DNA of 64,000 nucleotides from sequence record ON528736; one strand, 5' to 3'. The number at the start of each line of letters is the position of its first letter. Positions within the stretch are counted from its first letter, which is position 1. A model generated the notes under the pieces. The model worked only from the letters and a program-made list of their open reading frames with translations, was not told where the DNA came from and did not search any database. This DNA comes from Shigella phage ESh26. Below are positions 1 through 64,000 of this stretch, piece after piece. The translations under genes and the position numbers were made by a program.

Positions 1-502
1 TGTATGTCCAAAATGTAAAAAAGAAAAGACAGTTCCATTTGAAATATATCAAAAAGAATTAAAGGAACCTGTTTTTGATGTAGCTAATGTTAAAATTAAA
101 TTAAAGTTTCCTTCTGAGTTTTATGAAAATAAAGCAAAGATGATTACTGAAAATATTCATTCTGTTCAAGTAGATGAAATGTGGTATGATTGGAAGGAAA
201 TTAGCGAATCGAGTCAAATAGAACTTGTTGATGCCATCGAGATAGAAACATTAGAAAAAATTCTCGATGCAATGAATCCTATTAATTTAACATTGCATAT
301 GTCATGTTGTAATAAGTATGTAAAAAAATACACTGATATAGTAGATGTGTTTAAGCTATTAGTTAACCCAGATGAAATATTTACTTTTTATCAAATCAAT
401 CACACGCTCGTAAAAAGTAATTATAGCTTAAATTCAATAATGAAAATGATTCCTGCTGAGCGCGGATTCGTATTAAAACTGATTGAGAAGGATAAACAAT
501 AA
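1..502 (+). CDS. 51: Baseplate hub assembly protein gp51, 3' portion (5' end lies outside the window)
   Basis: Frame is open from the window start to a stop at 500-502; TAATG overlap with the next gene; position immediately upstream of gene 27 as in T4. Confidence 0.6.
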
Positions 503-1677
503 TGAGTATGTTGCAACGCCCAGGATATCCAAATCTCAGCGTTAAATTATTTGATAGCTACGACGCTTGGAGTAATAATAGATTTGTTGAATTAGCTGCT
601 ACTATTACCACATTAACTATGCGGGATTCTCTTTATGGCCGAAATGAAGGAATGCTGCAGTTTTATGATTCTAAAAATATCCATACAAAAATGGATGGAA
701 ATGAAATAATTCAGATTTCTGTAGCTAACGCAAACGATATTAATAATGTTAAAACACGAATTTATGGATGTAAGCATTTTTCTGTATCTGTAGATTCAAA
801 GGGTGATAACATCATTGCTATTGAATTGGGAACTATTCATTCCATAGAAAATCTTAAATTTGGCAGACCGTTTTTCTCTGATGCGGGTGAATCTATAAAG
901 GAAATGCTTGGTGTCATTTATCAGGATCGCACGTTATTAACTCCAGCAATAAATGCTATAAATGCTTATGTTCCTGATATTCCATGGACCAGCACATTTG
1001 AAAACTATTTGTCATATGTCAGAGAAGTTGCTCTAGCTGTAGGAAGTGACAAATTTGTATTTGTGTGGCAAGACATCATGGGAGTTAACATGATGGACTA
1101 TGATATGATGATAAATCAAGAACCGTATCCAATGATTGTCGGTGAGCCATCTTTAATAGGTCAATTCATACAAGAATTAAAATATCCATTAGCATATGAT
1201 TTCGTTTGGTTGACTAAATCGAATCCTCATAAACGTGACCCAATGAAAAATGCTACTATCTATGCGCATTCATTTTTAGATTCTTCATTGCCAATGATTA
1301 CTACAGGAAAGGGCGAAAACTCTATTGTAGTATCAAGGTCAGGTGCTTATTCTGAAATGACTTATAGGAATGGATATGAAGAAGCTATTCGTCTTCAAAC
1401 TATGGCACAATACGATGGCTATGCTAAATGTTCTACCGTCGGTAATTTTAACTTGACTCCTGGCGTTAAAATTATTTTTAATGATAGTAAAAACCAATTT
1501 AAAACAGAATTTTACGTTGATGAAGTTATCCATGAATTATCCAATAATAATTCAGTAACTCATCTATATATGTTCACTAATGCAACGAAACTGGAAACAA
1601 TAGACCCAGTTAAGGTTAAAAATGAATTTAAATCTGATACTACCACTGAAGAAAGTAGTTCTTCCAATAAGCAATAA
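502..1677 (+). CDS. 27: Baseplate hub subunit gp27
   Basis: 391 aa, same length as T4 gp27; conserved order 51-27-28-29-48-54. Confidence 0.85.
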
Positions 1678-2155
1678 AGAAGTTTCTATTCCTAAAATGG
1701 GTCTTAAACATTATAACATTTTAAAAGATGTTAAAGGTCCTGATGAAAATTTAAAACTTCTTATTGATTCTATTTGTCCGAATTTATCACCAGCAGAAGT
1801 TGATTTCGTTTCCATTCATTTATTGGAATTTAATGGAAAGATTAAATCTCGTAAAGAAATAGATGGTTATACTTATGACATTAATGATGTTTATGTGTGT
1901 CAAAGATTAGAATTTCAATACCAAGGAAATACATTTTATTTTAGACCTCCTGGAAAATTTGAACAATTTTTAACGGTGAGCGATATGTTATCCAAATGCT
2001 TGCTTAAGGTCAATGATGAAGTTAAAGAAATTAATTTTCTTGAGATGCCAGCATTCGTTTTAAAATGGGCAAATGATATTTTTACAACTTTAGCAATTCC
2101 TGGCCCTAATGGTCCAATAACCGGAATTGGCAATATTATTGGATTATTTGAATGA
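1622..2155 (+). CDS. 28: Baseplate hub distal subunit gp28
   Basis: 177 aa as in T4 gp28; overlaps 3' end of gene 27; ATGA overlap with gene 29 start. Confidence 0.75.
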
Positions 2156-3924
2156 AAAAGCCACAAGAAATGCAAACGATGCGTAGAAAAGTTATTTCAG
2201 ATAATAAACCAACACAGGAAGCGGCTAAATCCGCTTCCAACACTTTATCTGGACTTAACGATATATCTACGAAATTGGATGATGCTCAAGCTGCTTCTGA
2301 ATTAATTGCTCAAACTGTCGAAGAAAAATCGAATGAAATAATTGGAGCAATTGACAATGTAGAAAGCGCAGTGAGTGATACTACTGCTGGTTCTGAGTTA
2401 ATTGCTGAAACTGTCGAAATTGGCAACAATATTAATAAAGAAATCGGTGAATCACTCGGAAGTAAATTAGATAAATTAACAAGTTTACTAGAGCAAAAAA
2501 TCCAGACAGCCGGAATTCAACAGACTGGAACTAGTTTAGCTACGGTTGAAAGCGCTATTCCTGTTAAAGTTGTTGAGGACGATACAGCTGAATCTGTAGG
2601 TCCTTTATTACCGGCTCCTGAAGCAGTTAATAATGATCCTGATGCTGATTTTTTCCCTACCCCTCAGCCAGTTGAACCTAAACAAGAATCGCCAGAAGAA
2701 AAACAGAAAAAAGACGCATTTAACTTAAAATTATCTCAAGCTTTAGATAAATTAACAAAGACTGTTGATTTTGGATTTAAGAAGTCCATTTCAATTACTG
2801 ATAAAATATCGAGCATGTTATTTAAGTATACCGTCAGTGCTGCTATTGAAGCTGCTAAAATGACTGCAATGATATTGGCTGTTGTTGTTGGAATAGATCT
2901 GCTGATGGTTCACTTTAAATATTGGTCAGATAAATTTTCGCAGGCTTGGGATTTGTTTAGTACAGACTTTACTAAATTCTCTAGCGAAACCGGAACATGG
3001 GGTCCTTTATTACAGAGCATCTTTAGTTCTATTGATGAAATTAAAAAATTCTGGGAAGAGGGAGATTGGGGCGGTTTGACGGTAGCTATTGTAGAAGGGC
3101 TTGGAAAGGTTCTTTATAATTTAGGAGAACTTATTCAGCTTGGAATGGCTAAATTATCTGCTGCAATTCTTCGAGTCATTCCTGGCATGAAGGATACCGC
3201 TGATGAAGTAGAAGGAAGAGCACTAGAAAATTTCCAAAATTCTACTGGAGCATCTCTCAATAAAGAAGACCAGGAAAAAGTAGCAAATTATCAAGATAAA
3301 CGAATGAACGGAGACCTTGGTCCGATAGCAAAAGGATTAGATAAAATTGCTAATTGGAAAACTCGTGCATCTAACTGGATTCGTGGCGTTGATAATAAAG
3401 AAGCACTAACTACCGACGAAGAACGTGCAGCAGAAGAAGAAAAATTAAAGCAACTTTCACCTGAAGAAAGAAAAAATGCTTTAATGAAAGCTAATGAAGC
3501 TCGTGCCGCGATGATTCGTTTTGAAAAATACGCTGATTCGGCTGATATGAGTAAAGACTCAACGGTTAAATCAGTTGAAGCTGCCTATGAAGACCTTAAA
3601 AAACGAATGGATGACCCGGATTTAAATAATTCACCGGCAGTTAAAAAAGAACTTGCTGCTAGATTTTCTAAAATTGATGCTACTTATCAAGAGCTCAAGA
3701 AAAATCAGCCTAATGCCAAACCTGAAACTTCTGCTAAATCGCCAGAAGCAAAACAAGTCCAGGTAATAGAAAAGAACAAAGCACAGCAAGCTCCTGTTCA
3801 ACAAGCATCTCCTTCAATCAATAATACTAATAATGTTATTAAGAAAAATACTGTCGTTCATAATATGACACCCGTAACGAGCACGACTGCTCCTGGTGTA
3901 TTTGATGCGACTGGAGTTAATTAA
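2152..3924 (+). CDS. 29: Baseplate hub / tail length determinator gp29
   Basis: 590 aa as in T4 gp29; N-terminal coiled-coil-like region, hydrophobic central segment; synteny. Confidence 0.85.
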   Translation: MKKPQEMQTMRRKVISDNKPTQEAAKSASNTLSGLNDISTKLDDAQAASELIAQTVEEKSNEIIGAIDNVESAVSDTTAGSELIAETVEIGNNINKEIGESLGSKLDKLTSLLEQKIQTAGIQQTGTSLATVESAIPVKVVEDDTAESVGPLLPAPEAVNNDPDADFFPTPQPVEPKQESPEEKQKKDAFNLKLSQALDKLTKTVDFGFKKSISITDKISSMLFKYTVSAAIEAAKMTAMILAVVVGIDLLMVHFKYWSDKFSQAWDLFSTDFTKFSSETGTWGPLLQSIFSSIDEIKKFWEEGDWGGLTVAIVEGLGKVLYNLGELIQLGMAKLSAAILRVIPGMKDTADEVEGRALENFQNSTGASLNKEDQEKVANYQDKRMNGDLGPIAKGLDKIANWKTRASNWIRGVDNKEALTTDEERAAEEEKLKQLSPEERKNALMKANEARAAMIRFEKYADSADMSKDSTVKSVEAAYEDLKKRMDDPDLNNSPAVKKELAARFSKIDATYQELKKNQPNAKPETSAKSPEAKQVQVIEKNKAQQAPVQQASPSINNTNNVIKKNTVVHNMTPVTSTTAPGVFDATGVN

Positions 3925-3932
3925 GGAATAAT

Positions 3933-5027
3933 ATGGCAATTGTTAAAGAAATAACTGCTGATTTAATTAAAAAGTCCGGTGAGAAAATTTCAGCCGGACA
4001 GAGTACTAAATCAGAAGTAGTAACTAAAACATACACTGCCCAGTTTCCAACTGGGCGTGCTAGTGGTAATGACACTACAGGGGACTTCCAGGTAACAGAT
4101 CTATATAAGAATGGATTATTATTTACTGCATACAATATGTCATCTAGGGATTCTGGAAGTCTTAGATCGATGAGATCTAACTACTCTTCTTCATCTTCGA
4201 GTATTTTAAGTACAGCTAGAAACACTATTAGTAGTACAGTATCAAAACTATCAAATGGATTAATATCAAATAACAATTCAGGAACAATAAGTAAAGCTCC
4301 TGTCGCAAACATTCTTTTACCGAGATCTAAATCTGACGTTGATACGTCATCACATAGATTTAACGATGTTCAAGAAAGTCTTATCAGCAGAGGTGGAGGT
4401 ACTGCTACTGGTGTGTTAAGTAATATTGCTTCAACTGCAGTATTTGGGGCACTGGAAAGTATAACACAAGGTATAATGGCTGATAATAATGAACAGATTT
4501 ATACGACAGCCAGAAGTATGTATGGTGGTGCTGAGAATAGAACTAAAGTGTTTACATGGGATTTGACTCCACGTTCAACAGAAGATTTGATGGCTATTAT
4601 TAATATCTATCAATATTTTAACTATTTTTCTTATGGTGAAACGGGCAAATCTCAATATGCTGCTGAAATAAAGGGGTATTTAGATGATTGGTATCGTTCT
4701 ACGTTAATTGAACCTTTATCTCCGGAAGACGCAGCTAAAAATAAAACACTATTTGAGAAAATGACATCGAGTTTAACTAACGTTCTAGTAGTTTCAAACC
4801 CGACAATTTGGATGGTGAAAAACTTTGGTGCAACATCTAAGTTTGATGGAAAAACGGAAATATTTGGCCCATGTCAAATACAGAGCATCAGATTTGATAA
4901 AACACCTAATGGTAACTTTAACGGATTAGCTATTGCTCCAAACCTCCCTAGTACATTTACTCTTGAGATTACTATGAGAGAAATTATCACGTTAAATCGT
5001 GCTTCTTTATATGCGGGGACTTTTTAA
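3933..5027 (+). CDS. 48: Baseplate tail tube cap gp48
   Basis: 364 aa as in T4 gp48; synteny between 29 and 54. Confidence 0.85.
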   Translation: MAIVKEITADLIKKSGEKISAGQSTKSEVVTKTYTAQFPTGRASGNDTTGDFQVTDLYKNGLLFTAYNMSSRDSGSLRSMRSNYSSSSSSILSTARNTISSTVSKLSNGLISNNNSGTISKAPVANILLPRSKSDVDTSSHRFNDVQESLISRGGGTATGVLSNIASTAVFGALESITQGIMADNNEQIYTTARSMYGGAENRTKVFTWDLTPRSTEDLMAIINIYQYFNYFSYGETGKSQYAAEIKGYLDDWYRSTLIEPLSPEDAAKNKTLFEKMTSSLTNVLVVSNPTIWMVKNFGATSKFDGKTEIFGPCQIQSIRFDKTPNGNFNGLAIAPNLPSTFTLEITMREIITLNRASLYAGTF

Positions 5028-5992
5028 TGTATTCTTTAGAGGAATTTAATAATCAAGCAATAAACGCAGATTTCCAGCGTAATAATATGTTTAGCTGCGT
5101 TTTTGCGACAACTCCATCAACTAAAAGCTCTTCGTTGATAAGTTCAATTAGCAACTTTTCTTATAATAACTTGGGTCTAAATTCAGACTGGTTAGGATTG
5201 TCTCAAGGCGATATTAATCAGGGAATTACCACGCTAATTACTGCTGGCACACAAAAACTGATAAGAAAATCAGGGGTTAGTAAATATCTTATTGGTGCCA
5301 TGAGTCAACGTACAGTTCAAAGTTTATTGGGCTCATTTACAGTTGGTACATATTTAATTGACTTCTTTAATATGGCATATAACTCATCTGGGTTGATGAT
5401 ATATTCTGTAAAAATGCCAGAGAATAGATTATCCTATGAAACTGACTGGAACTATAATTCTCCTAATATTCGTATAACTGGGAGAGAATTAGACCCTTTG
5501 GTTATTTCATTTAGAATGGATTCAGAAGCTTGTAACTATCGTGCGATGCAAGACTGGGTTAACGCTGTTCAAGACCCAGTAACTGGATTGCGTGCTTTGC
5601 CACAAGATGTCGAGGCAGATATTCAGGTTAATCTTCATGCTCGTAATGGATTACCTCATACTGCGGTGATGTTCACCGGATGCATTCCAGTGTCAGTGAG
5701 CGCTCCTGAGTTATCATATGATGGAGATAACCAAATAACTACATTTGATGTTACTTTTGCGTATAGAGTCATGCAGGCTGGGTCGGTTGATAGACAGGCC
5801 GCGCTTGAGTGGCTTGAATCTGCTGCTATAAATGGCATTCAAAGCGTTCTCGGAAATAGTGGAGGTGTTACTGGATTATCTAATTCGCTTTCACGACTTA
5901 GTAGATTAGGGGGAACTGCTGGAAGCATTTCAAACATTAATACTATGACAGGAATTGTCAATTCGCAAAGTAAAATATTAGGAGCAATATAA
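5027..5992 (+). CDS. 54: Baseplate tail tube initiator gp54
   Basis: 321 aa (T4 gp54 about 320 aa); TAATG overlap with gene 48 stop. Confidence 0.85.
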   Translation: MYSLEEFNNQAINADFQRNNMFSCVFATTPSTKSSSLISSISNFSYNNLGLNSDWLGLSQGDINQGITTLITAGTQKLIRKSGVSKYLIGAMSQRTVQSLLGSFTVGTYLIDFFNMAYNSSGLMIYSVKMPENRLSYETDWNYNSPNIRITGRELDPLVISFRMDSEACNYRAMQDWVNAVQDPVTGLRALPQDVEADIQVNLHARNGLPHTAVMFTGCIPVSVSAPELSYDGDNQITTFDVTFAYRVMQAGSVDRQAALEWLESAAINGIQSVLGNSGGVTGLSNSLSRLSRLGGTAGSISNINTMTGIVNSQSKILGAI

Positions 5993-5996
5993 CAAT

Positions 5997-6026
5997 GGGG
6001 ACCGAAAGGTCCCCATATTTTTATTT
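5997..6026. terminator. Bidirectional rho-independent terminator between convergent gene 54 and the minus-strand ORF
   Basis: Hairpin ggggaccgaaaggtcccc followed by a T-rich run; lies between convergent stops. Confidence 0.6.
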
Positions 6027-6311
6027 ACGGAATGAAATGAAAGCAGCAACTGAAGCAACTAAACTGTCTTCAATATAAACTTCAATTTTTACCGGAGCTT
6101 CTGACTCAAATTTACCTGTTACTACACCTTGGAAAATGCTTTCAGTCTGTTCTGGCTTTGAAAAATTTTCAGAAGGAAAAATTCCGAACTTTTTATCTGT
6201 TCCAAAAATTTTGATAAATTCATCATAAACTGCTTCATTAAAAGCGTTATCAGCAGGAATAACGCCTTCAACTACAAGTTCTTGACCTAAAAAGCGTAAA
6301 GAAGATTTCAT
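6021..6311 (-). CDS. Hypothetical early protein (96 aa) downstream of the alt paralogs
   Basis: ATG with GAGGA Shine-Dalgarno; preceded by an early-promoter cassette; acidic small protein. Confidence 0.5.
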   Translation of the reverse strand: MKSSLRFLGQELVVEGVIPADNAFNEAVYDEFIKIFGTDKKFGIFPSENFSKPEQTESIFQGVVTGKFESEAPVKIEVYIEDSLVASVAAFISFRK

Positions 6312-6339
6312 TTTGTGTTCCTCATGTTATGTCAGTAAG

Positions 6340-6375
6340 ATTATTATAACACAACACGAGGGACTTGTAAACTAC
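6340..6375 (-). promoter_or_regulatory. T4-type early promoter (-35 GTTTAC, 18-nt spacer, -10 TATAAT) within a duplicated leader cassette
   Basis: Reverse complement reads GTTTAC-N18-TATAAT; about 50 bp nearly identical to 21832-21892. Confidence 0.5.
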
Positions 6376-8429
6376 ATCTTGAACTTTTTAGACATTCCGT
6401 TGATGTTAACCAAAGAAGCCAAGATTTGAGAAACTTCGTTTTCCTCTTCTTTTGATTCTTCTACAAGGAATTGATTAAACCCAGCCATTGGACGAACTTC
6501 ACCAGTTTCCATTAGATGATCGCCATCATATACCGATTCTTCTAATTGTTCAGAAGGAGGAACGATTGTGCCTTCAATTAGATACTTGTTATAAGCAGTT
6601 TCTTTCATCATGTACGTGCTTACTTTATTAATCTTCAACAAAATTCCACGCGGTAGAATAACTTCAGCTTCTGATGGAAATCCCGATAAATGACCTGGAA
6701 CGATAACTTTGATTCGCTCAGCCCCTTTAATTACCATACCTACGCTAGTTTCAGCATCTTCATTCGCATAAGCAGAATGACTGCCCATATGCATTAAATC
6801 TTCAGCATCAACAGAACCTTCTCCTTCACCAGAAAATACTGCGCCGGAATCATCTAGAGCCATATAGTTTTTACCATGCTCACCGAAGATATTTGGTTTA
6901 AGCGATGTTGATACGAAGTTCTTGAAATAGAACATTTTATTTTCAATATTATGGCGTAAAGTTTTAAAAGTAACTTCTTGTCCACGATAAAGCGTAGTTC
7001 CTGGAGGAAGAACTGAACCTTTGGCAAAGGCAGAATCCAGCGTCTCGATGTGTTTAATAGCTCGTTCCATGTATTCTTCACGGGTAGAATCTGGTTTACC
7101 CAAGAGGAACGAGTTCATTTCAACATATGAATCTGCACAATAATCTTCAATTACATCAGACTCAGCTTGAGTCAGTCCTTTTGGAGTTACTTCGGTGCTT
7201 GCGTATTCATATGCCTGAGCAGCAGATTCATTAATCAATTTATAAATGCCATTCATGACAAATTGAATAATAGCTACCTTTTCGTCTGGTGTGGCTTTAG
7301 AACCTTTAACTAAATCATTGATAATTTTCTTAATAACATCAAAGCTATTAGAAATATTAATGTCAGCGAGATCGCTCAAAATTTTATCGGTTTTATAATC
7401 AAAAAATTCTTTATTCTTTAAATATTCTTGAGAACCTTGATGTGTTATATCGCTCTGCAGTCTGATAGACGGATCACGTAAACGCGCATGGGCCAATGCA
7501 ATATGATTTCGGAAGCTTTCTAGTTCATAATCGTTAGATTTAAAACGAGAAGCACTTCTCATACCACCGATAGCTCCTTTGCCGAAGTTTGAACCAATCT
7601 GAATAACACCAGAGTTCATTGGTCCTTCTGCTTTATATACCGGAACTTTAGATTCAAACTCTTGATATTTCTTGGCAGCGAAGCTATCACCCTGAAGCGA
7701 AGCATCGACAGTAGAATATTGAGCTTGTGCTGCCAATCGACGACTAATTTTAGTTTTCTGAATAACAGCTTGATCCGTGCGCTTATCATTTTCTAAAGCA
7801 ATAGAAGCAGCAACAGCAACAGCTTTAGGAACAGCATTACCTGTTTTAACATCTACATAAACATCACCAACCTTTGATTCAACTTTTGTGAATAACTCAG
7901 TTGAAATAGGAGGTACACCTGGAATGTCTTCTAAATTGGCATTTTTACGGTAAACCATAATATATGCATACTTTTTATCATAATCCCAGATTTCCTTTAA
8001 AAGAACATATCGACCTGCTCCTTTAGTACGTACTAAACGGTCAGCAATAACTTGCATTTGACGAGCTGCGCCATTTGTTTTACTTTTTAGTACGCGGAAT
8101 AAGCATGCATCAATTTTATACTGTTTCATTGTTTGAAGAGCAGTATCAAAAACGGCATTAATGACACCAATTGGATTTCCACCCAAGTTTTTAAGTTTAA
8201 CTAATGATAGTTTCTCATTAACACCTATCATTACGATATGCATCATTTTATCGCCTGGCTTAACGTTTTTATTTGTATCACCACCAGAGGTGTATGTACA
8301 AAATCTAAATCCAGGAAGCACACTTTCTTCGCCGGCTTGAATAGCAAAAATTTGAGGTATTTTATGCTTAGGATTTAAGTTAACAACCGGCGCCGAAGCG
8401 CCGTCAAATAATTCTGTAATAAGTTCCAT
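6372..8429 (-). CDS. Alt-like ADP-ribosyltransferase paralog (685 aa)
   Basis: N-terminal about 220 aa nearly identical to the adjacent Alt; C-terminal ART motifs YRGQ, FKNFVSTSL, EAEVILPRG; divergent centre. Confidence 0.8.
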   Translation of the reverse strand: MELITELFDGASAPVVNLNPKHKIPQIFAIQAGEESVLPGFRFCTYTSGGDTNKNVKPGDKMMHIVMIGVNEKLSLVKLKNLGGNPIGVINAVFDTALQTMKQYKIDACLFRVLKSKTNGAARQMQVIADRLVRTKGAGRYVLLKEIWDYDKKYAYIMVYRKNANLEDIPGVPPISTELFTKVESKVGDVYVDVKTGNAVPKAVAVAASIALENDKRTDQAVIQKTKISRRLAAQAQYSTVDASLQGDSFAAKKYQEFESKVPVYKAEGPMNSGVIQIGSNFGKGAIGGMRSASRFKSNDYELESFRNHIALAHARLRDPSIRLQSDITHQGSQEYLKNKEFFDYKTDKILSDLADINISNSFDVIKKIINDLVKGSKATPDEKVAIIQFVMNGIYKLINESAAQAYEYASTEVTPKGLTQAESDVIEDYCADSYVEMNSFLLGKPDSTREEYMERAIKHIETLDSAFAKGSVLPPGTTLYRGQEVTFKTLRHNIENKMFYFKNFVSTSLKPNIFGEHGKNYMALDDSGAVFSGEGEGSVDAEDLMHMGSHSAYANEDAETSVGMVIKGAERIKVIVPGHLSGFPSEAEVILPRGILLKINKVSTYMMKETAYNKYLIEGTIVPPSEQLEESVYDGDHLMETGEVRPMAGFNQFLVEESKEEENEVSQILASLVNINGMSKKFKM

Positions 8430-8432
8430 GAT

Positions 8433-10526
8433 TTATCCTTGAACGAACTTGTAAGGCATGTTTGTAATATCTATGCAAGACGCAATAATTCCAAGAGATG
8501 ATTCTACTTTTTGTTTAACATTTGATGAAACAAATGATGCAAAGTCAACTCTGTCTTCTATTTCAATATCACCTGTCATTGCAACTACTTCACCAGTTTC
8601 CATTAGACGGTCACCGTCATAAATTACTGATTCGGTGAGTTCTTCCGTAGTCATAACTTCAGCTTGAATGAGTTTTGTATTATTAGATGTTGTTCCGTCA
8701 TTATTAGAAGCATCAGTTATTTTATTAACTTTGACCATCAATCCGCGTGGTAGAATAACTTCAGCTTCTGTTGCTATTCCGAGACTTCCTGGATATACAA
8801 CATTAACTTTATGAGCTCCATCAATTGCCCATCCTATTTGAACTTTAACGTATTCAGGATTTTCTTTATACGCTCTTATTTCGTTTGGATTAATAGTTAT
8901 TCCTTCTTCATTTTTATCAACTGTTAATTCATTACGAGCTTCTGGTTCTAAAAGACCAATACCAGCATGTGTAATTCCAAAACGTCCAAAAATGATAGGA
9001 GTTAAAGAAGTAGATACAAAATTTCTGAAATAGAATACTTTATTTTTAACTAGTGCTTCGTATATAGGAGCAGTCATACTTTGAGCACGATAAACTGTAA
9101 TGCCTTCTGGTATACGGTCACCATTTTCAAAAGCTGAATCTAAGTTATTTATAGCAGATTCAATTTCTTTTTCACTCATTACATCATATCGTTCTGGATT
9201 GTAGCGTCCTAAAAGAAGATTATTGATGTCAGTATATCCTGAACCGCAATACTCTCTAATGCCGCGCTTTTGTGATGGAGTATATTTAGAACCATCACGG
9301 GCAATAGTAATATCAATCATTGGACCTGCACCAATTCCAGAAAAGCTATAAATCATTCGTTTGAGGAATTTAGTTTTTGCTGCGTTCCAGGAATTTTTAG
9401 TTATTTCTTCCCAGACTTCATCTGGCTGTCCTTTACGGGTTTTATTATGTTTATCAAGCCAATTATCTTTATATTCTTCAAAGAGTTGATTAACAGCTGC
9501 TGCGTATTTCTCCAAACATTTTATTGAAGTAGTTGGTTCATTTTTAATCGCATTAAGAATTACATCTTTAATCTTTTCAGAAACTTCATTAACCTCACTT
9601 TTTGAAAAGAATTTATAGTCATAATGAAGTTCATCTGCAGTTCCTTCAGCAATAATTTTTGCTGCCTTAGTTTTAGAAGCTAATGAATTAATTCCAAGCT
9701 TCATTTCTTCTGCTTCGGGAATTAAAGGAGCTGTAGCAGGTTTATTGAAATTAGCTGCGGTAGATTCATACTTCTGGAATAATTCACTTTCAAATCTAGA
9801 AGATTCCAATGACTGACTTTGCGCAATTGCTCTACGGGAAATTTTAACTTTAACGATTACAGCTTGATCAGAACGTTTATCGTTTTCTTGCGCAATAGAT
9901 GCTGCAATTGCCTCATTTTTAGTTACTTGAGCTCCGGTATCTTTATTGATATAAACATCACCGACCTTCGATTCAACTTTAGTAAAGAGCTCAGTACTAA
10001 TTTCCGGAACTCCTGGAATGTCTTCTAGTGATACATTTTTGCGATGTATAAGAATATATGCATACTTTTTATCGTAATCCCAGAGTTCCTTAAGAAGGAC
10101 GTATCTGCCACCTGAACGACTACGGATAAGTCTATCAGCAATAAGTTGAATTTGACGAGCTTGACCAGCAGTTTTAGACTTAAGAATACGGAGCATGCAG
10201 GCATCAATTTTATACTGACGCATTGTTTGCATTGCAACAGTAAAAACTGAATTGATGTAATTAATTGGGCTTGGACCGAGACCTTTTAATTTAGCAATTG
10301 AACCTTTAGCAGTTAATGTAAAAGGAACAATATGCATCATTTTATCGCCCATCTTTAAATCGCGATTAGTATCACCTCCAGATGTATAAGTACATAAACG
10401 AAAACCTGGTTGTTCAATTGCGTCATCAACATGAACTGAAAAAATTTGCGGTATTTTCTTCTTTGGATTTAAGTTTGTAATCGGAAGAGTAGTATCTTCG
10501 TCAAATAATTCTGTAATGAGTTCCAT
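8433..10526 (-). CDS. alt: RNA polymerase ADP-ribosyltransferase Alt (packaged, injected)
   Basis: About 697 aa; N-terminus MELITELFDEDTTLPITNL... and ART motifs YRAQ, FRNFVSTSL, ATEAEVILPRG as recalled for T4 Alt; located between 54 and 30. Confidence 0.85.
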   Translation of the reverse strand: MELITELFDEDTTLPITNLNPKKKIPQIFSVHVDDAIEQPGFRLCTYTSGGDTNRDLKMGDKMMHIVPFTLTAKGSIAKLKGLGPSPINYINSVFTVAMQTMRQYKIDACMLRILKSKTAGQARQIQLIADRLIRSRSGGRYVLLKELWDYDKKYAYILIHRKNVSLEDIPGVPEISTELFTKVESKVGDVYINKDTGAQVTKNEAIAASIAQENDKRSDQAVIVKVKISRRAIAQSQSLESSRFESELFQKYESTAANFNKPATAPLIPEAEEMKLGINSLASKTKAAKIIAEGTADELHYDYKFFSKSEVNEVSEKIKDVILNAIKNEPTTSIKCLEKYAAAVNQLFEEYKDNWLDKHNKTRKGQPDEVWEEITKNSWNAAKTKFLKRMIYSFSGIGAGPMIDITIARDGSKYTPSQKRGIREYCGSGYTDINNLLLGRYNPERYDVMSEKEIESAINNLDSAFENGDRIPEGITVYRAQSMTAPIYEALVKNKVFYFRNFVSTSLTPIIFGRFGITHAGIGLLEPEARNELTVDKNEEGITINPNEIRAYKENPEYVKVQIGWAIDGAHKVNVVYPGSLGIATEAEVILPRGLMVKVNKITDASNNDGTTSNNTKLIQAEVMTTEELTESVIYDGDRLMETGEVVAMTGDIEIEDRVDFASFVSSNVKQKVESSLGIIASCIDITNMPYKFVQG

Positions 10527-10578
10527 CATATCCTCTCTAGTGTTTATTCTATTTATAAAATTAAAGGCCCGAAGGCCT

Positions 10579-10767
10579 TTAATAATCTATTGGTAAGAGA
10601 GTACGGTATATTTCAAACTTTGGACCTTTTTCATAGGCATCAAATGTTTCTGCGAATTTATTATAAGCATATGCATCTATAAATTCAATCATAATTTGTG
10701 ATACAGAAGTAGAAACATCTCCACCTTCTTTTTGAGCCACGACAATTGTTTCTAAGTAAGCTTTCAT
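10579..10767 (-). CDS. Hypothetical small protein (62 aa)
   Basis: ORF between ligase and alt; followed by a GGCC-UUCG-GGCC hairpin at about 10563-10581. Confidence 0.4.
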   Translation of the reverse strand: MKAYLETIVVAQKEGGDVSTSVSQIMIEFIDAYAYNKFAETFDAYEKGPKFEIYRTLLPIDY

Positions 10768-12227
10768 AGACCAGTTACCTCATGAAAATCACCAAATACA
10801 TCCTCGAATGTATTAGCTTTAGTTTTATCTTCACGTAAACGAATCGCAATCGGAAGAAATAATTTAACGTAATCAGTGCGGCCGTCAGATTTTAACCAAC
10901 CATTGCATTCGCACTCTAGAATTTTTCCAATATAATAATTTTGGTTTTCCATAATCCGAGTACGGTCAAGTTCATGCGATTTTACACCGGCTTTATCTTT
11001 TAAGCCTGAACCAGCATTTACTTTAATTTTTCCACATTCTGATTCAAGAATAAATCCACCAGCTTTAGTAGGGTCTTTACGGTGAGGATAAATTCCTACA
11101 ATTTTTAAATCAACATCAATTACTTCTTTAAATTTATAAAGATTTTTTGAACGAGCATTTTCCCACAATCCATCGGTATTTTTGAGAATAATACCTTCAA
11201 GACCTTGGTCAATATACTTTTTATAAATTACCTTAGCTTCATCTAGGTTATTTACTACTTGGTTTTCAATTAAAATTACTTTATCATATCCTGATGTCAT
11301 TTGTTCTAGTTTAGAAAAACGTACATCATATTTTAAACGAAACGCCGGAAGACCATATATTTCTACCAACGGAACATAATCCCAGACCTGAAACTTCATG
11401 CATTTGGCTTCTTTTTCTGAAATAGTTCCTTTTAAGGATTTATTGGCGATTCCATTAGAAGCAGTACGAGATTCCGCTACTTCGGCGAATTCTTTAGCTT
11501 TACTAATTTCAGGATAAGCATCAAAAAGAAAATCTAGGCCTTCTGGTTCCTTTTTAACTTGCTCATGGTATACCAATTCGCCATCGATTAACACACCTTC
11601 TGGATGAATCTGGCGGGCTTCAGCAGTCATTTTGATTAACTCTTCCTTAAGAAGATCTAATCCTAGATATTCATTACCAGCTCGTGATAAAAGACGAACA
11701 TCATCTAATTCATCACCTCGGACTTCAGCAAAACACCGAGCTCCATCTGCTTTTAACTGCGCAAAGGCTGGAAACTTGATATTTTTACTAATGCCTTTTT
11801 CATCATAAGAACTTGCCAACATTTGAGGTTGTTCAGGAATTAAACCTGGCCAAACTTTGTTTGCAATAGATACTGAAGCACCGCATTCAAGGTCTCGCAT
11901 CATCACTCGACGCAAAACTTCAACATCATCCTTTTTACCATCAGTGATATATCCAGTTAATTCCTCAATTGCAGCATTTCCAGTCAATTTCCGAGTAGCT
12001 AACGTGAATTCAATGAAGTCAAGCATATCGGTAATAGTCAGCATTCCAAAACTCTGGGTAGCAATACCAGGCTTAGGCCATTTCTTGATATAATACTGTA
12101 ACCCACGAGAATAAGTCAGACGATATACTCGTTTAAGCAATTCATTATCTTTATTCTTTTCAAGAATTGCTTGCTTCTGCTTAGTTGATCCAATAGATGC
12201 TATTTCATTCAGAATTTTAAGAATCAT
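10764..12227 (-). CDS. 30: ATP-dependent DNA ligase gp30
   Basis: 487 aa; adenylation motif KADGAR; sequence matches T4 DNA ligase as recalled. Confidence 0.95.
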   Translation of the reverse strand: MILKILNEIASIGSTKQKQAILEKNKDNELLKRVYRLTYSRGLQYYIKKWPKPGIATQSFGMLTITDMLDFIEFTLATRKLTGNAAIEELTGYITDGKKDDVEVLRRVMMRDLECGASVSIANKVWPGLIPEQPQMLASSYDEKGISKNIKFPAFAQLKADGARCFAEVRGDELDDVRLLSRAGNEYLGLDLLKEELIKMTAEARQIHPEGVLIDGELVYHEQVKKEPEGLDFLFDAYPEISKAKEFAEVAESRTASNGIANKSLKGTISEKEAKCMKFQVWDYVPLVEIYGLPAFRLKYDVRFSKLEQMTSGYDKVILIENQVVNNLDEAKVIYKKYIDQGLEGIILKNTDGLWENARSKNLYKFKEVIDVDLKIVGIYPHRKDPTKAGGFILESECGKIKVNAGSGLKDKAGVKSHELDRTRIMENQNYYIGKILECECNGWLKSDGRTDYVKLFLPIAIRLREDKTKANTFEDVFGDFHEVTGL

Positions 12228-12493
12228 TGTTCATCCTTCAGAGTTTGATTTACAGCTCTATTATAAATCAATTCATCATTAAGCTCAGGCAAAGACTTAT
12301 GATATGTAGTTCTAACTTTATTTCCTTGCATCCAGTGCTTGACGTAAATGAAACCTTGCTCTACACATTTTTTAAAAATTCGTTCGTCTTTTTGAGCTCG
12401 GAATTCTGGATTGCATCTAAAAAATTGATTCACGTGACCGTAATCGCGTGTAGTATTACCTTCATTTTCATAAATAGTGTGAACGACAAACAT
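12224..12493 (-). CDS. Hypothetical protein (30.1-like, 89 aa)
   Basis: Coupled to ligase and the downstream ORF by overlapping start/stop codons. Confidence 0.5.
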   Translation of the reverse strand: MFVVHTIYENEGNTTRDYGHVNQFFRCNPEFRAQKDERIFKKCVEQGFIYVKHWMQGNKVRTTYHKSLPELNDELIYNRAVNQTLKDEQ

Positions 12494-13332
12494 TAGAATG
12501 CTCCTTGGAAAATATTATCACCACAAGTAGGTCTATTATACAAATACTCTATGCCACCAGGTTTAATATAGTTCCATGTCTGAAACGGATGTGTCTGATA
12601 TGGATGATATAGATGATTATAAGGATTAAATCCAGGCGTTCTCCAGGTAGTGTTCCAACGAAAAGAATCGTTTTTAACCATCTTCTCAATTAAATCTTTT
12701 ATAGCTTTTTCACTATCAAAACTTTCTTTATTTTCCTTTGGTGAAAAAAGCTTATTTTCTATATCATTCCATGTATAAACTCGCTGAGCAGTTTTTGGAA
12801 TATTGTCACGCTCTCCTCGAGCCATCCAATAAACAGGAACATTTAATATTTCACTCGCATGATCGCAGTGATGAGCGAGATCGTCAATATAACAAATTAC
12901 GTTATATTTCTCTTTTGCCTTTTTGAATAACTCTTCTTTTGAAGAATCATGACCACACATCATTACTTCTGAGAAGGCACCAGGAAAAAGAGCATTCAAA
13001 TTAAATTGACGATTCAACAGAGCGTCAATAGAATCACCCAATGCTGTAACAGCTACAAAATTATAATCTTCTTTTAATTTGTTAATTACACACAATGCAT
13101 CTTTATATGGAGACAAGTAACGAATAAAATCTGATCGATTGTATTTTTCAATTAACTTGACACCAAGTTCTTCATCGCATTTAAATAGTTTACCTGGAGA
13201 AATAAATTTCTCATCTTGGATCATTTTTAAAATATGTTCTAATGGAAGATTATATTTCTGAGCAAAATAAGGAAGACCTGATTGCCAGCTTAAACATACT
13301 CCATCAATATCAGTTAAAATAGTAGGCTTCAT
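12493..13332 (-). CDS. HAD-superfamily hydrolase-like protein (30.2-like)
   Basis: 279 aa; N-terminal DIDGV (HAD motif I, DxDxV) and a later YIDD motif. Confidence 0.6.
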   Translation of the reverse strand: MKPTILTDIDGVCLSWQSGLPYFAQKYNLPLEHILKMIQDEKFISPGKLFKCDEELGVKLIEKYNRSDFIRYLSPYKDALCVINKLKEDYNFVAVTALGDSIDALLNRQFNLNALFPGAFSEVMMCGHDSSKEELFKKAKEKYNVICYIDDLAHHCDHASEILNVPVYWMARGERDNIPKTAQRVYTWNDIENKLFSPKENKESFDSEKAIKDLIEKMVKNDSFRWNTTWRTPGFNPYNHLYHPYQTHPFQTWNYIKPGGIEYLYNRPTCGDNIFQGAF

Positions 13333-13787
13333 AGAGAGTCTCTTAATAGGTTTAACACATCAATAAATTCAGCTTCGGTTAGTATTGTATCATCTTTTGT
13401 TAGACCACTAGCCATGCTGTGCTTCAAAACTTTTCCTTTCGAGGCTTGTAATGCATCACGAAAGCCCCTGTTTTGGATCGCTGCTTCAAAATATGCATTT
13501 GTGTATAATTCTTTCCACGCTGGGGAGTATCTTGAAAACGGAACTCCAAGCCAGAAGAGGGTCCCACGGTCCTGAGCTCTAGCATAAGACCTTCCAGCTT
13601 GTTGGGCGGCAAGCCCGGATAACCCAAATATACGACGTTGCTGTTCAACATTTTTCACCTTACACCCTTGGAGGAATCCTTCGAGACCTCCAAATTGGAT
13701 ACCATCCATAACAAAAGGCCATTGGGCGAAATTACTTAATGCGCATGATGGCCATTTAAAATTGCTTCTTATCTCTAGCTCAGACAT
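13329..13787 (-). CDS. YbiA/NADAR-like protein (30.3-like)
   Basis: 152 aa; LSNF...W...GLEGF pattern typical of DUF1768/NADAR proteins; position downstream of ligase as for T4 30.3. Confidence 0.55.
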   Translation of the reverse strand: MSELEIRSNFKWPSCALSNFAQWPFVMDGIQFGGLEGFLQGCKVKNVEQQRRIFGLSGLAAQQAGRSYARAQDRGTLFWLGVPFSRYSPAWKELYTNAYFEAAIQNRGFRDALQASKGKVLKHSMASGLTKDDTILTEAEFIDVLNLLRDSL

Positions 13788-13995
13788 CTTTAATACTTAT
13801 AATTTCAACATCAGCCCAATGACCGTAACCAGGTAAACGGTCTTCAATAGATAATCCACCATCATATTTAAGCATTTTAATTGTCATAATATATGGCTCT
13901 AAATGGTCTTCAGTGAGCGGAGAGACATCAGTCACGCGATAAGTAACTTCAACCATTTCCGTACCTAATAATTTCTGAATTAATTTCTTAAACAT
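13780..13995 (-). CDS. Hypothetical protein (71 aa)
   Basis: ORF with overlapping stop/start to neighbours. Confidence 0.45.
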   Translation of the reverse strand: MFKKLIQKLLGTEMVEVTYRVTDVSPLTEDHLEPYIMTIKMLKYDGGLSIEDRLPGYGHWADVEIISIKDV

Positions 13996-13999
13996 TTTA

Positions 14000-14287
14000 T
14001 TAGAACCTCATCTGAAAGCCATGCGATTTAACATTACCGCCGCCAATATCAGAAATATTAATTTCACGCGCAATTGAAGGGTCAATGTCAATTTCACGAT
14101 TGAGTTTAGTGATAGCTAAAGTATCGCGACCATTTACAGTACGGAACTCTAAAGGGCAGACTACGTTAACGTAGTTTTTAATCGATTCGCTGGTAGGTTG
14201 CAAATGAGCAGGAAGGTCTTTAGGCGCCTTTGAGAAAACCACTTCGCAGAAATTTTTGCGGGTATCAAAATAAGTAGTCATAAACAT
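14000..14287 (-). CDS. Hypothetical protein (95 aa)
   Basis: ORF; preceded by a UUCG-type hairpin at about 14303-14320. Confidence 0.5.
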   Translation of the reverse strand: MFMTTYFDTRKNFCEVVFSKAPKDLPAHLQPTSESIKNYVNVVCPLEFRTVNGRDTLAITKLNREIDIDPSIAREINISDIGGGNVKSHGFQMRF

Positions 14288-14328
14288 AGTATTTTCCTCA
14301 GTAAGGGGCCGAAGCCCCTCATTTTATT

Positions 14329-14694
14329 TTAAATATCAAATTCGTTAAGAACTACATCAAAGATTGCTTCAAGATGCTCAGGTTTAGCTCTGTTACTCAG
14401 AATATGACGAATCCAAGTTTTAACCAGAAGCTTGCGATTAACGCCATTCCAACAAGGATGAGTCCCTAAATCGCGTTGACGAAAATCATCATCCAAAGCG
14501 ATTTTGAAGTTGGAACCTTCCATTGTGATTGAAACCGTGATGCCATTTTCAAATCGCATATAAACGTAGTTAGGAGTCATATACTGTTCAATTTCGCATA
14601 CTGATCCATTTTGATGTTTCCAAAGGCAAATAGTATCAATAGAACCTGCAATACCGTTAGAAACATATTTACGTTCAAAGTTGATGTAGTTCAT
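14329..14694 (-). CDS. Hypothetical protein (121 aa)
   Basis: ATG start downstream of an early promoter/stem-loop cassette. Confidence 0.55.
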   Translation of the reverse strand: MNYINFERKYVSNGIAGSIDTICLWKHQNGSVCEIEQYMTPNYVYMRFENGITVSITMEGSNFKIALDDDFRQRDLGTHPCWNGVNRKLLVKTWIRHILSNRAKPEHLEAIFDVVLNEFDI

Positions 14695-14720
14695 TTTTAT
14701 TCTCCGAGATGTTTAATTGC

Positions 14721-14760
14721 GGTACAGGTATATAATATCATATCCTGTACCAAAGTAAAC
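14721..14760 (-). promoter_or_regulatory. Early promoter embedded in an inverted repeat (PeSL-like cassette)
   Basis: 8-bp inverted repeat ggtacagg/cctgtacc flanks the -10; -35 GTTTAC at about 14755-14760. Confidence 0.5.
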
Positions 14761-14762
14761 AA

Positions 14763-15095
14763 TTATTTTACTACTTTCCAATGCTTCATGTCAAGTTTAC
14801 CAACTTTTTTCATCTTCTCAATTAAGCGTTCTGCACGTTGGCGAGATGTAACATAATGCCATTCACCTAATTCATTTTGTTCAATTTTTCCAACGATTAC
14901 CGTATTCAATTCATAAATCCAACCAGTAAAGAAATTATGAACTTGAATTGTAAAGGTGAAATCTGTTCCCATACCTTCTGTTGTTTCTACTTCAATAACA
15001 TCACCTTCAACTGCCATTAAGAACCACATAGTTTCATCATATTTACCATTGAAGCATTTAGTTTTAACTGTAGCGTTCAGATTAATCGTTTTCAT
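14763..15095 (-). CDS. Hypothetical protein (110 aa)
   Basis: ATG start downstream of an early promoter. Confidence 0.55.
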   Translation of the reverse strand: MKTINLNATVKTKCFNGKYDETMWFLMAVEGDVIEVETTEGMGTDFTFTIQVHNFFTGWIYELNTVIVGKIEQNELGEWHYVTSRQRAERLIEKMKKVGKLDMKHWKVVK

Positions 15096-15122
15096 TTTAT
15101 TCTCCTTTGTTTGTGTAAGATA

Positions 15123-15152
15123 ATACTATCACAAAGGAACCATACTGTAAAC
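15123..15152 (-). promoter_or_regulatory. Early promoter (GTTTAC-N18-TAGTAT) with flanking inverted repeat cctttgt/acaaagg
   Basis: Read on the reverse complement; same architecture as the other cassettes. Confidence 0.5.
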
Positions 15153-15205
15153 AACTTTGTGCAATCTTTGGAAAATAAAAAAGGACTCCCGAAGGAGTCC
15201 TCAAC

Positions 15206-15382
15206 TTATGCTTTCTGCTTACCAAAACGAGAAGCATCATCTCGAAGAACCGCACGTGCTCGGCGCATGATCTTCTCAACAGTTTGATTGATACGAGAGT
15301 TCGACCCACGCTTGTAACCAGCGCGTTTAGAATCACCAACTTTCTTTTCAACTGCTTTCTTTGCTTTAGCTTGTTTTGCCAT
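15206..15382 (-). CDS. Small basic protein (about 58 aa, MAKQAKAKKAVEKK...)
   Basis: Internal ATG of tracked ORF 15206..15424; lysine/arginine rich; followed by hairpin ggactcc-cgaa-ggagtcc at about 15181-15200. Confidence 0.4.
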   Translation of the reverse strand: MAKQAKAKKAVEKKVGDSKRAGYKRGSNSRINQTVEKIMRRARAVLRDDASRFGKQKA

Positions 15383-15501
15383 TATAAATTCTCTTTTAAA
15401 TGAAAATGCAGGACTTATTGGCATTGCCTGCGAAAGCCCTCAAGGGGTACTTAGGTTTTGAATATTTACCGACAGGATAACCATAAACCTCGTCAACATA
15501 A

Positions 15502-15750
15502 TTACTTCAGTGTTACCACAAAGTGACGAACTGCTTTTCGTGCGGCAGAAGCCAGAGGCTTAGCATATTTAAGTTCATCTTTTTCCTGAAGCTCAGCAGC
15601 TAATGCAGTTTGAGCAGGATTCAGATGTTTGAAATAACGCAGGATTTCAAGAGCTTCGGCTTCAACATCAATAGATGCGCCATAGTTTTCGTGACCATTA
15701 TTCCATGCGTTTCGTTGCAGTTCAAGAGCGTGTTGTAATTGTTTAATCAT
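15502..15750 (-). CDS. rIII: rIII lysis-inhibition accessory protein
   Basis: 82 aa, same length as T4 rIII; adjacent to gene 31. Confidence 0.85.
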   Translation of the reverse strand: MIKQLQHALELQRNAWNNGHENYGASIDVEAEALEILRYFKHLNPAQTALAAELQEKDELKYAKPLASAARKAVRHFVVTLK

Positions 15751-15897
15751 TTAAAAATTCTCGTTAGAGATTAAAACTCGGTAGTCACGTTCTTCTGAAT
15801 TTCATCTTCTTTCGACAGATCTCTCAGTTGTAGACTACCACATAGAATTGTTCGGTTAACTTATTATTCCGACACCCAATTCATATTATTATTTATA

Positions 15898-16233
15898 TCA
15901 CTTATAAAGACACGGAATAGCTTTATAGTGACAGGTAACGAATTTTTGTTTAATTTCTTTTGGCTGCTTAAGACCCAGAGCTACAAAAGGATGCGGAACA
16001 TTTCGAATTTGACCAACTGGAAGAGAAGTCAAATCACCAACTTCGCAGAAACCTTCAGGAACATCAGGACCAACAGAGTGAACTACACACAGTTCAGGAA
16101 CTTCACCTTGAACACGTTTACCGATAATAAGTCCTGATTCTGTAACTTCTTCATCACCGGCTTGTGCAGGTTCAGAAACTAAAATAACATATTCACCGAC
16201 AGCACGAATTGGTAGCTGTTGTACTTCAGACAT
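15898..16233 (-). CDS. 31: Co-chaperonin gp31 (GroES-like)
   Basis: 111 aa; sequence [19 protein letters not shown]... matches T4 gp31 as recalled. Confidence 0.9.
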
Positions 16234-16289
16234 CGTTTTTCCTTTTTGTTAACAGATGAATTAATAATAACAAATAATTCTTAAAGCAT

Positions 16290-16598
16290 TTATTTACCAA
16301 TAAATTGGAGCAAATGCTCAACTTTCATGCCATTAACGGAAATCAATTTGTCAATAGAAAAACCTCGCCATGCACCGAGTTCAACATCAAATACTGGAAT
16401 CATATCAGTAGATTCTTTCCGAGCAGATTCAGTCAATTTACCAGTTTGCATGGTTGGCATAAAGTCCGCATCGCGAGTACCTTTCATAGTACGAATAGTA
16501 CCATCAGACTTTTCAAAAACTACATTTGAAATACCCATGGACAATTTAGTTTTCAAAATTTCACGAATTGCTACTTTTTGTTCAGTCGTCAGTTTCAT
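16290..16598 (-). CDS. Hypothetical protein (102 aa)
   Basis: ORF between cd and 31. Confidence 0.5.
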   Translation of the reverse strand: MKLTTEQKVAIREILKTKLSMGISNVVFEKSDGTIRTMKGTRDADFMPTMQTGKLTESARKESTDMIPVFDVELGAWRGFSIDKLISVNGMKVEHLLQFIGK

Positions 16599-16835
16599 TT
16601 ATTTACCTATTACAGTTTTATGATAAATTGTTCCACGTTCTTTAAGGGTGGAAAGTAATTTTTGATATTTTTCTAAATCAGATTTCCAACTATGCGGTCT
16701 ATCAATACAAACCCAGTTTGATTTATAATACTGTTTCCACCTAGAGAAAAAATATTTCTTATACTCTACAGCAAATGAAATGTTCTCGGTAGAATAAGAA
16801 CTAATTGCTGTGAGCTGTACCAAACGAAATTTCAT
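16599..16835 (-). CDS. Hypothetical protein (78 aa)
   Basis: ORF directly downstream of cd. Confidence 0.45.
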   Translation of the reverse strand: MKFRLVQLTAISSYSTENISFAVEYKKYFFSRWKQYYKSNWVCIDRPHSWKSDLEKYQKLLSTLKERGTIYHKTVIGK

Positions 16836-17416
16836 TATTCACCACAGAATTCGTTGATATTTTCCCAGTTTAACTTATTCAAGTTTTTCTTAGGAACATT
16901 AAACACTTCAATACCCGCATTTCGCAGAATATCATCCCAGCCAGGTTTATTTTTATCGTATGTTTCGCAATAAACCAGCTTTTTAATTCCAGATTGAGCT
17001 ATTGCTTTTGCACAATCTGGGCAAGGAGAAAGTGTTACATACATAGTAGCACCTTCAATTGAAGAACCGTTTCGTGCAGCAAACAAAATCGCATTTAGTT
17101 CAGCATGAATTTCATTTTTAGACGACCATTCAGAGTGCGCGCTACGATGTTCTTTCGCCAAGACAAAACGATCAGTTGAACCAAATGATACACATTCAGG
17201 CTTATGACCTTGAATGATAGTATGTTTAGGTTTATTCAACAACCAACCTTGCTCGGCAGCATAATCACAACAGTTCACACCCCCGGCAGGTGAACCATTA
17301 TATCCAGTAGAAATAATACGTCCATTCTTTTCAATTACTGCTCCTACCTTCCAGGAGCAACATTTTGATTCTTGTGATACTAAATATGCAATTTGAAGTA
17401 CTGTACTCGCTTTCAT
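16835..17416 (-). CDS. cd: dCMP deaminase
   Basis: 193 aa; zinc-binding motifs HAELNA and PCPDC. Confidence 0.9.
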   Translation of the reverse strand: MKASTVLQIAYLVSQESKCCSWKVGAVIEKNGRIISTGYNGSPAGGVNCCDYAAEQGWLLNKPKHTIIQGHKPECVSFGSTDRFVLAKEHRSAHSEWSSKNEIHAELNAILFAARNGSSIEGATMYVTLSPCPDCAKAIAQSGIKKLVYCETYDKNKPGWDDILRNAGIEVFNVPKKNLNKLNWENINEFCGE

Positions 17417-17751
17417 TTCATAATCACCAGATAAGCAGATTTAGCAGTTTCAACACGATAAATTTCGTGACGAAGTTTAGTTATACTTTTAATAACAGAA
17501 CTAATTATATTCTGCCCATCTTTAAAGCGGTTTTTCTTATCAATAAAAATTGCGCCAACCATCTTTTTGTGAAGCTCAACTGGATACTTCGTCACAATAA
17601 TAGCATCATACACAGAAGGATGAATACTATTCACTAGAGTATCATTCATTAAAGTTATTCTAATGAACTGTGCTGTTTCAGAATCAAGCGCTCTATGATC
17701 GCCAGTATCATTTTCAAGACAATTATCAATTATATCAGTTAAATTCATCAT
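17413..17751 (-). CDS. Hypothetical protein (112 aa)
   Basis: ORF in the cd-pseT small-gene cluster. Confidence 0.5.
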   Translation of the reverse strand: MMNLTDIIDNCLENDTGDHRALDSETAQFIRITLMNDTLVNSIHPSVYDAIIVTKYPVELHKKMVGAIFIDKKNRFKDGQNIISSVIKSITKLRHEIYRVETAKSAYLVIMK

Positions 17752-17984
17752 AGTACGCCATACACCCTTTGTGCTTCAACTAATCCATCAAAATCCAATT
17801 TAAGATGTGTTATTTGGTCACCATCGCCTGGATTCACAATTACTAATACTGAACGAGGAGTTTCGGTAATAACACGAACCGATGTTTCAGGAAATCGTTC
17901 AGAAACCTTATTTACCAATTCCTGAGCAAATAGTTTAACTTTTTCTTGGAATTCTTTAACAGTAATTGGTTTTTCACTTAGCAT
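17748..17984 (-). CDS. Hypothetical protein (78 aa)
   Basis: ORF, overlapping start/stop with neighbours. Confidence 0.5.
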   Translation of the reverse strand: MLSEKPITVKEFQEKVKLFAQELVNKVSERFPETSVRVITETPRSVLVIVNPGDGDQITHLKLDFDGLVEAQRVYGVL

Positions 17985-18505
17985 GTTGATCCCAGCTCCT
18001 TACTTTCAACGTTTTTAACTAATTTGACAGAAACTAATTCGGCATCTTGGGTAATCATTACCGGGCCTTCTTTATACTCTTCAAGATATTCTAGAGCTTT
18101 CTTTTTAGCTTCTTCCTTCGTATCAGTTTGAGCATAGATATAAAACATGCAACCAGTAATACCTACTACTTTCCACTTAATTTCTTTATCAGTTTTAATT
18201 TCAAATTTACTGACAGAATCATCTTTTTGAACTTCTTCGAAAAAAGAATATTCTAACATATAAGCAATTGAAAATAACGGGCTAACTTTATAGGATTCGC
18301 CCATTACATCAACAGCTTTATACCAGCAATCGTCAATTTCGCGTTTAATGCTAATAACATTTTTCGCAGGATCTATTTTTACTTTAAATGAATTTTCCCC
18401 AATAAATTGAGCAATTCGTTTATTAGCCCCGCAGGTTTCATTAAAAATATCTTTATATCCAGCTTTAAAGCGATAAACCTTATCTTCTTCAAACCATTCG
18501 CTCAT
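17978..18505 (-). CDS. Hypothetical protein (175 aa)
   Basis: ATG start downstream of an early promoter cassette. Confidence 0.55.
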   Translation of the reverse strand: MSEWFEEDKVYRFKAGYKDIFNETCGANKRIAQFIGENSFKVKIDPAKNVISIKREIDDCWYKAVDVMGESYKVSPLFSIAYMLEYSFFEEVQKDDSVSKFEIKTDKEIKWKVVGITGCMFYIYAQTDTKEEAKKKALEYLEEYKEGPVMITQDAELVSVKLVKNVESKELGSTC

Positions 18506-18527
18506 TTCAATTTCCTCATTTGTTTTG

Positions 18528-18565
18528 GTAGAGCTATAATATCACAACTCTACCGTAAAGTAAAC
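18528..18565 (-). promoter_or_regulatory. Early promoter (GTTTAC-N18-TATTAT) flanked by inverted repeat ggtagag/ctctacc
   Basis: Read on the reverse complement. Confidence 0.5.
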
Positions 18566-18567
18566 TA

Positions 18568-18843
18568 TTAAATTGCTTTGAATTCTGATGTCTGCGATTC
18601 AAAACGAATATCGCCTTTGATGACTAGCTCAGCATCAAGACCAAATACGACAATGATATGTGCTGAACCTGGATACAGCGTAATGGCAATAGAATCCACC
18701 TGGTCTGGAAGCAAAGTGTTCAATACATGAGTCACTTGAGCATGAATTCGAAGCTCAGCTGCGTTATCAAGCTTTTCAAACATATTATTAGCGATAATTT
18801 GGCTAAACACTACTTCTACGATTTTAGAATAAGTCGGAAACAT
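18568..18843 (-). CDS. Hypothetical protein (91 aa)
   Basis: ORF. Confidence 0.5.
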   Translation of the reverse strand: MFPTYSKIVEVVFSQIIANNMFEKLDNAAELRIHAQVTHVLNTLLPDQVDSIAITLYPGSAHIIVVFGLDAELVIKGDIRFESQTSEFKAI

Positions 18844-18845
18844 AT

Positions 18846-19038
18846 TTACCTCACATAATTTTCTTCAAGCCAATTAATAACATCCAACGCATTATCAAAA
18901 GTTGAACCATCTACTTTGTCTTCTGTTTCATAATCAAGAACATCTAAGCCTACTCTTCCATCAACAATAGGCCATAAACAAAATAGATATTTCTTTTCTT
19001 TTTCAATTCTATCACAAAGTCGATAAATCTTTTCTATG

Positions 19039-19046
<8 letters not shown>
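18846..19046 (-). CDS. Hypothetical protein (66 aa)
   Basis: ORF. Confidence 0.45.
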
Positions 19047-20457
<1,411 letters not shown>

Positions 20458-20461
<4 letters not shown>

Positions 20462-20688
20462 TTATTTTTCTCAACCAATGATTGAATATAATCATGTAGG
20501 TCTTTAGATGCTTTACCCCACTTGTTTTGATATTCATTTTTAAGATTAGCACGTGATTGAGCTAATAAAACATCATTAGTTGGAGGTAAAGATTCTAATC
20601 GTTGAATCTGGCGTCCGTAAATCATTGCAGCCATCTCGGATTCATAAATCAATCCTTTGAGATGTTCAAATTGATGCCATGAAATCAT
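20458..20688 (-). CDS. Hypothetical protein (76 aa)
   Basis: ORF. Confidence 0.45.
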
Positions 20689-20984
20689 TTACATTTATCC
20701 TCTTTTAACTCTTGGCGATAATAACATATCATAGTTTTCTGATCATGTACATATCGTTTTACATCATTAAGCCAAATACGAAATTCCTGGGAATCTTCGA
20801 ATGGCATACCGACCCAAGCTTTACCATCAATAACTTTAACTTGCCAAGATAGTTTAGCTTCATCGTATGACTTTATTTGTACTGGCCAATTAGGATGAAC
20901 TGTTTCTTTCTTTACTTCTAGAGGCTTTGTCGAACAACCAACTAGAAGACCAATAGATAATATTACTGCTGATAGTCTAATCAT
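20685..20984 (-). CDS. Putative lipoprotein (99 aa)
   Basis: Signal peptide with lipobox LLVGC|S. Confidence 0.5.
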   Translation of the reverse strand: MIRLSAVILSIGLLVGCSTKPLEVKKETVHPNWPVQIKSYDEAKLSWQVKVIDGKAWVGMPFEDSQEFRIWLNDVKRYVHDQKTMICYYRQELKEDKCK

Positions 20985-21334
20985 TTAGAAAGGTCCTGGA
21001 TGTCTTCTGCGAACTTGTTGAAGGAGTTGTTGATTTGTTTTTCAACCAATCCTGGCTTATGAGCCACCACATCCGCCTTCTTTGCGTCTTTGCGCAGTTT
21101 TTCATTTTCACGCTCAATAGCAGCAATTGCCTCACGATTTTTATTATTCATCGCATCAATATAATTATACTGAATTCGCAAATTATTTAATGCTAAAGCG
21201 TTTTCATTGGCCGTTTTTGTAATTTCTACAACAGACGTTTCTAATCTTTCAATTTTATTTTTTAAAATTAAAGAAGTTCCGCCCAATGCAATTACAATTA
21301 ATAGCAAGCCTGTTGTCGTATTACTTAATTGCAT
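20981..21334 (-). CDS. Membrane-anchored coiled-coil protein (117 aa)
   Basis: N-terminal hydrophobic segment LLLIVIALGGTSLIL followed by heptad-like charged region. Confidence 0.5.
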   Translation of the reverse strand: MQLSNTTTGLLLIVIALGGTSLILKNKIERLETSVVEITKTANENALALNNLRIQYNYIDAMNNKNREAIAAIERENEKLRKDAKKADVVAHKPGLVEKQINNSFNKFAEDIQDLSK

Positions 21335-21831
21335 AAAGTTTTAATAACCTCTATAATATCGTCTTGAGAAAGACCGTTAATTAAAATATGATGTTCAGCA
21401 GGAGATTTAGAAATTTTAAAGCATGCCTCAACATCTTCTGCCATATCCGATGCACTACGATTTGGATTACTAATTCCAAGACGATGTTTTCCCGTTAAAG
21501 GATTAACGATTATATAGCATTTACAGTTGTTAATATGAACATTAGGTTGAGTCTGATTAATGAATACATCACAATCATATTTCGCAAGCTGATTTTCTAA
21601 AAAGACTTTCATCTCCTCAACCGCATCAGGAAGCATATCACGGGCTTGCTCAAGACGACGATTTCGATATTCTTTAATGGTCGTTTTCCGCTTGACTTGT
21701 TTAGCTAAATCTTTCTTAAGATCGGTGATATATCCAACTCGACGATTTCCTTTAAATACAGAAATCCCATCTGTAGTATCACCGTATGCTTCAACGACCA
21801 TCTCAGTAGTAATAAGCTGCAAATCCATCAT
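21325..21831 (-). CDS. alc: Alc, inhibitor of host transcription
   Basis: About 167 aa; position between rnlA and pseT cluster as in T4. Confidence 0.8.
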   Translation of the reverse strand: MMDLQLITTEMVVEAYGDTTDGISVFKGNRRVGYITDLKKDLAKQVKRKTTIKEYRNRRLEQARDMLPDAVEEMKVFLENQLAKYDCDVFINQTQPNVHINNCKCYIIVNPLTGKHRLGISNPNRSASDMAEDVEACFKISKSPAEHHILINGLSQDDIIEVIKTLCN

Positions 21832-21857
21832 AAAGTCCTCATGTTATGTCAGTAAGA

Positions 21858-21892
21858 CTACTATAACACAACACGAGGGACTTGTAAACAGC
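21858..21892 (-). promoter_or_regulatory. Early promoter (GTTTAC-N18-TATAGT), second copy of the duplicated leader cassette
   Basis: About 50 bp nearly identical to 6312-6371 including the Shine-Dalgarno region. Confidence 0.5.
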
Positions 21893-23480
<1,588 letters not shown>

Positions 23481-23507
23481 AATAAAATGGGCCTTGCGGC
23501 CCACTCC

Positions 23508-24677
23508 TTAAAAATATTTTTTAAAACTCATCATAACTTTATCATCAACATCATTATCAATCTGTGCTACAAGGTAAGATGACAGTTCTACTTCTTGTGG
23601 CGCGGATTGAACATTATCAGAATTAAGATATTCACGAATCCAAGGATACGGGTGTTTAACCGGAGCATCGGTAATTGGGCATGGAAGACCGCACTGTTTC
23701 ATACGAGATACAGTTAAGTAATCAATAAAGCTCCACATGCTATTTGTATTTAATCCAGGAACATCGCCATCTTTAAATAAATGAACTGCCCAGTCTTTTT
23801 CTTGGCGGTTGACTTCCATAAAAATATCAACTGCTTCTTGTTCACACTCTTGGGCGATTTTAACCCATTCATCACCATCAGTGCCAAGTTGAAGTTGACG
23901 AATAATATATTGGGTACCTTTAAGGTGAAGCTGTTCATCACGAGCAATGAACTTCATAATCTTGGCATTACCTTCCATGATTTCCATGTTTTTATGGAAG
24001 TTAAAGGTACATGCGAAAGATACATAAAAACGAATAGCTTCCAATGCGTTGATTACATGAAGGCAAAGATAAAGAGATTTCATTAGTGCCCGTTTAGTAT
24101 ATTCAACAACTTTGCCTAGCTCTTCTTTATGAAATCCTTCTGATAAAATTCCTTCATAATCTTCAACCGCATTCTGATATTCACGAGTCTTAACTAGAAC
24201 ATCATCGTAATAGCGACCAATGGACTCGGCACGTTTCATAATAGCTTTATCTAATACAATCTCATCAAATACCTTTGATGGATCAGTATAAAGATTTCGC
24301 ATGATATGAGTGTATGAACGACTGTGAATAGTTTCACTAAAAGTCCATGTAGCAACCCATGTATCAAGGCTTGGGTCTGAAATTAACGACATAAGTACAG
24401 CAGACGGTGCACGGCCCTGAATGCTATCTAAAAGTGATTGATACTTCAGGTTATTAGTAAAAATATCTTGCTGATACTGAGGAAGCTTGTTAAATTGTGC
24501 AGCATCCATCATTAAGTTTACTTCTTCAGGACGCCAGAAAAATGACAACTGCTTTTCGGTTAAATCTTCAAAAACTTTATGACGTTGAATATCATAACGC
24601 GCAATACCAAGACCTGAACCGAAGAACATGGGTTCTTTTAAAACATCAACTGGATTTGTATTAAAAACTGTGCTCAT
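23508..24677 (-). CDS. nrdB: Ribonucleotide reductase small subunit, uninterrupted
   Basis: 389 aa continuous ORF; no intron or I-TevIII-like ORF. Confidence 0.9.
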   Translation of the reverse strand: MSTVFNTNPVDVLKEPMFFGSGLGIARYDIQRHKVFEDLTEKQLSFFWRPEEVNLMMDAAQFNKLPQYQQDIFTNNLKYQSLLDSIQGRAPSAVLMSLISDPSLDTWVATWTFSETIHSRSYTHIMRNLYTDPSKVFDEIVLDKAIMKRAESIGRYYDDVLVKTREYQNAVEDYEGILSEGFHKEELGKVVEYTKRALMKSLYLCLHVINALEAIRFYVSFACTFNFHKNMEIMEGNAKIMKFIARDEQLHLKGTQYIIRQLQLGTDGDEWVKIAQECEQEAVDIFMEVNRQEKDWAVHLFKDGDVPGLNTNSMWSFIDYLTVSRMKQCGLPCPITDAPVKHPYPWIREYLNSDNVQSAPQEVELSSYLVAQIDNDVDDKVMMSFKKYF

Positions 24678-24728
24678 AAATTTTCCGCTTAGTTAATAGA
24701 TAGTGACTCGTCCGTGAGTCAAATTATA

Positions 24729-26993
24729 TCATAATTTACAGGATGAACAATCTTCAGCTTTTGGAGTTTCTATTTCATAATCATCAGTACCAGAACCGTC
24801 ACGGGTATTATGATAATAGAAATTTTTTCCGCCAAAATACCAAAAATATAAAAGGTCATCAATCATTATTGACATTGGAACCTTTCCTTTTGGAAAAATC
24901 TGCGGGTCATAATATGTATTCGCTGAAGCTGATTGACATACCCATTTTAGCATAATAGCTACCTGCGTAAGATAAGGTTTATTACCTTTCTTGGCTAATT
25001 TCCACGTATAATCATATAGGTCTATGTTATGCTCAATATTGGGCACGACTTGATTAAAGGAACCCTCTTTTGATTCTTTAACAGAGACTGGTCCACGTGG
25101 AGGCTCGATACCGTTTGTACTGTTAGAAACTTGGGAAGATGACTCACATGGCATAAGTGCTGATAATGTGCTATTACGGATGCCAAAGAGCTTAAGGTCT
25201 TCCCGCAGCGACGACCAGTCACAAACGTATTTTGGAGCTGCGATTTGGTCAATCTTTTTATTGTACCAGTCGATAGGTAATTCGCCTCGAGACCAACGAG
25301 TGTCTGAATAATATTCGCAAGGTCCTTTTTCTTTGGCGAGCTTAATGGATGCTTTAATGAGTCCATACTGTAATCTCTCAAATAGTTCATGTGTTAAATC
25401 GTTAGCATCTTCATAAGAAGCAAAATTACTTGCCAGCCAAGCTGCATAGTTAGTAACACCTACGCCAAGGTTTCGACGCTTTTTAGCTTTTTCTGCTTCA
25501 GGAACCGGATATCCTTGGTAATCTAAAAGATTATCAAGAGCACGAACTTGGACTTCTGCCAATTCATTAATTTTATCTTGGTCTTGCCAATCGAAGTTAT
25601 CTAGCACAAATGCAGATAACGTACACAATCCAATTTCAGCATCAGGACTATTCACATCATTTGTTGGAATAGCAATTTCACAGCACAAGTTGCTCTGACG
25701 AATAGGTGCCTTTTCACGAATAAATGGCGTATAGTTATTCGTATTATCAATGAACTGCACATAAATCCTTGCTGTTCCTGAGCGTTCAGTCATTAGCAAT
25801 TCAAACAGTTCACGGGCTTTAATACGCTTTTTACGAATATTAGGGTCTTTTTCTGCGGCTTCATATAATTCACGGAAACGGTCTTGGTCTTTAAAATAAG
25901 AATAATAAAGTTCGCCACCCATTTCATGCGGACTGAACAAAGTAATGTAGTCGTTCTTTCCAAAACGTTCCATCATTAGGTCATTCAGTTGAACGCCATA
26001 ATCCATATGACGAATACGGTTTTCTTCTACGCCTTTGTTATTTTTCAAAACGAGAAGATTTTCAACTTCCAAATGCCAAATAGGATAATAAGCAGTAGCA
26101 GCGCCGCCACGAATTCCACCCTGTGAGCATGATTTAACAGCAGTCTGAAAATGTTTCCAAAAAGGAATAACACCAGTATGACGTACTTCACCTGTGCCAA
26201 TCTTAGAACCTTCGGCACGAATCATACCAACGTTAATACCAATTCCAGCGCGTTTGGAGATATATTCAACAATTGAAGCGGAAGCCTTATTGATAGACTT
26301 CAGCGAATCACCTGCCTCAATAACAACGCATGAACTAAACTGCCGAGTTGGAGTACGGCAACCAGCCATAATAGGAGTTGGTAGTGAAATCTGTCGAGTA
26401 GATACCGCTTCATAAAAACGAATAACGTGTTTTAGTCTATCAACAGGTTCATCTTGATGCAATGCCATTCCAATAGTCATAAATGCAAACTGCGGAGTTT
26501 CATAAATTTGACCAGTGGTTTTATCTTTAACGAGATATTTTTCTTTTAATTGCATCGCCCCGGAATAAGTAAATTCCATATCCCGTTCGTGCTTAATTTT
26601 TGATTCTAAAAATGTAATTTCTTCTGCTGAATATTTTGACAACAATTCAGGGTCGTATTTACCTTCATTTACACAGTAAGAAATATGGTCAATAAATGAA
26701 CGTGGTTCATACTGTCCATAAACATGCTTACGAAGAGCGAACATTAAACAGCGTGCAGCTACATATTGATAATCAGGCTCTTCAACTGAAATAGAATTCG
26801 CAGCAGCCTTAATTACAATAGTTTGAATGTCATCAGTGGTCATTCCATCACGGAGATATGATTTAATATTTTCATATAATTCATAAGGATCTACAGATGT
26901 TCCTTCAGCTGCCCAAGATAAAACTTTAATAATTTTTTGCGGGTCAAAGCTCTGAGAAACACCACTACTTTTGATAACATTAATTAATTGCAT
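24729..26993 (-). CDS. nrdA: Ribonucleotide reductase large subunit
   Basis: 754 aa as in T4 NrdA; active-site region NLCCEI. Confidence 0.95.
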   Translation of the reverse strand: MQLINVIKSSGVSQSFDPQKIIKVLSWAAEGTSVDPYELYENIKSYLRDGMTTDDIQTIVIKAAANSISVEEPDYQYVAARCLMFALRKHVYGQYEPRSFIDHISYCVNEGKYDPELLSKYSAEEITFLESKIKHERDMEFTYSGAMQLKEKYLVKDKTTGQIYETPQFAFMTIGMALHQDEPVDRLKHVIRFYEAVSTRQISLPTPIMAGCRTPTRQFSSCVVIEAGDSLKSINKASASIVEYISKRAGIGINVGMIRAEGSKIGTGEVRHTGVIPFWKHFQTAVKSCSQGGIRGGAATAYYPIWHLEVENLLVLKNNKGVEENRIRHMDYGVQLNDLMMERFGKNDYITLFSPHEMGGELYYSYFKDQDRFRELYEAAEKDPNIRKKRIKARELFELLMTERSGTARIYVQFIDNTNNYTPFIREKAPIRQSNLCCEIAIPTNDVNSPDAEIGLCTLSAFVLDNFDWQDQDKINELAEVQVRALDNLLDYQGYPVPEAEKAKKRRNLGVGVTNYAAWLASNFASYEDANDLTHELFERLQYGLIKASIKLAKEKGPCEYYSDTRWSRGELPIDWYNKKIDQIAAPKYVCDWSSLREDLKLFGIRNSTLSALMPCESSSQVSNSTNGIEPPRGPVSVKESKEGSFNQVVPNIEHNIDLYDYTWKLAKKGNKPYLTQVAIMLKWVCQSASANTYYDPQIFPKGKVPMSIMIDDLLYFWYFGGKNFYYHNTRDGSGTDDYEIETPKAEDCSSCKL

Positions 26994-27310
26994 AAGTCCT
27001 CAACTTGAAAATCGTCTTTAAACAATCGGTTAACTATATGAGCTATTATATCACCATGACACGGCTTTGGTTTACATGTGCATCCTAGCCTCATTCCACG
27101 TAAAGGCTCTAAATGTGCTTTAGTTATTTCTCCGGATTTAATTCGACGTATAAAATCTTTTTTGAATAATTCAATGGCAGCCTCCCGGCTGCCAGCATCT
27201 TTACCGACGTAATTTCCCCAAAATGTACCACGGTGAATATTAACATCAAAGTCGGATTTATATTTATTCACTACCTGGCATAGACGGCCCGCGCGGTAAT
27301 AATTCGTCAT
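26984..27310 (-). CDS. Hypothetical protein (108 aa), cysteine-containing
   Basis: ORF between td and nrdA. Confidence 0.5.
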
Positions 27311-27539
27311 ATTGTTGTTCCGTTAAAACAGTAATATCATAGTAGCAATCAGAAGAAGTTTTAACTGTGGAAATTTTATTATCAAAATACTCACGAGTCA
27401 TTTTATGGGTATAATACTTTTTACCATAAATGATAATAGGTTGTTCTGGTCCTGGAACTTCTAACTCGCTTGGATTAGGAAGTGTAAAAAGAACGACACC
27501 AGAAGTATCCTTAAATCGTAAAATCATATATCCTCTCAA
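27264..27539 (-). CDS. Hypothetical protein (91 aa)
   Basis: ORF between td and nrdA. Confidence 0.45.
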
Positions 27540-27550
27540 TTAAATTAAAA

Positions 27551-28410
27551 TTACACCGCCATCTTTCCTTTAATTGGCGGGTGAGATACGTAGTTGTTAA
27601 GAACAAAATTATGTGGCTTTGCGAATTGACTCAACCAAAATACCTGTGATTCTGTGTCCCATTCATCAAATTCATCTGGAAATTTTAATTGTAATTCGCA
27701 TAAATCCATAGGTTCACGACGCAAAAGTTCTTTACATTGTTCTACGTGATTCATATAGATATGAGTATTACCACCAGAAAATATCAAATCTCCTGGAATA
27801 AGATTACACATCTTAGCTACAATATGAACTAACGTAGCATATGATGCAATATTAAATGGAAGACCGAGGAAAACATCTACCGAACGTTGATACCACTGCA
27901 AATCCAAATAGCCATTACGTACGTTAAATTGATAGAACATATGACAAGGCGGTAATGCCATATATTTAAGTTCAGCTGGATTCCATGCAGAAACAATTTG
28001 ACGCCTATCATTTGGCAGTTTTTTAATACGATCAACAACTTCTATAATTTGGTCTACACCACCAAAATCGCGCCATTGTTTTCCATAAATTGGACCAAGT
28101 TCACCGCTATGGTATCCTAAATCTTTTGCTTGATTTTCGTAATTTTCATCCCAAACTGTTTTACCTTGAATTAATGAATCATGTTGAATTAATCGTAAAT
28201 CATTGACATTCGTGCTTCCCGATAAAAACCATATTAGCTCAGCAATACAAGCTTTCCAGGCGAGCTTCTTAGTCGTTACTGCAGGAAAACCTTTAGTTAA
28301 ATCCCAGCGTAATTTAGTACCGAACAAAGCAATTGTTCCTGTGCCTGTTCGGTCATCGGTTTCATAACCGTTTTCCAGGATATCTTTAATTAAAAATTGG
28401 TATTGTTTCA

Positions 28411-28411
<1 letters not shown>
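27551..28411 (-). CDS. td: Thymidylate synthase, uninterrupted
   Basis: 286 aa from internal ATG (MKQYQ...); no intron; conserved LPPCH motif. Confidence 0.9.
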
Positions 28412-29443
<1,032 letters not shown>

Positions 29444-29454
29444 ATTATCTCCTA

Positions 29455-29787
29455 TTAAAAAGGATCAGGAACATATCCACTAGCTTTAATCATTTTAACT
29501 AATGTTACCATTCCTTTGTTAACTGCTTGTGAGATTTCATCAAAAACTTCATCATTAAAAAGTTCTAGCACACCCTTCTGAACTTTTAATTTACAGCCAA
29601 CAATTTCGTCATCGCCTATAGTAAATTCATTACCGCCAATTCCACCGAAAAACTTAATTACTCCAGTTAACTGTCTTCCACGAGAATATGGGTCATGTGA
29701 TAAAGTAATATGAGTCACCCCAGGTACAGTTTTAAATTGACAGCGAATGTTTACTTGAGAAATTCCAGTTACATGAATGTCAGACAT
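29455..29787 (-). CDS. Hypothetical protein (110 aa)
   Basis: ORF in the frd-32 variable cluster. Confidence 0.5.
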   Translation of the reverse strand: MSDIHVTGISQVNIRCQFKTVPGVTHITLSHDPYSRGRQLTGVIKFFGGIGGNEFTIGDDEIVGCKLKVQKGVLELFNDEVFDEISQAVNKGMVTLVKMIKASGYVPDPF

Positions 29788-29797
29788 AATATTTTCC

Positions 29798-30040
29798 TCA
29801 AACAGACTTTTTCACAGTTTTCCAATCAGCTTTAAACTGATCAACATCAGAATGGTAAATCCAGAATCCTGCGCTTTCTCCATCTTCATAAAGAGGACAT
29901 CCATCGCATTCATCTTCCCATCCCATATCACGCAAAAGATGTTCAGCTTTTTCAACAAGTTCAGAATCTTTACCGATGATATTAAAATACCATTTACCTC
30001 TAACTTCTGAATCTTTAATGCTCTGACGTTGTAATCTCAT
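29798..30040 (-). CDS. Hypothetical protein (80 aa)
   Basis: ATG start downstream of an early promoter. Confidence 0.5.
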   Translation of the reverse strand: MRLQRQSIKDSEVRGKWYFNIIGKDSELVEKAEHLLRDMGWEDECDGCPLYEDGESAGFWIYHSDVDQFKADWKTVKKSV

Positions 30041-30065
30041 TTTATTCTCCTTAGTTGATAGGGTA

Positions 30066-30095
30066 ATAGTATCACACTACTACCCTTTTGTAAAC
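30066..30095 (-). promoter_or_regulatory. Early promoter (GTTTAC-N18-TACTAT) with flanking inverted repeat agggta/taccct
   Basis: Read on the reverse complement. Confidence 0.5.
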
Positions 30096-30460
30096 TACTT
30101 TTTGAAAGTTTTTCGCAAAAGTTCAATGATTTCGTCTACATTATTTTCGTCAACAATGCAGTGAATTTTTGTTACGCCAGAAACCTTGTCTTCGACTTCA
30201 TCTTCTTCGGAAGTCGGTTCTTTATACTCACGAAAACAATGAAATTCATCTTCGCAGACGTTAAAGTAAAAATGCTTTCCATTTGCGCATTCAATGTGTT
30301 TTATTACTTTAAATCCGTCAGCAAAGAAAGATTCTTTAACTTCAAACCATCCGCCATTTTCTTGAATAATTTTAACTATTGATGAATTAGAACGTGGGCG
30401 ATAACTAATAAATGTATCAATAAGTCTTGGAACAAGCTCATACTTTTTGCCATTATACAT
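30095..30460 (-). CDS. Hypothetical protein (121 aa), Cys/His-containing
   Basis: ORF. Confidence 0.5.
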   Translation of the reverse strand: MYNGKKYELVPRLIDTFISYRPRSNSSIVKIIQENGGWFEVKESFFADGFKVIKHIECANGKHFYFNVCEDEFHCFREYKEPTSEEDEVEDKVSGVTKIHCIVDENNVDEIIELLRKTFKK

Positions 30461-30503
30461 TACGTTTTCCTCATTTTAACGGGCTGTAATAGCCCCTTGA
30501 TAA

Positions 30504-30755
30504 TTATTGTTCAATCAATCCCATGTAAAATTCTGCGTCTTCAGAATCCATGCCGTCACAATACTCATTAGCCATAAAGCGGGTGAGGTCTTCAAGAGGA
30601 CCTTCAATGACAATAGAAAAATTGCAATAATTGGGATCATCGTGAATACTTGTGATACTAAGTTCAGAATAACGATTACGAATAATTTCTTCAATATATT
30701 CAAAATCAACGATGTCAATATCAACTTTAGCCATATTATTTTCCTCTTTAATCAT
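30504..30755 (-). CDS. Hypothetical acidic protein (83 aa)
   Basis: ORF downstream of a promoter cassette. Confidence 0.5.
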
Positions 30756-30764
30756 CAGCAGTAT

Positions 30765-30800
30765 TGCCGATAGTTGTATAGTACCATAAAGCTTTATGCT
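30765..30800 (-). promoter_or_regulatory. Early promoter (GTTTAC-N18-TACTAT), part of a three-copy conserved cassette
   Basis: Reverse complement ...ttttttcacaaaacggTTTACA...ggTACTATacaactatc. Confidence 0.5.
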
Positions 30801-30835
30801 TGTAAACCGTTTTGTGAAAAAATTTTTGAAATAAA

Positions 30836-30860
30836 AAAGGGGACCTCTAGGGTCCCCAAT
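30836..30860 (-). terminator. Rho-independent terminator downstream of gene 32
   Basis: Hairpin ggggaccctagaggtcccc followed by a T-run on the minus strand. Confidence 0.55.
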
Positions 30861-30879
30861 TAATTAGTAATATAATCTA

Positions 30880-31788
30880 TTAAAGGTCATTCAAAAGGTC
30901 ATCCAGGTCCGTGTCATCAGCACTAGATGAACTGCCAGAGCTTGAGCTCATAAAATCATCTTCAGTTTTTGTATTGAAGTCATCAACATTGAATGCATCC
31001 AAATCATCAGCAACTTTATCAGCTTTCTTAGCGGCAGTTGCTGCGGCACCACCCATAGCAGCAGTTCCCATAACTTGACTGAACTTAGTGCTCAGTTCTT
31101 CAAACGATTTGAATTTATCTTTAGAAGTCATTTCAGAAAGGTCAACCATTTGTTCGAACAGTTCTTTCTGGAAAGATTCATCATCAATGTTTGGAATCGC
31201 AGATTGATTCAGGAATTTAGATTCGTCGTAGTTACTAAAACCAGAAACTTGTTTAACTTTCAGTACAAAGTTAGCACCTTCCCACGGACAAGTTACATCA
31301 ACCGGAGTTTCACCCATTTCAACATCAACTGCAATCATTGCATTGATTTTATCCCAGATTTTCTTACCGAAGCGGTATTTAAATACTTTACCTTCATTTT
31401 CTGGAGCAGCTGGGTCTTTTACTACAAGAATGTTAGCCCAGTAAGAAGTTTTACGTTTAACAAGACCGTACTCTTTATTGTCAGTATTGTACAAATCATT
31501 TTTACTGATGTACTGACATACTGGACAAGAATCGTAATCACCGTGGGTAGATGAACAGTTTTCAATATACCATTTACCATTTTTCTTGAAACCGTGATTT
31601 ACAAGAATTGCGAATGGTGCTTGTTCATCATTTTTAGACGGAAGAAAACGAATTACTGCTTGACCGTTACCCGCATTATCGAGTTTCAGTTTCCACTCGC
31701 CTTTATCTTCAGAAGAAAAACCACCTTTATTTCCAGCCAGTTTAGCCATTTGTGCAGCGAGTTCAGCAGTAGATTTACGTTTAAACAT
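30880..31788 (-). CDS. 32: Single-stranded DNA-binding protein gp32
   Basis: 301-302 aa; [17 protein letters not shown]..., acidic serine-rich C-terminus; matches T4 gp32 as recalled. Confidence 0.95.
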
Positions 31789-31887
31789 TTTTATTTCCTT
31801 TTTAATTTAATTAACAGTTGGTGCTATGACGATGTATGACCTCATAGCTGGTCAGTGAGATAATTATAATATATTTATAATAAGCAA
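31789..31887 (-). promoter_or_regulatory. Gene 32 leader: A/U-rich translational operator region plus late promoter TATAAATA
   Basis: Reverse complement contains TATAAATA (about 31872-31879) and an unstructured A/U-rich run upstream of the gene 32 ATG. Confidence 0.5.
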
Positions 31888-32541
31888 TTAATACTTACAA
31901 GATTTCACAGTTTCAATAAAAACACTTTTAGCTTTCTGTGAATCAATATTTAAAATTTTTCTATAAGCCTTTAACTTTATAGAATAATTATTCCAGACTA
32001 AATTATCAGTCTGTTCATCATGTTTATCAATTATATTTAAAAACGAATCAAGCAAGATAAACGTCTCAAACGAAATTATATTCGATTGAAGTAGTTTAAA
32101 AATATAACTTGATTGAACTTTTGGATTATACTCAAAGATTTCTTTAAAAGCAGAAACTTCAACTTTTTTACTAAAATAATAAATGTTGCGAATATCTTCT
32201 TCAAACTTAAATTTAATTTGCTTTAAGCGTCCGATATATTCACGATAAAACACAAGTGCATCAGCGTCAGAGATGTCACCAATCCAAGCATCTTGGTTAG
32301 CAACAAGATTGCTTATAAAGATTAAAGCAAGTTCCTTTAATTTATATTTTTCTGATAACTTCTGGAAAAAATACTTATCCCTTCGCTTTTGATAAGCGGC
32401 ATCAGACACCCGCATGCACCAATTATACTTAATTACATCATACTTTCCATTCATATGTTGTTTTATCATTAAGTATAATTTATAAACTGATTTACCATCA
32501 ATGTATCTTTCACCACCAGCAGGCATGCGGAGTTTAATCAT
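31888..32541 (-). CDS. 59: Helicase loader gp59
   Basis: 217 aa as in T4 gp59; synteny 32-59-33. Confidence 0.9.
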   Translation of the reverse strand: MIKLRMPAGGERYIDGKSVYKLYLMIKQHMNGKYDVIKYNWCMRVSDAAYQKRRDKYFFQKLSEKYKLKELALIFISNLVANQDAWIGDISDADALVFYREYIGRLKQIKFKFEEDIRNIYYFSKKVEVSAFKEIFEYNPKVQSSYIFKLLQSNIISFETFILLDSFLNIIDKHDEQTDNLVWNNYSIKLKAYRKILNIDSQKAKSVFIETVKSCKY

Positions 32542-32876
32542 AGTAGAAAATCTAATGTATTAGTTTTTTCACAACGAACAACAGAAGGACGTAAAAGATT
32601 TTCGTCAATAGCTTCTGACTGAATTTTTTCAATTATACCCGAAGGAATAAATTTAGCAAATTGAGTTTCAGGAATAGAATTTTCTTCTAAGAATGCTGTT
32701 GTAGCTTCAAGATAACTCATTCCAAACTCTTCTACCATTTTTTCAATAATAAATCCATTTTCTTGACGGTCAAGAAGCTTTGCAATTTCATCCTTTTCTT
32801 TCTTAATTGAAAGTTCTTTTTCTGAAAGACCGGTCTCATCGACCGGACGAATATCATTTAGAGAAAACTGTGTCAT
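32538..32876 (-). CDS. 33: Late transcription co-activator gp33
   Basis: 112 aa from internal ATG (MTQFSLNDIRPVDE...). Confidence 0.85.
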   Translation of the reverse strand: MTQFSLNDIRPVDETGLSEKELSIKKEKDEIAKLLDRQENGFIIEKMVEEFGMSYLEATTAFLEENSIPETQFAKFIPSGIIEKIQSEAIDENLLRPSVVRCEKTNTLDFLL

Positions 32877-33123
32877 AAAGTTCAACTACCTCTTCAGTTT
32901 CAGCTTCAAACACATCACGGTTATCTTTATGATACAAAGCTAACAGACGATTAAACATCTTACCATCAACGCCAAGTTCATCTTTGGCACGAATTCGAAT
33001 ATCTTTAATCAATTCATTATAACCAGAAATTTTCAGTTTATGATCAGATGCTTCTTTAATAAATTTAGCCAAGTCTTCGCCATGGATAGCTTCATCAAAT
33101 TCAACCATTTCTTTTTTAGCCAT
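32854..33123 (-). CDS. dsbA: dsDNA-binding protein DsbA (late transcription enhancer)
   Basis: 89 aa as in T4 DsbA; between rnh and 33. Confidence 0.8.
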   Translation of the reverse strand: MAKKEMVEFDEAIHGEDLAKFIKEASDHKLKISGYNELIKDIRIRAKDELGVDGKMFNRLLALYHKDNRDVFEAETEEVVELYDTVFSK

Positions 33124-33131
33124 TATTCACC

Positions 33132-34049
33132 TCAAAATTCATTAATGCTATTAGTTAATTTAGAAAGACCCGCTTTTACAAAATATGAATAAATTTTGCC
33201 ACGCGGCGGTAATTTATATGAATTATAGTAATTCACAATGTTTGAAGCAATATTATCAGGAATATAATCAAAATCAATTAGAACTAAATTTTCTTTATAT
33301 CGATTATATTCAGATTCAGTGAGAAGCACCTTAGCTTGCTCGCGGTCATTAGCAATAGCTTCAACAATAGAGGTTTTCATTGAAGGAGTTCGTTCACCTT
33401 CAACTCTGGTAAACCAAAAGTCAGATCGTACTTTAACTGAAGCAACGTTATCCTTTTTGTCACCTTTAAGGATTTTAGTCATACAGTCAATTTCAGCAGA
33501 ACCGCTTTTAATTTTAACCCATTTCTTGTGCATCGGTGACCATTGCTTAACATTTGGGTATTTATGAAGTTGAGTAAAGTCACCATCCGATGAAATGATT
33601 AAAATCTTGTGTCCTTCTAAAGAGAACTTTTTAACAAGAACAGCAATATGGTCATCTGCTTCATACTTATCAATATCCATAACAATGTATGGCATATAAG
33701 CTTTCAATTCATCTATAACTTTATGACTGGATTCAAAATAACCTTCCCAGTCCCAAGTAGATTCTTCTCGTGCTTTTCCACGGTTTTTCTTATAATAATA
33801 AGCAAAATCACGACGCCAGTATCCAGATTTCGCATTATCAATACACAGTACAATTTTAGTGTATCCAAGAGCTTTTGCTTTTTTGACATTAAACTTAATT
33901 GAGTTCAATATCAAATGACGAACCATTGATAAATTAATTTTTTCTTTATCTGGAAAGTTTACCAAAGCAGTTGAAAGCGCAATTTGACTAAAGTCAATTA
34001 AGCAGATTCCTTCTTTGTAATCTTCATCCAGCATCATTTCTAAATCCAT
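33132..34049 (-). CDS. rnh: RNase H / 5'-3' flap exonuclease
   Basis: 305 aa from internal ATG (MDLEMMLDEDYKEGICLIDF...); matches T4 RNase H as recalled. Confidence 0.9.
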   Translation of the reverse strand: MDLEMMLDEDYKEGICLIDFSQIALSTALVNFPDKEKINLSMVRHLILNSIKFNVKKAKALGYTKIVLCIDNAKSGYWRRDFAYYYKKNRGKAREESTWDWEGYFESSHKVIDELKAYMPYIVMDIDKYEADDHIAVLVKKFSLEGHKILIISSDGDFTQLHKYPNVKQWSPMHKKWVKIKSGSAEIDCMTKILKGDKKDNVASVKVRSDFWFTRVEGERTPSMKTSIVEAIANDREQAKVLLTESEYNRYKENLVLIDFDYIPDNIASNIVNYYNSYKLPPRGKIYSYFVKAGLSKLTNSINEF

Positions 34050-34111
34050 ATGAACCTCGTTCAATTAGTGAGATTTCTATTATATACCATCCAAATCTTA
34101 AAGTAAACAAG

Positions 34112-34119
34112 TATAAATA
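34112..34119 (+). promoter_or_regulatory. Late promoter TATAAATA for gene 34
   Basis: Exact TATAAATA about 35 bp upstream of the gene 34 ATG. Confidence 0.6.
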
Positions 34120-34153
34120 CTTATTATTGAAAACACAATAGGAGCCCGGGAGA

Positions 34154-37100
34154 ATGGCCGAGATTAAAAGAAAGTTCAGAGCAGAAGATGGTCTGGACGC
34201 AGGTGGCGATAAAATAATCAACGTAGCTTTAGCTGATCGTGCCGTAGGAACTGACGGTGTTAACGTTGATTACCTAATTCAAGAAAATACAGTTCAACAA
34301 TACGATCCAACTCGTGGATATTTAAAAGATTTTGTAATCATTTATGATAACCGCTTTTGGGCTGCTATAAATGATATTCCAAAACCGGCAGGAGCTTTTA
34401 ATAGCGGACGCTGGAGAGCATTACGTACCGATGCTAACTGGATTACAGTCTCATCTGGTTCATATCAATTAAAATCTGGTGAAGCTATTTCGGTTAACAC
34501 TGCAGCTGGTAATGATATTACATTTACTTTACCATCTACTCCAATTGATGGTGATACTATCGTTCTCCAAGATATTGGAGGAAAACCTGGAGTTAACCAA
34601 GTTTTAATTGTAGCTCCAGTGCAAAGTATTGTAAACTTCAGAGGCGAGCAAGTACGTTCAGTACTAATGACTCATCCAAAGTCACAGTTAGTTTTAATTT
34701 TTAGTAATCGTCTGTGGCAAATGTATGTAGCTGATTATAGTAGAGAAGCTGTAGTTGTAACACCAGCGAATACTTATCAAGCGCAATCTAATGATTTTAT
34801 CGTACGTAGATTTACTTCTGCTGCACCGATAAATATTAAACTTCCGAGATTTGCTAATCACGGCGATATTATTAATTTCGTCGATTTGGATAAATTAAAC
34901 CCTCTTTATCATACAATTGTTACGACATATGATGAAACGACATCAGTACAAGAAGATGGAACTCATTCCATTGAAGGCCGTACATCGATTGACGGTTTCT
35001 TGATGTTTGATGATAATGAGAAATTATGGAGATTGTTTGACGGGGACAGTAAAGCACGTTTACGTATCATAACGACTAATTCAAATATTCGTCCAAACGA
35101 AGAAGTTATGGTATTTGGTGCAAATAACGGAACAACTCAAACGATTGAGCTTCAGCTTCCAACTAATATTTCTGTTGGTGATACTGTTAAAATTTCCATG
35201 AATTACATGAGAAAAGGACAAACGGTTAAAATCAAAGCTGCCGGTGAAGATAAAATTGCTTCTTCAGTTCAATTGCTGCAATTCCCAAAACGTTCAGAAT
35301 ATCCACCTGAAGCTGAATGGGTGACTGTCCAAGAATTAGTTTTTAATGGCGAAACTAATTATGTTCCAGTTTTACAACTTGCTTATATAGAAGATTCTGA
35401 TGGAAAATACTGGGTTGTACAACAAAACGTTCCAACCGTAGAAAGAGTTGATTCTTTAAACGATTCTACTAGAGCAAGATTAGGCGTGATTGCTTTAGCT
35501 ACACAAGCGCAAGCTAATGTCGATTTAGAAAATTCTCCACAAAAAGAATTAGCAATTACTCCAGAAACATTAGCTAACCGTACTGCTACAGAAACTCGTA
35601 GAGGTATCGCGAGAATAGCAACTACTGCTCAAGTGAATCAGAACACCACATTCTCTTTTGCTGATGATATTATCATCACTCCTAAAAAGCTGAATGAAAG
35701 AACTGCTACAGAAACTCGTAGAGGTGTTGCTGAAATTGCTACGCAACAGGAAACTAATGCAGGTACTGATGATACTACAATCATCACTCCTAAAAAGCTT
35801 CAAGCTCGACAAGGTTCTGAATCATTATCTGGTATTGTAACCTTTGTATCTACCGCAGGAGCTACTCCAGCTTCTAGTCGTGAATTAAATGGTACAAACG
35901 TTTATAATAAAAACACTAATAATTTAGTTGTTTCGCCTAAAGCACTGGATCAGTATAAAGCTACTCCAACGCAACAAGGTGCAGTAATTTTAGCAGTTGA
36001 AAGTGAAGTAATTGCTGGACAGAGTCAAGAAGGATGGGCAAATGCGGTTGTAACGCCAGAAACGTTACATAAAAAGACATCAACTGATGGAAGAATTGGT
36101 TTAATTGAAATTGCTACGCAAAGTGAAGTTAATACAGGAACTGATTATACTCGTGCAGTCACTCCTAAAACTTTAAATGACCGTAAAGCAACTGAAAGTT
36201 TAAGTGGTATAGCTGAAATTGCTACACAAGTTGAATTCGACGCAGGCGTCGACGATACTCGTATCTCTACACCATTAAAAATTAAAACTAGATTTGATAG
36301 TACTGATCGTACTTCTGTTGTTGCTCTATCTGGATTAGTTGAATCAGGAACTCTCTGGGACCATTATACCCTTAATATTCTTGAAGCAAATGAGACACAG
36401 CGTGGTACACTTCGTGTAGCTACACAGGTTGAAGCTGCTGCAGGAACATTAGATAATGTTTTAATAACTCCTAAAAAGCTTTTAGGTACTAAATCTACCG
36501 AATCGCAGGAAGGTGTTATTAAAGTTGCAACTCAGTCTGAAACTGTAACTGGAGCGTCAGCAAATACTGCTGTATCTCCAAAAAATTTAAAATGGATTGT
36601 ACAGAGTGAACCTACTTGGGCAGCTACTACTGCGATAAGAGGCTTTGTTAAAACTTCATCTGGTTCAATTACATTCGTTGGTAATGATACAGCTGGTTCT
36701 ACGCAGGACTTAGAGCTATACGAGAAAAATAGCTATGCAGTATCACCATATGAATTAAACCGTGTATTAGCAAATTATTTGCCATTAAAAGCAAAAGCTG
36801 CTGATACAAATTTATTGGATGGTCTAGATTCATCTCAGTTCATTCGTAGGGATATTGCACAGACGGTTAATGGTTCACTAACCTTAACCCAACAAACGAA
36901 TCTGAGTGCCCCTCTTGTATCATCTAGTACTGCTACGTTTGGCGGATCAGTTTCGGCAAACAGCACATTAACTATTTCTAATACTGGAACGGCAACTCGT
37001 CTGATTTTTGAGAAAGGACCTCAAACTGGAACTAACCCAGTACAGACGATGACTATCAGAGTTTGGGGAAATCAGTTTGGTGGCGGTTCAGATACAACAC

Positions 37101-38023
37101 GTTCTACTGTATTTGAAGTTGGTGATGAAACGTCTAATCACTTTTATTCTCAACGTAATAAAGCTGGGAATATAACGTTTAGTATCAATGGTACTGTAAT
37201 GCCAATAAATGTTAATGCTTCGGGTTCTTTGAATGCGAACGGCGTTGCAACATTTGGTAGTTCAGTTACAGCCAATGGCGAATTCATCAGCAAGTCTGCA
37301 AATGCTTTCAGAGCAATAAATGGCGATTATGGATTCTTTATTCGCAATGATGCTGCTAACACCTATTTTATGCTTACTGCATCGGGTGATCAGACTGGTG
37401 GATTTAATGGATTACGTCCTTTAGCTATTAATAATGCATCTGGTCAAGTAACGATTGGTGAAAGCTTAATCATTGCCAAAGGTGCTACTATAAATTCAGG
37501 TGGTTTAACTGTTAACTCGAGAATTCGTTCTCAGGGCACTAAAACATCTGACTTATATACCCGTGCTCCAACGTCTGATACTGTAGGATTCTGGTCAATC
37601 GATATTAATGATTCAGCTACTTATAACCAGTTCCCAGGTTATTTTAAAATGGTTGAAAAAACTAATGAAGTGACTGGGCTTCCGTACTTAGAACGTGGCG
37701 AAGAAGTTAAATCTCCTGGTACATTGACTCAGTTTGGTAACACACTTGATTCGCTTTACCAAGATTGGATTACTTATCCAACGACTCCAGAAGCACGTAC
37801 CACTCGCTGGACACGTACATGGCAGAAAACCAAAAACTCTTGGTCGAGTTTTGTTCAGGTATTTGATGGAGGTAACCCTCCTCAGCCGTCTGATATCGGT
37901 GCTTTACCATCTGATAATGCTACAATGGGGAATCTTACTATTCGTGATTTCTTACGAATTGGTAATGTTCGCATTATTCCTGACCCAGTGAATAAAACGG
38001 TTAAATTTGAATGGGTTGAATAA
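34154..38023 (+). CDS. 34: Long tail fibre proximal subunit gp34
   Basis: 1289 aa as in T4 gp34; internal repeats ...TATETRRG.A.IAT... Confidence 0.95.
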   Translation: MAEIKRKFRAEDGLDAGGDKIINVALADRAVGTDGVNVDYLIQENTVQQYDPTRGYLKDFVIIYDNRFWAAINDIPKPAGAFNSGRWRALRTDANWITVSSGSYQLKSGEAISVNTAAGNDITFTLPSTPIDGDTIVLQDIGGKPGVNQVLIVAPVQSIVNFRGEQVRSVLMTHPKSQLVLIFSNRLWQMYVADYSREAVVVTPANTYQAQSNDFIVRRFTSAAPINIKLPRFANHGDIINFVDLDKLNPLYHTIVTTYDETTSVQEDGTHSIEGRTSIDGFLMFDDNEKLWRLFDGDSKARLRIITTNSNIRPNEEVMVFGANNGTTQTIELQLPTNISVGDTVKISMNYMRKGQTVKIKAAGEDKIASSVQLLQFPKRSEYPPEAEWVTVQELVFNGETNYVPVLQLAYIEDSDGKYWVVQQNVPTVERVDSLNDSTRARLGVIALATQAQANVDLENSPQKELAITPETLANRTATETRRGIARIATTAQVNQNTTFSFADDIIITPKKLNERTATETRRGVAEIATQQETNAGTDDTTIITPKKLQARQGSESLSGIVTFVSTAGATPASSRELNGTNVYNKNTNNLVVSPKALDQYKATPTQQGAVILAVESEVIAGQSQEGWANAVVTPETLHKKTSTDGRIGLIEIATQSEVNTGTDYTRAVTPKTLNDRKATESLSGIAEIATQVEFDAGVDDTRISTPLKIKTRFDSTDRTSVVALSGLVESGTLWDHYTLNILEANETQRGTLRVATQVEAAAGTLDNVLITPKKLLGTKSTESQEGVIKVATQSETVTGASANTAVSPKNLKWIVQSEPTWAATTAIRGFVKTSSGSITFVGNDTAGSTQDLELYEKNSYAVSPYELNRVLANYLPLKAKAADTNLLDGLDSSQFIRRDIAQTVNGSLTLTQQTNLSAPLVSSSTATFGGSVSANSTLTISNTGTATRLIFEKGPQTGTNPVQTMTIRVWGNQFGGGSDTTRSTVFEVGDETSNHFYSQRNKAGNITFSINGTVMPINVNASGSLNANGVATFGSSVTANGEFISKSANAFRAINGDYGFFIRNDAANTYFMLTASGDQTGGFNGLRPLAINNASGQVTIGESLIIAKGATINSGGLTVNSRIRSQGTKTSDLYTRAPTSDTVGFWSIDINDSATYNQFPGYFKMVEKTNEVTGLPYLERGEEVKSPGTLTQFGNTLDSLYQDWITYPTTPEARTTRWTRTWQKTKNSWSSFVQVFDGGNPPQPSDIGALPSDNATMGNLTIRDFLRIGNVRIIPDPVNKTVKFEWVE

Positions 38024-38031
38024 GAGGTATT

Positions 38032-39147
38032 ATGGAAAAATTTATGGCAGAGTTTGGACAAGGATATGTCCAAACGCCATTTTTATCGGAAAGTAATTCA
38101 GTAAGATATAAAATAAGTATAGCGGGTTCTTGCCCGCTTTCTACGGCAGGACCATACGTTAAATTTCAGGATAATCCTGTTGGAAGTCAAACATTTAGCG
38201 CAGGACTTCATCTAAGAGTTTTTGACCCTTCCACCGGAGCATTAGTTGATAGTAAGTCATATGCTTTTTCTACTTCAAATGATACTACATCGGCTGCTTT
38301 TGTTAGTTTCATGAATTCTTTGACGAATAACAGACTTGTTGCTATATTAACTAGCGGAAAGGTTAATTTTCCTCCTGAAGTAGTATCTTGGTTAAGAACC
38401 GCAGGAACGTCTGCTTTTCCATCTGATTCTTTGCTGTCAAGATTTGACGTATCATATGCTGCTTTTTACACTTCTTCTAAAAGAGCTATTGCATTAGAAC
38501 ACGTTAAACTAAGTAATAGAAAAAGCACAGATGATTATCAAACTATTTTAGATGTTGTATTTGACAGTTTAGAAGACGTTGGAGCTACCGGGTTTCCAAG
38601 AAGAACATATGAAAGCGTTGAGCAATTTATGTCGGCAGTTGGCGGAACTAATAACGAAATTGCACGTCTACCAACTTCAGCTGCGATAAGTAAATTATCT
38701 GACTATAATTTAATCCCTGGTGATGTTCTTTATCTTAAAGCACAGTTATATGCTGATGCCGATTTACTTGCGCTTGGAACTACAAATATATCTATCCGTT
38801 TTTATAATGCATCGAATGGATATATTTCCTCGACACAAGCTGAGTTTACCGGGCAAGCTGGGTCTTGGGAATTAAAGGAAGATTATGTGGTTGTTCCAGA
38901 AAACGCTGTCGGATTTACGATATATGCACAAAGAACAGCACAAGCTGGCCAAGGTGGCATGAGAAGTTTAAGCTTTTCTGAAGTGTCAAGAAATGGAGGT
39001 ATTTCGAAACCCGCTGAATTTGGCGTCAATGGCATTCGTGTTAATTATATCTGTGAATCTGCTTCACCTCCGGATATAATGGTACTTCCTACACAAGCAT
39101 CGTCTAAAACTGGTAAAGTGTTTGGGCAAGAATTTAGAGAAGTATAA
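38032..39147 (+). CDS. 35: Long tail fibre hinge protein gp35
   Basis: 371 aa (T4 gp35 about 372 aa); synteny. Confidence 0.9.
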   Translation: MEKFMAEFGQGYVQTPFLSESNSVRYKISIAGSCPLSTAGPYVKFQDNPVGSQTFSAGLHLRVFDPSTGALVDSKSYAFSTSNDTTSAAFVSFMNSLTNNRLVAILTSGKVNFPPEVVSWLRTAGTSAFPSDSLLSRFDVSYAAFYTSSKRAIALEHVKLSNRKSTDDYQTILDVVFDSLEDVGATGFPRRTYESVEQFMSAVGGTNNEIARLPTSAAISKLSDYNLIPGDVLYLKAQLYADADLLALGTTNISIRFYNASNGYISSTQAEFTGQAGSWELKEDYVVVPENAVGFTIYAQRTAQAGQGGMRSLSFSEVSRNGGISKPAEFGVNGIRVNYICESASPPDIMVLPTQASSKTGKVFGQEFREV

Positions 39148-39152
39148 ATTGA

Positions 39153-39178
39153 GGGAGCCTTCGGGTTCCCTTTTTCTT
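39153..39178 (+). terminator. Rho-independent terminator after gene 35 (UUCG tetraloop hairpin plus T-run)
   Basis: gggagcc-ttcg-ggttccc followed by tttttcttt. Confidence 0.6.
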
Positions 39179-39186
39179 TATAAATA
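39179..39186 (+). promoter_or_regulatory. Late promoter TATAAATA for gene 36
   Basis: Exact TATAAATA 24 bp upstream of the gene 36 ATG. Confidence 0.6.
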
Positions 39187-39209
39187 CTATTAAAATAAAG
39201 GGGCATACA

Positions 39210-39875
39210 ATGGCTGATTTAAAAGTAGGTTCAACAACTGGAGGCTCTGTCATTTGGCATCAAGGAAATTTTCCATTGAATCCGGCCGGTGACGATGTAC
39301 TCTATAAATCATTTAAAATATATTCAGAATATAATAAACCACAAGCTGTTGATAACGATTTCGTTTCTAAAGCTAATGGTGGTACTTTTGCGTCAAAGGT
39401 AACATTTAATGCTGGTGTTCAAGTACCATATGCTGTAAACAATACAAACCCGTGCGGTATTTATCCAGGTAATGGCGATGCAGCTACTTTTGCTACAGCA
39501 AATATTGATATTGTTTCATGGTATGGTATTGGTTTTAAATCATCACAGGGTTCAGCAGCCCGAACTGTGGTAATTAACACACGTAATGGTGATATTAGTA
39601 CAAAAGGTGTTGTGTCGGCAGCTGGTCAAGTAAGAAGTGATGCTACTGCTCCTATAGCAGCAAATGACCTTACTAGAAAGGACTATGTTGATGGAGCAAT
39701 AAATACTGTTACGGCAAATGCAAACTCTAGAGTGTTACGATCTGGTGACACTATGACAGGAAACTTAACCGCACCAAACTTTTTCTCGCAGAATCCTGCG
39801 TCTCAACCTTCACACGTTCCGCGATTTGACCAAATCGTAATTAAGGATTCTGTTCAAGATTTCGGCTATTATTAA
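39210..39875 (+). CDS. 36: Long tail fibre distal-proximal connector gp36
   Basis: 221 aa as in T4 gp36. Confidence 0.9.
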   Translation: MADLKVGSTTGGSVIWHQGNFPLNPAGDDVLYKSFKIYSEYNKPQAVDNDFVSKANGGTFASKVTFNAGVQVPYAVNNTNPCGIYPGNGDAATFATANIDIVSWYGIGFKSSQGSAARTVVINTRNGDISTKGVVSAAGQVRSDATAPIAANDLTRKDYVDGAINTVTANANSRVLRSGDTMTGNLTAPNFFSQNPASQPSHVPRFDQIVIKDSVQDFGYY

Positions 39876-39883
39876 GAGGACTT

Positions 39884-42800
39884 ATGGCTACTTTAAAACA
39901 AATACAATTTAAAAGAAGCAAAATCGCAGGTGCACGTCCTGCTGCTTCAGTATTAGCCGAAGGTGAATTGGCTATAAACTTAAAAGATAGAACAATTTTT
40001 ACTAAAGATGATTCAGGAAATATCATTGATTTAAGCATTTCCGCTGGCGGTAATATCAGTGGAAATATCACTCAAACTGGAGATTATTTACAGAACGGTA
40101 CATATAATCTCAATGGAAATCAGTTTGTTTATGCAGGAAAATATATTGAATTTTTACCTAAAACAGCTGGTAATGGTGCATGGGCAAATCAACACCTAAA
40201 TAAAGCTCCTATCTTTACAGATTTGAGCTCAACTACTTCCGTTTCAGAATATCATCCGCTGATTAAACAACGCTATAAAGATGGAACTTTTTCTGTTGGT
40301 ACGTTAGTAAACGAAGGAAGTTTTAAAATTCATTATATCAACGAATCGGGAACTTCAAAATACTGGACATTTCGTAGAGATGGCGGATTTGTTGTTGATA
40401 CAGGAAGTTTGACAGTAACAGATGGAAATATTTCTGCTTCTGGTAATATTAATTCGGCTACTGGGGTAGTTTCTGCTCCGCAAATCAATACAAAGACTAT
40501 AGTATTTGACACAAAAGCATTTGGACAATACGATTCACAATCATTAGTTCAATATGTTTACCCTGGAACTGGTGAAACAAACGGAATCAATTACCTTCGC
40601 AAATTCCGTGCAAAATCTGGTGGTACAATTTATCATGAATTAGCTTCTGCACAAACCGGAAAAAGTGATGAACTTTCTTGGTGGACTGGTAATACAGCGG
40701 TTAATAAACAAATGGGCCTTCGCAATGATGGTTCTTTAGTATTACGACGTTCACTTGCAATTGGTACAATTACAACAGATGAAAACATCAATAACTACGG
40801 CTCCACTGGAGCAATGGGTGAATGCTATATAGTAATTGGAGACGCCGCAACAGGTGTATCATATAAAAGATCTGGTGTATACGATTTAGTTGCTAACGGT
40901 CTTTCTATAGCATCTATTACTCCTGACAGTTTCCGTAGTACTCGTAAAGCGTTATTTGGGCGTTCAGAAGACCAAGGCGGAACGTGGATTATGCCTGGAA
41001 CGAATGCTGCATTTTTATCAGTTCAAACACAGGCTGATGAAAACGCTGCTGGAGACGGCCAGACACATATTGGCTATAACTCAGGCGGAAAAATGAACCA
41101 CTATTTCCGTGGTAAAGGCAAAACTAATATTAATACTCAAGAAGGCATGGAAGTTAACCCGGGTATTCTTAAAATAGTAACCGGTGCAAATAATGTAATG
41201 TTTTATGCTGATGGCGGTATTACATCCACTAAGCAGCTTTCAATATATAATGGTGTATATTTAGCAGCTAATAATTCTACTGCTGGGCTAACATTCGCTC
41301 CAACTACTACAATTGATGGCACTAAGCAAATTTTGTGGGAAGGCGGTACTCGTGCTGGACAGAATAAAAGCTATGTAACTGTTAAAGCGTGGGGTAATTC
41401 ATTTAACGCATCTGGCGATCGTAATCGTGAAACGGTTTTTGAAGTAGCTGACGGACAAGGTTATTATTTTTATGCGCAGCGTGTAGCTCCTGCATCAGGT
41501 TCAACAACTGGAGTAATTCAATTTAGAATTGCTGGAGCATTATTAACCGGTGGGGGTATTACATCATCAGGTTCTATTGTTACTGAGTCAAGTTTAGTTG
41601 CAAATAATGGATTGTCTGTAAATGGACAAGCTAAATTTGGTGGAACAGCAGATGCATTAAGAATTTGGAATGCTGAATACGGTGCTATTTTCCGCCGTTC
41701 GGAAACTAACTTTTATATTATTCCAACTTTACAAAATGCCGGAGAATCGGGCGGTATAAGTAATTTACGCCCATTTACCATCAATCTCGCAAATGGTAGT
41801 GTTATGATGGGCAATCATACACAAGCCGGAAAAAATTTGCTTACTATTGATAACGTATCAAAATTCGTTCAAACCGATGTTAGACTTCGAGTTAATATGG
41901 ATTCTGACGCTATTGTGGTAAATGCTTCTTCTCAAGCAGCGTCTAACTTTATCCAAGGACGTAAGGCTGATGTTACAAAATGGTATTTAGGTATTGGCGA
42001 TGGCGGAAACGTCGTTCGTATGCATAATTACACCTACTCTCACGGTATTGCATTAAACTCTGATACTGTCGATATTACTAAACCTCTTAAAATTAATGAT
42101 ATTCGAATTGGTACAGATGGTAACATCACAGGTGGTACTGGTAATTTTGCCAACTTAAATACAACGTTAAATCGTAAAACCAGCGTGGGCGGTTGGGCTG
42201 GTAGTTCTGTTGACGGATGGTATAAATTTGCTACGGTAACAATTCCTCAGGGTACTGGTACAGTGACTTTTAAGATTTCCGGCGGCGCTGGTTTTAATTT
42301 TAAAAGCTATGGCCAAGCTTCTGTTGCAGAAATAGTTCTTCGCACAGGTAATAATAATCCTAAAGGCATAAACGCTGTACTGTGGAATAGGTCAGACCTG
42401 AGTTTTAATCAGATAGCTACTATGAATACATCTGGCGATACTTATGATGTATACGTGTTCTGTGCCGGTTATACAAATGCATTAGTGGTTGAATATTCCT
42501 GTAGTGAAAACTCTTCAGTAACCGTAGTCGGTCTTAACGGAGGCATTCAGCCAGTTGTTGATGCATTGCCTGAGGGACATGTTGTAGGTAAAACAGTTCG
42601 TCTGTTAAATAATATTGGCGGAACTTTCGCAGCTGGAGAATCTAACATTGTTACTCGCGGTGAATACGTTACTGATAATCAAAAAGGCATGCGTATTAAA
42701 TCTAACGGTAATAATATCGGTTCTAACGCAGCTTTAATTAGAAATGATGGCGGAAGTTTTTATATTTTAGCTACAGATAAAAATACGGAAGAAAAACCCG

Positions 42801-43762
42801 ATGCAGCTAATGGTGATTGGAATGGCTTAAGACCTTTCTCTATTAATATGACTGATGGCCGCGTTGGTATGAACCATGGGTTGAATATTACTGGTGGTGG
42901 ATTAAACGTTACTGGCGGTAATACTAACTTAGGTAATATTAGCTCAAGACTAGTTTCATACGCCCGCGCAGCATCTGGATGGGGAGATACCTCAGATGCC
43001 ATGAAATCTAAAATCACCTTTATGGCAGATCATGGTGATTTATCTAATTCAGGTAGTTATTATCCTATTGTCGGTGCATGGAGTAACTATGGTTCAGCGG
43101 GTTATCGTCAAACCTTTGAGTTCGGATGGGTCGGTTCCGGCACTACAGCGGGTTGGCGCGATGGTATTATTCGTATTCGCGGAGATAATGCTAATGGCCA
43201 GCAAGCAAGATGGCGCTTTACAATGGACGGTACTTTAGATTGCCCTGGTAAAGTACTGCTACCACAAACAGGTGCCTTTGGTGTCAATACATCAAATGGT
43301 CTAGGTGGAAATAGTATAACATTTGGTGATAGCGATACTGGTATTAAGCAAAATGGTGATGGATTATTAGACATATATGCGAACAGCGTACAAGTATTCC
43401 GTTTCCAAAACGGTGATTTGTACTCATACAAAAATATAAATGCTCCAAACGTTTATATTCGTTCTGATATTCGTTTAAAATCCAACTTCAAACCTATCGA
43501 AAATGCGCTTGATAAAGTTGAAAAACTTAACGGTGTCATTTACGATAAAGCTGAATACATCGGTGGAGAGGCAATTGAAACTGAAGCGGGTATTGTGGCT
43601 CAAACGTTGCAAGACGTTTTACCAGAAGCTGTCCGTGAAACAGAAGACAGCAAGGGTAATAAAATACTCACTGTTTCTTCTCAAGCCCAGATTGCTCTTC
43701 TAGTTGAAGCTGTGAAAACACTTTCTTCTCGTGTAAAAGAACTTGAATCTAAACTTATGTAA
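39884..43762 (+). CDS. 37: Long tail fibre distal subunit gp37 (T2-type) with C-terminal intramolecular-chaperone-like domain
   Basis: 1292 aa; C-terminal about 100 aa begins with SDIRLKSN (S74-like motif) and ends in a coiled-coil-like segment. Confidence 0.9.
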   Translation: MATLKQIQFKRSKIAGARPAASVLAEGELAINLKDRTIFTKDDSGNIIDLSISAGGNISGNITQTGDYLQNGTYNLNGNQFVYAGKYIEFLPKTAGNGAWANQHLNKAPIFTDLSSTTSVSEYHPLIKQRYKDGTFSVGTLVNEGSFKIHYINESGTSKYWTFRRDGGFVVDTGSLTVTDGNISASGNINSATGVVSAPQINTKTIVFDTKAFGQYDSQSLVQYVYPGTGETNGINYLRKFRAKSGGTIYHELASAQTGKSDELSWWTGNTAVNKQMGLRNDGSLVLRRSLAIGTITTDENINNYGSTGAMGECYIVIGDAATGVSYKRSGVYDLVANGLSIASITPDSFRSTRKALFGRSEDQGGTWIMPGTNAAFLSVQTQADENAAGDGQTHIGYNSGGKMNHYFRGKGKTNINTQEGMEVNPGILKIVTGANNVMFYADGGITSTKQLSIYNGVYLAANNSTAGLTFAPTTTIDGTKQILWEGGTRAGQNKSYVTVKAWGNSFNASGDRNRETVFEVADGQGYYFYAQRVAPASGSTTGVIQFRIAGALLTGGGITSSGSIVTESSLVANNGLSVNGQAKFGGTADALRIWNAEYGAIFRRSETNFYIIPTLQNAGESGGISNLRPFTINLANGSVMMGNHTQAGKNLLTIDNVSKFVQTDVRLRVNMDSDAIVVNASSQAASNFIQGRKADVTKWYLGIGDGGNVVRMHNYTYSHGIALNSDTVDITKPLKINDIRIGTDGNITGGTGNFANLNTTLNRKTSVGGWAGSSVDGWYKFATVTIPQGTGTVTFKISGGAGFNFKSYGQASVAEIVLRTGNNNPKGINAVLWNRSDLSFNQIATMNTSGDTYDVYVFCAGYTNALVVEYSCSENSSVTVVGLNGGIQPVVDALPEGHVVGKTVRLLNNIGGTFAAGESNIVTRGEYVTDNQKGMRIKSNGNNIGSNAALIRNDGGSFYILATDKNTEEKPDAANGDWNGLRPFSINMTDGRVGMNHGLNITGGGLNVTGGNTNLGNISSRLVSYARAASGWGDTSDAMKSKITFMADHGDLSNSGSYYPIVGAWSNYGSAGYRQTFEFGWVGSGTTAGWRDGIIRIRGDNANGQQARWRFTMDGTLDCPGKVLLPQTGAFGVNTSNGLGGNSITFGDSDTGIKQNGDGLLDIYANSVQVFRFQNGDLYSYKNINAPNVYIRSDIRLKSNFKPIENALDKVEKLNGVIYDKAEYIGGEAIETEAGIVAQTLQDVLPEAVRETEDSKGNKILTVSSQAQIALLVEAVKTLSSRVKELESKLM

Positions 43763-43792
43763 AAGAGGGCTTCGGCCCTCTAAGGATTTTTA

Positions 43793-44587
43793 ATGGCAAT
43801 TGTAGGTGTTCCTGGCTGGATTGGTGAATCTGCCGTGAATGAAACTGGACAACGTTGGATGGATGCTGCGATGAGAGCAGTTCGTGTTTCAGTTCCTGGT
43901 TGGATGAGCTCAATGGCCGGACAATCTAAAGAAGTATATTACAGCATTGGTGCTAGCAATTCTTATAATAAAGACACACTAATAAATTATCTCAAATCTC
44001 AAGGTAGTACTCCTGTTGTTGTTACTATTACTGGTAACTTAGTTTCTTCATCTGCCGGGCAACCTTGCTTAGATTTTCCTAGTTCATTAACTAATGCTTA
44101 TGTAACGCTTATTATAAATGGCGGTGTAACAGTATATGGTCGCGGAGGACGCGGCGCGCAAGCGGGAAACCAGGCGGGTGAAGCTGGTGGTACTGCAATT
44201 AACAATGGTATAGGTACTCGTCTACGAATCACTAACAATGGAGCGATTGCTGGCGGCGGTGGCGGCGGTGGCGCCCAATCAACTGATAATGGATGGGGAG
44301 GTAAATATGTTTCTGGCGGCGGCGGCGGACGTCCTTTCGGAGCTGGTGGTAATAATGGAGCAAAAGCTCCGGGTGCATCAGCATCTTTAACATCTCCAGG
44401 CGCAGGCGGAAAAATGTATTCCGGCGTTGGATACTACGGTGGTGACGGTGGTAATGTTGGTGAACGAGGTAAGGATGCGGTTAGATTGAACGGCTATTCG
44501 AACTCACCTGGCGCAGCAGGTAAAGCTGTTACTGGTAATGCTCCAACTTGGACTAAAGTTGGTACAATATATGGTGCAAGAGTATAA
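43793..44587 (+). CDS. 38: Tail fibre tip adhesin gp38 (T2-type, glycine-rich motifs)
   Basis: 264 aa; N-terminus MAIVGVPGWIGESAVNETGQRWM; poly-Gly runs separated by variable segments. Confidence 0.85.
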   Translation: MAIVGVPGWIGESAVNETGQRWMDAAMRAVRVSVPGWMSSMAGQSKEVYYSIGASNSYNKDTLINYLKSQGSTPVVVTITGNLVSSSAGQPCLDFPSSLTNAYVTLIINGGVTVYGRGGRGAQAGNQAGEAGGTAINNGIGTRLRITNNGAIAGGGGGGGAQSTDNGWGGKYVSGGGGGRPFGAGGNNGAKAPGASASLTSPGAGGKMYSGVGYYGGDGGNVGERGKDAVRLNGYSNSPGAAGKAVTGNAPTWTKVGTIYGARV

Positions 44588-44618
44588 TTTTGAATAAATA
44601 TCCTTAAAAGGAGGGTCT

Positions 44619-45275
44619 ATGGCAGCACCTAGAATATCATTTTCGCCCTCTGATATTCTGTTTGGTGTTCTAGATCGCTTGTTCAAAGATAACGCTACCG
44701 GGAAAGTTCTTGCTTCCCGGGTAGCTGTCGTAATTCTTTTGTTTATAATGGCGATTGTTTGGTATAGGGGAGATAGTTTCTTTGAGTACTATAAGCAATC
44801 AAAGTATGAAACATACAGTGAAATTATTGAAAAGGAAAGAAATGCACGCTTTGAATCTGTCGCCCTGGAACAACTCCAGATAGTTCATATATCATCTGAG
44901 GCAGACTTTAGTGCGGTGTATTCTTTCCGCCCTAAAAACTTAAACTATTTTGTTGATATTATAGCATATGAAGGAAAATTACCTTCAACAATAAGTGAAA
45001 AATCACTTGGAGGATATCCTGTTGATAAAACTATGGATGAATATGCAGTTCATTTAAATGGACGTCATTATTATTCCGACTCAAAATTTGCTTTTTTACC
45101 AACCAAAAAGCCTACTCCCGAAATAAATTACATGTACAGTTGTCCATATTTCAATTTGGATAATATCTATGCTGGAACAATAACCATGTACTGGTATAGA
45201 AATGATCATATAAGTAATGACCGCCTTGAATCAATATGTGCTCAGGCGGCCAGAATATTAGGAAGGGCTAAATAA
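44619..45275 (+). CDS. t: Holin T
   Basis: 218 aa; single N-terminal TM segment with large periplasmic domain; matches T4 holin as recalled. Confidence 0.9.
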   Translation: MAAPRISFSPSDILFGVLDRLFKDNATGKVLASRVAVVILLFIMAIVWYRGDSFFEYYKQSKYETYSEIIEKERNARFESVALEQLQIVHISSEADFSAVYSFRPKNLNYFVDIIAYEGKLPSTISEKSLGGYPVDKTMDEYAVHLNGRHYYSDSKFAFLPTKKPTPEINYMYSCPYFNLDNIYAGTITMYWYRNDHISNDRLESICAQAARILGRAK

Positions 45276-45548
45276 TTATTTGTTCGTATACATCTCTAGA
45301 TATCGATATACACCCTCAAAACCCTCGTTGAATTCGTCGATGAGGGTTTTCTTATCTTCTTGAGTTAATTCAGAAACAATTTTACGGAATGAATTCTGAT
45401 TCAACTTTCTACCTTCATGCGTTACTCCAATCTCATTCAGAAATGCAATAAAATTAGCACGATTCTCAACAATATCTTCTCGGGAAAATTTAATCAAAAT
45501 AGACGCAACAGTAATAATTTCACGAACTGTATCAATATTTTTATTCAT
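45276..45548 (-). CDS. asiA: Anti-sigma-70 factor AsiA
   Basis: 90 aa; MNKNIDTVREIITVASILIKFSRED... matches T4 AsiA as recalled. Confidence 0.9.
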   Translation of the reverse strand: MNKNIDTVREIITVASILIKFSREDIVENRANFIAFLNEIGVTHEGRKLNQNSFRKIVSELTQEDKKTLIDEFNEGFEGVYRYLEMYTNK

Positions 45549-45560
45549 TAACTATACCAC

Positions 45561-45713
45561 TCAATTAGTTGACTTTACTATAATATCATCAGACGTTTGA
45601 TTTGTAAACTGGTCTGTGGTATTTTCTTCAAAAATTTTTTCTACGAATTCCTTGAACGACTTACGTTCCTGAGCTACATTGTGCTCGATTACCTTTTCAA
45701 GATTATGACTCAT
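45561..45713 (-). CDS. Possible small ORF (about 50 aa) translationally coupled to arn
   Basis: Its ATG overlaps the arn stop (ATGA); hand-called, not in the ORF track. Confidence 0.3.
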   Translation of the reverse strand: MSHNLEKVIEHNVAQERKSFKEFVEKIFEENTTDQFTNQTSDDIIVKSTN

Positions 45714-45988
45714 TCGAAATAATCTTCAATTTCATAATCAAGAACATAAATCATTATAGTTTTTAATACATCATCAATACTTTTTCCTGGAGCTGGAATT
45801 ACGTAAAAATATCCTGCTTTTGAGAGGTCTTTATAAGTTCCAACCAAGAAATCATTATTCTCAAGATGCAGTTCTTCAACTAATTCATTAACAATTGAGT
45901 GGTATAAATTTGGTAGAAACTTATATAGCTTTTCTAGAATATCAATTTTGATTGTGTATTGAACCACAGACTGAGAATCAATAATCAT
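45710..45988 (-). CDS. arn: Arn, inhibitor of McrBC restriction
   Basis: 92 aa acidic protein at the T4 arn position between asiA and motA. Confidence 0.75.
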   Translation of the reverse strand: MIIDSQSVVQYTIKIDILEKLYKFLPNLYHSIVNELVEELHLENNDFLVGTYKDLSKAGYFYVIPAPGKSIDDVLKTIMIYVLDYEIEDYFE

Positions 45989-46071
45989 AGACCTTCCCCT
46001 TATGTTTCTGTTTGCGATTAGATTCTTTAAACGCTTTCTTCTTATCCTTATGGACAGAAGCTTTATTAAAA

Positions 46072-46290
46072 TTATGTTTTGCGACTAAATTGTTCATAGT
46101 GCTGAATTACCTCTCTTAAACATTTGCATGTGAATGAAAACTTTTTAGCTACACCACATTCAAATATATGTTCTCTTAAATCGCGTGTGTCAGTATATCC
46201 CATCTCAACAATAAAATGTCGTATTAGATTTTTATCTTTATCATTGAGAGAATTAAAATAATCGGATTTTGAATTAATTTCCCTGGCCAA
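46072..46290 (-). CDS. Hypothetical protein (72 aa)
   Basis: ORF. Confidence 0.45.
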   Translation of the reverse strand: MAREINSKSDYFNSLNDKDKNLIRHFIVEMGYTDTRDLREHIFECGVAKKFSFTCKCLREVIQHYEQFSRKT

Positions 46291-46570
46291 ATTGAATCAC
46301 CTTCAGTTGACGTTTTAGTTCTTTTATCATTTCTTCGTTCATCGCAATATAAAGATCGCGTAAAGCAGGTTTTAGCATTCCATTTATTGGGGAACTAAAT
46401 GGACATACATAATCTTTTCCTACGAGCTTTTTGGTGAATTCCATATTACAGAATTGAAATGCCGGTTCATTGGCATAAATTCCCCAATTAGTTGACATCA
46501 TTTTATTGGCATATTCCAGTGCCTGGATTTGATTCTTAATTCCATCAATTTGAAACTTTTTAATATTCAT
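46274..46570 (-). CDS. Hypothetical protein (98 aa)
   Basis: ORF. Confidence 0.5.
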   Translation of the reverse strand: MNIKKFQIDGIKNQIQALEYANKMMSTNWGIYANEPAFQFCNMEFTKKLVGKDYVCPFSSPINGMLKPALRDLYIAMNEEMIKELKRQLKVIQFGQGN

Positions 46571-47031
46571 TAGTAAAGGTCCTCAGAGTAAAGTTCTTTT
46601 TCACTACCACCACGTTCAATACGTACTTGTCCAGCGTAAGTTGCAATAATCATTGCTTCTTCACGTGTCCAGTAATTACTATATTGGTCAATAAACCCTT
46701 GGTCATCATCACAAACTTGTTGAGTAACTAATTGAGGTTTAACTACATCTAAAACTTCTGCCATATCTTTAGAATAATGACGAGCACCTGGAATAACAAG
46801 AGTTCGTCCATCTTTTAATTTAAAACGGTTGGCTGCGCAAACAATTCGTCGTTGATATTTTTGATTTTCGTCCCAATATGCAGACTGCCAACAGATTTCA
46901 GGAACTTCTGCAAGAATATCTTCTTCTGTGCATTTATAACCATGCGCTTTAAATTTTTCAACAAGACTTTCTGGAGTTTCACGAGATAAAGGAACATTCA
47001 GCATTTTTAAACGATTAATAAATGGGTTCAT
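46570..47031 (-). CDS. Hypothetical protein (153 aa)
   Basis: ORF; overlapping start/stop with neighbours. Confidence 0.55.
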
Positions 47032-47357
47032 TTAAACCATCCTTTAATACGCTGCCACAAAGTTTTCTGTTGAGCTTTGTTAACACCAATTGAGCGAATA
47101 ACTGGTTGAGATTCCTGGAATTCTTTATAATCAGCAAGGTAAATTTCGTAAGCTGCATCCGTAAATGAACTTATCGCCGCCATAAAATTATTGCGAATAC
47201 CTACTGGAGCATCTTTACTTTCACGAATAATCATGTATTTACCAGTCTTAATCTTTACGATAGTTCCAAGATAAGCTCCATGGTACCAGATGTCCCACCC
47301 CTCTTGAGTGGGTTCTGCACAACGACGAAGTTCATTAACAATTTCTAACTTGTTCAT
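47028..47357 (-). CDS. Hypothetical protein (109 aa)
   Basis: ORF downstream of motA. Confidence 0.5.
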
Positions 47358-47367
47358 TATTTATTCC

Positions 47368-48003
47368 TCACAGTTCAGATGCTACGGTGATTACTGCTTC
47401 AATGTTTTCTGCCGAGCGTTTAATGTCAAGATACACATTACCGTTTTTAGCGATTTTACATGACATTCCGATATCAGTAAATTTCTGAATATGGTGTTCC
47501 ATCATTTTGTATCCAAAAATTCGCATATTTCCATTGTTATTAATTTCAAAATTACGAATTCCGTGAGTGCGTTTTTCTAAAATAGCAAGATAGTTACTGC
47601 GGTAAGTTTCAACCTTTTTAAGAACAAATCCATTTTCATCTAAAAGTTTTAACATGAAGTCTTTATCTTCTTCCATATCGGAAGTAATCTCACGAGCTTT
47701 ACGAGTTGCTCGTTTTTTCAGCAGTTCAGGAGCATTTTCCTGCGCATATAAAGTTGCCGCATTTGAAATAATATCCTGAGCTTCACCAGTAATGATTAAT
47801 CCATCACCAGATTTTTCCACCAGGCCTTTTTTAATCAATACCCCAATATTACTATTAACTACTGCGTTACCTAAATCTGGATGCACCTCACGAACTTCTG
47901 CAGCTGTAATGAAATCTTTCTTAGCAATGGTAATTAAAATCGCAGCAGTTTTTTCATTCAGAACATCGTTAGAAGCTTTGATGATGTAAGTTACTTTAGA
48001 CAT
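47368..48003 (-). CDS. motA: Middle-transcription activator MotA
   Basis: 211 aa as in T4 MotA; ATG with GGAG Shine-Dalgarno downstream of an early promoter. Confidence 0.9.
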   Translation of the reverse strand: MSKVTYIIKASNDVLNEKTAAILITIAKKDFITAAEVREVHPDLGNAVVNSNIGVLIKKGLVEKSGDGLIITGEAQDIISNAATLYAQENAPELLKKRATRKAREITSDMEEDKDFMLKLLDENGFVLKKVETYRSNYLAILEKRTHGIRNFEINNNGNMRIFGYKMMEHHIQKFTDIGMSCKIAKNGNVYLDIKRSAENIEAVITVASEL

Positions 48004-48044
48004 TTTCTAATCTCCGTAATTCTGTATCAGTAGTTGATAGTTGT

Positions 48045-48074
48045 ATAGTACCACAGTATGCTTTGGTTGTAAAC
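48045..48074 (-). promoter_or_regulatory. Early promoter (GTTTAC-N18-TACTAT) upstream of motA
   Basis: Part of a conserved cassette repeated at about 30765 and 51845. Confidence 0.5.
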
Positions 48075-48106
48075 CGTTTTGTGAAAAAATTTTTGAAATA
48101 AAAAAA

Positions 48107-48130
48107 GGGAGAGCCGAGGCTCTCCCTAAA
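48107..48130 (-). terminator. Rho-independent terminator
   Basis: Hairpin gggagagcc-tcgg-ctctccc followed by a T-run on the minus strand. Confidence 0.55.
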
Positions 48131-48132
48131 AA

Positions 48133-48282
48133 TTACTGCATGACTGTGATAACTGTCATGATAACACGTTGAATTCCGAATGCAAGAAGACCTCCTGCTA
48201 CAGCTGGAACAACACCTAAACCCGCCAGTAAAATGCTACCAGATACTAATGCAGCGCTTGTAATACCTATAAATGGACTCAT
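48133..48282 (-). CDS. Small hydrophobic membrane protein (about 49 aa)
   Basis: ATG overlaps the gene 52 stop (ATGA); MSPFIGITSAALVSGSILLAGLGVVPAVAGGLLAFGIQRVIMTVITVMQ. Confidence 0.4.
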   Translation of the reverse strand: MSPFIGITSAALVSGSILLAGLGVVPAVAGGLLAFGIQRVIMTVITVMQ

Positions 48283-49607
48283 TTGATTTCCTCTAAATCT
48301 TTGGTGTATTCTGTAACTACATCAGTAGTTTTCCAATATTCGTTTTCTTCTTTTTTAGATTTAGCTTCTTCAGCAAGTTTCTTTGCTTCGTCGGAAGTCA
48401 TATGAAAAATGTTCATTCCAACTAGTTTATCAACATAAGAAGAATACATATCAATTTTAGAAAGTTCTTCTGTCAGTTCTTTACGAGTTTTACCTTGTAC
48501 AACAATTTCACCTGAAATTACTTTCTTAATGAAATGTGCCTTGGCAAAGGCTAAACGAAATGCTGATTCAGTTTCTTTGATTTTGTTATCAATTCGTTTC
48601 TGAACATAAGTTTTACGAACTTCAACGAAGTCTTTGATTAAATCAACTACGTTATCGTAAACTTGCAGCTTTCCTTTCTCATTAATAACAGTAATATTCT
48701 GGGAACGACGCTCAATCAACCCGAAGTCTTTCATAATTTTCGCGTGACGTTCTTCTTCATTATCGCTCAAAGAGTATTCTTTGCGGAATTTAACTTTGAA
48801 GCCAAAACCATGCTCACCACAAGCATCATCCCACGTAATGAAGCCTTTATCTTCAAGCGGATCTAAGATTTTACTCACATAAGTTTCACGATCATACTTA
48901 TACGGAATCTCAGTGATATTCATTTGAGTTCGTGAAGTAAACTTGTACGTTCCACGAATTTCATATTGACCGTCAATTTCAACGACTTCACCACGAAATT
49001 CTGGGAATTCTACCTTCGGTTTAGTTACTTTCTTTCCTTGAAGAGCTTGTAGTACAGCTTTCTTGACAGAAGAAACACTATGAGGAAGAATGTAAGTTGC
49101 ATAACCAGTTGCAATACCGGAAACACCGTTAAGAAGAACAGTAGGAATAATAGGCAAATAGAAAGCAGGCGGAATGTGTTCTTTATCTTGATGTACCGGA
49201 GCATATTCAGTATCTTTATATACGCTATAGAAATTTTTACTTACACGAGCAAAAATATAACGACTTGCCGCTGCTTTTTGAACGGTACGAGAACCAAAGT
49301 TTCCTTGACCATCTAACAAAGGAAAGTTATTATTCCAAGTATTAGCCATCAAAGCACCGGCGTCTTGTGCAGAGTTTTCACCATGATGATATCCAAGGTC
49401 CGCTACACCACCTGCAATAGAAGCGAGTTTGTGAAACTTATCTTTATTTCCTCGTGCCAAATCAAGAGCTCGAGCAATAACAAATCGTTGAACTGGCTTA
49501 AATCCATCAATCATATTTGGGATAGCACGATTTTCAACCGTGTACATAGCATAAGCCAATGCTTCATTATCAATGATACTTTTTAAATCGCGATTATTCA
49601 GTTGCAT
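48279..49607 (-). CDS. 52: DNA topoisomerase II medium subunit gp52
   Basis: 442 aa as in T4 gp52; GyrA-like cleavage-religation domain. Confidence 0.95.
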   Translation of the reverse strand: MQLNNRDLKSIIDNEALAYAMYTVENRAIPNMIDGFKPVQRFVIARALDLARGNKDKFHKLASIAGGVADLGYHHGENSAQDAGALMANTWNNNFPLLDGQGNFGSRTVQKAAASRYIFARVSKNFYSVYKDTEYAPVHQDKEHIPPAFYLPIIPTVLLNGVSGIATGYATYILPHSVSSVKKAVLQALQGKKVTKPKVEFPEFRGEVVEIDGQYEIRGTYKFTSRTQMNITEIPYKYDRETYVSKILDPLEDKGFITWDDACGEHGFGFKVKFRKEYSLSDNEEERHAKIMKDFGLIERRSQNITVINEKGKLQVYDNVVDLIKDFVEVRKTYVQKRIDNKIKETESAFRLAFAKAHFIKKVISGEIVVQGKTRKELTEELSKIDMYSSYVDKLVGMNIFHMTSDEAKKLAEEAKSKKEENEYWKTTDVVTEYTKDLEEIK

Positions 49608-49611
49608 AAAT

Positions 49612-49752
49612 TTACCATACTAGTGAATGTAGTGCCATAATAACATCAGAAATGAAAAGCACGACTTGAATTAATCCGAACATTACTCCATAATATAGTG
49701 CTACTAATAAAGTAGCAAGGGCTAATGAATAGCCCAAGATTTTCTTAATCAT
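49612..49752 (-). CDS. Possible small hydrophobic peptide (about 46 aa)
   Basis: Hand-called; MIKKILGYSLALATLLVALYYGVMFGLIQVV... Confidence 0.3.
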   Translation of the reverse strand: MIKKILGYSLALATLLVALYYGVMFGLIQVVLFISDVIMALHSLVW

Positions 49753-49903
49753 TAGTAGATAACAACACAAATGTTAAATATGCACACATACCCTGGGCTA
49801 AAGCTTGTGAAAACACACTGCTAGCATCGATACAGATAGTTAAAACACATGCTACTATCCAACAAACAAATGAAATAACTCCTAATAATTTTGCGATATT
49901 CAT
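49746..49903 (-). CDS. Possible small hydrophobic peptide (about 52 aa); ac candidate
   Basis: Hand-called; MNIAKLLGVISFVCWIVACVLTICIDASSVF...; in T4 the ac gene lies between 52 and stp. Confidence 0.3.
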
Positions 49904-49910
49904 ATTTTCC

Positions 49911-49991
49911 TCACTGGCGTCCAAAGACGCCTTTTGTTTTAAGATTGTTACGATAGAACTGCATCACATGTTCGTTATGGAAATTACTCAT
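49911..49991 (-). CDS. stp: Stp peptide (26 aa), activator of the host PrrC anticodon nuclease
   Basis: Translation [26 protein letters not shown] matches T4 Stp as recalled. Confidence 0.75.
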
Positions 49992-50157
49992 ACACACCAC
50001 ACATTTTGCATAAACGTTCAAAACAGATAAATCCGCCACCTACACACATCACGACAGCCACATTATCATTAAGAGGTAGACCTAAAGCCGTAAAGATTCC
50101 AGTCAATGTGAATAAGGCTAAAACTAATAGGTAACCCATTACAAATAGAGCTTTCAT
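49984..50157 (-). CDS. Possible small hydrophobic protein (57 aa)
   Basis: ATG overlaps ndd stop; its stop overlaps stp start; [22 protein letters not shown]... Confidence 0.35.
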
Positions 50158-50612
50158 TAGTATGCCTGCAAAACAAATTTAAAGTTATCAGCCAACATAC
50201 GGTTCATTTCTTCAAGCGTTTGATACTCAGAATGATGATTACGAGTAAACGCCAAAGCTAACTGACCTTTTCCAAATCCTGTCGTCAAAGGTTTCATCTT
50301 AGAAGTAGGAAGATAAAATACTGTGTATGGAACATTGTTATTTGCAATAGTACGCGCAAGCTGAGACCGACGCTGACGAATATGACTTAGAACTGCACTG
50401 AACCCTTGTTTAGAACGCTGATTACCTACATAAAATCGTGCAGATACACACGGACTATCAAATGGACCACCAAATTTGCTCACTAAAAAGTAAAATCCAG
50501 GGTTAGACAAAATGTCTTTATGCGGAGTTCCAAAAACCCATTCACCGCCCTTGATTGTACCAATAACAGTTGCGCCTGCATTATTCAAATCAGTAACAGT
50601 CATATATTTCAT
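50157..50612 (-). CDS. ndd: Nucleoid disruption protein Ndd
   Basis: 151 aa as in T4 Ndd; synteny. Confidence 0.85.
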
Positions 50613-50672
50613 GTTAATTTCCTCTAATTATTTTCTACTCCAAGGCCGCATGAATACATACGGCCCGATAAA

Positions 50673-50888
50673 TTAATCGTCGCAGTCGACGCTCAATTCC
50701 CAAAACTCTTCTACGGTATAAGTTTCAGTATCATTTTCAATACAGAAACGTTCATTGCTGTTGTTTGCTAAAGTAGCATTAACTGTCATTTTCTCGCTAG
50801 TGCTCTTAAGAGGTGAAATACGAATTAACTGATCACCATTATCTAAGCAAAAAATTTCACCAACTTTTACATCTTTAAAAATTTTCAT
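50673..50888 (-). CDS. Hypothetical protein (71 aa)
   Basis: ORF. Confidence 0.5.
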   Translation of the reverse strand: MKIFKDVKVGEIFCLDNGDQLIRISPLKSTSEKMTVNATLANNSNERFCIENDTETYTVEEFWELSVDCDD

Positions 50889-51003
50889 AATTCACCTCAG
50901 GGAGTATAAAATCCAAATGCAGTTGTTGACCATCCCATCCAATACGGAAAATTTGCACCAACGTAAAACATGAGAATATAAAACCAACCACTCAGCAAAT
51001 TTA

Positions 51004-51222
51004 TCATTTTACACCATTCCAAATTGTTTCAACCACAGATTTTAAGCCATTTTGATGAATGTCCATTCCGACAACCGCCATCAAATAAATTCCAACTACA
51101 ACTGAACCTAAGGCAAAAATCAGCATGAAAATGAATAAAGCTGGAAAAATATTATCGAAAAACCATTTAATAAATGTAAAAGCACTGCGTTTACGCTTCA
51201 TATTTTCCTCACATAAATCCAA
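51004..51222 (-). CDS. Small membrane protein (about 72 aa)
   Basis: Hydrophobic segment ALFIFMLIFALGSVVVGIYLMAVV; tracked start may be TTG. Confidence 0.45.
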   Translation of the reverse strand: MDLCEENMKRKRSAFTFIKWFFDNIFPALFIFMLIFALGSVVVGIYLMAVVGMDIHQNGLKSVVETIWNGVK

Positions 51223-51322
51223 AGTAAGCGTTTAATACATCAATCATTAAAACGATTGGGAATATACTCAAAACTATTAATATTATAACTACATTCCATA
51301 TAGCTTTAACAATCTTTTTCAT
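51209..51322 (-). CDS. Small membrane peptide (about 37 aa)
   Basis: Internal ATG with GGAGG Shine-Dalgarno; MKKIVKAIWNVVIILIVLSIFPIVLMIDVLNAYFGFM. Confidence 0.35.
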   Translation of the reverse strand: MKKIVKAIWNVVIILIVLSIFPIVLMIDVLNAYFGFM

Positions 51323-51350
51323 TTTCTGTTCCTCCGTAGTTGATAGGGTA

Positions 51351-51380
51351 ATAATACCACAGAGGAACAGTCTTGTAAAC
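51351..51380 (-). promoter_or_regulatory. Early promoter (GTTTAC-N18-TATTAT)
   Basis: Read on the reverse complement; upstream of the small membrane peptide. Confidence 0.45.
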
Positions 51381-51596
51381 AACTTTTTAAAAATATTCGT
51401 AATAAATGTGAATACCAATCACCACTGCCGAAACTTGCGCAACCCACCATGCACAAGCAATAAGTACAGAATTCAAAATTTTCATAATAACCTCATTACA
51501 AAAGTAAATATTAAACAAATTAATGGAATACTAACTAACCAAACAAAACACCACCACAATGAACTCATAGTTCAATCTCAACGATTTTCATTTTAC

Positions 51597-51803
51597 TCAA
51601 TAATCTGCTAAAAGATTGACGATTGCATCACGAAGACACTTATTCGCAATACGTTTAAGAGCAATTTCAGTTTCTGGAGCATTTTGAATAATCATTGAAT
51701 TCAATTCAGCCTCAGCAAACTGAAGTTCTTTAACTAATTCAGCTTTATATTTTCCTTGCCCTTTCTTAGCTTTTGCTCGTTTTAATTCAGCTGTAGTAAA
51801 CAT
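51597..51803 (-). CDS. Hypothetical protein (68 aa)
   Basis: Internal ATG with GGAG Shine-Dalgarno; tracked ORF 51597..51911 is over-extended through the promoter. Confidence 0.45.
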   Translation of the reverse strand: MFTTAELKRAKAKKGQGKYKAELVKELQFAEAELNSMIIQNAPETEIALKRIANKCLRDAIVNLLADY

Positions 51804-51844
51804 TTTATTCTCCAAATCCGTATCAGTTGATAGTTGATAGTTGT

Positions 51845-51874
51845 ATAGTACCACAGTCCTTGTGGTATGTAAAC
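51845..51874 (-). promoter_or_regulatory. Early promoter (GTTTAC-N18-TACTAT), third copy of the conserved cassette
   Basis: Near-identical to the cassettes at about 30765 and 48045. Confidence 0.5.
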
Positions 51875-51892
51875 CGTTTTGTGAAAATTTTT

Positions 51893-52450
51893 TTAAATGG
51901 AAAGATACCATCCGTTGTAGTTGCTTTTTCTTACAACCTTACGAAGGTCTTCTCTATCACCGATGAACTTCGGAGTGTACTGGATGACACCTGGGTGAAT
52001 TTCTTTAGTGTTGAATATAATTATACAGTCAGCGACCTGATGATTCAGAATGGGCCCTAGATTTATTCCAGAACCGTATGGATACTCTCCGCTGCATCCT
52101 GTTGTTACAGAAATCCAACGTGAGTCAGTTTGATGTGTCTTAACTTCTACACGAAGCCCGCAGTATCTTGGATGCGCCAATACATCCCATGCGTATGTAT
52201 ACGGGTCATTAACATCCTCTTGGCCTTTGTTAACATACCCGCTTAGCCAATCTGCTACAAAAAACTCTGCGTACACCGCGATACGACATCTTTCGATAAC
52301 TTCTGCTTTATCCTGGTTCGGGTTTTGTTTTAAAGAGTATCTTGCTGTATCAGCAATTTTGACCTTCATTTCACTAGTCAAGTCACTGTTCGATAGGGTA
52401 AATGTCGGAATCTGAAATAGTCTCTGTAAACCCGGATTCGTTTTCTGCAT
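51893..52450 (-). CDS. denB: Endonuclease IV
   Basis: 185 aa as in T4 DenB; position between rIIB and ndd. Confidence 0.85.
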   Translation of the reverse strand: MQKTNPGLQRLFQIPTFTLSNSDLTSEMKVKIADTARYSLKQNPNQDKAEVIERCRIAVYAEFFVADWLSGYVNKGQEDVNDPYTYAWDVLAHPRYCGLRVEVKTHQTDSRWISVTTGCSGEYPYGSGINLGPILNHQVADCIIIFNTKEIHPGVIQYTPKFIGDREDLRKVVRKSNYNGWYLSI

Positions 52451-52712
52451 TTAGACTTTCCTTTTTACCGCTGAGATAAGCGTTATATACTTTAAGAGTG
52501 CCGTAATAAATTCGGTCATTTTCATCTAAAGACTCACAGTCAAGTTCATCGAGTTCCTTTTTATCCATGACTATAATATCATTGCAGTAAAGAAACCCAA
52601 GTTTTTCGTGACCAAACTCAAATTTATTGCAGTACACAATATTAGCGTGATGATTTCCGTGCAGTTTAATCTCTTTTATGTCGGAATCACCGATATTCAT
52701 ACAATAAATCAT
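52383..52712 (-). CDS. Hypothetical protein (109 aa)
   Basis: ORF overlapping denB start; preceded by a hairpin at about 52733-52747. Confidence 0.45.
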   Translation of the reverse strand: MIYCMNIGDSDIKEIKLHGNHHANIVYCNKFEFGHEKLGFLYCNDIIVMDKKELDELDCESLDENDRIYYGTLKVYNAYLSGKKESLNAENESGFTETISDSDIYPIEQ

Positions 52713-52750
52713 AATTTTTCCTTAAAACAAAAGGGTCGAAGCCCCTTATT

Positions 52751-52945
52751 TTATTTGAATTGTGAAATTCTTTTTTCTAAACAATCTGCGTAAGATTTCA
52801 TTGAGATGAACTGTGAAAGCAGTAATTCTTGCTCAACTTCATTAATCGTTAGAAACTTTGTGCTTTCTAAAAATTTGCTCAGTGCATTAATTTTGAGCAT
52901 TAATTGATCGTATTCTTCTTTTACTCGTGCTTGATAACCTAACAT
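52751..52945 (-). CDS. Hypothetical protein (64 aa)
   Basis: ORF; hairpin gggccgaagccc just upstream. Confidence 0.45.
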   Translation of the reverse strand: MLGYQARVKEEYDQLMLKINALSKFLESTKFLTINEVEQELLLSQFISMKSYADCLEKRISQFK

Positions 52946-52973
52946 AATTTTCCTTAGTTAAGGGCCGAAGCCC

Positions 52974-53912
52974 TTATTTAAATTGTTCAGTAACGTCTTC
53001 AACTACTTCGTATTGGCAGGTACGCATTTTAGCATCGTTGTAATCAATTGGAATTGATACTACATCACGCGGATGTACTTTAACTTTTACAACTCGGCTG
53101 GTTGAACTGCCAAAGTGACGAATATAAGATTTAGAACACACATGCAGACCACGAGAACAAGTTTGTGTATCATCGTCATTCACACGAGTACGTGGCATTT
53201 TAACTACTTTACCAGGACTGTTATCAAAAGTATTTGAATGACAGTCAAAGTAATTACTGCGAACTACTTTCCAAGCATAGAAGTAACCATCTTCTGTAAT
53301 TTCAATATCGTTTGCTACCAAGAAATCGAAGAGTCGAGATACCGCTTTTTGGCTCGGGTTTTCCAACAGATTTTCCAAGAACGGAAAATAAAATTCAAAG
53401 TTTTCGCCTTTTTCCATCGAATCGAGAATACGATCAACTAAACCAGACCGCAATTCAATATTTTGATAGAACAAGCTTCCACCTTCAATTCGAACATCAC
53501 CGGAAATATATTTTTCAACAGCGCGACGAACATTAATTTTTTGTGCCGCTTCTTCCAATTTATCTGCAACAAGCAGATTAAGAATTTCCTGGAAGTTTGA
53601 ATGAGTATTAGGAGTTGCGTTATAAGTTACACCATCAACAGTAATTGAAATGAATTTTTTAGATGCATTCCAAATAATGTCAGATTTAGCAACTGGAGCA
53701 ATAGCGGTATCGCTATTAACTTTAACTGTAATATCACCGCTAATGGTAACTTTGGAGCGCTCAGCTTCTTCAGCATTTTTCAAAACACGACGGATTGTGT
53801 CAACCGATACACCTTGCCAATCAGCCAATTCCTGCTGGGTGTAATTACCACTTGAATACAGTTTGACAATTTCAGCTTGTTCGTTTTTGGTCAGGCATTT
53901 AATATTGTACAT
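52974..53912 (-). CDS. rIIB: rIIB protein
   Basis: 312 aa as in T4 rIIB; directly downstream of rIIA. Confidence 0.9.
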   Translation of the reverse strand: MYNIKCLTKNEQAEIVKLYSSGNYTQQELADWQGVSVDTIRRVLKNAEEAERSKVTISGDITVKVNSDTAIAPVAKSDIIWNASKKFISITVDGVTYNATPNTHSNFQEILNLLVADKLEEAAQKINVRRAVEKYISGDVRIEGGSLFYQNIELRSGLVDRILDSMEKGENFEFYFPFLENLLENPSQKAVSRLFDFLVANDIEITEDGYFYAWKVVRSNYFDCHSNTFDNSPGKVVKMPRTRVNDDDTQTCSRGLHVCSKSYIRHFGSSTSRVVKVKVHPRDVVSIPIDYNDAKMRTCQYEVVEDVTEQFK

Positions 53913-53923
53913 AATTTTCCTTA

Positions 53924-56101
53924 TTAGGCCGCAAGGGCCTTCATAGTTTTAGCGATTTGGGAAACTTCATCATCACTTAAAGAGTTGCGATAACCGATGA
54001 AGTCGGAAACAATACGGAATTTCTTGGTAAACTCAGCAACCATTTTATCACTATTTTTTGAAGCATTATTTGACAATACATCAAAAAGATTAGTTACTGT
54101 CCAGATGTCATGACCGATGGTACCTTTTCCACCGTTGAAATATATGCCCTGTAATGAACTAACCATATTACCAAGGCGAGTATATTCTTCAGAAACTTCA
54201 TCTACACTGAAGTACTTCATCATAAAATCGAGTTCAGGATACTTAATAATTTTATCAATATATCGTTTAGCTGAACTTGAATAACCTACATACTTATCAT
54301 AATCTACAGCATCAAAAGCATCTACATATAAATCACGTAGAGTTTCAAAAATACATTGGCACTGACCAAGTTCTTTTACCTTTTTCTGTAAAAGTGGACG
54401 AATAACATAAAACTCATTAATGCCAATAAGATTAGCCATACGAGTCAAAATACTCGTAGATGGATGACAAAGCGATGTAGTACCATCCATAGAGAAAATA
54501 TCAGAACGATGCATATACGCTACATAACCAGTAATTTCATCTGCTTCTGACGTAAGTGTAAACAATTCCTCTTTTTCCCAGCGCCCATCTTTAATTTCAA
54601 ACTTAAACGCAGTAGCAGTTTTAGGACGAGGAGCTTTACTTTTAACTGCCTTCGGAATATAACTTTTAACTAAAGCTTCAATTTCTGACAAATAATGAAT
54701 GTTAACTTCATCACTTTCAAACATTGCCATAATATCAGGGAGTAAATCAATCTGCGATTCTACTTCCGGATTAATAAACAGAAGACGCTCATTATGATGA
54801 ATATTCAAAGTGTTGTTAAATTCTTTATCATCTAACGCATGCGCTAATCCACGGACAATATTAACACGATTTTTAATATTATCAATAACGATATTAATTT
54901 TTGTTGTATTAATACCGAACAGACGATAACTTGATGCAATGGCTGAAGTTTCATGGCTTTGCTTAATGCGTTTCAGTCGAGGGTCAAGATTTACTTCATA
55001 CACAACTCCTGCATTGCATAGTTTACTATCAGGTTCAAACATGCTTTGCATCTTCTTATATGACAGATTTTTAGTCGTAAATTTGACTGAATTACTAATC
55101 ATATAATCTCGAGCAGAATATCCCATCTTCATCAATTCACGGTATGTATGACGAGGAGATGTAGATTCTTTAAATCGTTTTACATCTTCATTGAATGCCT
55201 TCTCACTAAGCTCTTTAACACGCTCAATAATATTTTTACGGGTACGATCATCTAGTGAAAGAGCTTCGCGTGATGGAGCAATATCAAGTGAACCCATTGG
55301 AAACTTAATGTAATTCACTTCATTGCGGATGCTTAACCAGTTACGGTCTCTAATAACACCATCGATAGGATAAACAATACCACCATAGATAGCATACAAT
55401 CCACCACGATCTGGCCAGTATCTTTCTGGATTTACGCCATAATAATCATCAAAATCCGGAAAATAATCAATTTCGCGGTCAAGACCATTAATAATAGCCA
55501 AATCTTTGAATGGTCGCATGATATAAGAAACTTCATAAGCAAAGTTTCTAAAGTCTTTTTCTTCAACTGGAACTACGATTTCAATACCAGTTTTATCATC
55601 TGGACCCATTTCTTTTACGAATGTAGGTTTAATTTGTGGACCATCGCCATCCATGTAAGCTACATAACCACGAATTTCGCCTTTATGATATGAAGTAATA
55701 CTAAATGTATCAGTATAACTAAACGGAGATTTAGAACCTAAACCAAATCCGCCAATGAAATCGTTAGATTCAGCCTTAGATGAACTAAAGTATGAATTAT
55801 ACAACCCAGGAGAATTATCATCACCTTGAATATCAAAATCGCTCATACCCGGACCAAAATCTCGGCAAACAAATCGCGGATCTAATCGTCCTGGAACTTG
55901 AATGATAAATTTTTCAGGATTTCCATTGAGAGCATGGGCATCAATCATGTTGGTAATCAATTCACGGACTACTGCGCGAATCTTGTTTGTATACAAATCA
56001 GATGACAGAATTTTAAATACTTTAGGATTTGCTGCGATGCTAAATGCTTTTGATTTAGAACCATTACCAAGAATTGTTTCTTTTTCAGTGGTGATAATCA
56101 T
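53924..56101 (-). CDS. rIIA: rIIA protein
   Basis: 725 aa as in T4 rIIA; N-terminal GHKL-ATPase-like region. Confidence 0.95.
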
Positions 56102-56111
56102 AATTTCCTCA

Positions 56112-56315
56112 TTAATTCATATTGCGTTTAATAACTTCAGCAACTTCTAGTAGTTCATCTTTAGTTGCAGTGTCAGATTGAATTTTATCTCTAATATCCT
56201 TAAAGCGGTTTTTAAACTCTTCGGCTTCTCCCATATCGAAAAAGCGTTGAATGATTCTATATTCTCGATGAACTGCTTTATCAAAAAGTTCTAAATTTAC
56301 TTTATATGATTTCAT
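56112..56315 (-). CDS. rIIA.1-like small protein (67 aa)
   Basis: ORF between 39 and rIIA. Confidence 0.6.
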
Positions 56316-56340
56316 TTCAATATCCTCATTTGCCCAATTA

Positions 56341-56370
56341 ATTATACCACATCCTTGTGGTAAAGTAAAC
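56341..56370 (-). promoter_or_regulatory. Early promoter (GTTTAC-N18-TATAAT)
   Basis: Reverse complement GTTTACtttaccacaaggatgtggTATAAT. Confidence 0.45.
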
Positions 56371-58187
56371 TACTGGCTCATCCATTCTTTACGAAGGTCA
56401 GCATTATCTCCCATGAGCATTTCAAAAAGCTCTTTCCAGTTCTCAGGAAGTTTAACAACATCATATACTGGGTTTTGAATCATCTCACGATATTCAGATT
56501 TTTCCAAAGAGCCAAGTCCCTTAATATAACGGATGCTATGTTTAGGTAGAGCATCTTTGGCACTCTCATATTCAGCGACTGTATAAAACCATTCTTGTTT
56601 TTTACCGACCTGAGCGATGATTACAGGAGTTTTGACGAAACGAATTCTTCCTTGTTCAAACAGTTCTGGCCAATTACTAAAAAATCCGAGCAGAGAAGGA
56701 TAAATGCTTCCTAGACCATCATGGTCAGCATCGGTCATAATAGCAATATTATGATAATTCAAGTTTTCAGCTTTTTCACCAAGAACTAATCCAGTGATTG
56801 CGCAAATATCAAACAGTTCTTTGTTTTTAAGCATATCAGCATATGACATACCCCAACTGTTGAGAACTTTACCACGCAATGGATAACCACCATGAAGTTC
56901 TTTATCACGAACATCAATGAGATATCCGATAGCAGAATCACCCTCAGTCAAGAAAAGAGTCGTGTCAGCATCTTTACCACAAAGATTCGCTTTAATATGT
57001 TTATGAACCTTAGCTTTAGAAGCCTTTTTAGCTGCTTTAGTTTCTGCTGCCTTTTCTGCCGCCAATTTACGAGCCAAGGCAGCTTCAATAATTGGCATTA
57101 AAATTGCTTCATTATTTAAAATAGCGCGTGAAATCTTTTTAGCATCAAGCTGAATATGACTACGAATTTCACCAAATGGAGAAGTCAAACGCTCTTTAGT
57201 TTGAGAATCAAATCGCATGTTTTTCATATCACGAACAAACATGACGATAGTCAAACATTCTTTAACACGTGCTTTAGTTACATCAATTTTGAACTTGCGT
57301 TTGATTTGTGGAATAAGGTCTTCACAAATATCATCCATAACACAATCAATGTGATGGCCACCATTCTTAGTATGAATGTTATTGACGTATGTTAATTGAC
57401 GAAAACCATCCGGTGAACGACCAACCGCAATAGAACAATTTTCTTGTTCTTGAACAATAGCATGCTCATCATATTGGCGTGCATATTTCTTAAAATTACC
57501 CTGAACCTTTTTACCGTTAAAGGTAAATTGAATATCAGGATAAACTACTGCAAGTGTCTGGAGACGATCTAATGTAATGTCAAGATAAACTTGAGATAGC
57601 TCATTAGTTTCAAATGACATAAAATCAGGAATGAAAGTAACACGAGTTCCTTTCCATTTTCCGGGAATATCTTCCCATGATTTATTTTCCATGCCATTTG
57701 AACAACGAACTACAATATTATTTTGACCGTCGCCAGTTTCACCGACAAACATCACAGAAAAAATGTTAGTTAAACTAGAACCAACACCATTCATACCGCC
57801 AGTGACGCGTTCTTTGTCATCACCAAAGTTACCACCTGCTTTTGGAATAGTCCAGGCAGCAACAGGACCAGGAATTTCTTCACCAGTAGGTGTTTTAACC
57901 ATCGCCTGTGGAATACCGCGACCGTTATCTTCAACTGTTACTTGATTGTTTTTGATAGTAACATTAATTTTATTTGCGAATTTAAACTTAGTACGAATAC
58001 CTTCATCTACTGAGTTATCGATAATTTCATCAATAAGCTTAACAAGACCAGGTACATACTGAACACTTTCCCATTTACCAAACAGAAAGCGCTCATGCAT
58101 TTCATTAGCAGAAGAACCAATGTACATGCCGCTACGCTTTTTGATATGTTCAATATCGCTCAGAATTTTAATTTCATTCTTAATCAT
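56370..58187 (-). CDS. 39: DNA topoisomerase II large subunit gp39, unsplit
   Basis: About 605 aa continuous ORF with GyrB-like ATPase and TOPRIM regions; no gene 60 split. Confidence 0.95.
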   Translation of the reverse strand: MIKNEIKILSDIEHIKKRSGMYIGSSANEMHERFLFGKWESVQYVPGLVKLIDEIIDNSVDEGIRTKFKFANKINVTIKNNQVTVEDNGRGIPQAMVKTPTGEEIPGPVAAWTIPKAGGNFGDDKERVTGGMNGVGSSLTNIFSVMFVGETGDGQNNIVVRCSNGMENKSWEDIPGKWKGTRVTFIPDFMSFETNELSQVYLDITLDRLQTLAVVYPDIQFTFNGKKVQGNFKKYARQYDEHAIVQEQENCSIAVGRSPDGFRQLTYVNNIHTKNGGHHIDCVMDDICEDLIPQIKRKFKIDVTKARVKECLTIVMFVRDMKNMRFDSQTKERLTSPFGEIRSHIQLDAKKISRAILNNEAILMPIIEAALARKLAAEKAAETKAAKKASKAKVHKHIKANLCGKDADTTLFLTEGDSAIGYLIDVRDKELHGGYPLRGKVLNSWGMSYADMLKNKELFDICAITGLVLGEKAENLNYHNIAIMTDADHDGLGSIYPSLLGFFSNWPELFEQGRIRFVKTPVIIAQVGKKQEWFYTVAEYESAKDALPKHSIRYIKGLGSLEKSEYREMIQNPVYDVVKLPENWKELFEMLMGDNADLRKEWMSQ

Positions 58188-58256
58188 CACTTATCCTCGT
58201 TTGGTTTCGGGAATATTATACTCCGGTAATCATAAAGCTAAAGGCCCGAAGGCCTT

Positions 58257-58529
58257 TTATTTAAAACGGATAGTCGAATCCTTGAAGAATAGACCAGAAC
58301 ATACGGTTCCTTCTACTTTCTGCCCGGTAGGTCCAATAGCACGAAATCCAGTATGTTGGAAATCATTTTCAGAGCAACCGAACCAATTGTATCCAGTGAT
58401 TTCAATATTAGTAAACCCACTTGAATACAAAACTTTGGTTGCATTATCAGCATCAGTACATCCTGCTAAAGACACTGCTAATACTAATGCCGCGATAGAA
58501 CGATTAACATATTTCATAATTTCACTCAA
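58257..58529 (-). CDS. Putative lipoprotein (90 aa)
   Basis: Signal peptide with lipobox SLAGC|T. Confidence 0.5.
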   Translation of the reverse strand: MSEIMKYVNRSIAALVLAVSLAGCTDADNATKVLYSSGFTNIEITGYNWFGCSENDFQHTGFRAIGPTGQKVEGTVCSGLFFKDSTIRFK

Positions 58530-58893
58530 ATTTAATGGCTTGAAGGAGACTAATAATTCTCAAGCGGCTTCTTTCATCTTTAACCGTAAAAGAAAGAGGG
58601 TCGCCAGATTTCATAGTGATAGTGCATTCAAAACTAAAATCTTCTGTAACTTCTTCGAAGAAGTCAAATTCTTCATCATAAATTAGAACATTACTCTGAA
58701 AACTGTGAAGAATTTTTCCATCATTTCCAGATGCTGTACTAATCATTGTAACATTATGGCCTTTCATATCTTCAACGATAAATTCGCTTGTAGATATTAC
58801 GGCATTAATAGAACCATTCCTATAAATAGAAGAAAGTAGATATTTCTTTTCTTCACCTTCGCGAACACGATATTTCTTACCGATTTTAAACAT
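58522..58893 (-). CDS. Hypothetical protein (123 aa)
   Basis: ORF. Confidence 0.5.
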   Translation of the reverse strand: MFKIGKKYRVREGEEKKYLLSSIYRNGSINAVISTSEFIVEDMKGHNVTMISTASGNDGKILHSFQSNVLIYDEEFDFFEEVTEDFSFECTITMKSGDPLSFTVKDERSRLRIISLLQAIKFE

Positions 58894-58895
58894 AA

Positions 58896-59072
58896 TTACC
58901 CTTTAAGTAAGTCGTAAAATCCACCATTCACATGCTTAGGAGCAGAAGGCCGACGAGTAGACAGACGATGACATTTAGGGCAAACATCATTTTCTCGTTC
59001 AGAAATCTTTTTAATTTTTTCATATTCATGCCCGCAATCTTCGGATTGGCATTTATAATCATACATTGGCAT
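58896..59072 (-). CDS. Possible small zinc-ribbon protein (about 58 aa)
   Basis: Hand-called; two Cys pairs (C-x4-C ... C-x2-C): MPMYDYKCQSEDCGHEYEK...VCPKCHRL. Confidence 0.35.
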   Translation of the reverse strand: MPMYDYKCQSEDCGHEYEKIKKISERENDVCPKCHRLSTRRPSAPKHVNGGFYDLLKG

Positions 59073-59074
59073 AA

Positions 59075-59494
59075 TTATTCCTTAAAGTGTGCTTTCAACA
59101 TCTGATACAAGGACCATGCCTGTTCATTATTTTCAATAGTAACTTTCATGACAGGAAATGCTGTGAAATCTTCTATTTGTTCTTGCTCTTCCTGCTCTTG
59201 CTCTTCAGCTGCCTGATATGGATTTTCAACTTCATCAAAGAACTCAGCTTCGTTAGTAGAAAGCCAGATAAAGTTTTCATCAAGGATATCACCATGTTTT
59301 GCATATCCAATTGTGCCAGTAAATGACATAATTTTAGTAGGACGCCCAAGATAATCAGCATCTAAAATTTTAAAAGGATGCATACCTAAACGGCGCGCAT
59401 AGATTCCATTATCAGTATGGTCTTTAATAAAATTTTCTTGAGCTTGTTTATTTTTAAATTGATACCATTTATTAACTTCAAATTTAATAGCCAT
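59075..59494 (-). CDS. Hypothetical protein (139 aa) with acidic [10 protein letters not shown] tract
   Basis: ORF in the 39-motB interval. Confidence 0.5.
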
Positions 59495-59709
59495 TAATAA
59501 ATTTCCTTCCAGTAAGTTGTGCCATCTTCAGTAATTTCACGGAATACACCGTAAATTGGTTGTTTATCGCCGACTTTCTCATACACATAAACCGAAGTCA
59601 AGTGAGTAAACTTAACAGTATGTTCCTTTTGAACTACTACCAAATCTGGATCGAATAATACATCTTCAAATTCATCATTAGTGCAATTCTGAACAATTTT
59701 GCGTTTCAT
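59494..59709 (-). CDS. Hypothetical protein (71 aa)
   Basis: ORF. Confidence 0.45.
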
Positions 59710-59722
59710 TACAATTTCCTCA

Positions 59723-60004
59723 TTAATTGAACAGTGGAGCGATGCGTTTCAGAAGAGTAGCAGCACCTTTGGCGAATTTTACATCATGAAAAACAGTTTC
59801 TTCTTCCGTTACAACACGAGCTTTAATGTTTTCACAATCCCAATTTTTACGAACAATCTTCAAAAGCTGCAGTAAATCTTTACATTCAGCAATATCGATA
59901 ACACATCCACGAGAATCTTCCATTATCGCACGATAACCGTAAGCCATACCATAATCGTTGAAAGATTGTTCGATGATAATTAAGTTTTCCATTTTATTCT
60001 CCAA
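59723..60004 (-). CDS. Hypothetical protein (93 aa)
   Basis: ORF downstream of a stem-loop/promoter element. Confidence 0.5.
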   Translation of the reverse strand: MENKMENLIIIEQSFNDYGMAYGYRAIMEDSRGCVIDIAECKDLLQLLKIVRKNWDCENIKARVVTEEETVFHDVKFAKGAATLLKRIAPLFN

Positions 60005-60017
60005 GTTGTTTTCTGTA

Positions 60018-60059
60018 TCAGTAGTTGATATTGATATAGTACCATAATCAACTACTGAT
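60018..60059 (-). promoter_or_regulatory. 12-bp perfect inverted repeat enclosing a -10-like TACTAT (PeSL-like element)
   Basis: tcagtagttgat ... atcaactactga. Confidence 0.45.
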
Positions 60060-60089
60060 GTATATAGTTTTATGAAAAAATTTTAAACT

Positions 60090-60587
60090 TTATGCACAGC
60101 GAGCTTTGCTATAGTGTTTAATCCAACTTTCAGGAATGACTTTGTATGTTCCTAAAAATACCGCGTTGTACAACTTAACGCCATCTTCTACCCACTGATC
60201 GGTAATGTATGCACACATAGCGCGAGTACGATGTTTTTGAACAACACCTTCCTCATCTTCAGTAAATTCGAATTCATAAGGAGCAACGAACTTAATAGCT
60301 TGACCGAGTTTCCACTTAAAGTCTACGCCTACATGCGAAGTATCAATCGTTTCAATTCCTTTAGCAGGAACAGCTTTCAAAAACGCAGACTCAAGAAATT
60401 TCGCACGAACATAGCCAAACTGAGGTTTAGACTTTCCATCTTTAGGAATGATACGCACTTTTACTTCAGAATCTTCATCTTTAACACCGTGTTTAAGCTG
60501 AATGCTTACAATTTCAACCAATTTTCCTGCTGCTTTAGAGCGGGATTTATCAGATACACGAGCTAATTCACCAATATTAATAATCAT
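60090..60587 (-). CDS. motB: MotB-like protein (165 aa)
   Basis: Size and position consistent with T4 MotB (about 162 aa) upstream of dexA; downstream of an early promoter. Confidence 0.6.
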   Translation of the reverse strand: MIINIGELARVSDKSRSKAAGKLVEIVSIQLKHGVKDEDSEVKVRIIPKDGKSKPQFGYVRAKFLESAFLKAVPAKGIETIDTSHVGVDFKWKLGQAIKFVAPYEFEFTEDEEGVVQKHRTRAMCAYITDQWVEDGVKLYNAVFLGTYKVIPESWIKHYSKARCA

Positions 60588-60632
60588 AGTTATCTCTCAC
60601 TTGTTAAAAAGATTTTATACTCCACAGGACCA

Positions 60633-60662
60633 TTATACTCTGGTCCCAAGAGTTTGTAAACT
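60633..60662 (-). promoter_or_regulatory. Early promoter (GTTTAC-N18-TATAAT) with flanking ggacc/ggtcc inverted repeat
   Basis: Read on the reverse complement. Confidence 0.5.
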
Positions 60663-60663
60663 A

Positions 60664-61206
60664 TTAATTCAAAATAGCTACCACTGCACTACGAGGTACT
60701 ACACTAAAATCACCCGCATGAACAACGTTCAGAAGTTCAACACCATCTTCAATCCACTGGTCTGTTACCCAACCACAGACCGAAATAAATGGGGTCTTGA
60801 TAGCTACAGCACGAGTTAGAAGGTCAGTAGGATCGCATTCTTGGAAGAGGATAAGCTCTGCTTCAAAGACTATAGTTTTAATTACTTCATCATTATCTAA
60901 GCGTTGTGCTCGAATCACGTAAGCTTTATTCTTATCATGCCAATTACTTTTTGAAAAACTTTTAACCACAAACTCGCCTTCACCCAAAACACTGGTCAAT
61001 GCTTTATAACCCAAACTTAGTTCAGTAGTTTTAATTTCAGTTTCAACCAGTTTGTAGGTTTTGCCAATTTCGATGGTCCGAGCAGTCATAAAGGTTTCCT
61101 TAATTTCTAATGGTTTAACAAGAGTGCCGTACATGCTTGCTATATCCATATCAAATATTTTATCTATAGGATTTGGGGTGTATTCAGGATTATAATTAAA
61201 TTTCAT
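60664..61206 (-). CDS. MotB-like paralog (180 aa)
   Basis: Shares C-terminal motif (C.W.TDQWIEDGV.L.NVV..G.F.VVP) with the adjacent motB-like ORF (CAYITDQWVEDGVKLYNAVFLGTYKVIP). Confidence 0.55.
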   Translation of the reverse strand: MKFNYNPEYTPNPIDKIFDMDIASMYGTLVKPLEIKETFMTARTIEIGKTYKLVETEIKTTELSLGYKALTSVLGEGEFVVKSFSKSNWHDKNKAYVIRAQRLDNDEVIKTIVFEAELILFQECDPTDLLTRAVAIKTPFISVCGWVTDQWIEDGVELLNVVHAGDFSVVPRSAVVAILN

Positions 61207-61208
61207 AA

Positions 61209-61721
61209 TTATCTCATTTCAATAAAATCTACAAGTTCAGCATGGGATTTGCGGAACATTACTTGGTGTCCGCCAATGATAACTTCATCTTCAGGAACTT
61301 CATAAATCGCAATGTACATTCCACGATCTTTTAAGTCTTCACGCTCTTCTCGGGTGAACCATCTCATCATATCATATTCATTAGCGAAAGCAAAATGATA
61401 TAATGAAATAAGCCACAATGGAATATAATTTTCAAATTGTGAATAATCTTTATTCCATTTAGTTTTAATAGCATCATTAGCATTTTCAACTAATAACTTA
61501 TCATCATGCGGAATAGGAATACTTTCATGGCTTTCATAATTATCGCTATGATGATGAAATGATGATGAATTAATACCACAAAATTTTAGCCAGGTTCGAG
61601 TTTTCATAGAATCAAATCCACGGTAAGGAGTTGATTGAACGCATAACTCTTGCCTAATTTTCACTATACCACTATCATCATTTAATGCGCTAAACGATGA
61701 TTCAACACGATAAATTTTCAT
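61209..61721 (-). CDS. Hypothetical protein (about 170 aa), His-rich segment
   Basis: Internal ATG with GAGGA Shine-Dalgarno; tracked ORF is over-extended through the promoter. Confidence 0.5.
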   Translation of the reverse strand: MKIYRVESSFSALNDDSGIVKIRQELCVQSTPYRGFDSMKTRTWLKFCGINSSSFHHHSDNYESHESIPIPHDDKLLVENANDAIKTKWNKDYSQFENYIPLWLISLYHFAFANEYDMMRWFTREEREDLKDRGMYIAIYEVPEDEVIIGGHQVMFRKSHAELVDFIEMR

Positions 61722-61748
61722 TTTATTATCCTCAGTAGCTATGGTGTT

Positions 61749-61778
61749 ATAATACCACAACTAACCGAGGAAGTAAAC
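61749..61778 (-). promoter_or_regulatory. Early promoter (GTTTAC-N18-TATTAT)
   Basis: Read on the reverse complement. Confidence 0.5.
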
Positions 61779-61784
61779 AACTTT

Positions 61785-62468
61785 TTATCGTTTTGTTGGA
61801 AGAGAAAGAGGATCGCACTCTTCCTCTGACGGAGCATCTTCAAGACCCATAGCATATCGCAAAGCATACTTCATCATCAGGATGTCTTTCGCGCAGTCAT
61901 GAATAGAATCATGTGCAACGAATCCATCTAAAGTTCCCTTTGGAAGAGGACACGTGGTCATATCACGAACAAGCAGAAGTGCTTCAATTCTGGTACGAAT
62001 ATCACGCTGATTCCAGAATTTACAAGGTTCTAACTTAAACGTATCAAGCTCATTCTCAGATACACCATTGAGACGCTGAATATCGCGAATGAGATCAACT
62101 AAAATAGGAAAATCAAACGACATTCCACGGCACCAGCCTTGAGATTTCCAAGGATCGATGTTATGTGCATTGATGTAATCATTAAATTTTGCAATACCAT
62201 CGATAGTGCTTACATCTTCATCTGATGGTGCAATATTTTTTCGAGCTTCAGGAGATTGATTTTTCCACCATTCGATAGTGCTTTTAGTAAAAAGACGATG
62301 TCCTTTTTGGCTTTTTAAATCAAACTTGATTTTAATGCCGCGTGAAACTAATTCATCAAATGTTTCAACTACTTCCGGATTAGGGTCAAAGGCAATAACA
62401 GCCAAATCAATAACAGCTGCCTTTTCACCGCTTCCCATTGTTTCAAAATCTATAATAAAATCAAACAT
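61785..62468 (-). CDS. dexA: Exonuclease A
   Basis: 227 aa; DEDD-type exonuclease motif FDFIIDFET; matches T4 DexA as recalled. Confidence 0.9.
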   Translation of the reverse strand: MFDFIIDFETMGSGEKAAVIDLAVIAFDPNPEVVETFDELVSRGIKIKFDLKSQKGHRLFTKSTIEWWKNQSPEARKNIAPSDEDVSTIDGIAKFNDYINAHNIDPWKSQGWCRGMSFDFPILVDLIRDIQRLNGVSENELDTFKLEPCKFWNQRDIRTRIEALLLVRDMTTCPLPKGTLDGFVAHDSIHDCAKDILMMKYALRYAMGLEDAPSEEECDPLSLPTKR

Positions 62469-62743
62469 TAAATTTTCCTCGCTAAATCGCGAATTTGACC
62501 TACAGTATAATCTTGGATATAAACTTTATTAATGGGCTCATCAATAAATTTTGCCATAGATTCAATATCTTTTTGTATCTCTTCAAGACTGTATACTATC
62601 TTTAAAGCTTTTTCGCGAATAGTAACATTATCAGGTCCTGAATTTTCTTGGATGACAGCTTTAACATTTGTCATAAGAGATTTAAACTGCTGCAAACTTA
62701 ATTCAATCATTAATAACCGCCTTATAAAGATGGCTAATTTCAC
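62468..62743 (-). CDS. Hypothetical protein (91 aa)
   Basis: ORF between dda and dexA. Confidence 0.45.
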   Translation of the reverse strand: MKLAIFIRRLLMIELSLQQFKSLMTNVKAVIQENSGPDNVTIREKALKIVYSLEEIQKDIESMAKFIDEPINKVYIQDYTVGQIRDLARKI

Positions 62744-62963
62744 CTAAAACATAATCACTGATTGTAACAGTTTTCACTTCACCGCAAAAGAATTCTAATG
62801 CAATCAAATCTCGTTCAATTTCTTCCAATTGAAGCATTAACTTGCCTGATTCAATTTTCACGTTTTTGCGATTTTTACTATAAGCTATTTCATAAATTTC
62901 GCTCACTTTATCTTGAAGTAGATAAAACTGGTCTTTAGTTATTTCCACGAATAGCTTCCTCAA
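62703..62963 (-). CDS. Hypothetical protein (86 aa)
   Basis: ORF. Confidence 0.45.
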   Translation of the reverse strand: MRKLFVEITKDQFYLLQDKVSEIYEIAYSKNRKNVKIESGKLMLQLEEIERDLIALEFFCGEVKTVTISDYVLGEISHLYKAVIND

Positions 62964-63195
62964 ATTTAATCAGCAGCTTACAGACACTTTCATCTAGCGT
63001 AATTACCGTGTCTGTGTTACTGTGATATGATTGTTTTTCAATTCGTTTAATTGCTAGTATAGTATCACTTATAAGATTAAGCTTATAAAGGAGCTCAGCT
63101 CCTGTTACCATAACACTGAGGTTATCTTGCTTATCAGTATGCTTCTTTATACCATCTATTAGACGATTTAAATATTTTGAATTGATGTTAATCAT
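62935..63195 (-). CDS. Hypothetical protein (86 aa)
   Basis: ORF. Confidence 0.45.
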   Translation of the reverse strand: MININSKYLNRLIDGIKKHTDKQDNLSVMVTGAELLYKLNLISDTILAIKRIEKQSYHSNTDTVITLDESVCKLLIKFEEAIRGNN

Positions 63196-63201
63196 ATATC
63201 C

Positions 63202-64000
63202 TCACACATAAAACACATCATAACGACCACGAGTGACACCAACATAAAGAAGCTGCTGAGCCAATTCAGCATCTGCATAATGAATACAAGGCGTATAGAT
63301 GAAAGCCCGGTCTACAGACATGCCCTGAGCTTTGTGGAATGTTGATGCAGGAAGTGCTTTCACTTTACTAAACTGTGATTTAGCATCCCAAAAATCACTC
63401 CACGGAGCTTTTCCACCTTTATTCCAATTTTTATAAGTTTCTGCCGTTTTACCTAAAAATAAGTTAAACTTATACAGCTCTTCATCGGATGAAATTATTT
63501 TAATCTTTTCACGATAATATTCATCATCGCCGTAAGTTTCTACTGTTAAATCCCAATGACGAATTAGATATTCTCCAGAAACACCACGAGCTTTAACAAA
63601 CGTTGATGTATACTCTGCTTCTATAATACGAACTAATTGTCCGTTATTAAAAATAATTTCTGACACAGGCTTTCCATCAATTTTATATGTTTTAATTAAT
63701 GGTTCCTGCATTACAATAATTTCACCAACGATAAAATCTTTATCAGTTTCAAAAATCTTTTTGCGAATAATGCTATTTAACTTATCAACAGATTTATTCG
63801 TAAATGCCATTACGCGATTTTCAAACAAATCATCTAGTGATTTTACGATTGAAAAATAATTTACCATAAAATCGCGTAAAGCGGTATCACCAGTAAATCC
63901 ACGTACTCCATGCCCGTCAACAACTTTATCATAAATCCACTTACCGTTGCGAACATCAGTAGCTACATCAATAATAGGAGCATTACTGCGTTTAACTTCA
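63202..64000 (-). CDS. dda: Dda DNA helicase, C-terminal part (5' end outside the window)
   Basis: Frame stays open upstream of the tracked start to the window edge; SF1 helicase C-terminal region; position upstream of dexA. Confidence 0.85.
   Translation of the reverse strand, partial: EVKRSNAPIIDVATDVRNGKWIYDKVVDGHGVRGFTGDTALRDFMVNYFSIVKSLDDLFENRVMAFTNKSVDKLNSIIRKKIFETDKDFIVGEIIVMQEPLIKTYKIDGKPVSEIIFNNGQLVRIIEAEYTSTFVKARGVSGEYLIRHWDLTVETYGDDEYYREKIKIISSDEELYKFNLFLGKTAETYKNWNKGGKAPWSDFWDAKSQFSKVKALPASTFHKAQGMSVDRAFIYTPCIHYADAELAQQLLYVGVTRGRYDVFYV

Follow-up and report, generated by a model that had tools for sequence, protein, structure and literature searches.

Introduction

The early promoters of phage T4, which host sigma-70 RNA polymerase recognises, combine an UP element, a −35 element GTTTAC(A/T), a spacer of about 17 nt, a TGn extension and a −10 element TAnnnT, and share an unusually long consensus (PMC2988021). 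Early promoters are also a component of the PeSL cassettes (Arbiol et al. 2010; Comeau et al. 2014), in which A/T-rich sequence, the promoter, an overlapping stem-loop and a Shine–Dalgarno sequence with start codon are brought together in one intergenic element of about 60–100 bp, and which form a multi-copy family with signs of sequence exchange (PMC2839356, PMC4122927). Finally, the TIR-sequestering hairpins of the genes e, soc, 49 and I-TevI hide the Shine–Dalgarno sequence in long RNAs initiated upstream, while the 5′ strand of the hairpin is encoded by DNA containing the proximal promoter, whose own transcripts are open (PMC3014915).

The window studied here, i.e., the whole stretch of 64,000 nucleotides from Shigella phage ESh26 (sequence record ON528736), carries at two places a short element that shares many of the traits just listed with each of these systems, the sequestration being a predicted one in our case. 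An initial annotation had described this element as a near-identical promoter-plus-leader cassette preceding two unrelated early genes, but had missed its inverted-repeat nature: the promoter spacer can pair with the leader and the Shine–Dalgarno sequence, being complementary to them. The reading that we favour, and hold to be rather probable, is that of early-promoter cassettes forming a hairpin over the ribosome site in read-through RNA, the copy upstream of alt.-3 being related by common descent to the one upstream of alc, from which it would have been taken.

A Repeated Early-Promoter Cassette

The window belongs to Tequatrovirus; its identity with phage HY01 is 99.9% at site A, that with T4 about 95–96%. 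According to both the repeat finder and the alignment, the two copies, cassette A (6319–6372) and cassette B (21836–21889), both on the minus strand, are 54 nt long and identical at 52 of 54 positions (96%). The near-identity reported by the initial annotation is thereby borne out and the sequence that it quoted is exact, while its limits (6312–6371 and 21832–21892) were a few bases off. They differ only by A/G at positions 29 and 32 of the cassette, so that one copy reads TATAATAAT and the other TATAGTAGT. The likeness ends sharply at either edge and the flanking sequences are unrelated; since, moreover, BLASTP detects no similarity between Alt.-3 and Alc, a larger old duplication taking in genes is ruled out.

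The first 28 nt of the cassette (GTTTACAAGTCCCTCGTGTTGTGTTATA) occur exactly twice in the window, compared with no occurrence in 100 dinucleotide shuffles. Because T4-type early promoters have a long common consensus, the A/B pair was also compared with the other promoter-like sites of the window, the minus strand having 16 sites of the form GTTTAC-N17-TAnnnT and hence 119 pairs besides A/B. These pairs share on average 25.1 positions (sd 5.0, maximum 40), against 52 for A/B, so that the resemblance is not the chance-level one that would have told against a repeat; over the 38 non-consensus positions, A and B agree at 37, the other pairs at 12.5 on average and at 26 at most. The repeat is thus confirmed as real and non-random, going far past what chance or membership of one promoter family would give. 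A search for a host origin of the 54-mer in 5,426 complete E. coli genomes gave no match, and no Rfam family reaches its gathering score anywhere in the window, the matches near site B being at chance level (E ≥ 0.2).

Both downstream genes are those named by the initial annotation. Cassette A stands directly upstream of alt.-3 (6021–6311, minus strand), an early gene of 96 aa (PMC11618068), mutants of which escape the CmdTAC defence system. This cassette overlaps the preceding gene by a single base, its first, with which the stop codon of that gene ends; the gene is an Alt-like ADP-ribosyltransferase gene of the alt.-2 type (6372–8429, minus strand), while a terminator-like hairpin readable on both strands (5995–6016) closes the alt.-3 transcription unit. 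Cassette B lies between the stop codon of rnlA (gene 63; ORF at 21893–23053, minus strand), which ends 3 nt ahead of it, and alc (21325–21831, minus strand), which encodes the inhibitor of host transcription and for which the start annotated in T4 is the second ATG, at 21828. No terminator-like site was found by the scan between the upstream gene and either cassette. Further upstream of cassette A, on the minus strand, a late-promoter motif (TATAAATA, 10550–10557) precedes alt.

The promoter scan gives scores of 11/12 for cassette A and 10/12 for cassette B, with a TG extension in each. In cassette A, the −35 hexamer TTTACA, which T4 usage writes as GTTTAC, lies at 6366–6371 and the −10 hexamer TATAAT at 6343–6348, with the TG at 6350–6351; in cassette B, TTTACA lies at 21883–21888 and TATAGT, also preceded by TG, at 21860–21865. 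The spacer is 17 nt long in both cases, all these elements being on the minus strand, and the promoter belongs to the GTTTAC family of the window. By a spacing rule, transcription is predicted to start at 6336 in cassette A, on an A located 7 nt past the −10 hexamer, and at 21853 in cassette B. Each promoter precedes an 18-base leader whose last bases are GAGGA, and the start codon is reached about 25 nt after the −10 hexamer, with GAGG(A) as the Shine–Dalgarno sequence. As for A/T-rich, UP-like sequence upstream of the −35 element, inspection by eye shows TTTTTTGAAAAATTATAAAAAATTT 20–45 nt upstream at site B and only AAAAAG at site A.

The promoter-plus-leader interpretation of the initial annotation is corroborated not only by these scores and TG extensions but also by the record of Yersinia phage fPS-90, in which a predicted early promoter is annotated at the homologous place before alc. 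Regarding the identical regulation that it also proposed, a coarse shared timing can be retained: time-resolved omics of T4 place the RNA and the protein of both alt.-3 and alc in the early class, while the RNA of alt.-1 and alt.-2 is middle, and rnlA has an early RNA and a late protein (PMC9697503 supplement). Altogether, the data support each copy being a sigma-70-type T4 early promoter with leader and Shine–Dalgarno sequence in front of an unrelated early gene.

This arrangement recurs throughout the Tequatrovirus genomes covered. A 69-nt query retrieved 997 places in about 499 GenBank phage records, all of them Tequatrovirus and each genome having two places, except for one partial genome. 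T4 has both copies, which differ at one base. The twelve sampled Tequatrovirus genomes with both sites (from among the window, T4, nine further GenBank genomes and two contigs of IMG/VR) carry exactly two copies, always upstream of alt.-3 and alc, and a scan of IMG/VR yielded seven loci only, all in one of these two contexts. Synteny holds at both sites, in every Tequatrovirus sampled as well as in 8 to 12 further genera.

A Predicted Hairpin over the Ribosome Site

When folded as RNA, the 54-mer forms a hairpin of 18 bp with a predicted energy of −22 kcal/mol (to −24) and a z-score of about −5.4 (−5.3 to −5.6), and none of 200 shuffled sequences folds as well. Cassette positions 12–25, i.e., the part of the spacer after the −35 hexamer, pair with positions 40–53, i.e., the leader including GAGG; the −10 hexamer, with which four inner pairs partly coincide, lies at the top of the hairpin. 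In cassette A, the 5′ arm (CCCUCGUGUUGUGU U) is the promoter spacer at 6348–6361 (minus strand), present only in transcripts coming from upstream, and the 3′ arm (GACAUAACAUGAGG) is the leader at 6320–6333, including the Shine–Dalgarno GAGG at 6320–6323; in cassette B, the corresponding arms lie at 21865–21878 and at 21837–21850 on the same strand, with GAGG at 21837–21840.

The predicted transcription start, at cassette position 37, is located 3′ of the entire 5′ arm. Leaders starting at this position are unstructured (z of +0.4 and +1.3), which rules out a structured leader in promoter-initiated mRNA. The predicted cost of opening the ribosome site is 18–20 kcal/mol in read-through RNA versus 3–5 kcal/mol in promoter-initiated RNA, and the Shine–Dalgarno sequence in read-through RNA has a predicted probability of at most 0.01 of being unpaired.

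From these predictions, a mechanism can be proposed. Host sigma-70 RNA polymerase would recognise both promoters, which would drive immediate-early expression of alt.-3 or alc. RNA arriving from the Alt-like gene (cassette A) or from rnlA (cassette B) would hold both arms and would therefore fold into the 18-bp hairpin, burying the ribosome-binding site; transcripts initiated at the TATAAATA motif would cross alt and the Alt-like gene and enter cassette A late in this way. RNA initiated at the internal promoter would instead begin at about position 37, without the 5′ arm, and its ribosome site would be open. With the own-promoter RNA open and the read-through RNA closed, translation would thus be tied to the own early promoter: that of alc, and in Tequatrovirus also that of alt.-3, would depend on this promoter and on the early period. 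Such a function of the hairpin is suggested by the predicted folding combined with its comparative recurrence, which is described below.

Conservation of the Predicted Hairpin

Within Tequatrovirus, 98% of the cells are paired and all natural haplotypes fold, at −17 to −26 kcal/mol. Four pairs are altered on one side yet still paired (C-G to U-G, G-U to A-U), while three natural substitutions break a pair and double compensatory changes are absent from the genus. As the 3′ arm is invariant in Tequatrovirus, neither the shuffle control nor the covariation test is informative at this level, and, as regards energy, the eight substitutions observed are not clearly milder in effect than the whole set of possible substitutions. 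The T2-type haplotype of site A beats the consensus in stability, its C11U change pairing with a base that is specific to the flank of site A. Taken as a whole, variation internal to Tequatrovirus is consistent with selection on the hairpin, but not decisive.

Stronger evidence comes from the comparison of genera. At alc, the hairpin recurs in 10 of 12 genera, with arm sequences that differ. Carriers include Tequatrovirus, Dhakavirus (with the two phages IME08 and VR5), Marfavirus (Marfa), Gelderlandvirus (NP4), Karamvirus (AS6), Roskildevirus (FBB1), Jiaodavirus (TU02), Bragavirus (SdyM_006) and Winklervirus (Vettismorki), the phages in brackets being those that were folded. In all of them, the 5′ arm begins directly after the −35 element (GTTTACA) and the 3′ arm covers the Shine–Dalgarno sequence. 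Their z-scores range from −2.6 to −6.2, and the predicted opening cost is higher in read-through RNA than in the own transcript by 9–15 kcal/mol. The differing arm pairs are illustrated by CCTCGTTTGTT/AACAAACGAGG, TCTCCGTTTAGTT/AACTAAACGGAGA, ATCCTCGTCAG/CTGATGAGGAT and AACCTCTCATTTT/AAAATGAGAGGTT: the type of Shine–Dalgarno sequence (GAGG, GGAG, GAGGAG or GAGAGG) shifts in step with the spacer (CCTC, CTCC, CTCCTC or CCTCTC). This covariation was taken from independently folded sequences, as MAFFT and covariance-model alignments mis-register some arms or include unrelated promoters. Folding of RB69 and of Providencia phage PSTCR6 gave no hairpin over the alc Shine–Dalgarno sequence, which indicates that the hairpin is not indispensable.

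Origin of the alt.-3 Copy

Eight outgroup phages (RB69, IME08, VR5, Marfa, EnC15, Melville, Kosakonia 305 and Ursula), representing seven lineages besides Tequatrovirus and six named genera, keep the synteny from the Alt-like gene to alt.-3. Comparing the two loci in related phages, as the initial annotation had advised, was instructive: Tequatrovirus genomes keep both copies, whereas most outgroup alt.-3 promoters are of another type, in which the spacer has an internal palindrome (CACATGGA(A/T)GTG), that of Kosakonia 305 being different again. Seven of the eight have no hairpin over the Shine–Dalgarno sequence, with differences in opening cost of at most 3 kcal/mol; in Kosakonia 305, the opening energy is high by way of another predicted structure. 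A cassette of the alc type stands before alt.-3 in Tequatrovirus only: the Tequatrovirus spacer (AGTCCCTCGTGTTGTGT) resembles the type found at alc in other genera (TCTCCTCATGATGTGT; ACCTCGTTTGTTCGTGT), and the flanks of site A are homologous to those of the outgroup site A up to GTTTAC and again from about GAGGA.

Given the different alt.-3 promoter type of the outgroups, the alc-type cassette therefore probably replaced it in the ancestor of Tequatrovirus, having been copied from alc onto alt.-3, a direction that is read from short motifs in eight outgroup phages. The exchange may have been bounded by the blocks common to all these cassettes, GTTTACA and ATGAGGA, and the near-identity of A and B would then reflect common descent, followed by a drift of 0 to 5 bases. 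This gives a different meaning to the modular exchange imagined by the initial annotation: the cassette itself has apparently been copied from one locus to the other, which is another sort of exchange than the one intended there.

Some alleles are limited to one site, TACAGT being found at B only and TTCCTTATG at A only, which does not indicate frequent ongoing conversion or exchange between A and B. Ongoing concerted evolution within Tequatrovirus is likewise unsupported on this ground, the divergence between copies (0–5 nt) being moreover about that between orthologues. In VR5, a stretch of 31 nt comprising the leader, the Shine–Dalgarno sequence and the start region is identical at both loci, which is not the case in IME08, also a Dhakavirus; by comparison of the two phages, it is probably a second, independent homogenisation.

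Alternative Explanations

In the literature, PeSL cassettes are read as early promoters joined to a stem-loop that terminates or attenuates; applied here, this reading would have the hairpin act on incoming transcription rather than on translation. The hairpin is certainly strong (−22 to −24 kcal/mol), and there are precedents: the PeSL stem-loops of RB49 and phi1 lie mostly between the −35 and −10 elements or over the −10, those of RB49 in a position comparable to ours behaved as terminators or attenuators, and one RB49/phi1 stem-loop cut lacZ expression like a strong terminator (PMC2839356). Yet the stem is not followed by a U-run, the next bases being ACACAAAAUG or CUUUAUGAUG and A-rich in other genera, and the scan makes no terminator-like call at either cassette. 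Moreover, the 3′ arm covers the Shine–Dalgarno sequence in 10 of 12 genera, a placement that a terminator does not need, and we thus consider this explanation unlikely, though the best of the alternatives.

Next comes the possibility that the copies matter mainly as a recombination substrate, whether for deletion or duplication, for release of a 15.5-kb circle, or for exchange of modules between co-infecting phages. A 15.5-kb tandem duplication would exceed the T4 headful, and a mismatched repeat of 54 bp is close to the minimum that homologous recombination in T4 needs to be efficient. PeSL cassettes are known to recombine and to release mini-circles (PMC2839356), and the cassette does seem to have moved between loci, as the VR5 leaders, identical over 31 nt, also suggest. 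At odds with this reading, the interval between A and B includes genes 30 (DNA ligase) and 31, of which the RB32 record marks 31 as essential, and no loss of the interval or of one copy was seen among 499 records (997 places), one partial genome aside. The deletion between 15.5-kb direct repeats that the initial annotation had envisaged is consequently unsupported. The site-confined alleles also speak against frequent ongoing exchange, while the break in homology between T4 and the window near site A is found about 20 nt upstream of the cassette, at the end of the T4 alt.-2 truncation, and not within it. A role chiefly in recombination therefore appears improbable to us.

The inverted repeat might also work as DNA, either as the operator of a protein or as a cruciform overlapping the promoter. 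In most outgroup genera, every pair is Watson–Crick, with perfect arms and either strand folding equally well, so that these sequences do not separate an RNA hairpin from a DNA palindrome; spacer palindromes are, besides, present in many early promoters of the window. In Tequatrovirus, however, the hairpin has three G-U pairs, because of which the sense strand of T4 folds far better than the antisense strand (−24.4 versus −15.4), as expected of a structure specific to the sense strand. Furthermore, the arms vary between genera while their complementarity stays, unlike a protein-binding site, and the 3′ arm includes the Shine–Dalgarno sequence wherever the hairpin occurs, all of which makes an action at the DNA level very improbable. 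Finally, that A and B owe their identity to chance or to convergence on an optimal promoter, for which the long T4 early consensus (PMC2988021) could be invoked, is effectively refuted by the 37 of 38 matches at non-consensus positions, against a mean of 12.5, and by a repeated 28-mer of which chance predicts no occurrence.

Significance

If the gating of translation by the hairpin is real, it explains why a block of 54 nt, extending beyond the promoter hexamers, is near-constant at two loci in hundreds of phages. It would also mean that alc, the factor shutting off host transcription, is translated only early, regardless of read-through transcription, and that the T4 device of a late promoter inside a hairpin (lysozyme, soc, 49, I-TevI) extends to early promoters, where the temporal logic is reversed. 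The probable replacement at alt.-3 would, for its part, be a clean and datable case of a regulatory cassette copied across distant loci in the core region of a phage genome, with a bearing on how T4-like phages rewire the expression of accessory genes such as alt.-3. In practice, engineering or deletion near alt.-3 or alc in T4 should reckon with a promoter spacer that doubles as an anti-Shine–Dalgarno arm. In our view, the repeat is informative in three respects: it is complementary within itself, it is conserved at alc across genera, and it has apparently been transferred to alt.-3.

Predicted spacer-to-Shine–Dalgarno hairpins are also found at other promoters of the window (61778, 51380 and 15152). 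A broader, clearly more tentative proposal, which we hold to be possible rather than likely, is that the spacer of many T-even early promoters is selected as an anti-Shine–Dalgarno sequence, that gating by a promoter inside a hairpin is general, and that the PeSL stem-loops are translational gates more than terminators. Under this proposal, each early gene would be translated from the RNA of its own promoter only and silenced on middle or late read-through RNA; since promoter and leader would then have to co-evolve as one unit, cassettes would spread whole by ectopic conversion, and the copy from alc to alt.-3 in Tequatrovirus and the homogenisation of the VR5 leaders would be two examples of it.

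Comparison with Known Systems

Our literature search returned no mention of the alc hairpin or of the duplicated promoter; the older T4 literature was largely outside its reach and an earlier description is possible. The review of sequestering hairpins (PMC3014915) does not mention alc.

As regards the T4 early promoters, the cassette stands apart from the rest of the family in that A and B are near-identical over spacer and leader, while the other members share the consensus only. Its differences from PeSL cassettes are more numerous. The PeSLs published for PST/T4 show the stem-loop upstream of the promoter, whereas here the stem-loop encloses the promoter and the Shine–Dalgarno sequence forms its 3′ arm. 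In addition, A and B lie 15.5 kb apart around essential genes, in a conserved syntenic part of the genome and outside the hyperplastic region, flank no ORFan, are associated with no indel, and their stem has neither a U-tract nor a terminator call. With respect to the hairpins of e, soc, 49 and I-TevI, the difference is one of timing: their internal promoter is a late one (TATAAATA) and the hairpin delays translation, while the internal promoter of our cassette is an early sigma-70 promoter, so that translation is predicted to be restricted to early infection. Altogether, the cassette is of known kinds, being at once a T4 early promoter or PeSL cassette and a hairpin predicted to sequester the ribosome site around an internal promoter.

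Predicted Spacer Pairing at Other Early Promoters

Pairing of the promoter spacer with the cassette's own Shine-Dalgarno, which would form a hairpin in read-through RNA from the upstream gene, is also predicted for the minus-strand early promoters starting at 61778 (preceding the ORF after dexA), 51380 and 15152 in the window, the predicted folds having z-scores relative to shuffled sequences of -6.2, -5.0 and -1.95, respectively. The promoter at 15152 precedes a 110-aa ORF (14763-15095) whose syntenic counterpart is 30.8. Since the pairing is predicted at these three promoters too, the folding models suggest a device that is not confined to alc. At three further minus-strand early promoters (30095, 18565 and 60661), the spacer is predicted to pair with the first transcribed bases, yielding a hairpin around the -10 hexamer (z = -3.3, -4.2 and -2.7, respectively), and in the folds of these three the Shine-Dalgarno lies outside the predicted hairpin.

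Recurrent elements were also observed in the window. Early-promoter cassettes related to one another form a second family (repeat family D2), which takes in the upstream A/T-rich block and has members at 30769-30843, 48036-48110, 51836-51910 and 60027-60101, with 87% identity over 75 nt in the closest pair. Moreover, terminator-type GC-rich hairpins are repeated at 14291-14328, 52718-52755 and 52947-52984, as well as at 10550-10583 and 58227-58260, their cores being GGGGCCGAAGCCCC and AAAGGCCCGAAGGCCTTT (repeat families D7 and D16); of these hairpins, the one at 10550-10583 coincides in part with the TATAAATA motif upstream of alt.

Cassettes in Outgroup Phages

In phage VR5, the alt.-3 and alc cassettes (~16930-16990 and ~360-420) have in common an identical stretch of 31 nt, CCTTACACAAACATGAGGAGAACATTATGAA, despite unlike promoters, whereas the alc leader differs in IME08, a phage of the same genus. 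Because the identity spans unlike promoters and the leader is different in the congener, sequence comparison points to an independent homogenisation event in VR5. In Kosakonia phage 305, the cassette upstream of alt.-3 is unlike the remaining outgroup alt.-3 cassettes. The predicted opening of its ribosome site costs 16.8 kcal/mol in read-through RNA (vs. 3.5), via a different predicted structure in which the promoter spacer is not involved.

Leaders and Product of alt.-3

A short upstream reading frame, AUG AGG ... UGA, is present in both the alt.-3 and the alc leader (6309-6326 and 21829-21843, minus strand), and its stop shares bases with the main start codon in the sequence AUGA. Read from the sequence, neither of these frames has a Shine-Dalgarno of its own, and they are probably coincidental. 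Regarding the product of alt.-3 (6021-6311 in the window), T4 mutants whose Alt.-3 is extended at the C-terminus evade the CmdTAC defence system, the extended protein blocking the degradation of CmdA (PMC11618068).

Comparison with T4

Two full-length alt-type ADP-ribosyltransferase genes lie in tandem on the minus strand of the window (6372-8429 and 8433-10529). They are 72-94% identical at the nucleotide level in stretches (repeat families D3, D8, D11, D12 and D17), with a constant offset of 2091-2097 nt between matching stretches. In T4, by contrast, only the fragments alt.-1 and alt.-2 are left of the second copy. Across the whole window, no group I intron, nor any other Rfam family, was detected at or above the gathering score. 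The nrdB gene (23508-24677) is a single uninterrupted ORF of 389 aa, whereas its T4 counterpart carries an intron with I-TevIII.

Follow-up and report, generated by a model that had tools for sequence, protein, structure and literature searches.

Two tandem Alt-family genes at the alt locus of Shigella phage ESh26, probably encoding two injected ADP-ribosyltransferases with exchangeable effector cassettes

The alt locus of Shigella phage ESh26 (sequence record ON528736) raises the question of whether T-even phages may inject two different Alt-type ADP-ribosyltransferases into the host. The reference protein is Alt of phage T4 (gpAlt, NP_049811), a head-packaged NAD:arginine ADP-ribosyltransferase. 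As a component of the prohead core it numbers about 40 copies; it undergoes cleavage at ITE-6 and LTE-619, and the host receives it by ejection (PMC5694885, PMC9026906). In the analyzed window, a stretch of 64,000 nucleotides, two adjacent ORFs of 685 aa and about 697 aa had been described in an initial annotation as tandem Alt-type paralogs on the same strand, and this layout was confirmed. The features of the locus are as follows.

10579-10767, minus strand: alt.1 (Pfam Phage_blade), upstream neighbour of AltA
10550-10557, minus strand: T4-type late promoter box TATAAATA, identified by motif match alone, 23 nt ahead of the start of AltA
8433-10526, minus strand: AltA, 697 aa, Alt ortholog of the T2/T6 allele type; alternative ATG at 10529
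8436-8439, minus strand: AGGA ribosome-binding site of AltB, in the final codons of AltA immediately before its TAA (8433-8435)
8427-8429, minus strand: ATG of AltB, leaving a gap of 3 nt between AltA and AltB
6372-8429, minus strand: AltB, 685 aa, second Alt paralog
6343-6371: separate sigma-70/T4-early-like promoter of alt.-3
6021-6311, minus strand: alt.-3 (DUF5498), a separate downstream gene, given as context and lying outside the Alt pair

The AltA product would have 698 aa from the first ATG (ORF 8433-10529) and has 697 aa, with a MELITE start, from the second one (10526); the latter is preferred because of the spacing of the ribosome-binding site and the T4 annotation. The box TATAAATA comes after a hairpin (~10563-10580) that ends alt.1. 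Since the window contains no more late-box 8-mers than chance predicts (seven observed, nine expected), the argument for this promoter is one of position and not of count. A further late box is located within AltA (9146-9153). At the AltA-AltB junction, neither a terminator nor a promoter was found between the genes, and late expression of AltB is suggested solely by the box upstream of AltA together with the 3-nt gap. The slot itself, from alt.1/gene 30 to alt.-3/gene 54, is kept in T2, T4, T6, SH7, Dhakavirus and metagenomic contigs, and alt.1 marks its start in all examined genomes where alt.1 is present or annotated.

According to BLASTP analysis, AltA and AltB are paralogous (E=1e-161, with 41% identity along their full length). 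The Pfam domain PF03496 (ADPrib_exo_Tox) was found in both ORFs (E=3e-20 and 2e-37), and both match the Alt-like PHROG 802. AltB carries, in addition to PF03496, the R / S-T-S / E-x-E catalytic residues, occupies the genomic slot of the Alt family and has an N-terminal Tevenvirinae_ADPRT domain (PF26846). The latter assignment is based on precomputed annotation (cluster representative P0001, which is 99% identical, as well as locus genes) and on alignment, while the Pfam scan of the ORFs did not report it; precomputed PF26846 is present on database homologs of both A and B types. Motifs of the gp21 prohead protease sites, whose check had been proposed earlier, were found in both proteins at both positions known from T4 Alt: in AltB, MELITE/LFD is identical, and LEE631/S aligns with LTE619/S of T4, which concerns the presence of the motif. 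The ART fold of AltB with its N-terminal helical subdomain, STS and ExE motifs also places it in the C3-like/VIP2 R-S-E clade. Both proteins can be divided into the same parts.

10509-10526, minus strand: AltA N-propeptide MELITE, 6 aa
9813-10508, minus strand: AltA N-domain, aa 7-238, mixed alpha/beta fold, pLDDT 68-87, pI 9.5
9291-9812, minus strand: AltA central region, aa 239-412, all-helical (H248-408, pLDDT up to 94), allele of T2 type
8631-9290, minus strand: AltA ART domain, aa 413-632, with R480, S505/S507 and E587-A-E589, ending at the gp21-type site LTE632
8436-8630, minus strand: AltA C-propeptide, aa 633-697, acidic, predicted disordered, includes YDGDRLMETGEV
8412-8429, minus strand: AltB N-propeptide MELITE
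7722-8411, minus strand: AltB N-domain, aa 7-236, 68% identity to the AltA N-domain
7185-7721, minus strand: AltB central all-helical region, aa 237-415, helices H250-414, pLDDT 78-91
6537-7184, minus strand: AltB ART domain, aa 416-631, with R482, S507/S509 and E587-A-E589, ending at the gp21-type site LEE631
6375-6536, minus strand: AltB C-propeptide, aa 632-685, acidic, predicted disordered, includes YDGDHLMETGEV

Comparison of the two proteins upheld the initial observation of tandem ART paralogs that share their N-terminal part and differ in the middle, and all the motif strings quoted for it are present, but the likeness of the two proteins was misjudged in extent. The N-terminal part (residues 1-235), thought to be almost identical over about 220 aa, shows 68% identity at both the amino-acid and nucleotide levels (dS ~1.1). 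An unrelated central stretch does exist; its length is ~175 aa (residues ~240-415) instead of about 300 aa, with no detectable sequence similarity (identity 10-17%). Profile-profile comparison of the two central regions in hhalign gave a probability of 1.7%, and tblastn searches with either central segment never matched the other copy. The idea of a shared catalytic scaffold is not supported either, as identity between the ART domains is just 37% and an insert near residues 520-570 is variable. The R, S-T-S and E-x-E residues are invariant across 17 diverse homologs, and so is the glutamate in each of the two gp21 site motifs (E6; E631/E632). In the AlphaFold2 models (pLDDT 73 for AltA), the domains of both proteins follow one order and the C-tail of each is of low confidence, and Foldseek comparison with the same SP18 Alt target gave TMq values of 0.64 for AltB and 0.52 for AltA. 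Because the central regions are similar in length (173 aa in AltA, 178 aa in AltB) and in helix pattern, one fold is possible, and to call them different recognition modules could be an overstatement.

The string YDGD.LMETGEV, earlier assigned to the ART core, belongs to the C-terminal propeptide removed by cleavage, because it lies just past the residue aligned with the gp21 site LTE-619 of T4 Alt (PMC5694885). For residues 7-619 of T4 Alt, the predicted mature mass is 68.2 kDa, equal to the published value, which validates the site mapping transferred to LTE632 of AltA and LEE631 of AltB. The published inactivating Alt variant E577A affects a Glu within the same ExE motif (PMC11404850); by the numbering of the deposited T4 sequence, the ExE glutamates are E574 and E576.

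T4 Alt shares with the pair the locus, the four-part architecture, the gp21 motifs and R-S-ExE. AltA differs from it by a T2/T6-type cassette, with identities of 99% in the N-domain, 34% in the central region, 65% in the ART domain and 95% in the C-propeptide, whereas AltB is 41-42% identical to T4 Alt overall, and its central region is unalignable. Essentially the same two genes are present in T2 (AP018813) and T6 (MH550421), with 95-100% amino-acid identity per region, and Alt pairs without substantive difference are annotated in ime09, HY01, SH7 and hundreds of other Tequatrovirus genomes. The RefSeq name for both genes is "Alt-like RNA polymerase ADP-ribosyltransferase", and AltB of T6 bears the remark "also similar to alt". 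The AltA/AltB pair is already known at the annotation level and is an ordinary feature. In some records, AltB is entered as "hypothetical protein" or "apparent insertion in alt.-2".

The second copy had been considered a possible lineage-specific effector, as T4 has one alt gene; the distribution of AltB speaks against this. Both copies are, in essence, present and described in T2/T6 annotations, an outcome that had been named beforehand as refuting the idea. An intact AltB ORF that retains every catalytic and processing residue occurs in ~401 phage records including T2 and T6, where the central region is at least 94% identical; 44 Dhakavirus records show ~44% identity in this region, with one match per genome. 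Orthologs of AltB were found in Dhakavirus and two further lineages. For the central region of AltA, 319 phage records show 90% identity or more and Dhakavirus ~65%; 437 more records, including T4-type alleles, fall below 60% (~30% among the matches listed). The absence of AltB from T4 is explained by one segment.

6392-8081: AltB segment of 1.69 kb missing from T4, according to blastn, with which the protein alignment agrees

In the T4 sequence (L001), positions 4714-5113 correspond to 5990-6391 of the window and 5105-5500 to 8082-8478, with an overlap of 9 nt at the junction. The identical junction is present in 91 phage records (T4 and 90 others), and the T4 remnant of AltB comprises 128 codons annotated as alt.-1 and alt.-2. 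T4 is a derived minority state that arose through this deletion inside AltB; a second full-length Alt is encoded by about four fifths of the sequenced Tequatroviruses, including T2 and T6.

Phylogenetic trees were constructed for separate parts of the proteins. In the N-domain tree, A and B proteins of Tequatrovirus grouped together, apart from the Dhakavirus AltB orthologs (190 of 200 bootstraps), whereas in the central and ART trees B types grouped across genera (200 of 200). The central region and the ART domain are one unit with one history, and the N-domain alone differs, so that what had been read as a swapped central domain does not correspond to the exchanged unit. In a third lineage (L017), the N-domains of the two copies are 78% and the ART domains 42% identical. 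The AltA ART tract shows ~90% nucleotide identity with that of Dhakavirus IME281 over aa ~395-625, compared with 62-70% in flanking genes. Relative to T4, the replaced block of AltA spans aa ~240-615, with 96-99% identity in the flank on its N-terminal side and 88-98% in that on its C-terminal side. These alignments suggest that the N-domain and C-propeptide track the phage lineage, and central-plus-ART the effector type, probably exchanged between alleles and genera. The N-domains could also cluster by lineage because they co-evolved with the core proteins of their respective phages, instead of through gene conversion; any such conversion is old, given the dS of the A and B N-domains.

In addition, four natural hybrid genes were found, each with a single clean A-to-B crossover (at ~aa 45, 105, 190 and 215) and each located directly after alt.1; all come from metagenome or SRA assemblies and none from an isolate. 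Two of the contigs, of 65 kb and 110 kb, continue past the hybrid on the downstream side, and neither contains another alt gene. These hybrids are unlikely to be assembly chimeras: A and B share no identical run longer than 21 nt, against a k-mer of 99 as read from the k99_ contig names of one assembly; Logan assemblies use a k-mer of 31. At least four single-gene A::B fusions thus appear to have arisen by unequal crossing-over between the two N-domains, and they retain the B effector and lose the A effector. In the published literature, no account was found of lineage-matched ends as opposed to an exchanged central-plus-ART part, or of A::B fusions.

Taken as a whole, the region is probably a two-gene late operon for two injected Alt-family mono-ADP-ribosyltransferases, likely with different targets and with exchangeable effector cassettes. 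If they behave like T4 Alt, both proteins would be made late and incorporated into the prohead core, trimmed by gp21 at ITE6 and L-x-E~631 to mature forms of ~70 and ~69 kDa, carried in the head, ejected alongside the DNA and directed at arginines of host proteins. The 6-residue propeptide and the basic ~230-aa N-domain, which seemingly follows the lineage, would together with the acidic disordered C-propeptide (55-65 aa) form constant ends matched to the phage, and the ~175-aa helical region and the following C3/Vis/VIP2-like R-S-ExE domain would form the exchangeable cassette; the N-domain repeat would permit copy loss through unequal crossing-over. That both are injected effectors is suggested by the retention in both of ITE-6, L-x-E(~631), the Tevenvirinae_ADPRT N-domain and the acidic C-propeptide, and by the single late promoter. 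The ExE motif is typical of arginine-specific ADP-ribosyltransferases, and its presence in AltB, in place of Q-x-E, predicts arginine specificity. Since the helical and ART parts differ, the target sets of AltA and AltB probably differ as well, a difference argued from sequence divergence alone. The best inference by analogy with T4 Alt is that AltB would be a second packaged and injected arginine ADP-ribosyltransferase; no paper that tests AltB and no virion proteomics for it were found in the published literature.

It is quite possible, if somewhat short of probable, that the pair reflects an old duplication with uneven divergence, in which homologous central regions of one helical fold drifted under weak constraint or diversifying selection and no swap occurred. 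Such drift agrees with near-equal central lengths in all types (170-193 aa), with 7-8 helices at similar positions in both AlphaFold2 models and a final long helix extending into the ART domain, with weak residual similarity for ~25 residues beyond the breakpoint, and with A-family central regions already reduced to 22-34% identity. The hhalign result and a central A/B identity at the noise level speak against it, and since the N-domain tree strongly contradicts the central and ART trees, uneven rates alone are insufficient, and recombination or conversion is required.

Other explanations concern the role of AltB. ModA and ModB are early proteins of ~200 aa without the Alt N-domain, gp21 sites or C-propeptide, and the retention of the MELITE/LFD N-terminus, N-domain, invariant L-x-E/S site and acidic C-propeptide in AltB, along with its translational adjacency to AltA, makes it very unlikely that AltB is an unpackaged ModA/ModB-like enzyme acting late inside the producing cell, even though it lacks a separate late promoter. 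It is equally improbable that AltB is redundant or decaying, dispensable baggage with no distinct role and subject to loss in phages such as T4. The 1.69-kb deletion in 91 records would fit this, as would the non-essential nature of T4 alt (PMC9026906) and the alt deletions acquired by laboratory T4 (Wu et al. 1991, as cited in bioRxiv 10.1101/2022.04.14.488369), but AltB is intact in ~401 records, is retained in three other lineages including Dhakavirus, is the effector kept by the fusions and is under purifying selection (dN/dS ~0.03-0.1 against T2 AltB; dN 0.01 and dS 0.32 in the ART domain).

The preferred reading, a two-gene operon with exchangeable cassettes, may be compared with other known systems. 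C3-like, Vis and VIP2/iota R-S-E toxins have the STS and ExE motifs in common with the Alt pair; Alt differs in the lack of a binary-toxin partner or secretion signal, in delivery through the phage head and in its phage-specific N-domain, helical region and protease-removed ends. Phage internal proteins are head-packaged, gp21-processed and injected like Alt, and their mature regions diverge between related phages (PMC9026906), but they are small and non-enzymatic, with a targeting propeptide of 10-20 aa, whereas Alt has a large folded N-domain and C-terminal trimming. With polymorphic toxins (Rhs, CDI, MuF-fused phage effectors) the locus shares the logic of a conserved trafficking part, an exchangeable effector, boundary recombination and tandem arrays. 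This is an analogy and not membership: the variable unit of Alt is always an ART of one family, the neighbours alt.1 and alt.-3 are constant whichever cassette type is present, there is no immunity gene, and Pfam, PHROG and PADLOC scans found no Rhs, PAAR, CdiA or MuF domain.

More tentatively, and with doubt slightly outweighing confidence, the T-even alt locus may be regarded as a polymorphic array of injected effectors with lineage-matched handles, swapped cassettes, copy loss and an AltB with different host targets. The N-domain and C-propeptide would then serve as handles for both packaging and recombination, four or more central types that cannot be aligned with one another (A-family, B-family, copy 1 of PSD2002 and L016) would be swapped between alleles and genera, and unequal crossing-over would yield A+B, A-only and B-only phages. 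AltB might modify other host proteins, possibly defence or stress components, with an effect on host range, and would have escaped study because it is absent from the T4 model.

Knowledge of injected phage ADP-ribosyltransferases is almost wholly derived from T4, which is atypical in this respect. Should AltB prove to be packaged and to act on substrates of its own, T-even host takeover would start with two injected enzymes, and differences at the alt locus (T4- or T2-type AltA; AltB present, absent or fused) could explain some of the ways in which T-even phages differ on natural hosts. The layout of constant ends and a variable cassette also suggests a natural route for other cargo through the phage head.

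The alt locus of ESh26, a T4-like phage (Tequatrovirus), is bounded by gene 30 on one side and by genes 54/48 on the other. Its 4.8-kb sequence shares 98.9% identity with Escherichia phage ECP2301 and 95% or more with several hundred further records.

Genes and promoters of the alt locus
10764-12227, minus strand, gene 30 (DNA ligase), one boundary of the locus
10579-10767, minus strand, alt.1 (Pfam PF24647 'Phage_blade', E = 7e-29)
10550-10557, T4 late-promoter box TATAAATA upstream of AltA (motif match)
8433-10526, minus strand, AltA (697 aa); second in-frame ATG at 10529
6372-8429, minus strand, AltB (685 aa), directly after AltA
6343-6371, promoter of alt.-3, strong sigma-70/T4-early-like (11/12 with TG extension)
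6021-6311, minus strand, alt.-3 (DUF5498, 96 aa)

BLASTP aligned AltA and AltB over their full length with 41% identity (E = 1e-161). Both proteins match Pfam PF03496 ADPrib_exo_Tox (E = 1.6e-37 and 3.2e-20) and PHROG 802 'Alt-like RNA polymerase ADP-ribosyltransferase', so the tandem Alt pair is real, far beyond chance. A PADLOC scan matched neither Alt, nor alt.-3, nor alt.1. The alt.1 gene and the stop of the ligase gene overlap by 4 nt, and in all examined genomes that have or annotate alt.1 the Alt slot begins there.

Identity between AltA and AltB by region (AltA numbering)
N-terminal part, residues 1-235: 68% amino acid, 68% nucleotide, dS about 1.1
Central part, residues 240-412: 15% amino acid overall, 10-17% in most 30-residue windows
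ADP-ribosyltransferase (ART) domain, residues 413-620: 37% amino acid
C-terminal tail: 37% amino acid

The initial annotation had described tandem Alt-type paralogs with an almost identical N-terminus and an unrelated centre of about 300 aa. The paralogy holds, but the N-termini share only 68% identity, and the stretch without similarity, although it exists, measures about 175 aa. The ART domains have likewise diverged strongly and do not form a shared catalytic scaffold. Three of the four motifs assigned to the ART core (YR.Q, FVSTSL, and EAEVILPRG) do represent the R / S-T-S / E-x-E catalytic set, in which the R, the two S, and the two E do not vary among 17 aligned sequences from diverse homologs; the fourth, YDGD.LMETGEV, is non-catalytic.

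In T4 Alt, the prohead protease gp21 cleaves at ITE-6 and LTE-619 and thereby takes off 63 C-terminal residues (PMC5694885). The sites LTE632/S of AltA and LEE631/S of AltB align with LTE-619. Since YDGD.LMETGEV is located just past the aligned site, it falls in the discarded propeptide. As a check of site mapping, the mass computed for T4 Alt residues 7-619 (68.2 kDa) equals the published mature mass. The computed pI values indicate basic N-domains (about 9.6) and acidic C-propeptides (4.2-4.6).

In the AlphaFold2 models of AltB and AltA (pLDDT 76 and 73), both proteins begin with a short helix, followed in the same order by a mixed alpha/beta N-domain to approximately residue 238, a helical region, the ART domain, and a C-terminal tail predicted with low confidence. 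The helical region is predicted confidently and comprises 7-8 helices (residues 248-408 in AltA and 250-414 in AltB). The possibility that the centre is a degenerate second ART fold of the kind seen in VIP2 or iota toxins was considered and rejected, both centres being predicted as all-helical. A sequence search of the PDB revealed no Alt structure and only weak matches, to CdtA and iota Ia, over ~70 residues.

The helical centres may be unrelated modules or one fold diverged past recognition. Profile comparison of the A-type and B-type centres detected no similarity (probability 1.7%); their lengths and helix patterns are similar. A Foldseek search of BFVD with the full-length models yielded TMq values of 0.64 (AltB) and 0.52 (AltA) against the SP18 Alt target, scores dominated by domain orientation. 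The AltA centre alone found no homologs at E<=0.001 in a large protein database, and the AltB centre alone gave no matches in a protein-representative search; with queries of ~180 aa, such zero results in both databases do not mean absence. They are probably artefacts of tool or coverage and not signs of rarity, since phage genomes searched by tblastn gave hundreds of matches. Full-length AltB returned 263 matches in the same kind of search, including clusters with hundreds of members.

About 401 phage records contain the AltB centre at 94% identity or more, in every case as a single copy in the genome, and 44 Dhakavirus records have a counterpart at about 44%. Both genes are full-length and annotated in the records of T6 (MH550421) and T2 (AP018813), and RefSeq lists both as Alt-like ARTs in many genomes. 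The pair is thus genuine but ordinary, being already annotated in hundreds of public genomes, including those of T2 and T6. The T2 alt gene is also deposited as GenBank X69893, and the T2, T4, and T6 alt genes were reportedly compared by Koch and Rueger (1994, Virology). Comparison of AltB with its T2 counterpart gave a dN/dS of about 0.03-0.1, indicating purifying selection.

The proposal that AltB is a lineage-specific extra copy is reversed by the evidence: it is T4 that lost the gene. Window positions 6392-8081 are missing from T4, a deletion of 1.69 kb whose junction shows a 9-nt overlap, and the T4 ORFs alt.-1 and alt.-2 are near-identical to AltB residues 1-55 and 62-117. The T6 record bears the note 'apparent insertion in alt.-2; also similar to alt'; the T4 remnants, together with the occurrence of AltB elsewhere, show the polarity to be deletion in T4 and not insertion in T6. 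The T4-type junction was found in 91 records. Nolan et al. (2006) had briefly included alt.-1/alt.-2, along with other alt paralogs, among duplications (PMC1524935). In the T4-like isolate Escherichia phage Pu-Krd-SF5 (L010, 5042-7089), the annotation splits alt into two separated pieces of 963 and 885 nt, reflecting either a disrupted gene or a sequencing or assembly problem.

Relative to T4 Alt, AltA is a mosaic: nucleotide identity is 96-99% to residue ~235, 38-77% at residues ~240-615, and 88-98% in the C-propeptide. Tequatrovirus AltA has two main alleles, T2-type (319 records) and T4-type (174 records), which assort independently of AltB presence; SH7 carries a T4-type A with B, and AV121 a T2-type A with the T4-type deletion. 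Tequatrovirus A and B clustered in the N-domain tree (190/200 bootstraps), whereas B-types of different genera clustered in the central and ART trees, and T2-type A domains in the ART tree (200/200 in each case). The same pattern was found in a third lineage (locus L017), whose own two N-domains share 78% identity, against no more than 69% with any other sequence, while its ART domains share 42%. AltA residues ~395-625 share about 90% nucleotide identity with Dhakavirus IME281, as against 62-70% for ligase, gp54, alt.1, and alt.-3; the ART tract was exchanged between genera.

Dhakaviruses contain two or three tandem alt copies. In the Dhakavirus Escherichia phage PSD2002 (L004, 298-2193), a third Alt-like gene (631 aa) precedes the A-type and B-type copies; its centre shows at most 19% identity to any other, and conservation in the C-terminal tail is poor (17-26%). 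An 87-kb metagenomic contig (L016, 5001-7139) encodes a single-copy Alt of 712 aa, whose centre has no similarity to the A, B, or first PSD2002 types, and the next gene downstream cannot be recognised as alt.-3/DUF5498.

Four database proteins (P0003, P0004, P0005, and P0007) are A::B hybrids with one clean crossover each, at approximately residue 45, 105, 190, and 215. All are encoded directly after alt.1, and in the two contigs extending downstream (65 and 110 kb) the hybrid is the sole alt gene, followed by alt.-3. Unequal crossing-over between the two N-domain repeats is expected to yield just such hybrids. Assembly chimeras are an unlikely explanation, as no identical A/B run exceeds 21 nt. 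The 110-kb contig is named k99_7153, presumably denoting a k-mer of 99, and two contigs yielded the fusion protein. Recent A/B gene conversion of the N-domain in the ESh26 genome was rejected on the basis of a longest identical run of 21 nt and a pS of 0.47-0.74 in every 40-codon window.

Upstream of AltA, a hairpin after alt.1 is followed by the late-promoter box, GAGAGGA, and the start codon. AltB starts 3 nt past the AltA stop, with an AGGA ribosome-binding site within the last AltA codons, just before the stop; neither terminator nor promoter was found at the junction. A second exact TATAAATA box lies within the AltA coding region (9146-9153, minus strand), ~720 nt before AltB begins. This box may be present by chance, the count in the window being below expectation, or may serve AltB as an internal late promoter. 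The alt.-3 gene has its own promoter and hence forms a separate early unit; in T4, Alt.-3 C-terminal extension mutants escape the CmdTAC defence system (PMC11618068). Between the convergent gene 54 and alt.-3, a 9-bp GC-rich hairpin (5995-6016) has a terminator-like score on both strands and a clean T-run on the plus strand only (ATTTTTATTT; minus strand, TGTTATATTG).

By analogy with T4 Alt (PMC9026906, PMC5694885), AltA and AltB would both be made late, join the prohead core via their N-terminal parts, be trimmed at both ends by gp21, be carried in the head and ejected along with DNA, and ADP-ribosylate host arginines (E-x-E type). It is plausible that their substrates differ, given the differing helical regions and ART surfaces. 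The literature yielded no functional work on a second Alt, a gap explained by the lack of AltB in T4, and the searchable literature gave no description of constant ends flanking exchangeable cassettes. Judging from these comparisons, the alt locus behaves like an array whose effector cassettes can be exchanged while the packaging ends stay constant, and it is this behaviour, together with an AltB that has stayed outside T4-based work, that gives the locus its remaining interest.

Follow-up and report, generated by a model that had tools for sequence, protein, structure and literature searches.

The closest described system is the adfN gene of the T-even phages. The resistance of these phages to DarTG1 has been mapped to gene 30.3, which was renamed adfN, for anti-DarT factor NADAR (Johannesman, Carlson, LeRoux; PMC11257639). 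Deletion of adfN in T4 or T2 reduces plating on DarTG1 by about four logs, and the effect of T4 AdfN is abolished by E36A and by K43A (PMC11257639). Phage RB69 is naturally sensitive to DarTG1 because a 1-nt insertion shortens its gp30.3 by 15 residues, and it is restored by ectopic AdfN (PMC11257639). In vitro the purified protein on its own strips ADP-ribose from DarT1-modified DNA, and AdfN is without effect on DarTG2, which modifies thymidine (PMC11257639). In a HIDEN-SEQ transposon screen of T4 adfN was dispensable on Escherichia coli K-12 and became essential when DarTG1 was present (10.1101/2025.11.20.689424).

Independent biochemical work has shown that T4 gp30.3 hydrolyses guanosine-ADPr and not thymidine-ADPr (PMC11125620). 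All NADARs tested in a 2026 study, that of T4 included, removed G-ADPr, and the summary table of this study lists the phage NADAR as reversing G-ADPr and not cytidine-ADPr (PMC12945103). That T4-like phages have NADAR genes in their early gene set had already been noted in an earlier computational survey (PMC9503650). In uninfected cells T4 gp30.3 gave no rescue from DarT1 toxicity (PMC11125620) and phages outside the T-even group were only partly protected by T4 AdfN (PMC11257639), so that a picture in which the enzyme alone acts on any DNA is incomplete. The T4 NADAR construct is described in Methods 4.2 of PMC11125620 as "gp30.3; residues 1-208", as against a gene product of 152 aa in T4 and in the phage analysed here; a slip in typing or the counting of vector residues may explain the number.

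The adfN locus of phage ESh26

The window, by which we mean the whole stretch of 64,000 nucleotides from Shigella phage ESh26 (ON528736), comes, as judged from its sequence, from a T4-like phage (Tequatrovirus). Over the 2 kb around adfN the sequence shares 96-97.6% identity with many T4-like phages of Escherichia and Shigella, and the gene order of T4 is kept, with alt, alt.1, 30 (DNA ligase), 30.1, 30.2, 30.3, 30.4, 30.6, 30.7 and onward all on the minus strand. At 13329-13787 we find, as the preliminary description of this DNA had it, a gene for a 152-aa protein; its open reading frame lies on the minus strand and runs from an ATG to a stop. Its start overlaps the stop codon of gene 30.4 (13780-13995, minus strand) by 8 nt, and its stop overlaps the start of gene 30.2 (12493-13332, minus strand) by 4 nt in the sequence ATGA. 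The ATP-dependent DNA ligase of gene 30 (10764-12227, minus strand; PF01068, E 3e-32) shows 98.8% identity with that of T4 in a tblastn comparison. The gene had been placed downstream of this ligase; the proximity is right and the direction is not, since all genes lie on the minus strand and adfN is therefore transcribed before the ligase gene (30.4 > 30.3 > 30.2 > 30.1 > 30).

Immediately upstream of adfN the sequence departs from T4. Gene 30.5, known from T4, is absent (13780-14287, minus strand), gene 30.6 (14000-14287, minus strand) comes directly after 30.4, and gp30.4 is only 50% identical to its T4 counterpart, compared with 96-98% for the neighbouring products. By its sequence the 30.4 region is a small hypervariable patch. 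We also scanned the region from 10.5 to 16.3 kb for promoter and terminator consensus sequences and obtained 22 promoter-like sites compared with 20.6 in shuffled sequence and 4 terminator-like sites compared with 2.8. As these counts are no higher than in shuffled sequence, the consensus scan is uninformative on the transcription units. The intergenic regions of T4 typically contain stable UUCG tetraloop hairpins, and a GC-rich hairpin of this type, GGGGC-UUCG-GCCCC in the minus-strand RNA, is found at 14304-14319 between 30.7 and 30.6. As the coding strand carries no U-tract there, this hairpin is unlikely to terminate transcription of these genes. A second GC-rich hairpin with a UUCG loop in the minus-strand RNA, GAGGACUCC-UUCG-GGAGUCCUU at 15181-15202 near 15.2 kb, is followed by a U-run.

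The virion-packaged ADP-ribosyltransferase Alt is predicted to be encoded at 8433-10529 on the minus strand (PF03496, E 1.6e-37), syntenic with T4 alt, so that this phage does itself encode an ADP-ribosyltransferase, as the preliminary description assumed. The Alt reading frame comprises 698 aa in the window and 682 aa (2,049 nt) in T4. Given this enzyme, AdfN might serve the phage's own protection by undoing collateral ADP-ribosylation of nucleic acids caused by Alt, ModA and ModB, an idea also raised in the preliminary description, and alt does lie 3 kb from adfN on the same strand. However, to our knowledge Alt, ModA and ModB modify proteins and not DNA guanines. Moreover, T4 lacking adfN grows normally on hosts without DarTG1, the gene being dispensable on E. 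coli K-12 and essential only in the presence of DarTG1 (PMC11257639, 10.1101/2025.11.20.689424). We therefore find the self-protection idea unsupported and regard it as extremely improbable.

The 152-aa protein matches the Pfam family PF08010, "Bacteriophage protein GP30.3" (Phage_30_3), with 233.5 bits and an E value of 7.8e-70, far above the curated cut-off of 36 bits and over the complete model (positions 1-138 of 138). It has the same length as T4 gp30.3/AdfN and is identical to it at 149 of 152 positions (98%), the differences relative to T4 being K11R, R107K and M125I; as far as the sequence tells, all three are conservative and none falls on a catalytic position. The counterpart in Escherichia phage EO1 is 100% identical. 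By tblastn, homologues of gp30.3 are found in 1,510 phage records, mainly Straboviridae with the hosts Escherichia, Klebsiella, Shigella, Aeromonas, Acinetobacter and Vibrio, and nearly all of these records label the product "hypothetical protein". Codon differences in adfN are mostly synonymous (synonymous to non-synonymous 10:0 against EO1, 10:3 against T4 and 46:22 against WG01), and the frame is under purifying selection.

The product of the window allele is full length, ending in ...EAEFIDVLNLLRDSL, with a C-terminal helix predicted at residues 138-151. In RB69 the reading frame (8268-8681 of its stretch) ends after residue 137 and this helix is lacking. Shortened or fragmented gp30.3 reading frames are also found in SV76 (109 aa), vB_Eco_NR1 (107 aa), UGJNEcP4 (91 aa) and RPN226 (86 aa). 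Together with the 137-aa frame of RB69, whose truncation alone is verified, they suggest either recurrent loss of adfN or errors of sequencing or annotation.

The T4 annotation contains 30.3', an internal translation product in another frame of adfN. In the window this frame spans 75 codons (13424-13651, minus strand); it is also open in T4, EO1 and WG01, with the ATG shifted by one codon in WG01, and is closed after 34 codons in RB69. Within the 30.3' stretch the synonymous and non-synonymous differences between phages amount to 0:5, 0:9 and 7:30 when read in the 30.3' frame and to 4:1, 8:0 and 22:12 when read in the AdfN frame. A real overlapping gene is unlikely, as nearly all changes in its frame are non-synonymous and the frame is closed in RB69. 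Thus 30.3' is probably not a protein under selection and looks more like a side effect of the adfN frame.

Assignment of AdfN to the NADAR family

The preliminary description had assigned the protein to the YbiA/DUF1768 (NADAR) family on account of an LSNF...W...E pattern. This pattern is indeed present, LSNF being residues 17-20, followed by W23 and E36. Nevertheless, single-sequence searches would not have led to this family. A Pfam scan of the window protein with E values up to 10 gave PF08010 and a chance match to DUF724, and no match to the NADAR family PF08719; phmmer with the single protein against the PDB sequences returned nothing relevant; NCBIfam had no match for AdfN or gp30.2; and the PHROGs matched by the two proteins are families of unknown function. 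Pfam holds gp30.3 as a family separate from PF08719. As there is no direct match to PF08719 or to a PDB sequence, the case for membership is built on profiles, transitive links and structure.

For the profile analysis we used 51 full-length members of the gp30.3 family from a large protein database. Seven of the 51 match PF08719, with a best E value of 1.5e-7, and several members are labelled YbiA/DUF1768 by JGI. When the family profile was compared with the PDB sequences the best match was E. coli YbiA (2b3w, E 0.001), and in this alignment the SNF...E...Q..K of the gp30.3 family pairs with the same motif of YbiA. An AlphaFold2 model of AdfN calculated from the alignment reached a pLDDT of 93.7 and a pTM of 0.89 and shows the alpha+beta NADAR fold. 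The three best Foldseek matches of this model in the PDB are YbiA (2b3w), the Geobacter lovleyi NADAR (8bat) and the Phytophthora NADAR-ADP-ribose complex (8bau), all with probabilities of 0.99-1.00, whereas the other matches have probabilities of at most 0.07; the E value is below 0.001 for 2b3w only.

The residues E36, K43 and H123 are invariant in all 51 sequences, down to 35% identity. E36 and K43 fit the N-terminal E-x3-Q-x2-K motif of the NADARs, which contacts ADP-ribose, and H123 is the final residue of the last predicted strand (120-123). At this last strand the gp30.3 subfamily has a histidine, the YbiA-type NADARs a glutamate and the DarG1-type NADARs an aspartate (PMC11125620). Family profile, model, structural matches and invariant residues together support the conclusion that the 152-aa protein belongs to the phage gp30.3 subfamily of NADAR-fold enzymes and has kept the predicted catalytic residues, and in this respect the earlier family assignment is borne out. 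That assignment was to be given up if catalytic residues were lost or if significant similarity to NADARs was missing. E36, K43 and H123 are all present; the similarity is missing in the plain Pfam and phmmer searches, which are misleading here, and is found with profiles and structure.

Kinship with YbiA raises the question whether AdfN is mainly an enzyme of small molecules, acting either on soluble immune signals derived from ADP-ribose or, as E. coli YbiA does, on intermediates of the riboflavin pathway. NADARs of the YbiA type are N-glycosidases on riboflavin intermediates, and the viral survey suggested soluble ADPr derivatives as substrates of the phage NADARs (PMC9503650). However, genetics and biochemistry directly show guanine-ADPr in DNA to be the substrate, and the last-strand glutamate of the YbiA family is a histidine in the gp30.3 subfamily. 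We consider a main role on small molecules highly improbable.

The neighbouring gene 30.2 and a possible partnership

The product of gene 30.2 (279 aa, beginning MKPTILTDIDGV) is 96% identical to T4 gp30.2. When 42 homologues are aligned, about 195 aa stand out as a conserved core beside a variable tail, and the AlphaFold2 model has pLDDT values above 90 at residues 1-190 and below 50 at 246-279; accordingly, the C-terminal tail of about 80 aa is predicted to be disordered and varies between lineages. All four HAD motifs are present, namely D8-x-D10-G11, T96, K132 and D150-D151; D8, D10 and K132 are invariant, and T96, D150 and D151 are kept in at least 90% of the 42 homologues. With Foldseek the model had 99 PDB matches at E values up to 0.001, and the best 50 of the 99 are HAD-fold proteins or designs based on such proteins. 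First among them is the cytosolic 5'(3')-deoxyribonucleotidase of the mouse (2jao, E 3.4e-8); further deoxyribonucleotidases, haloacid dehalogenases and HAD phosphatases come after it. The profile of the gp30.2 family also matches 2jao best among the PDB sequences, although weakly (E 0.057). Pfam and NCBIfam gave no match for gp30.2, including no match to a curated HAD or NT5C model. Among the PHROGs it belongs to PHROG 420 (unknown function) and has a weak match to a polynucleotide kinase PHROG (E 0.0023). A literature search under "gp30.2" found nothing. The adjacent 279-aa protein had been described as HAD-like on the basis of a DIDGV motif and as possibly acting on nucleotides. Fold and motifs bear out the first point, and the whole wording is a fair description of what appears to be, at the N-terminus, a phosphatase domain of the HAD superfamily that is about 200 aa long and resembles deoxyribonucleotidases.

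Since the action of AdfN in uninfected cells and outside the T-even group falls short, we considered whether AdfN needs a phage partner and whether this partner is the translationally coupled gp30.2, a candidate HAD phosphatase. Such a partner might act on the ADP-ribose set free, on a phosphorylated intermediate, on the DNA end or on the nucleotide pool. The ATGA overlap found in the window speaks for this idea, and the same 4-nt coordinate overlap exists in T4 and WG01. Even Acinetobacter phage Konradin, distant as it is, has the two genes side by side, and their homologues occur in similar numbers of phage records (1,510 for gp30.3 and 1,439 for gp30.2) with a nearly equal distribution of hosts. 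On the other hand, purified AdfN is active alone in vitro (PMC11257639, PMC11125620), the Karamvirus phages KaAlpha and PS49 have no gp30.2 homologue within 5 kb of their AdfN homologue, and general synteny accounts for most of the adjacency in T4-like genomes. Moreover, the authors of the genetic study prefer hydroxymethylcytosine DNA as the cause of the T-even specificity, a second phage factor being still possible in their account (PMC11257639). A need of AdfN for gp30.2 as its partner is thus quite improbable, and slightly less probable still is that gp30.2 is the missing phage factor that accounts for full AdfN action in T-even infection only, in which case the two enzymes would form a module for DNA de-ADP-ribosylation and clean-up. 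On the whole we regard a functional partnership of AdfN and gp30.2 as very improbable.

An obligate linkage of adfN and 30.2 can be rejected, as the two genes are apart in the Karamvirus phages. In Klebsiella phage KaAlpha and Aeromonas phage PS49 the AdfN homologue (43% identity) is located inside a tRNA cluster (5001-5450 of each stretch), away from 30.2 and the ligase gene, so that the gene has moved within Straboviridae genomes. Konradin carries an annotated nudE gene for a putative ADP-ribose pyrophosphatase about 2.5 kb upstream of gp30.3-gp30.2-ligase on the same strand (1924-2448 of its stretch); it is possible that the nudE product consumes ADP-ribose released by the NADAR.

Function of the window allele and comparison with known systems

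We conclude that the gene is very probably the Tequatrovirus adfN (T4 gene 30.3) and that its product, a phage-type NADAR, acts as a DNA guanine ADP-ribosylglycohydrolase directed against DarTG1. Sequence comparisons and the structural model establish the identity and orthology of the gene, the predicted NADAR fold, the intact E36, K43 and H123, the complete C-terminus and purifying selection. The enzymatic activity and the anti-DarTG1 phenotype are taken from the experiments on the 98% identical T4 protein, and we infer that the window allele acts like T4 AdfN, including resistance to DarTG1 and hydrolysis of G-N2-ADPr. The host toxin DarT1 would ADP-ribosylate guanines of the replicating phage DNA and thereby block replication. 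AdfN would hydrolyse the N-glycosidic bond between ADP-ribose and guanine, unmodified DNA would be regained and phage replication could proceed. AdfN would thus be a minimal single-domain NADAR, an "orphan antitoxin" of the phage which mimics the host's own DarG1. The proposal of an anti-DarTG counter-defence was correct in view of the 98% identity to T4 AdfN, for which this role is experimentally proven (PMC11257639, PMC11125620, 10.1101/2025.11.20.689424).

The anti-DarTG function of the gene is already known, having been published in 2024 for the T4 orthologue. The discovery value of our result is accordingly small: phage NADARs had been recognised computationally, hydrolysis of G-ADPr was shown in 2024 and the counter-defence of T4 against DarTG1 in 2024-2025. 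There is a value for annotation, as a standard Pfam scan yields "Phage_30_3" without a functional name. In addition, an intact adfN predicts that a phage plates on E. coli carrying DarTG1, which is relevant to the choice of therapy phages.

As in T4, the gene for AdfN (PF08010) has 30.4 and 30.2 as its neighbours and precedes the ligase gene, and E36, K43, H123 and the C-terminal helix are common to both orthologues. The differences are the three conservative substitutions and, next to the gene, the absence of 30.5 and the 50% identical gp30.4 in the window. DarG1, the NADAR antitoxin of DarTG1 (Geobacter/Trichlorobacter lovleyi, 8bat), differs in several respects. The adfN gene has no toxin gene to accompany it, and the N-terminal extension of DarG1 is missing from AdfN. 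In its last strand AdfN has a histidine where DarG1 has an aspartate, and, unlike DarG1, it fails to neutralise DarT1 in uninfected cells. E. coli YbiA and the Phytophthora nicotianae NADAR (PF08719; 2b3w, 8bau) share just 18-20% identity with AdfN, their last-strand glutamate is replaced by histidine in AdfN and their biological role is another one. For gp30.2 the comparison is with the 5'(3')-deoxyribonucleotidases cdN and mdN (2jao, 2i7d, 1q92). As in these enzymes, a Rossmann-like HAD core with a helical cap after motif I is predicted for gp30.2, and the DxDG nucleophile motif, the threonine, the lysine and the DD pair are shared, whereas the sequence identity is 14-18% and gp30.2 has in addition the disordered variable tail of about 80 aa.

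Follow-up and report, generated by a model that had tools for sequence, protein, structure and literature searches.

Hairpin-enclosed early promoters in a T4-like Shigella phage and their possible role in setting promoter-proximal mRNA apart from read-through mRNA

Internal early promoters of the T4-like Shigella phage ESh26 are, on a slight balance of probability, built into RNA hairpins that separate read-through mRNA from promoter-proximal mRNA. In the 64,000-nucleotide stretch of DNA that was analysed (record ON528736, hereafter the window), an inverted repeat enclosing the -10 element was observed at ten promoter sites. These hairpins exceed chance expectation, persist in relatives with changed arms and differ in the predicted accessibility of the Shine-Dalgarno (SD) sequence, and from them we infer the start-site positions, an action at the RNA level and the functional outcome. 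The same hairpins were also found in T4 itself, and an Rfam search of the whole window matched no family.

The window comes from a Tequatrovirus and is collinear with T4. The motif GTTTAC-N18-TAnnnT is present 15 times on the minus strand and is absent from the plus strand, compared to 0.95 +/- 1.04 matches in shuffles, and 15 of 17 sites with N17-N19 spacers sit 22-46 nt 5' of an ORF start. The sites display the hallmarks of T4-type early promoters, that is a TGn-extended -10 of the form TAYWAT, A/T-rich upstream DNA, location on the early strand and position before early genes. They match the PST/T4 early consensus TTTACW-N17-TAYWAT (PMC4122927; see also PMC2988021), in which 17 nt after a TTTACW-type -35 are equivalent to N18 after GTTTAC, and the orthologue of site 18565 is labelled 'early promoter Pe133295' in the T4 GenBank record. 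The T4 annotation of Pe133295 spans exactly the 14-nt loop.

A sequence-only reading of the window had described several of these sites as early promoters whose -10 sits in the loop of an inverted repeat, with GTTTAC, an 18-nt spacer and a TA..AT hexamer. This observation and the promoter identity are borne out. The index site 14760 has an N17 spacer in the counting of that reading, and site 60065 has ATATAC as -35. Besides the index repeat, the other repeats that it listed are all present (15103-15138, 18527-18554, 30060-30086, 60627-60646 and 60017-60059). The two sites that it considered weaker, near 51340 and 61745, rank among the strongest, with 15 and 17 predicted pairs respectively and the energies given in Table 1 for sites 51380 and 61778. 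Two more strong sites, 21889 and 6372, had been missed, and the pairing of the spacer with the SD in half of the hairpins had been overlooked.

Table 1. Hairpin-bearing early promoters, comparison sites and neighbouring signals in the window. Energies are in kcal/mol; z refers to RNAfold against dinucleotide shuffles; opening energies are predicted for the SD-AUG region on read-through and own transcripts, respectively.
Site	Feature	Position (strand)	Elements and pairing	Energy	z	Opening energy
14760	index site, gp30.7-homologue early promoter, class II	14692..14760 (-)	-35 14755-14760; -10 14732-14737; SD GGAG; ATG 14692-14694; arms 14744-14751 / 14721-14728	-19.4	-4.4	
18565	early promoter, Pe133295 orthologue, class II	18503..18565 (-)	-10 18536-18541; arms GGTAGAG 18548-18554 / CTCTACC 18527-18533; repeat halves 18527-18540 / 18541-18554		-4.1	
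30095	frd.1-homologue early promoter, class II	30038..30095 (-)	arms AGGGTA(GTAG) / (CTAT)TACCCT, about 30060-30086; repeat halves 30060-30070 / 30076-30086		-2.9	
60065	promoter-like site, class II-like	59990..60065 (-)	weak -35 ATATAC; -10 TACTAT; repeat TCAGTAGTTGAT / ATCAACTACTGA; halves 60017-60036 / 60040-60059	-20.2		
60661	motB early promoter, class II	60585..60661 (-)	GGGACC region 60641-60646 / GGTCCT 60627-60632; outer pairs ACTCT/GGAGT	-22.1	-3.4	
15152	gp30.8-homologue early promoter, class I (moderate)	15093..15152 (-)	5' arm TTCCTTTGT 15131-15139 in spacer; 3' arm ACAAAGGAG 15102-15110 over SD; 8-bp repeat 15103-15110 / 15131-15138		-1.9	11.2/0.2
21889	alc early promoter, class I	21829..21889 (-)	spacer AAGTCCCTCGTGTTGTG with ...CATAACATGAGGACTT, SD GAGGA included	-24.4	-5.3	9.8/1.8
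6372	alt.-3-homologue early promoter, class I	6309..6372 (-)	CCTCGTGTT / AACATGAGG plus extensions	-21.4	-5.1	13.4/2.2
51380	early promoter before 37-codon ORF, ndd region, class I	51320..51380 (-)	CTGTTCCTC(TGTGG) with (CTAC)GGAGGAACAG; SD wholly paired	-23.2	-5.7	17.3/1.4
61778	motB.2-homologue early promoter, class I	61719..61778 (-)	TCCTCGGT.AGTTGTGGT with ACCATAGCTACTGAGGA; SD among the pairs	-23.7	-6.0	14.2/4.7
48074	motA early promoter, comparison site	48001..48127 (-)	-35 48069-48074; preceded by intrinsic terminator 48106-48127		+0.3	
30807	frd.3-homologue early promoter, comparison site	30729..30807 (-)	terminator-like hairpin and T-run 5'		-1.3	
56370	rIIA.1 early promoter	56313..56370 (-)	spacer-only hairpin ACCACAAGGATGTGGT, 'between -35 and -10' type			
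	intrinsic terminator	15181..15202 (-)	9-bp stem then TTTTTATTTT; directly 5' of promoter 15152			
	late-promoter motif	10550..10557 (-)	TATAAATA; before tandem alt-like genes			

The ten hairpins fall into two designs. In class I (61778, 51380, 21889, 6372 and 15152), an anti-SD arm immediately follows the -35 and forms pairs with the SD of the gene downstream. In class II (14760, 18565, 30095, 60661 and 60065), the arms occupy a fixed register around the -10, centred on its first base, and the 3' arm covers the putative start site. The index site illustrates the second design. Its minus strand reads GTTTAC (14760-14755), TTT, GGTACAGG (14751-14744), ATATGA, TATTAT (14737-14732), ATA and CCTGTACC (14728-14721), the two arms forming a perfect inverted repeat of 8 bp whose 15-nt interval contains the -10. 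The site abuts the gp30.8 stop codon (14763-14765), and its arms are unchanged in 14 T4-like loci in which the remaining leader diverges, one variant having a G-C pair turned into G.U.

Among the other class II sites, the 7-bp perfect core of 18565 reaches 11-12 bp once flanking G.U and A-U pairs are counted. Relatives have GGTAGGAC/GTCCTACC in place of GGTAGAG/CTCTACC, and the site drives a 175-aa ORF absent from T4, with the insertion boundary at the ATG. Likewise, site 60065, with a 12-bp perfect core and a free SD, drives an ORF absent from T4, and the insertion boundary (59985) adjoins the ATG. The -35 of site 30095 overlaps the frd.2 stop codon, and its orthologues have GGGCTATAG/CTATAGCCC, GGGTTAT/ATAACCC or GGTGTAGAGG/CTTCTACACC. 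The idea that T4 lacks this promoter was rejected, as it is present in T4 together with an additional ORF of 22 codons.

Class I sites stand apart in the predicted cost of opening the SD-AUG region, which is much higher on the read-through transcript than on the promoter's own transcript (Table 1), the difference being at most 3 kcal/mol at non-class-I sites. From predicted opening energies and structures, occlusion of the SD or AUG on the long transcript is absent at 14760, 18565, 30095, 60661 and 60065. Site 61778 lies 6 nt past the dexA stop codon and site 6372 directly follows the alt-like gene 6372-8429, whose stop codon it abuts, homology to T4 ending 19 nt 5' of the -35 of the latter site. 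The terminator scan called no minus-strand terminator between 10557 and 6372, and late transcripts from the motif at 10550-10557 would enter the 6372 cassette and alt.-3.

The complementarity between the two arms is greater than expected by chance. When the spacer of each promoter was paired with its own post -10 segment, the mean duplex energy was -13.0 compared to -8.3 (sd 0.76) for swapped partners, a control that retains all promoter consensus features, and the longest Watson-Crick stem was 5.8 compared to 4.8. None of 5000 permutations reached the matched energy or stem value, and RNAfold z scores against dinucleotide shuffles ranged from -1.9 to -6.0 at nine sites. Repeats no better than chance, one of the two outcomes that the sequence-only reading had named as fatal to its proposal, are thus contradicted both by the partner swaps and by the shuffles.

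A survey of 221 non-redundant early-promoter-like sites extends this result. In total, 24% of them lay past the 5th percentile of the mismatched control, and Watson-Crick stems of at least 9 bp were found at 11.8% of the sites compared to 0.56% in that control. The strong hairpins comprised 26 that cover the SD and 28 that are proximal to the start site. Of 13 possible pairs in the class II register, nine or more were formed at 17% of sites, compared to at most 5.6% in any other register (permutation z 5.5). Strong hairpins were present at 35% of promoters abutting an upstream ORF stop, 11% of those with an upstream terminator and 17% of the others, the difference between abutting and upstream-terminator promoters being borderline (p = 0.05). 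In the window, a -10-enclosing hairpin was observed at seven of the eight abutting GTTTAC promoters, the eighth being 56370 with its spacer-only hairpin. No such hairpin was found at 48074, at 30807, where the palindrome is confined to the spacer, or at 34108, three sites that either follow a terminator or have no co-directional gene before them; at 15152, likewise preceded by a terminator, the hairpin is only moderate. The spacer motif ACCACAAGGATGTGGT of 56370 is also present at 51845-51874.

Pairing is maintained in orthologous promoters of divergent T4-like phages despite altered arms. For instance, site 51380 has CTGTTCCTC/GAGGAACAG where five divergent loci have CATCTCCATTAG/CTAATGGAGATG, and the GGGACC/GGTCCT arms of site 60661 are replaced by GGGGTC/GACCCC in divergent relatives. 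In the same way, TTCTCCTCATG/CATGAGGAGAA was found at five divergent loci for 61778 and TCTCCTCATG/CATGAGGAGA at three for 21889, the latter three being probably RB69-like. Within families, energies of matched compared to cross-lineage mismatched arms were -19.4 vs -6.6, -20.7 vs -10.7 and -15.2 vs -9.2 (pooled Mann-Whitney p = 3e-23), and no matched-vs-mismatched difference was observed for the motA (25 orthologues), asiA, rnh and frd.3 promoters. RNAalifold applied to eight orthologues of the motB promoter gave 6 pairs, of which 2 were changed on both sides and 0 broken. It returned no consensus structure for a MAFFT alignment of frd.1-promoter orthologues; the frd.1 stems are register-shifted between lineages and per-sequence matched-vs-mismatched tests were therefore used instead. 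Hairpin status is a conserved trait of each promoter family and is dependent on upstream context.

Part of this apparent covariation may nevertheless reflect the replacement of whole cassettes between promoters rather than stepwise compensation, as 6372 and 21889 share 54 nt at 96%. Other paralogous cassettes in the window are 48074/30807 (44 nt at 98%) and 51874/48074 (59 nt at 91.5%), and most cassette pairs have no more than the hexamers and 15-22 nt in common. In close orthologues, single substitutions at paired positions led ten times to a sense-strand G.U and once to A.C. The greater stability of the sense over the antisense strand was also considered as proof of RNA-level selection and was then downgraded. 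The extended -10 consensus GTG.TA.TAT self-pairs via G.U in the class II register, and the greater sense-strand stability is therefore partly a by-product. Outside the consensus, class II stems contained 16 G.U and 17 A.C mismatches, and under a stricter scan without gaps, mismatches were too rare to be counted.

Half of the hairpins pair the spacer with the downstream SD, which points to translation control on read-through mRNA. The proposed mechanism involves sigma-70-type early promoters that would lie inside transcription units, with the 5' arm in the spacer and the 3' arm past the -10. Transcription from the promoter itself would start about 7 nt past the -10, inside the hairpin; own transcripts would therefore lack the 5' arm and only read-through RNA could fold the hairpin. 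The hairpin would in this way give two mRNA isoforms of one gene different fates. In class I, the read-through mRNA would be translationally silent, or translated when a ribosome ending at the abutting stop codon melts the stem, and the promoter-proximal mRNA would be freely translated. At site 6372, for example, the hairpin would hold alt.-3 silent on late alt mRNA. The compact class II hairpin would leave the SD free, in line with the predicted opening energies that reveal no SD consequence for this class, and may serve as an attenuator or 3'-end barrier for the upstream cistron in read-through RNA. We infer that such attenuation or shielding of the upstream cistron's 3' end is the likeliest role of class II.

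The sequence-only reading had assigned the sites to the promoter-early stem-loop (PeSL) cassettes of T4-type phages. As published, the stem-loop of such a cassette is proposed to attenuate or terminate upstream transcription, and homologous recombination between the conserved promoter-hairpin-SD cassettes is proposed to insert, delete or swap small flanking genes. PeSL cassettes of RB49/phi1, PST/T4 and nt-1/KVP40 combine a strong early promoter, AT-rich upstream DNA, a stem-loop and an SD/ATG between two genes (Arbiol et al. 2010, PMC2839356; Comeau et al. 2014, PMC4122927). This anatomy, with promoter and stem-loop placed between stop codon and SD/ATG, fits the sites described here, which match the RB49/phi1 subclasses; there, most stem-loops occupy the -35/-10 interval or overlap the -10, and the stems are drawn with G-T pairs (PMC2839356). 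One RB49 stem-loop, proposed like the others to be a terminator or attenuator, reduced reporter expression as much as rrnB T1 (PMC2839356). However, T-even PeSL stem-loops are placed 'just upstream' of the promoter, often as AGNA-loop-TCNT (PMC4122927, Fig. 3 legend), whereas the stems here enclose the -10 and are not polyG/polyC. None of the -10-enclosing hairpins is followed by a U-tract and a terminator role is therefore not evident; their 3' flanks are A-rich instead of U-rich (CCAAAACAAA, GCAATTAAAC, ATCAACTAAGG and GTGGAGTATAAA) and the terminator scan of the window called none of them, so that their interpretation as intrinsic terminators was rejected on sequence. True terminator-plus-promoter composites do exist in the window, at 15181-15202, which is of the published T-even PeSL type (PMC4122927), and at 48106-48127, likewise upstream of its promoter. 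They share with the -10-enclosing hairpins a hairpin beside a promoter in a short intergenic space, and are different objects.

The mobility of the cassettes is weakly supported. PeSL copies are expected to be conserved over about 100 bp so as to recombine, with mini-circles forming between neighbouring cassettes. Cassettes are repeated within the genome (44-59 nt at 91-98% for some pairs in the window), some of them beside indels, and one TCTCCTCATG...CATGAGGAGA cassette is found at both the alc and motB.2 promoters in divergent, presumably RB69-like relatives. When indels caused by introns or homing endonucleases were left out, 5 of 15 indels relative to T4 abutted a promoter cassette, where 2.3-2.7 were expected from random gene junctions, an enrichment that is not significant (p ~0.06-0.12), and the breakpoints lie at the repeated SD-ATG consensus (GGAGAATAAAATG), outside the hairpin. 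Moreover, recombination needs sequence repeats alone and leaves unexplained both the promoter-specific complementarity of the arms and the anti-SD arms, the pairing of half of the stems with the SD being absent from the descriptions in the PeSL papers. A PeSL role in the published sense is thus rather unlikely as the explanation of these hairpins, although it partly overlaps with RNA-level separation of the two mRNAs because both act on read-through RNA.

An action on DNA would require either an operator for a dimeric protein, such as a T4 early-promoter shut-off factor, or a cruciform modulating promoter opening. How early promoters are shut off is described as unknown in PMC2988021, and class II arms do share a single fixed register to the -10 and a loose common core, GGTAG.../...CTACC. 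Class II stems moreover show no bias of G.U over A.C outside the consensus, and a DNA-level role therefore stays within reach for this class. On the other hand, the arms vary widely between promoters (GGTACAGG, GGGACC, GGTGTAGAGG and TCAGTAGTTGAT) and at each site the two halves match to a degree that column composition does not account for (permutation z 5.5), a pattern expected of nucleic-acid pairing and not of a protein site common to them all. The anti-SD/SD pairs of class I are sensible in RNA only, substitutions in close relatives favour the sense-strand G.U by 10 to 1, and cruciforms are cut by T4 endonuclease VII. Altogether, a DNA-level element is improbable. Slightly less credible still is a by-product without function of its own, in which complementarity would come from the consensus (TGTG with TATTAT, ATCC after the -35 with the SD GGA, and CCTATCAAC leaders) and from duplicated-cassette ancestry in AT-rich DNA. 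The self-pairing of the extended -10 in the class II register, the (A/T)TCC that follows the -35 at many promoters and the paralogy of several cassettes are all in its favour, but the matched arms still beat partner-swap controls that keep the consensus, pairing is kept across genera while the arms change, and the family-specific, context-dependent hairpin status would not be expected.

RNA hairpins that separate read-through from promoter-proximal mRNA have a clear precedent in T4. In the e, soc, 49 and I-TevI genes, a helix occludes the SD and its 5' strand lies upstream of the start site of the proximal promoter (Uzan and Miller 2010, PMC3014915 section 29). As in that case, the SD and/or AUG of class I genes is paired, with long transcripts silent and proximal ones translated according to the model, and class I sites have the same geometry, the 5' arm being in the -35/-10 spacer and thus upstream of the predicted start site. 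However, the promoter nested in e, soc, 49 and I-TevI is late (TATAAATA) and silencing there affects early or middle read-through RNA, whereas here the nested promoter is of the early sigma-70 type, the 5' arm fills its -35/-10 spacer and silencing would affect read-through RNA from upstream, whether early, middle or late. Matches to TATAAATA in the window lie elsewhere and not as nested promoters, and none of the five class I genes is on the published list of e, soc, 49 and I-TevI. In MS2, the melting of a hairpin couples translation of the coat and replicase genes. In the present cassettes the stop codon precedes the -35 by 0-8 nt and hence the class I 5' arm by 7-16 nt, so that a ribosome reaching the end of the upstream cistron could, as in MS2, melt the stem in which the downstream SD is paired. 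The difference is that the promoter within the structure here provides a second expression route needing no coupling. The hairpins are thus an extension of known T4 control and of published PeSL elements and no new system, and older mentions of them are possible.

Two questions on early expression in T4, a textbook case, are touched by these observations, namely how early proteins are switched off during continued upstream transcription and what role is played by the 'additional regions of consensus' of early promoters (PMC2988021). As the same hairpins are present in T4, both can be addressed in the model phage itself. The PeSL concept is also sharpened, since selection on the stem-loop may concern what it does to RNA, recombination being a side effect of repeated cassettes. 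If the proposed mechanism is true, hairpins restricted to read-through RNA let internal early promoters set their own mRNA apart from polycistronic mRNA, and the read-through mRNA of five genes in the window is predicted to be translationally silent or ribosome-coupled. A broader view, which is tentative and less likely than not, is that promoter-dependent translation would be common among T4-like phages as a level of control not described before, in which about a quarter of internal early promoters are built in two stereotyped hairpin designs. Class I would limit translation of alt.-3, alc and motB.2 to their own early transcripts or to ribosome-coupled read-through, so that it would be off at early shut-down despite upstream transcription, and class II would be a new type of insulator acting on polymerases or RNA that cross a strong internal promoter.

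A search for GTTTAC-N18-TAnnnT gave 15 matches in the window against 0.95 expected, all on the minus strand, which carries the window's early genes; with N17-N19 variants there are 17 sites, and 15 of them are located 22-46 nt 5' of an ORF start. Each site is named by the window coordinate of its first -35 base. At the index site, 14760 on the minus strand, the order GTTTAC-TTT-GGTACAGG-ATATGA-TATTAT-ATA-CCTGTACC encloses the -10 element (14732-14737) in a perfect 8-bp inverted repeat (14744-14751 and 14721-14728). The sequence-only reading had proposed that such repeats recur at early promoters, and all those that it listed were found. Two that it held to be weaker, 51340 and 61745, are actually among the strongest hairpins; the strong sites 21889 and 6372 are additional to its list, and a tenth site, 60065, has a weak -35 (ATATAC) and a perfect 12-bp repeat. 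Gene order in the window is collinear with T4 (GenBank AF158101) and runs from baseplate gene 29 to alt, 30, cd, pseT, alc, nrd, td, frd, 32 and rnh, then from the tail-fibre genes 34-38 to asiA, motA, 52, ndd, denB, rIIB, rIIA, 39, motB and dexA/dda; many Tequatrovirus genomes match 6 kb surrounding the finding at 97-98% identity.

Other promoters of the same kind, rather than random AT-rich DNA, served as the null. When the -35-plus-spacer segment was paired with its own or with another promoter's post -10 segment (5000 permutations), mean duplex energy was -13.0 kcal/mol for own partners versus -8.3 for swapped ones (sd of permuted means 0.76) and the longest Watson-Crick stem averaged 5.8 versus 4.8. 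As no permutation matched the observed energy and stem values, the inverted repeats exceed chance. In addition, sequences from -35 to ATG were folded against dinucleotide shuffles (z-scores in the table); among the remaining six GTTTAC promoters, five had z between -0.7 and +0.8 and 30807 had -1.3.

Orthologous promoters were extracted from about 200 T4-like phage loci of IMG/VR (around gp30.7, gp32, gp52 and dexA), and all loci were scanned for GT[TGA]TAC-N17/18-TAnnnT followed by a Shine-Dalgarno sequence (SD) and ATG. Among 221 representatives (at most 80% similarity), 24% lay past the 5th percentile of a mismatched control and 15% past the 1st, while Watson-Crick stems of at least 9 bp occurred in 11.8% versus 0.56% in the control. 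The 54 strong cases fall into two architectures. In 26 of them (class I) the 3' arm lies over the SD, an anti-SD (CCTC or CTCC) standing directly 3' of the -35, for instance GTTTACTTCCTCGG.../...CTGAGGA and GTTTACATCCTCATTTCG.../...CGAAATGAGGA. In the other 28 (class II) the 3' arm starts directly after the -10 and the register is fixed, position i pairing with 51-i when numbered from the G of GTTTAC. At least 9 of 13 pairs form in this register in 17% of 180 unselected sites, any other register reaching at most 5.6%, and permuting the 3' halves among sequences gave z = 5.5. The register is fixed because the extended -10 consensus GTG.TA.TAT self-pairs through G.U, the stem growing outward from this axis.

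Promoter cassettes and related features (window coordinates unless stated; opening energy, SD to AUG, in kcal/mol, predicted for read-through RNA / own transcript)
Feature	Position	Class	Upstream context	Fold z-score	Opening energy	Arms	Arms in divergent relatives
Promoter	61778	I	stop codon	-6.0	14.2 / 4.7		TCTCCTCATG/CATGAGGAGA
Promoter	51380	I		-5.7	17.3 / 1.4	CTGTTCCTC / GAGGAACAG	CATCTCCATTAG/CTAATGGAGATG
Promoter	21889	I	stop codon	-5.3	9.8 / 1.8		TCTCCTCATG/CATGAGGAGA
Promoter	6372	I	stop codon	-5.1	13.4 / 2.2
Promoter	15152	I	terminator or no co-directional gene	-1.9	11.2 / 0.2
Promoter of 30.7	14760	II	stop codon	-4.4		GGTACAGG / CCTGTACC	unchanged in relatives, although remaining leader rewritten
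Promoter	18565	II	stop codon	-4.1		GGTAGAG / CTCTACC	GGTAGGAC/GTCCTACC
Promoter of motB	60661	II	stop codon	-3.4		GGGACC / GGTCCT	GGGGCC/GGTCCC, GGGGTC/GACCCC, GAGAGCC/GGCTCTC
Promoter of frd.1	30095	II	stop codon	-2.9		AGGGTA / TACCCT	GGGCTATAG/CTATAGCCC, GGGTTAT/ATAACCC, GGTGTAGAGG/CTTCTACACC
Promoter	60065	II
Promoter, spacer-only hairpin	56370		stop codon
Promoters, no -10-enclosing hairpin	48074, 30807, 34108		terminator or no co-directional gene
(A)CTATCAACTA(C) after -10	48074, 51874, 51380, 30095, 30807, 60065
GGAGAATAAAATG SDs	14698-14710, 15096-15108, 30041-30053, 51804-51816, 59993-60005
Indel boundaries at promoter cassettes	6391, 18503, 30045-30054, 51801, 59985
T4-lacking small ORFs	17978-18505, 20141-20461, 28411-28617, 29198-29787, 49984-50157, 51597-51803, 52383-52712 (region), 58522-58893, 59723-59992, 62935-63195
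T4-present elements missing	24010, 24677-24733, 27862, 31851-31887
Same hairpins in T4 (T4 coordinates)	8218, 7215, 146143, 136336, 130310, 129918, 123093, ~133330, 166807 (51380 orthologue)

The leader motif (A)CTATCAACTA(C) is conserved 3' of the -10 in many early promoters, hairpin-less ones included. It lies outside the sigma-70 consensus and possibly belongs to the unexplained 'additional regions of consensus' known from T4 early promoters. Promoters 56341-56370 and 51845-51874 each have a hairpin, ACCACAAGGA(C)TGTGGT, that stays within the spacer and draws on the TGTGG of the extended -10, and the same motif is found at the alt.-3 promoter of divergent, putatively RB69-like relatives. 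The early-promoter pattern is also present, with no downstream ORF, at 58386-58416 and on the minus strand inside gene 34 (34607-34636), from where RNA would be antisense to the gene 34 5' end and continue towards the rnh promoter.

Arms of the same lineage pair better than arms combined across lineages, the matched and cross-lineage energies of the hairpin families being -19.4/-6.6, -20.7/-10.7, -15.2/-9.2, -11.3/-7.4 and -15.1/-9.4. In the motB set, RNAalifold gave six pairs, two changed on both sides and none broken. At the motA, asiA, rnh and frd.3 promoters this difference is absent in every lineage, so that possession of a hairpin is a stable trait of particular promoters. Some arm changes may be whole-cassette swaps instead of stepwise compensation.

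The anti-SD and SD arms of class I are meaningful in RNA only, and this class likely acts at the RNA level. Folding of the window sites is more stable on the sense than on the antisense strand (-15.1 vs -11.5 kcal/mol, p = 0.005), also under strand-symmetric site selection (-16.6 vs -15.0 kcal/mol, p = 0.0014). Part of this excess comes from G.U self-pairing of the -10 consensus, and class II stems outside the consensus contain 16 G.U versus 17 A.C mismatches, hence no bias. Independent support for RNA-level action comes from close orthologues, in which recent single substitutions have hit paired positions: 10 create sense-strand G.U and 1 A.C, while 5 keep or restore Watson-Crick pairing. For class II, a DNA-level operator is disfavoured since the two halves covary site by site, and action in RNA is probable but unproven.

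Sigma-70 promoters start transcription about 7 nt past the -10. With the 5' arms lying within the spacer, and from the start so placed, the promoter's own transcript would be unable to form the hairpin, which only read-through RNA derived from upstream could form. Of the promoters abutting an upstream ORF stop codon, 35% have a strong hairpin, against 11% of those behind an intrinsic terminator and 17% otherwise (Mann-Whitney, abutting vs upstream-terminator p 0.05, abutting vs otherwise p 0.002). In the window, seven of the eight GTTTAC promoters abutting or overlapping such a stop codon have a -10-enclosing hairpin; among the four behind a terminator or without a co-directional upstream gene, only 15152 has one, of moderate strength. 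Both patterns are in line with a function in read-through RNA.

The predicted cost of opening the SD is higher in read-through RNA at the class I sites, and the difference is at most 3 kcal/mol at eleven other promoters. In T4 genes e, soc, 49 and I-TevI, the SD is occluded by a helix whose 5' strand precedes the start site of a late promoter (PMC3014915). Class I sites would follow the same logic of read-through SD occlusion, but their nested promoter is early. Since only 0-8 nt separate the upstream stop codon from the -35, a ribosome terminating there would extend as far as the first bases of the class I 5' arm. Ribosome-coupled opening of the stem is thus an alternative to silencing, and either outcome is compatible with the sequence; whatever is said here of hairpin function, we infer from sequence. 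A late-promoter motif (10550-10557) stands upstream of two alt-like genes, and the terminator scan found no minus-strand terminator between it and the 6372 cassette, so that late alt mRNA would include alt.-3 with its SD paired. These alt-like genes are tandem and full-length (6372-8429, 685 aa; 8433-10529, 698 aa), whereas T4 has a single alt gene and the remnants alt.-1 and alt.-2.

In class II the SD is predicted to be free in read-through RNA and own transcript alike. These hairpins have no U-tract and the terminator scan called none of them. An RB49 stem-loop lowered reporter expression (PMC2839356) and, by analogy, class II is possibly an attenuator; it might also be a barrier shielding the 3' end of the upstream cistron. 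The initiation string GGAGAATAAAATG is identical at several early genes and fits the strong RegB cleavage consensus GGAGRAYARAA, which makes these genes likely RegB targets.

The label of promoter-early stem-loop (PeSL) suits the anatomy, as the RB49/phi1 definition covers subclasses 'between -35 and -10' and 'overlapping -10' (PMC2839356). T-even PeSLs are drawn with stem-loops 5' of the promoter (PMC4122927), and this form, a terminator-promoter composite, is found as a paralogous family at 15181-15202, 48106-48127 and 5' of 30807. The proposal that the cassettes are mobile was tested against T4: 5 of 15 indels between the window and T4, intron- and homing-endonuclease-derived ones excluded, are bounded at a promoter cassette, where random gene junctions would give 2.3-2.7, a non-significant excess (p ~0.06-0.12). 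The five boundaries are mostly located at SD/ATG, and a 72-nt difference from T4 at frd.1 is flanked by two copies of GGAGAA.A.AAAATG. Recombination within the repeated translation-initiation consensus, instead of the hairpin, is the simpler reading of these indels.

For most of the small ORFs lacking in T4, the insertion point coincides precisely with a gene junction, and four of these small ORFs sit directly 3' of an early-promoter SD. Conversely, a T4 22-codon hydrophobic ORF with its own SD, MFAPYIMAAVMLVCLYLLIKAC, located between the frd.2/frd.1 promoter and frd.1 (27016-27084 in the T4 sequence L001) and without annotation in the T4 record, is missing from the window at 30045-30054. The topoisomerase large-subunit gene (56370-58190, 606 aa) is undivided, T4's gene 60 bypass, 60.1 and mobA insert being absent, as are its nrdB and td introns, mobE/nrdB.1 and segG. 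A misc_feature of the T4 record at 133300-133313 (L001 14301-14314) reads 'inverted complement of previously reported sequence; corrects the early promoter Pe133295'. It spans exactly the 14-nt loop TTGTGATATTATAG between GGTAGAG and CTCTACC (window 18534-18547), which was therefore formerly reported flipped; either an artefact of sequencing or cloning or a genuine inversion variant may explain this.

PeSLs and promoter-nested SD occlusion are already published. T4 reviews, PeSL papers and full-text searches, a scope outside which older subscription literature falls, yielded no mention of early-promoter SD occlusion, of the two stereotyped designs, of the fixed register or of hairpin dependence on upstream context. 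T4 has the same hairpins, which are nothing peculiar to phage ESh26. From -35 through hairpin to SD, 54 nt are 96% identical between cassettes 6318-6372 and 21835-21889, which are 15.5 kb apart and precede the unrelated genes alt.-3 and alc, and a TCTCCTCATG...CATGAGGAGA cassette is common to the alc and motB.2 promoters of divergent, presumably RB69-like relatives. Promoter cassettes thus seem to have been copied, or converted, from one site to another.

Follow-up and report, generated by a model that had tools for sequence, protein, structure and literature searches.

A C-terminal Peptidase_S74-type intramolecular chaperone domain with a predicted self-cleavage site in the distal tail fibre protein gp37 of Shigella phage ESh26

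The stretch of DNA analysed here (the window) comprises 64,000 nucleotides of Shigella phage ESh26 (sequence record ON528736). It contains the long-tail-fibre cluster of a T-even phage, with the gene order g34-g35-g36-g37-g38-t in the list of open reading frames (Table 1). The backbone is ~98% identical to several Tequatroviruses (best match in the collection, ~98%), and g37 is 98.5% identical to that of Shigella phage SH-2, 98.3% identical to that of CrRp10, and 84.9% identical to that of T2 over 91% of its length. Thus, the sequence-only reading, which drew on T2, needs a correction: judged by these sequence comparisons, the window is that of a mosaic T2-like Tequatrovirus and not of T2 itself.

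The product of g37 matches PHROG 1699 ("long tail fiber protein distal subunit") with 1088 bits and contains three Pfam domains, Gp34_trimer, gp37_trimer, and Peptidase_S74. The Gp34_trimer and gp37_trimer matches lie at aa 508-633 and 677-750 (about 41405-42133). Gp34_trimer is the Pfam family for the domain through which gp34, the proximal fibre protein, trimerises at its C-terminus; its match in gp37 indicates modules that are common to the proximal and distal half-fibres. A plus-strand ORF in another frame (43503-43703, 66 aa) and the antisense ORFs within g37 were discarded as spurious, since they overlap this strongly supported gene.

Table 1. Positions of the tail-fibre genes, the predicted parts of gp37, and nearby hairpins in the window
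Feature	Position	Strand	Description
g34	34154-38023	+	1289 aa; long-tail-fibre cluster of T-even phage (ORF list)
g35	38032-39147	+	ORF list, synteny
g36	39210-39875	+	ORF list, synteny
g37, long tail fibre distal subunit precursor	39884-43762	+	1292 aa, 137.7 kDa; ORF list, synteny
Predicted mature gp37	39884-43462	+	aa 1-1193, 126.9 kDa, ending ...NAPNVYIR; inferred from the cleavage sites of homologues
Last five residues of predicted mature gp37, N-V-Y-I-R	43448-43462	+	aa 1189-1193
Whole intramolecular chaperone domain (predicted)	43463-43759	+	99 aa, S1194-M1292, 10.8 kDa; release predicted after trimerisation
Catalytic motif S1194-D1195-I1196-R1197-L1198-K1199	43463-43480	+	DNA read directly: tct gat att cgt tta aaa
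Pfam Peptidase_S74 core	43463-43636	+	aa 1194-1251, PF13884
C-terminal amphipathic helix	43679-43756	+	aa 1266-1291, four heptads, predicted trimeric coiled coil
CUUCGG-loop hairpin AGAGGGCTTCGGCCCTCT	43764-43781	+	Between the g37 stop and the g38 AAGGA ribosome-binding site; outside the S74 domain
g38, T2-type adhesin	43793-44587	+	264 aa; N-terminal attachment domain; Pfam
t (holin)	44619-45275	+	ORF list, synteny
Hairpin, 14-pair stem followed by a T-rich run	45318-45350	+	Just past gene t, whose stop is at 45275

The T4 late-promoter motif TATAAATA is present on the plus strand at 34112-34119, ~35 nt upstream of the g34 start, and at 39179-39186, ~24 nt upstream of the g36 start, but was not found upstream of g37 or g38. 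Because it precedes g36 and neither of the two genes that follow, g36, g37, and g38 probably share one late transcript. A candidate internal late promoter for g38 (TATAAAT-G, 43435-43442) was dropped, since the canonical motif occurs here only before g34 and g36 and is no more frequent in the window as a whole than expected by chance. The hairpin that follows g37 has a seven-pair stem with five G-C pairs (-13.4 kcal/mol) and a terminator-like score; very stable UUCG hairpins of a similar kind occur in T4 intercistronic regions. The hairpin beyond gene t lies inside a convergent 90-aa ORF (45276-45548, minus strand), which occupies the position that asiA has in T4. This hairpin may terminate the late tail-fibre/holin transcript from within the 3' end of the gene that runs the other way.

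Immediately downstream of g37 lies an adhesin gene, g38, whose product matches PF21721 (Gp38_N) at aa 1-42 with E 8e-18 and PF05268 (GP38) at aa 47-264 with E 8e-73. An adhesin with an N-terminal attachment domain and a glycine-rich specificity domain, encoded directly after g37, is the arrangement of the T2-type (adhesin-capped) fibre, and the window has it. The fibre is not of the T4 type: gp37 contains PF13884 and gp38 is an adhesin.

The C-terminus of gp37 contains the S74-type domain that the sequence-only reading proposed, and Pfam, catalytic residues, C-terminal position, and predicted fold agree on this point. In the Pfam search suggested by that reading, PF13884 (Peptidase_S74, "chaperone of endosialidase") matches gp37 along the full length of the profile (all of its positions, 1-58) at E 3.5e-15; the score is 56.5 bits versus a gathering score of 22. 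The controls are as follows: T2 gp37 gives the same match with the same score, while PF13884 was not found in T4 gp37 or in gp34 and gp36 of the window. In NCBIfam, no model was found that matches gp37 or its C-terminus. When a profile of the S74 domain is searched against the ORFs of the window, gp37 is the sole match. From these comparisons of sequence, the C-terminal 99 aa of gp37 are a Peptidase_S74 match beyond chance.

The catalytic Ser and the Lys five residues downstream are both present at the start of the domain, as S1194 and K1199. When the ORFs of 40 aa or more in all six frames of the window are taken together (46,048 residues), the pattern SD.R.K occurs a single time. This motif does begin the last 99 aa, as had been claimed, although the Y-I-R quoted with it lies just upstream, at 43454-43462. 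The 99 codons of the domain are followed directly by the g37 stop codon (43760-43762), and the domain thus occupies the extreme C-terminus of a trimeric fibre protein.

An AlphaFold2 model of the last 120 aa as a monomer, that is, as a single chain of an obligate trimer, has a mean pLDDT of 89.5 and a pTM of 0.76. The model consists of a small mixed alpha/beta part and then a long C-terminal helix, the characteristic S74 fold. The helix spans query residues 94-119 of 120 with a pLDDT of 95-98, and its a/d positions (I1270, L1273, V1277, L1280, V1284, L1287, and L1291) are spaced 3-4-3-4-3-4, a regular heptad pattern that agrees with the coiled-coil-like ending noticed earlier from the letters. 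Such a pattern matches the trimeric coiled coil at the centre of the T5 chaperone. In a Foldseek search, an S74-like fold was indeed found: the top 11 PDB matches are all S74-type chaperones (7DC3, 3GW6, or 3GUD), with probabilities of 0.99-1.00. Structure comparison gives values of 10.0 for 7DC3, 7.6 for 4UW8, 7.2 for 3GW6, and 6.7 for 3GUD; the next, unrelated structure has 3.3, so that the fold matches of the model show a clean gap to background. At the level of sequence, the best PDB match is S16 gp37 (6F45), with E 7e-12 for the single sequence and 1.4e-20 for the profile. Other PDB sequence matches are 8JOV (a phage tail fibre), 7DC3 (the MyRF ICA domain), and 3GUD (the GA-1 appendage chaperone).

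A word-indexed protein search with the 120-aa C-terminus returned 9 matches, too few for conservation statistics. An exhaustive HMMER search over cluster representatives with the same query yielded 28,468 representatives at E<=1e-3. Among the best 150-odd of these 28,468 relatives, 152 of 171 matched stretches reach to 15 residues or fewer from the C-terminus, and the median distance from Ser to the C-terminus is 97 aa, versus 99 aa here. The motif is strongly conserved in these best relatives (Ser in 162 of 164, Asp in 164 of 164, and Lys in 164 of 165). In a curated alignment of 28 sequences, S1194, D1195, K1199, G1236, A1239, and P1247 are invariant, and R1197 is conserved in at least 90%. 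Residues preceding the Ser are also shared: the counts in the 160-odd best relatives are 103 for V, 90 for Y, 99 for I, and 89 for R, and the family consensus just upstream of Ser, read from the alignment, is [D/N]-V-Y-I-R. Arg is the commonest residue directly before Ser (89 of 161). The S74 module is present in 1714 phage records and forms the end of the proteins in 34 PHROG families; of the 25 families listed, 22 are tail-fibre or baseplate proteins and 3 have unknown function.

Three of the relatives found by HMMER contain two S74-type domains in one polypeptide, and three others have an internal copy, far from the C-terminus. If the copies are active, such proteins would give several cleavage products, as with the internal MyRF ICA domain.

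The closest well-described counterpart is T2 gp37, which has the same 99-aa domain and an identical NVYIR^SDIRLK site; over their last 200 aa, the two proteins differ only at S1282, which is A in T2. T2 gp37 differs in being longer (1341 versus 1292 aa), in an N-terminal half with 78% nucleotide identity, and in a central stretch where the window has no T2 match. Trojet et al. 2011 (PMC3157838) describe gp37 of T2 and T6 as undergoing proteolytic cleavage at the C-terminus, after which gp38 caps it, a statement repeated in PMC13030884, and cite Drexler, Riede and Henning 1986 (J Mol Biol) on the processing of T2 gp37. The connection with T2 processing, which the sequence-only reading had drawn from older literature, is a direct one. 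A T6 g37 entry from 1998 (AF052605, 1480-1899) reads SDSRLN, with Asn at the position of the catalytic Lys. It was rejected as a natural inactive variant: the complete T6 genome (AP018814) reads SDSRLK, with Lys at this position, while the old entry further contains an ambiguous base and differs at neighbouring positions, and the Asn is therefore most likely a sequencing error.

S16 gp37 (PDB 6F45; Dunne et al. 2018) shares with the ESh26 protein a trimeric tip, the S-D-x-R-x-K motif, a chaperone, and a gp38 adhesin gene. However, its chaperone has 113 aa rather than 99, Ser rather than Arg precedes the cut, and beyond the five residues next to the cut the upstream sequence is unrelated to that found here. 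For S16 and the fPS phages, Salem 2021 (PMC7917993) notes a resemblance that is confined to the five residues preceding the cut.

Other S74-type chaperones are more distant. The chaperone of the K1F endosialidase (PDB 3GW6), the founding member of Peptidase_S74, serves a tailspike enzyme instead of a fibre; it is longer, has long "tentacle" hairpins, and is ~13-17% identical. In the L-shaped tail fibre pb1 of T5 (PDB 4UW8), the chaperone has 133 aa with hairpin tentacles of 50 angstroms and 11% identity, and there is no separate capping adhesin. The MyRF ICA domain (PDB 7DC3) is eukaryotic, and the crystallised chain extends on both sides of the matched stretch. In MyRF, the ICA lies inside a membrane-bound transcription factor, whose N-terminal part is set free by the cleavage.

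T4 gp37 (1026 aa) is encoded at the equivalent place in the gene order, and its fibre shaft is homologous in the N-terminal and central parts. However, it contains Collar and Phage_fiber domains and no S74 domain, and its own C-terminus is the receptor-binding tip. T4 gp38 is an assembly chaperone unrelated to the T2-type gp38, and in T4 the chaperones are gp38 and gp57 (Trojet et al. 2011, PMC3157838). The contrast with T4 gp37 drawn by the sequence-only reading therefore stands, since the T4 protein is without PF13884. The presence of an S74 domain does not by itself imply independence of gp57A, whose gene lies outside the stretch examined.

Taken with the cleavage sites of its homologues, residues S1194-M1292 of gp37 are very likely (with a probability of roughly 0.9) an intramolecular chaperone domain of the kind found at the C-terminus of endosialidases and tail fibres (MEROPS/Pfam S74), which cleaves itself at Arg1193|Ser1194. 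What we infer by analogy is that the domain acts as a chaperone, that it cuts itself, exactly which bond is cut, and in what order the steps take place. The predicted bond lies between nucleotides 43462 and 43463, that is, before the Ser and not, as originally suggested, at Ser-Asp, because the cut is DLNVS^SDRRIKK in S16 and Thr1263-Ser1264 in T5. A cut at this point means that the Ser leaves with the chaperone. The residue preceding the Ser varies, being Arg in gp37, Thr in T5, and Ser in S16. In T5 pb1, a Ser1264Ala substitution blocks the cleavage at Thr1263-Ser1264, Lys1269 activates the Ser, and an Arg from the neighbouring chain of the folded triple beta-helix completes the active site, so that cleavage reports correct folding (PMC4690869). 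Such a "sensor" arginine from a neighbouring subunit has been described for both T5 and K1F. When the Ser1264/Lys1269 mechanism is transposed to gp37, S1194 is the predicted nucleophile and K1199, at +5, the predicted general base. For S16, Salem et al. 2021 (PMC7917993) state that the last 113 residues autocleave after trimerisation, between the two Ser of DLNVS^SDRRIKK, and that this exposes the docking surface for gp38; the S16 site is there aligned to DVYIR^SDGRLKI in Tequatroviruses. Models of S16 gp38 docking are given in PMC7917993 and PMC6851490.

By analogy with these systems, assembly of the ESh26 fibre would proceed as follows. Three gp37 chains would associate through the S74 domain, the C-terminal helices forming a trimeric coiled coil. 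The chaperone trimer would then nucleate and register the folding of the trimeric beta-helical fibre tip, starting from the C-terminus. Once the tip is folded, Ser1194, activated by Lys1199, would attack the peptide bond to Arg1193. The release of a 10.8-kDa fragment per chain would leave mature gp37 of 1193 aa and 126.9 kDa, and gp38 would dock on the newly exposed end of gp37, where its N-terminal attachment domain is expected to bind.

Nothing in the sequence argues against reading the gp37 C-terminus as an S74 chaperone, and the alternatives differ mainly in what happens to it. A genuine chaperone homologue might be removed by a host protease or another phage protease, or might need gp38 for its removal, rather than rely on autocatalysis by Ser1194/Lys1199. 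This would accord with secondary sources on T2, which say only that gp37 is "proteolytically cleaved" and leave the protease unnamed (PMC3157838, PMC13030884). However, hundreds of relatives share the invariant Ser, Asp, and Lys, both T5 pb1 and a similar chaperone domain are no longer cleaved after a Ser-to-Ala change (PMC4690869), and S16 gp37 is described as autocleaving (PMC7917993); removal by such a route is consequently very improbable. It is extremely improbable that the domain is an inactive homologue retained in ESh26 gp37 as the permanent end of the fibre. The internal or duplicated S74 copies of some relatives mean that not every copy need be a removable terminus, and nothing more specific points this way; against it are the intact catalytic motif and a domain 99% identical to that of T2, whose gp37 is reported to be processed (PMC3157838). 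A six-residue pattern with four fixed positions could also arise randomly in a 64-kb window. A mere chance resemblance, with no homology to S74, nevertheless has almost no probability, and was set aside as already refuted by the full-length Pfam match, the profile match to solved chaperones in the PDB, and the fold matches.

If gp37 does mature by self-cleavage, its new end would be where the host-range adhesin docks. Across 39884-44587, nucleotide identity to T2 is 78% at 39884-41727, 90% at 42087-44148, and 95% after 44508; no T2 match was found at 41728-42086 or at 44149-44508, the gp38 specificity region. Thus, the T2-like block 42087-44148 stops where the gp38 specificity region begins. 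Protein identities to the window were compared for four phages, taking in order the last 60 aa of the mature tip, the chaperone, the first 45 aa of gp38, and the rest of gp38. They are 100, 99, 97.8, and 58% for T2, whose attachment domain is hence nearly the same while its specificity region is not; 68, 88, 100, and 69% for ADUt; 27, 39, 67, and 42% for fPS-90; and 12, 30, 44, and 45% for wV7. The identities among these five phages are compatible with co-inheritance of the tip, the chaperone, and the gp38 attachment domain, in a sample that is far too small to demonstrate it. The T2-like block and the identities also fit a "lock-and-key" pairing of the tip with the gp38 N-terminus, again for a small sample; this pairing is not new, having been discussed by Trojet 2011 (PMC3157838). 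A bolder proposal is that the released 10.8-kDa chaperone trimer gates or assists the loading of the single gp38 adhesin at the trimeric end of gp37, and that tip, chaperone, and gp38 attachment domain form one co-adapted recombining cassette. We regard this as distinctly unlikely; if true, the cassette would set rules for host-range swapping between T-even phages.

The closest relatives of g38 are those of ime09, ECP2301, KRT47, and Sf22, which are 97-99% identical. For KRT47 and Sf22, a link to OmpC comes from Shigella ompC mutants that are resistant (PMC12892980), and because of the similarity in g38, ESh26 probably targets OmpC as well. In the records of ime09 (JN202312) and SA21RB (OL960580), the T2-type gp38 is annotated as "distal long tail fiber assembly catalyst". 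This label has been carried over from T4, since the catalyst function belongs to the unrelated T4 gp38.

The feature itself is already known. It has been described for the gp37 proteins of T2, T6, S16, and related Tequatroviruses, and the ESh26 domain is a textbook member of a curated family. The result is thus a correct annotation for ESh26 and not new knowledge, since the biology is established and Pfam detects the domain automatically. For the phage, the S74 domain would explain how the distal half-fibre of the T2 type can trimerise without a gp38 chaperone of the T4 kind, and what creates the surface on which the host-range adhesin gp38 docks. It is also useful for the expression of recombinant fibres and the engineering of host range: constructs would have to keep aa 1194-1292 for folding, and the predicted mature end is Arg1193.
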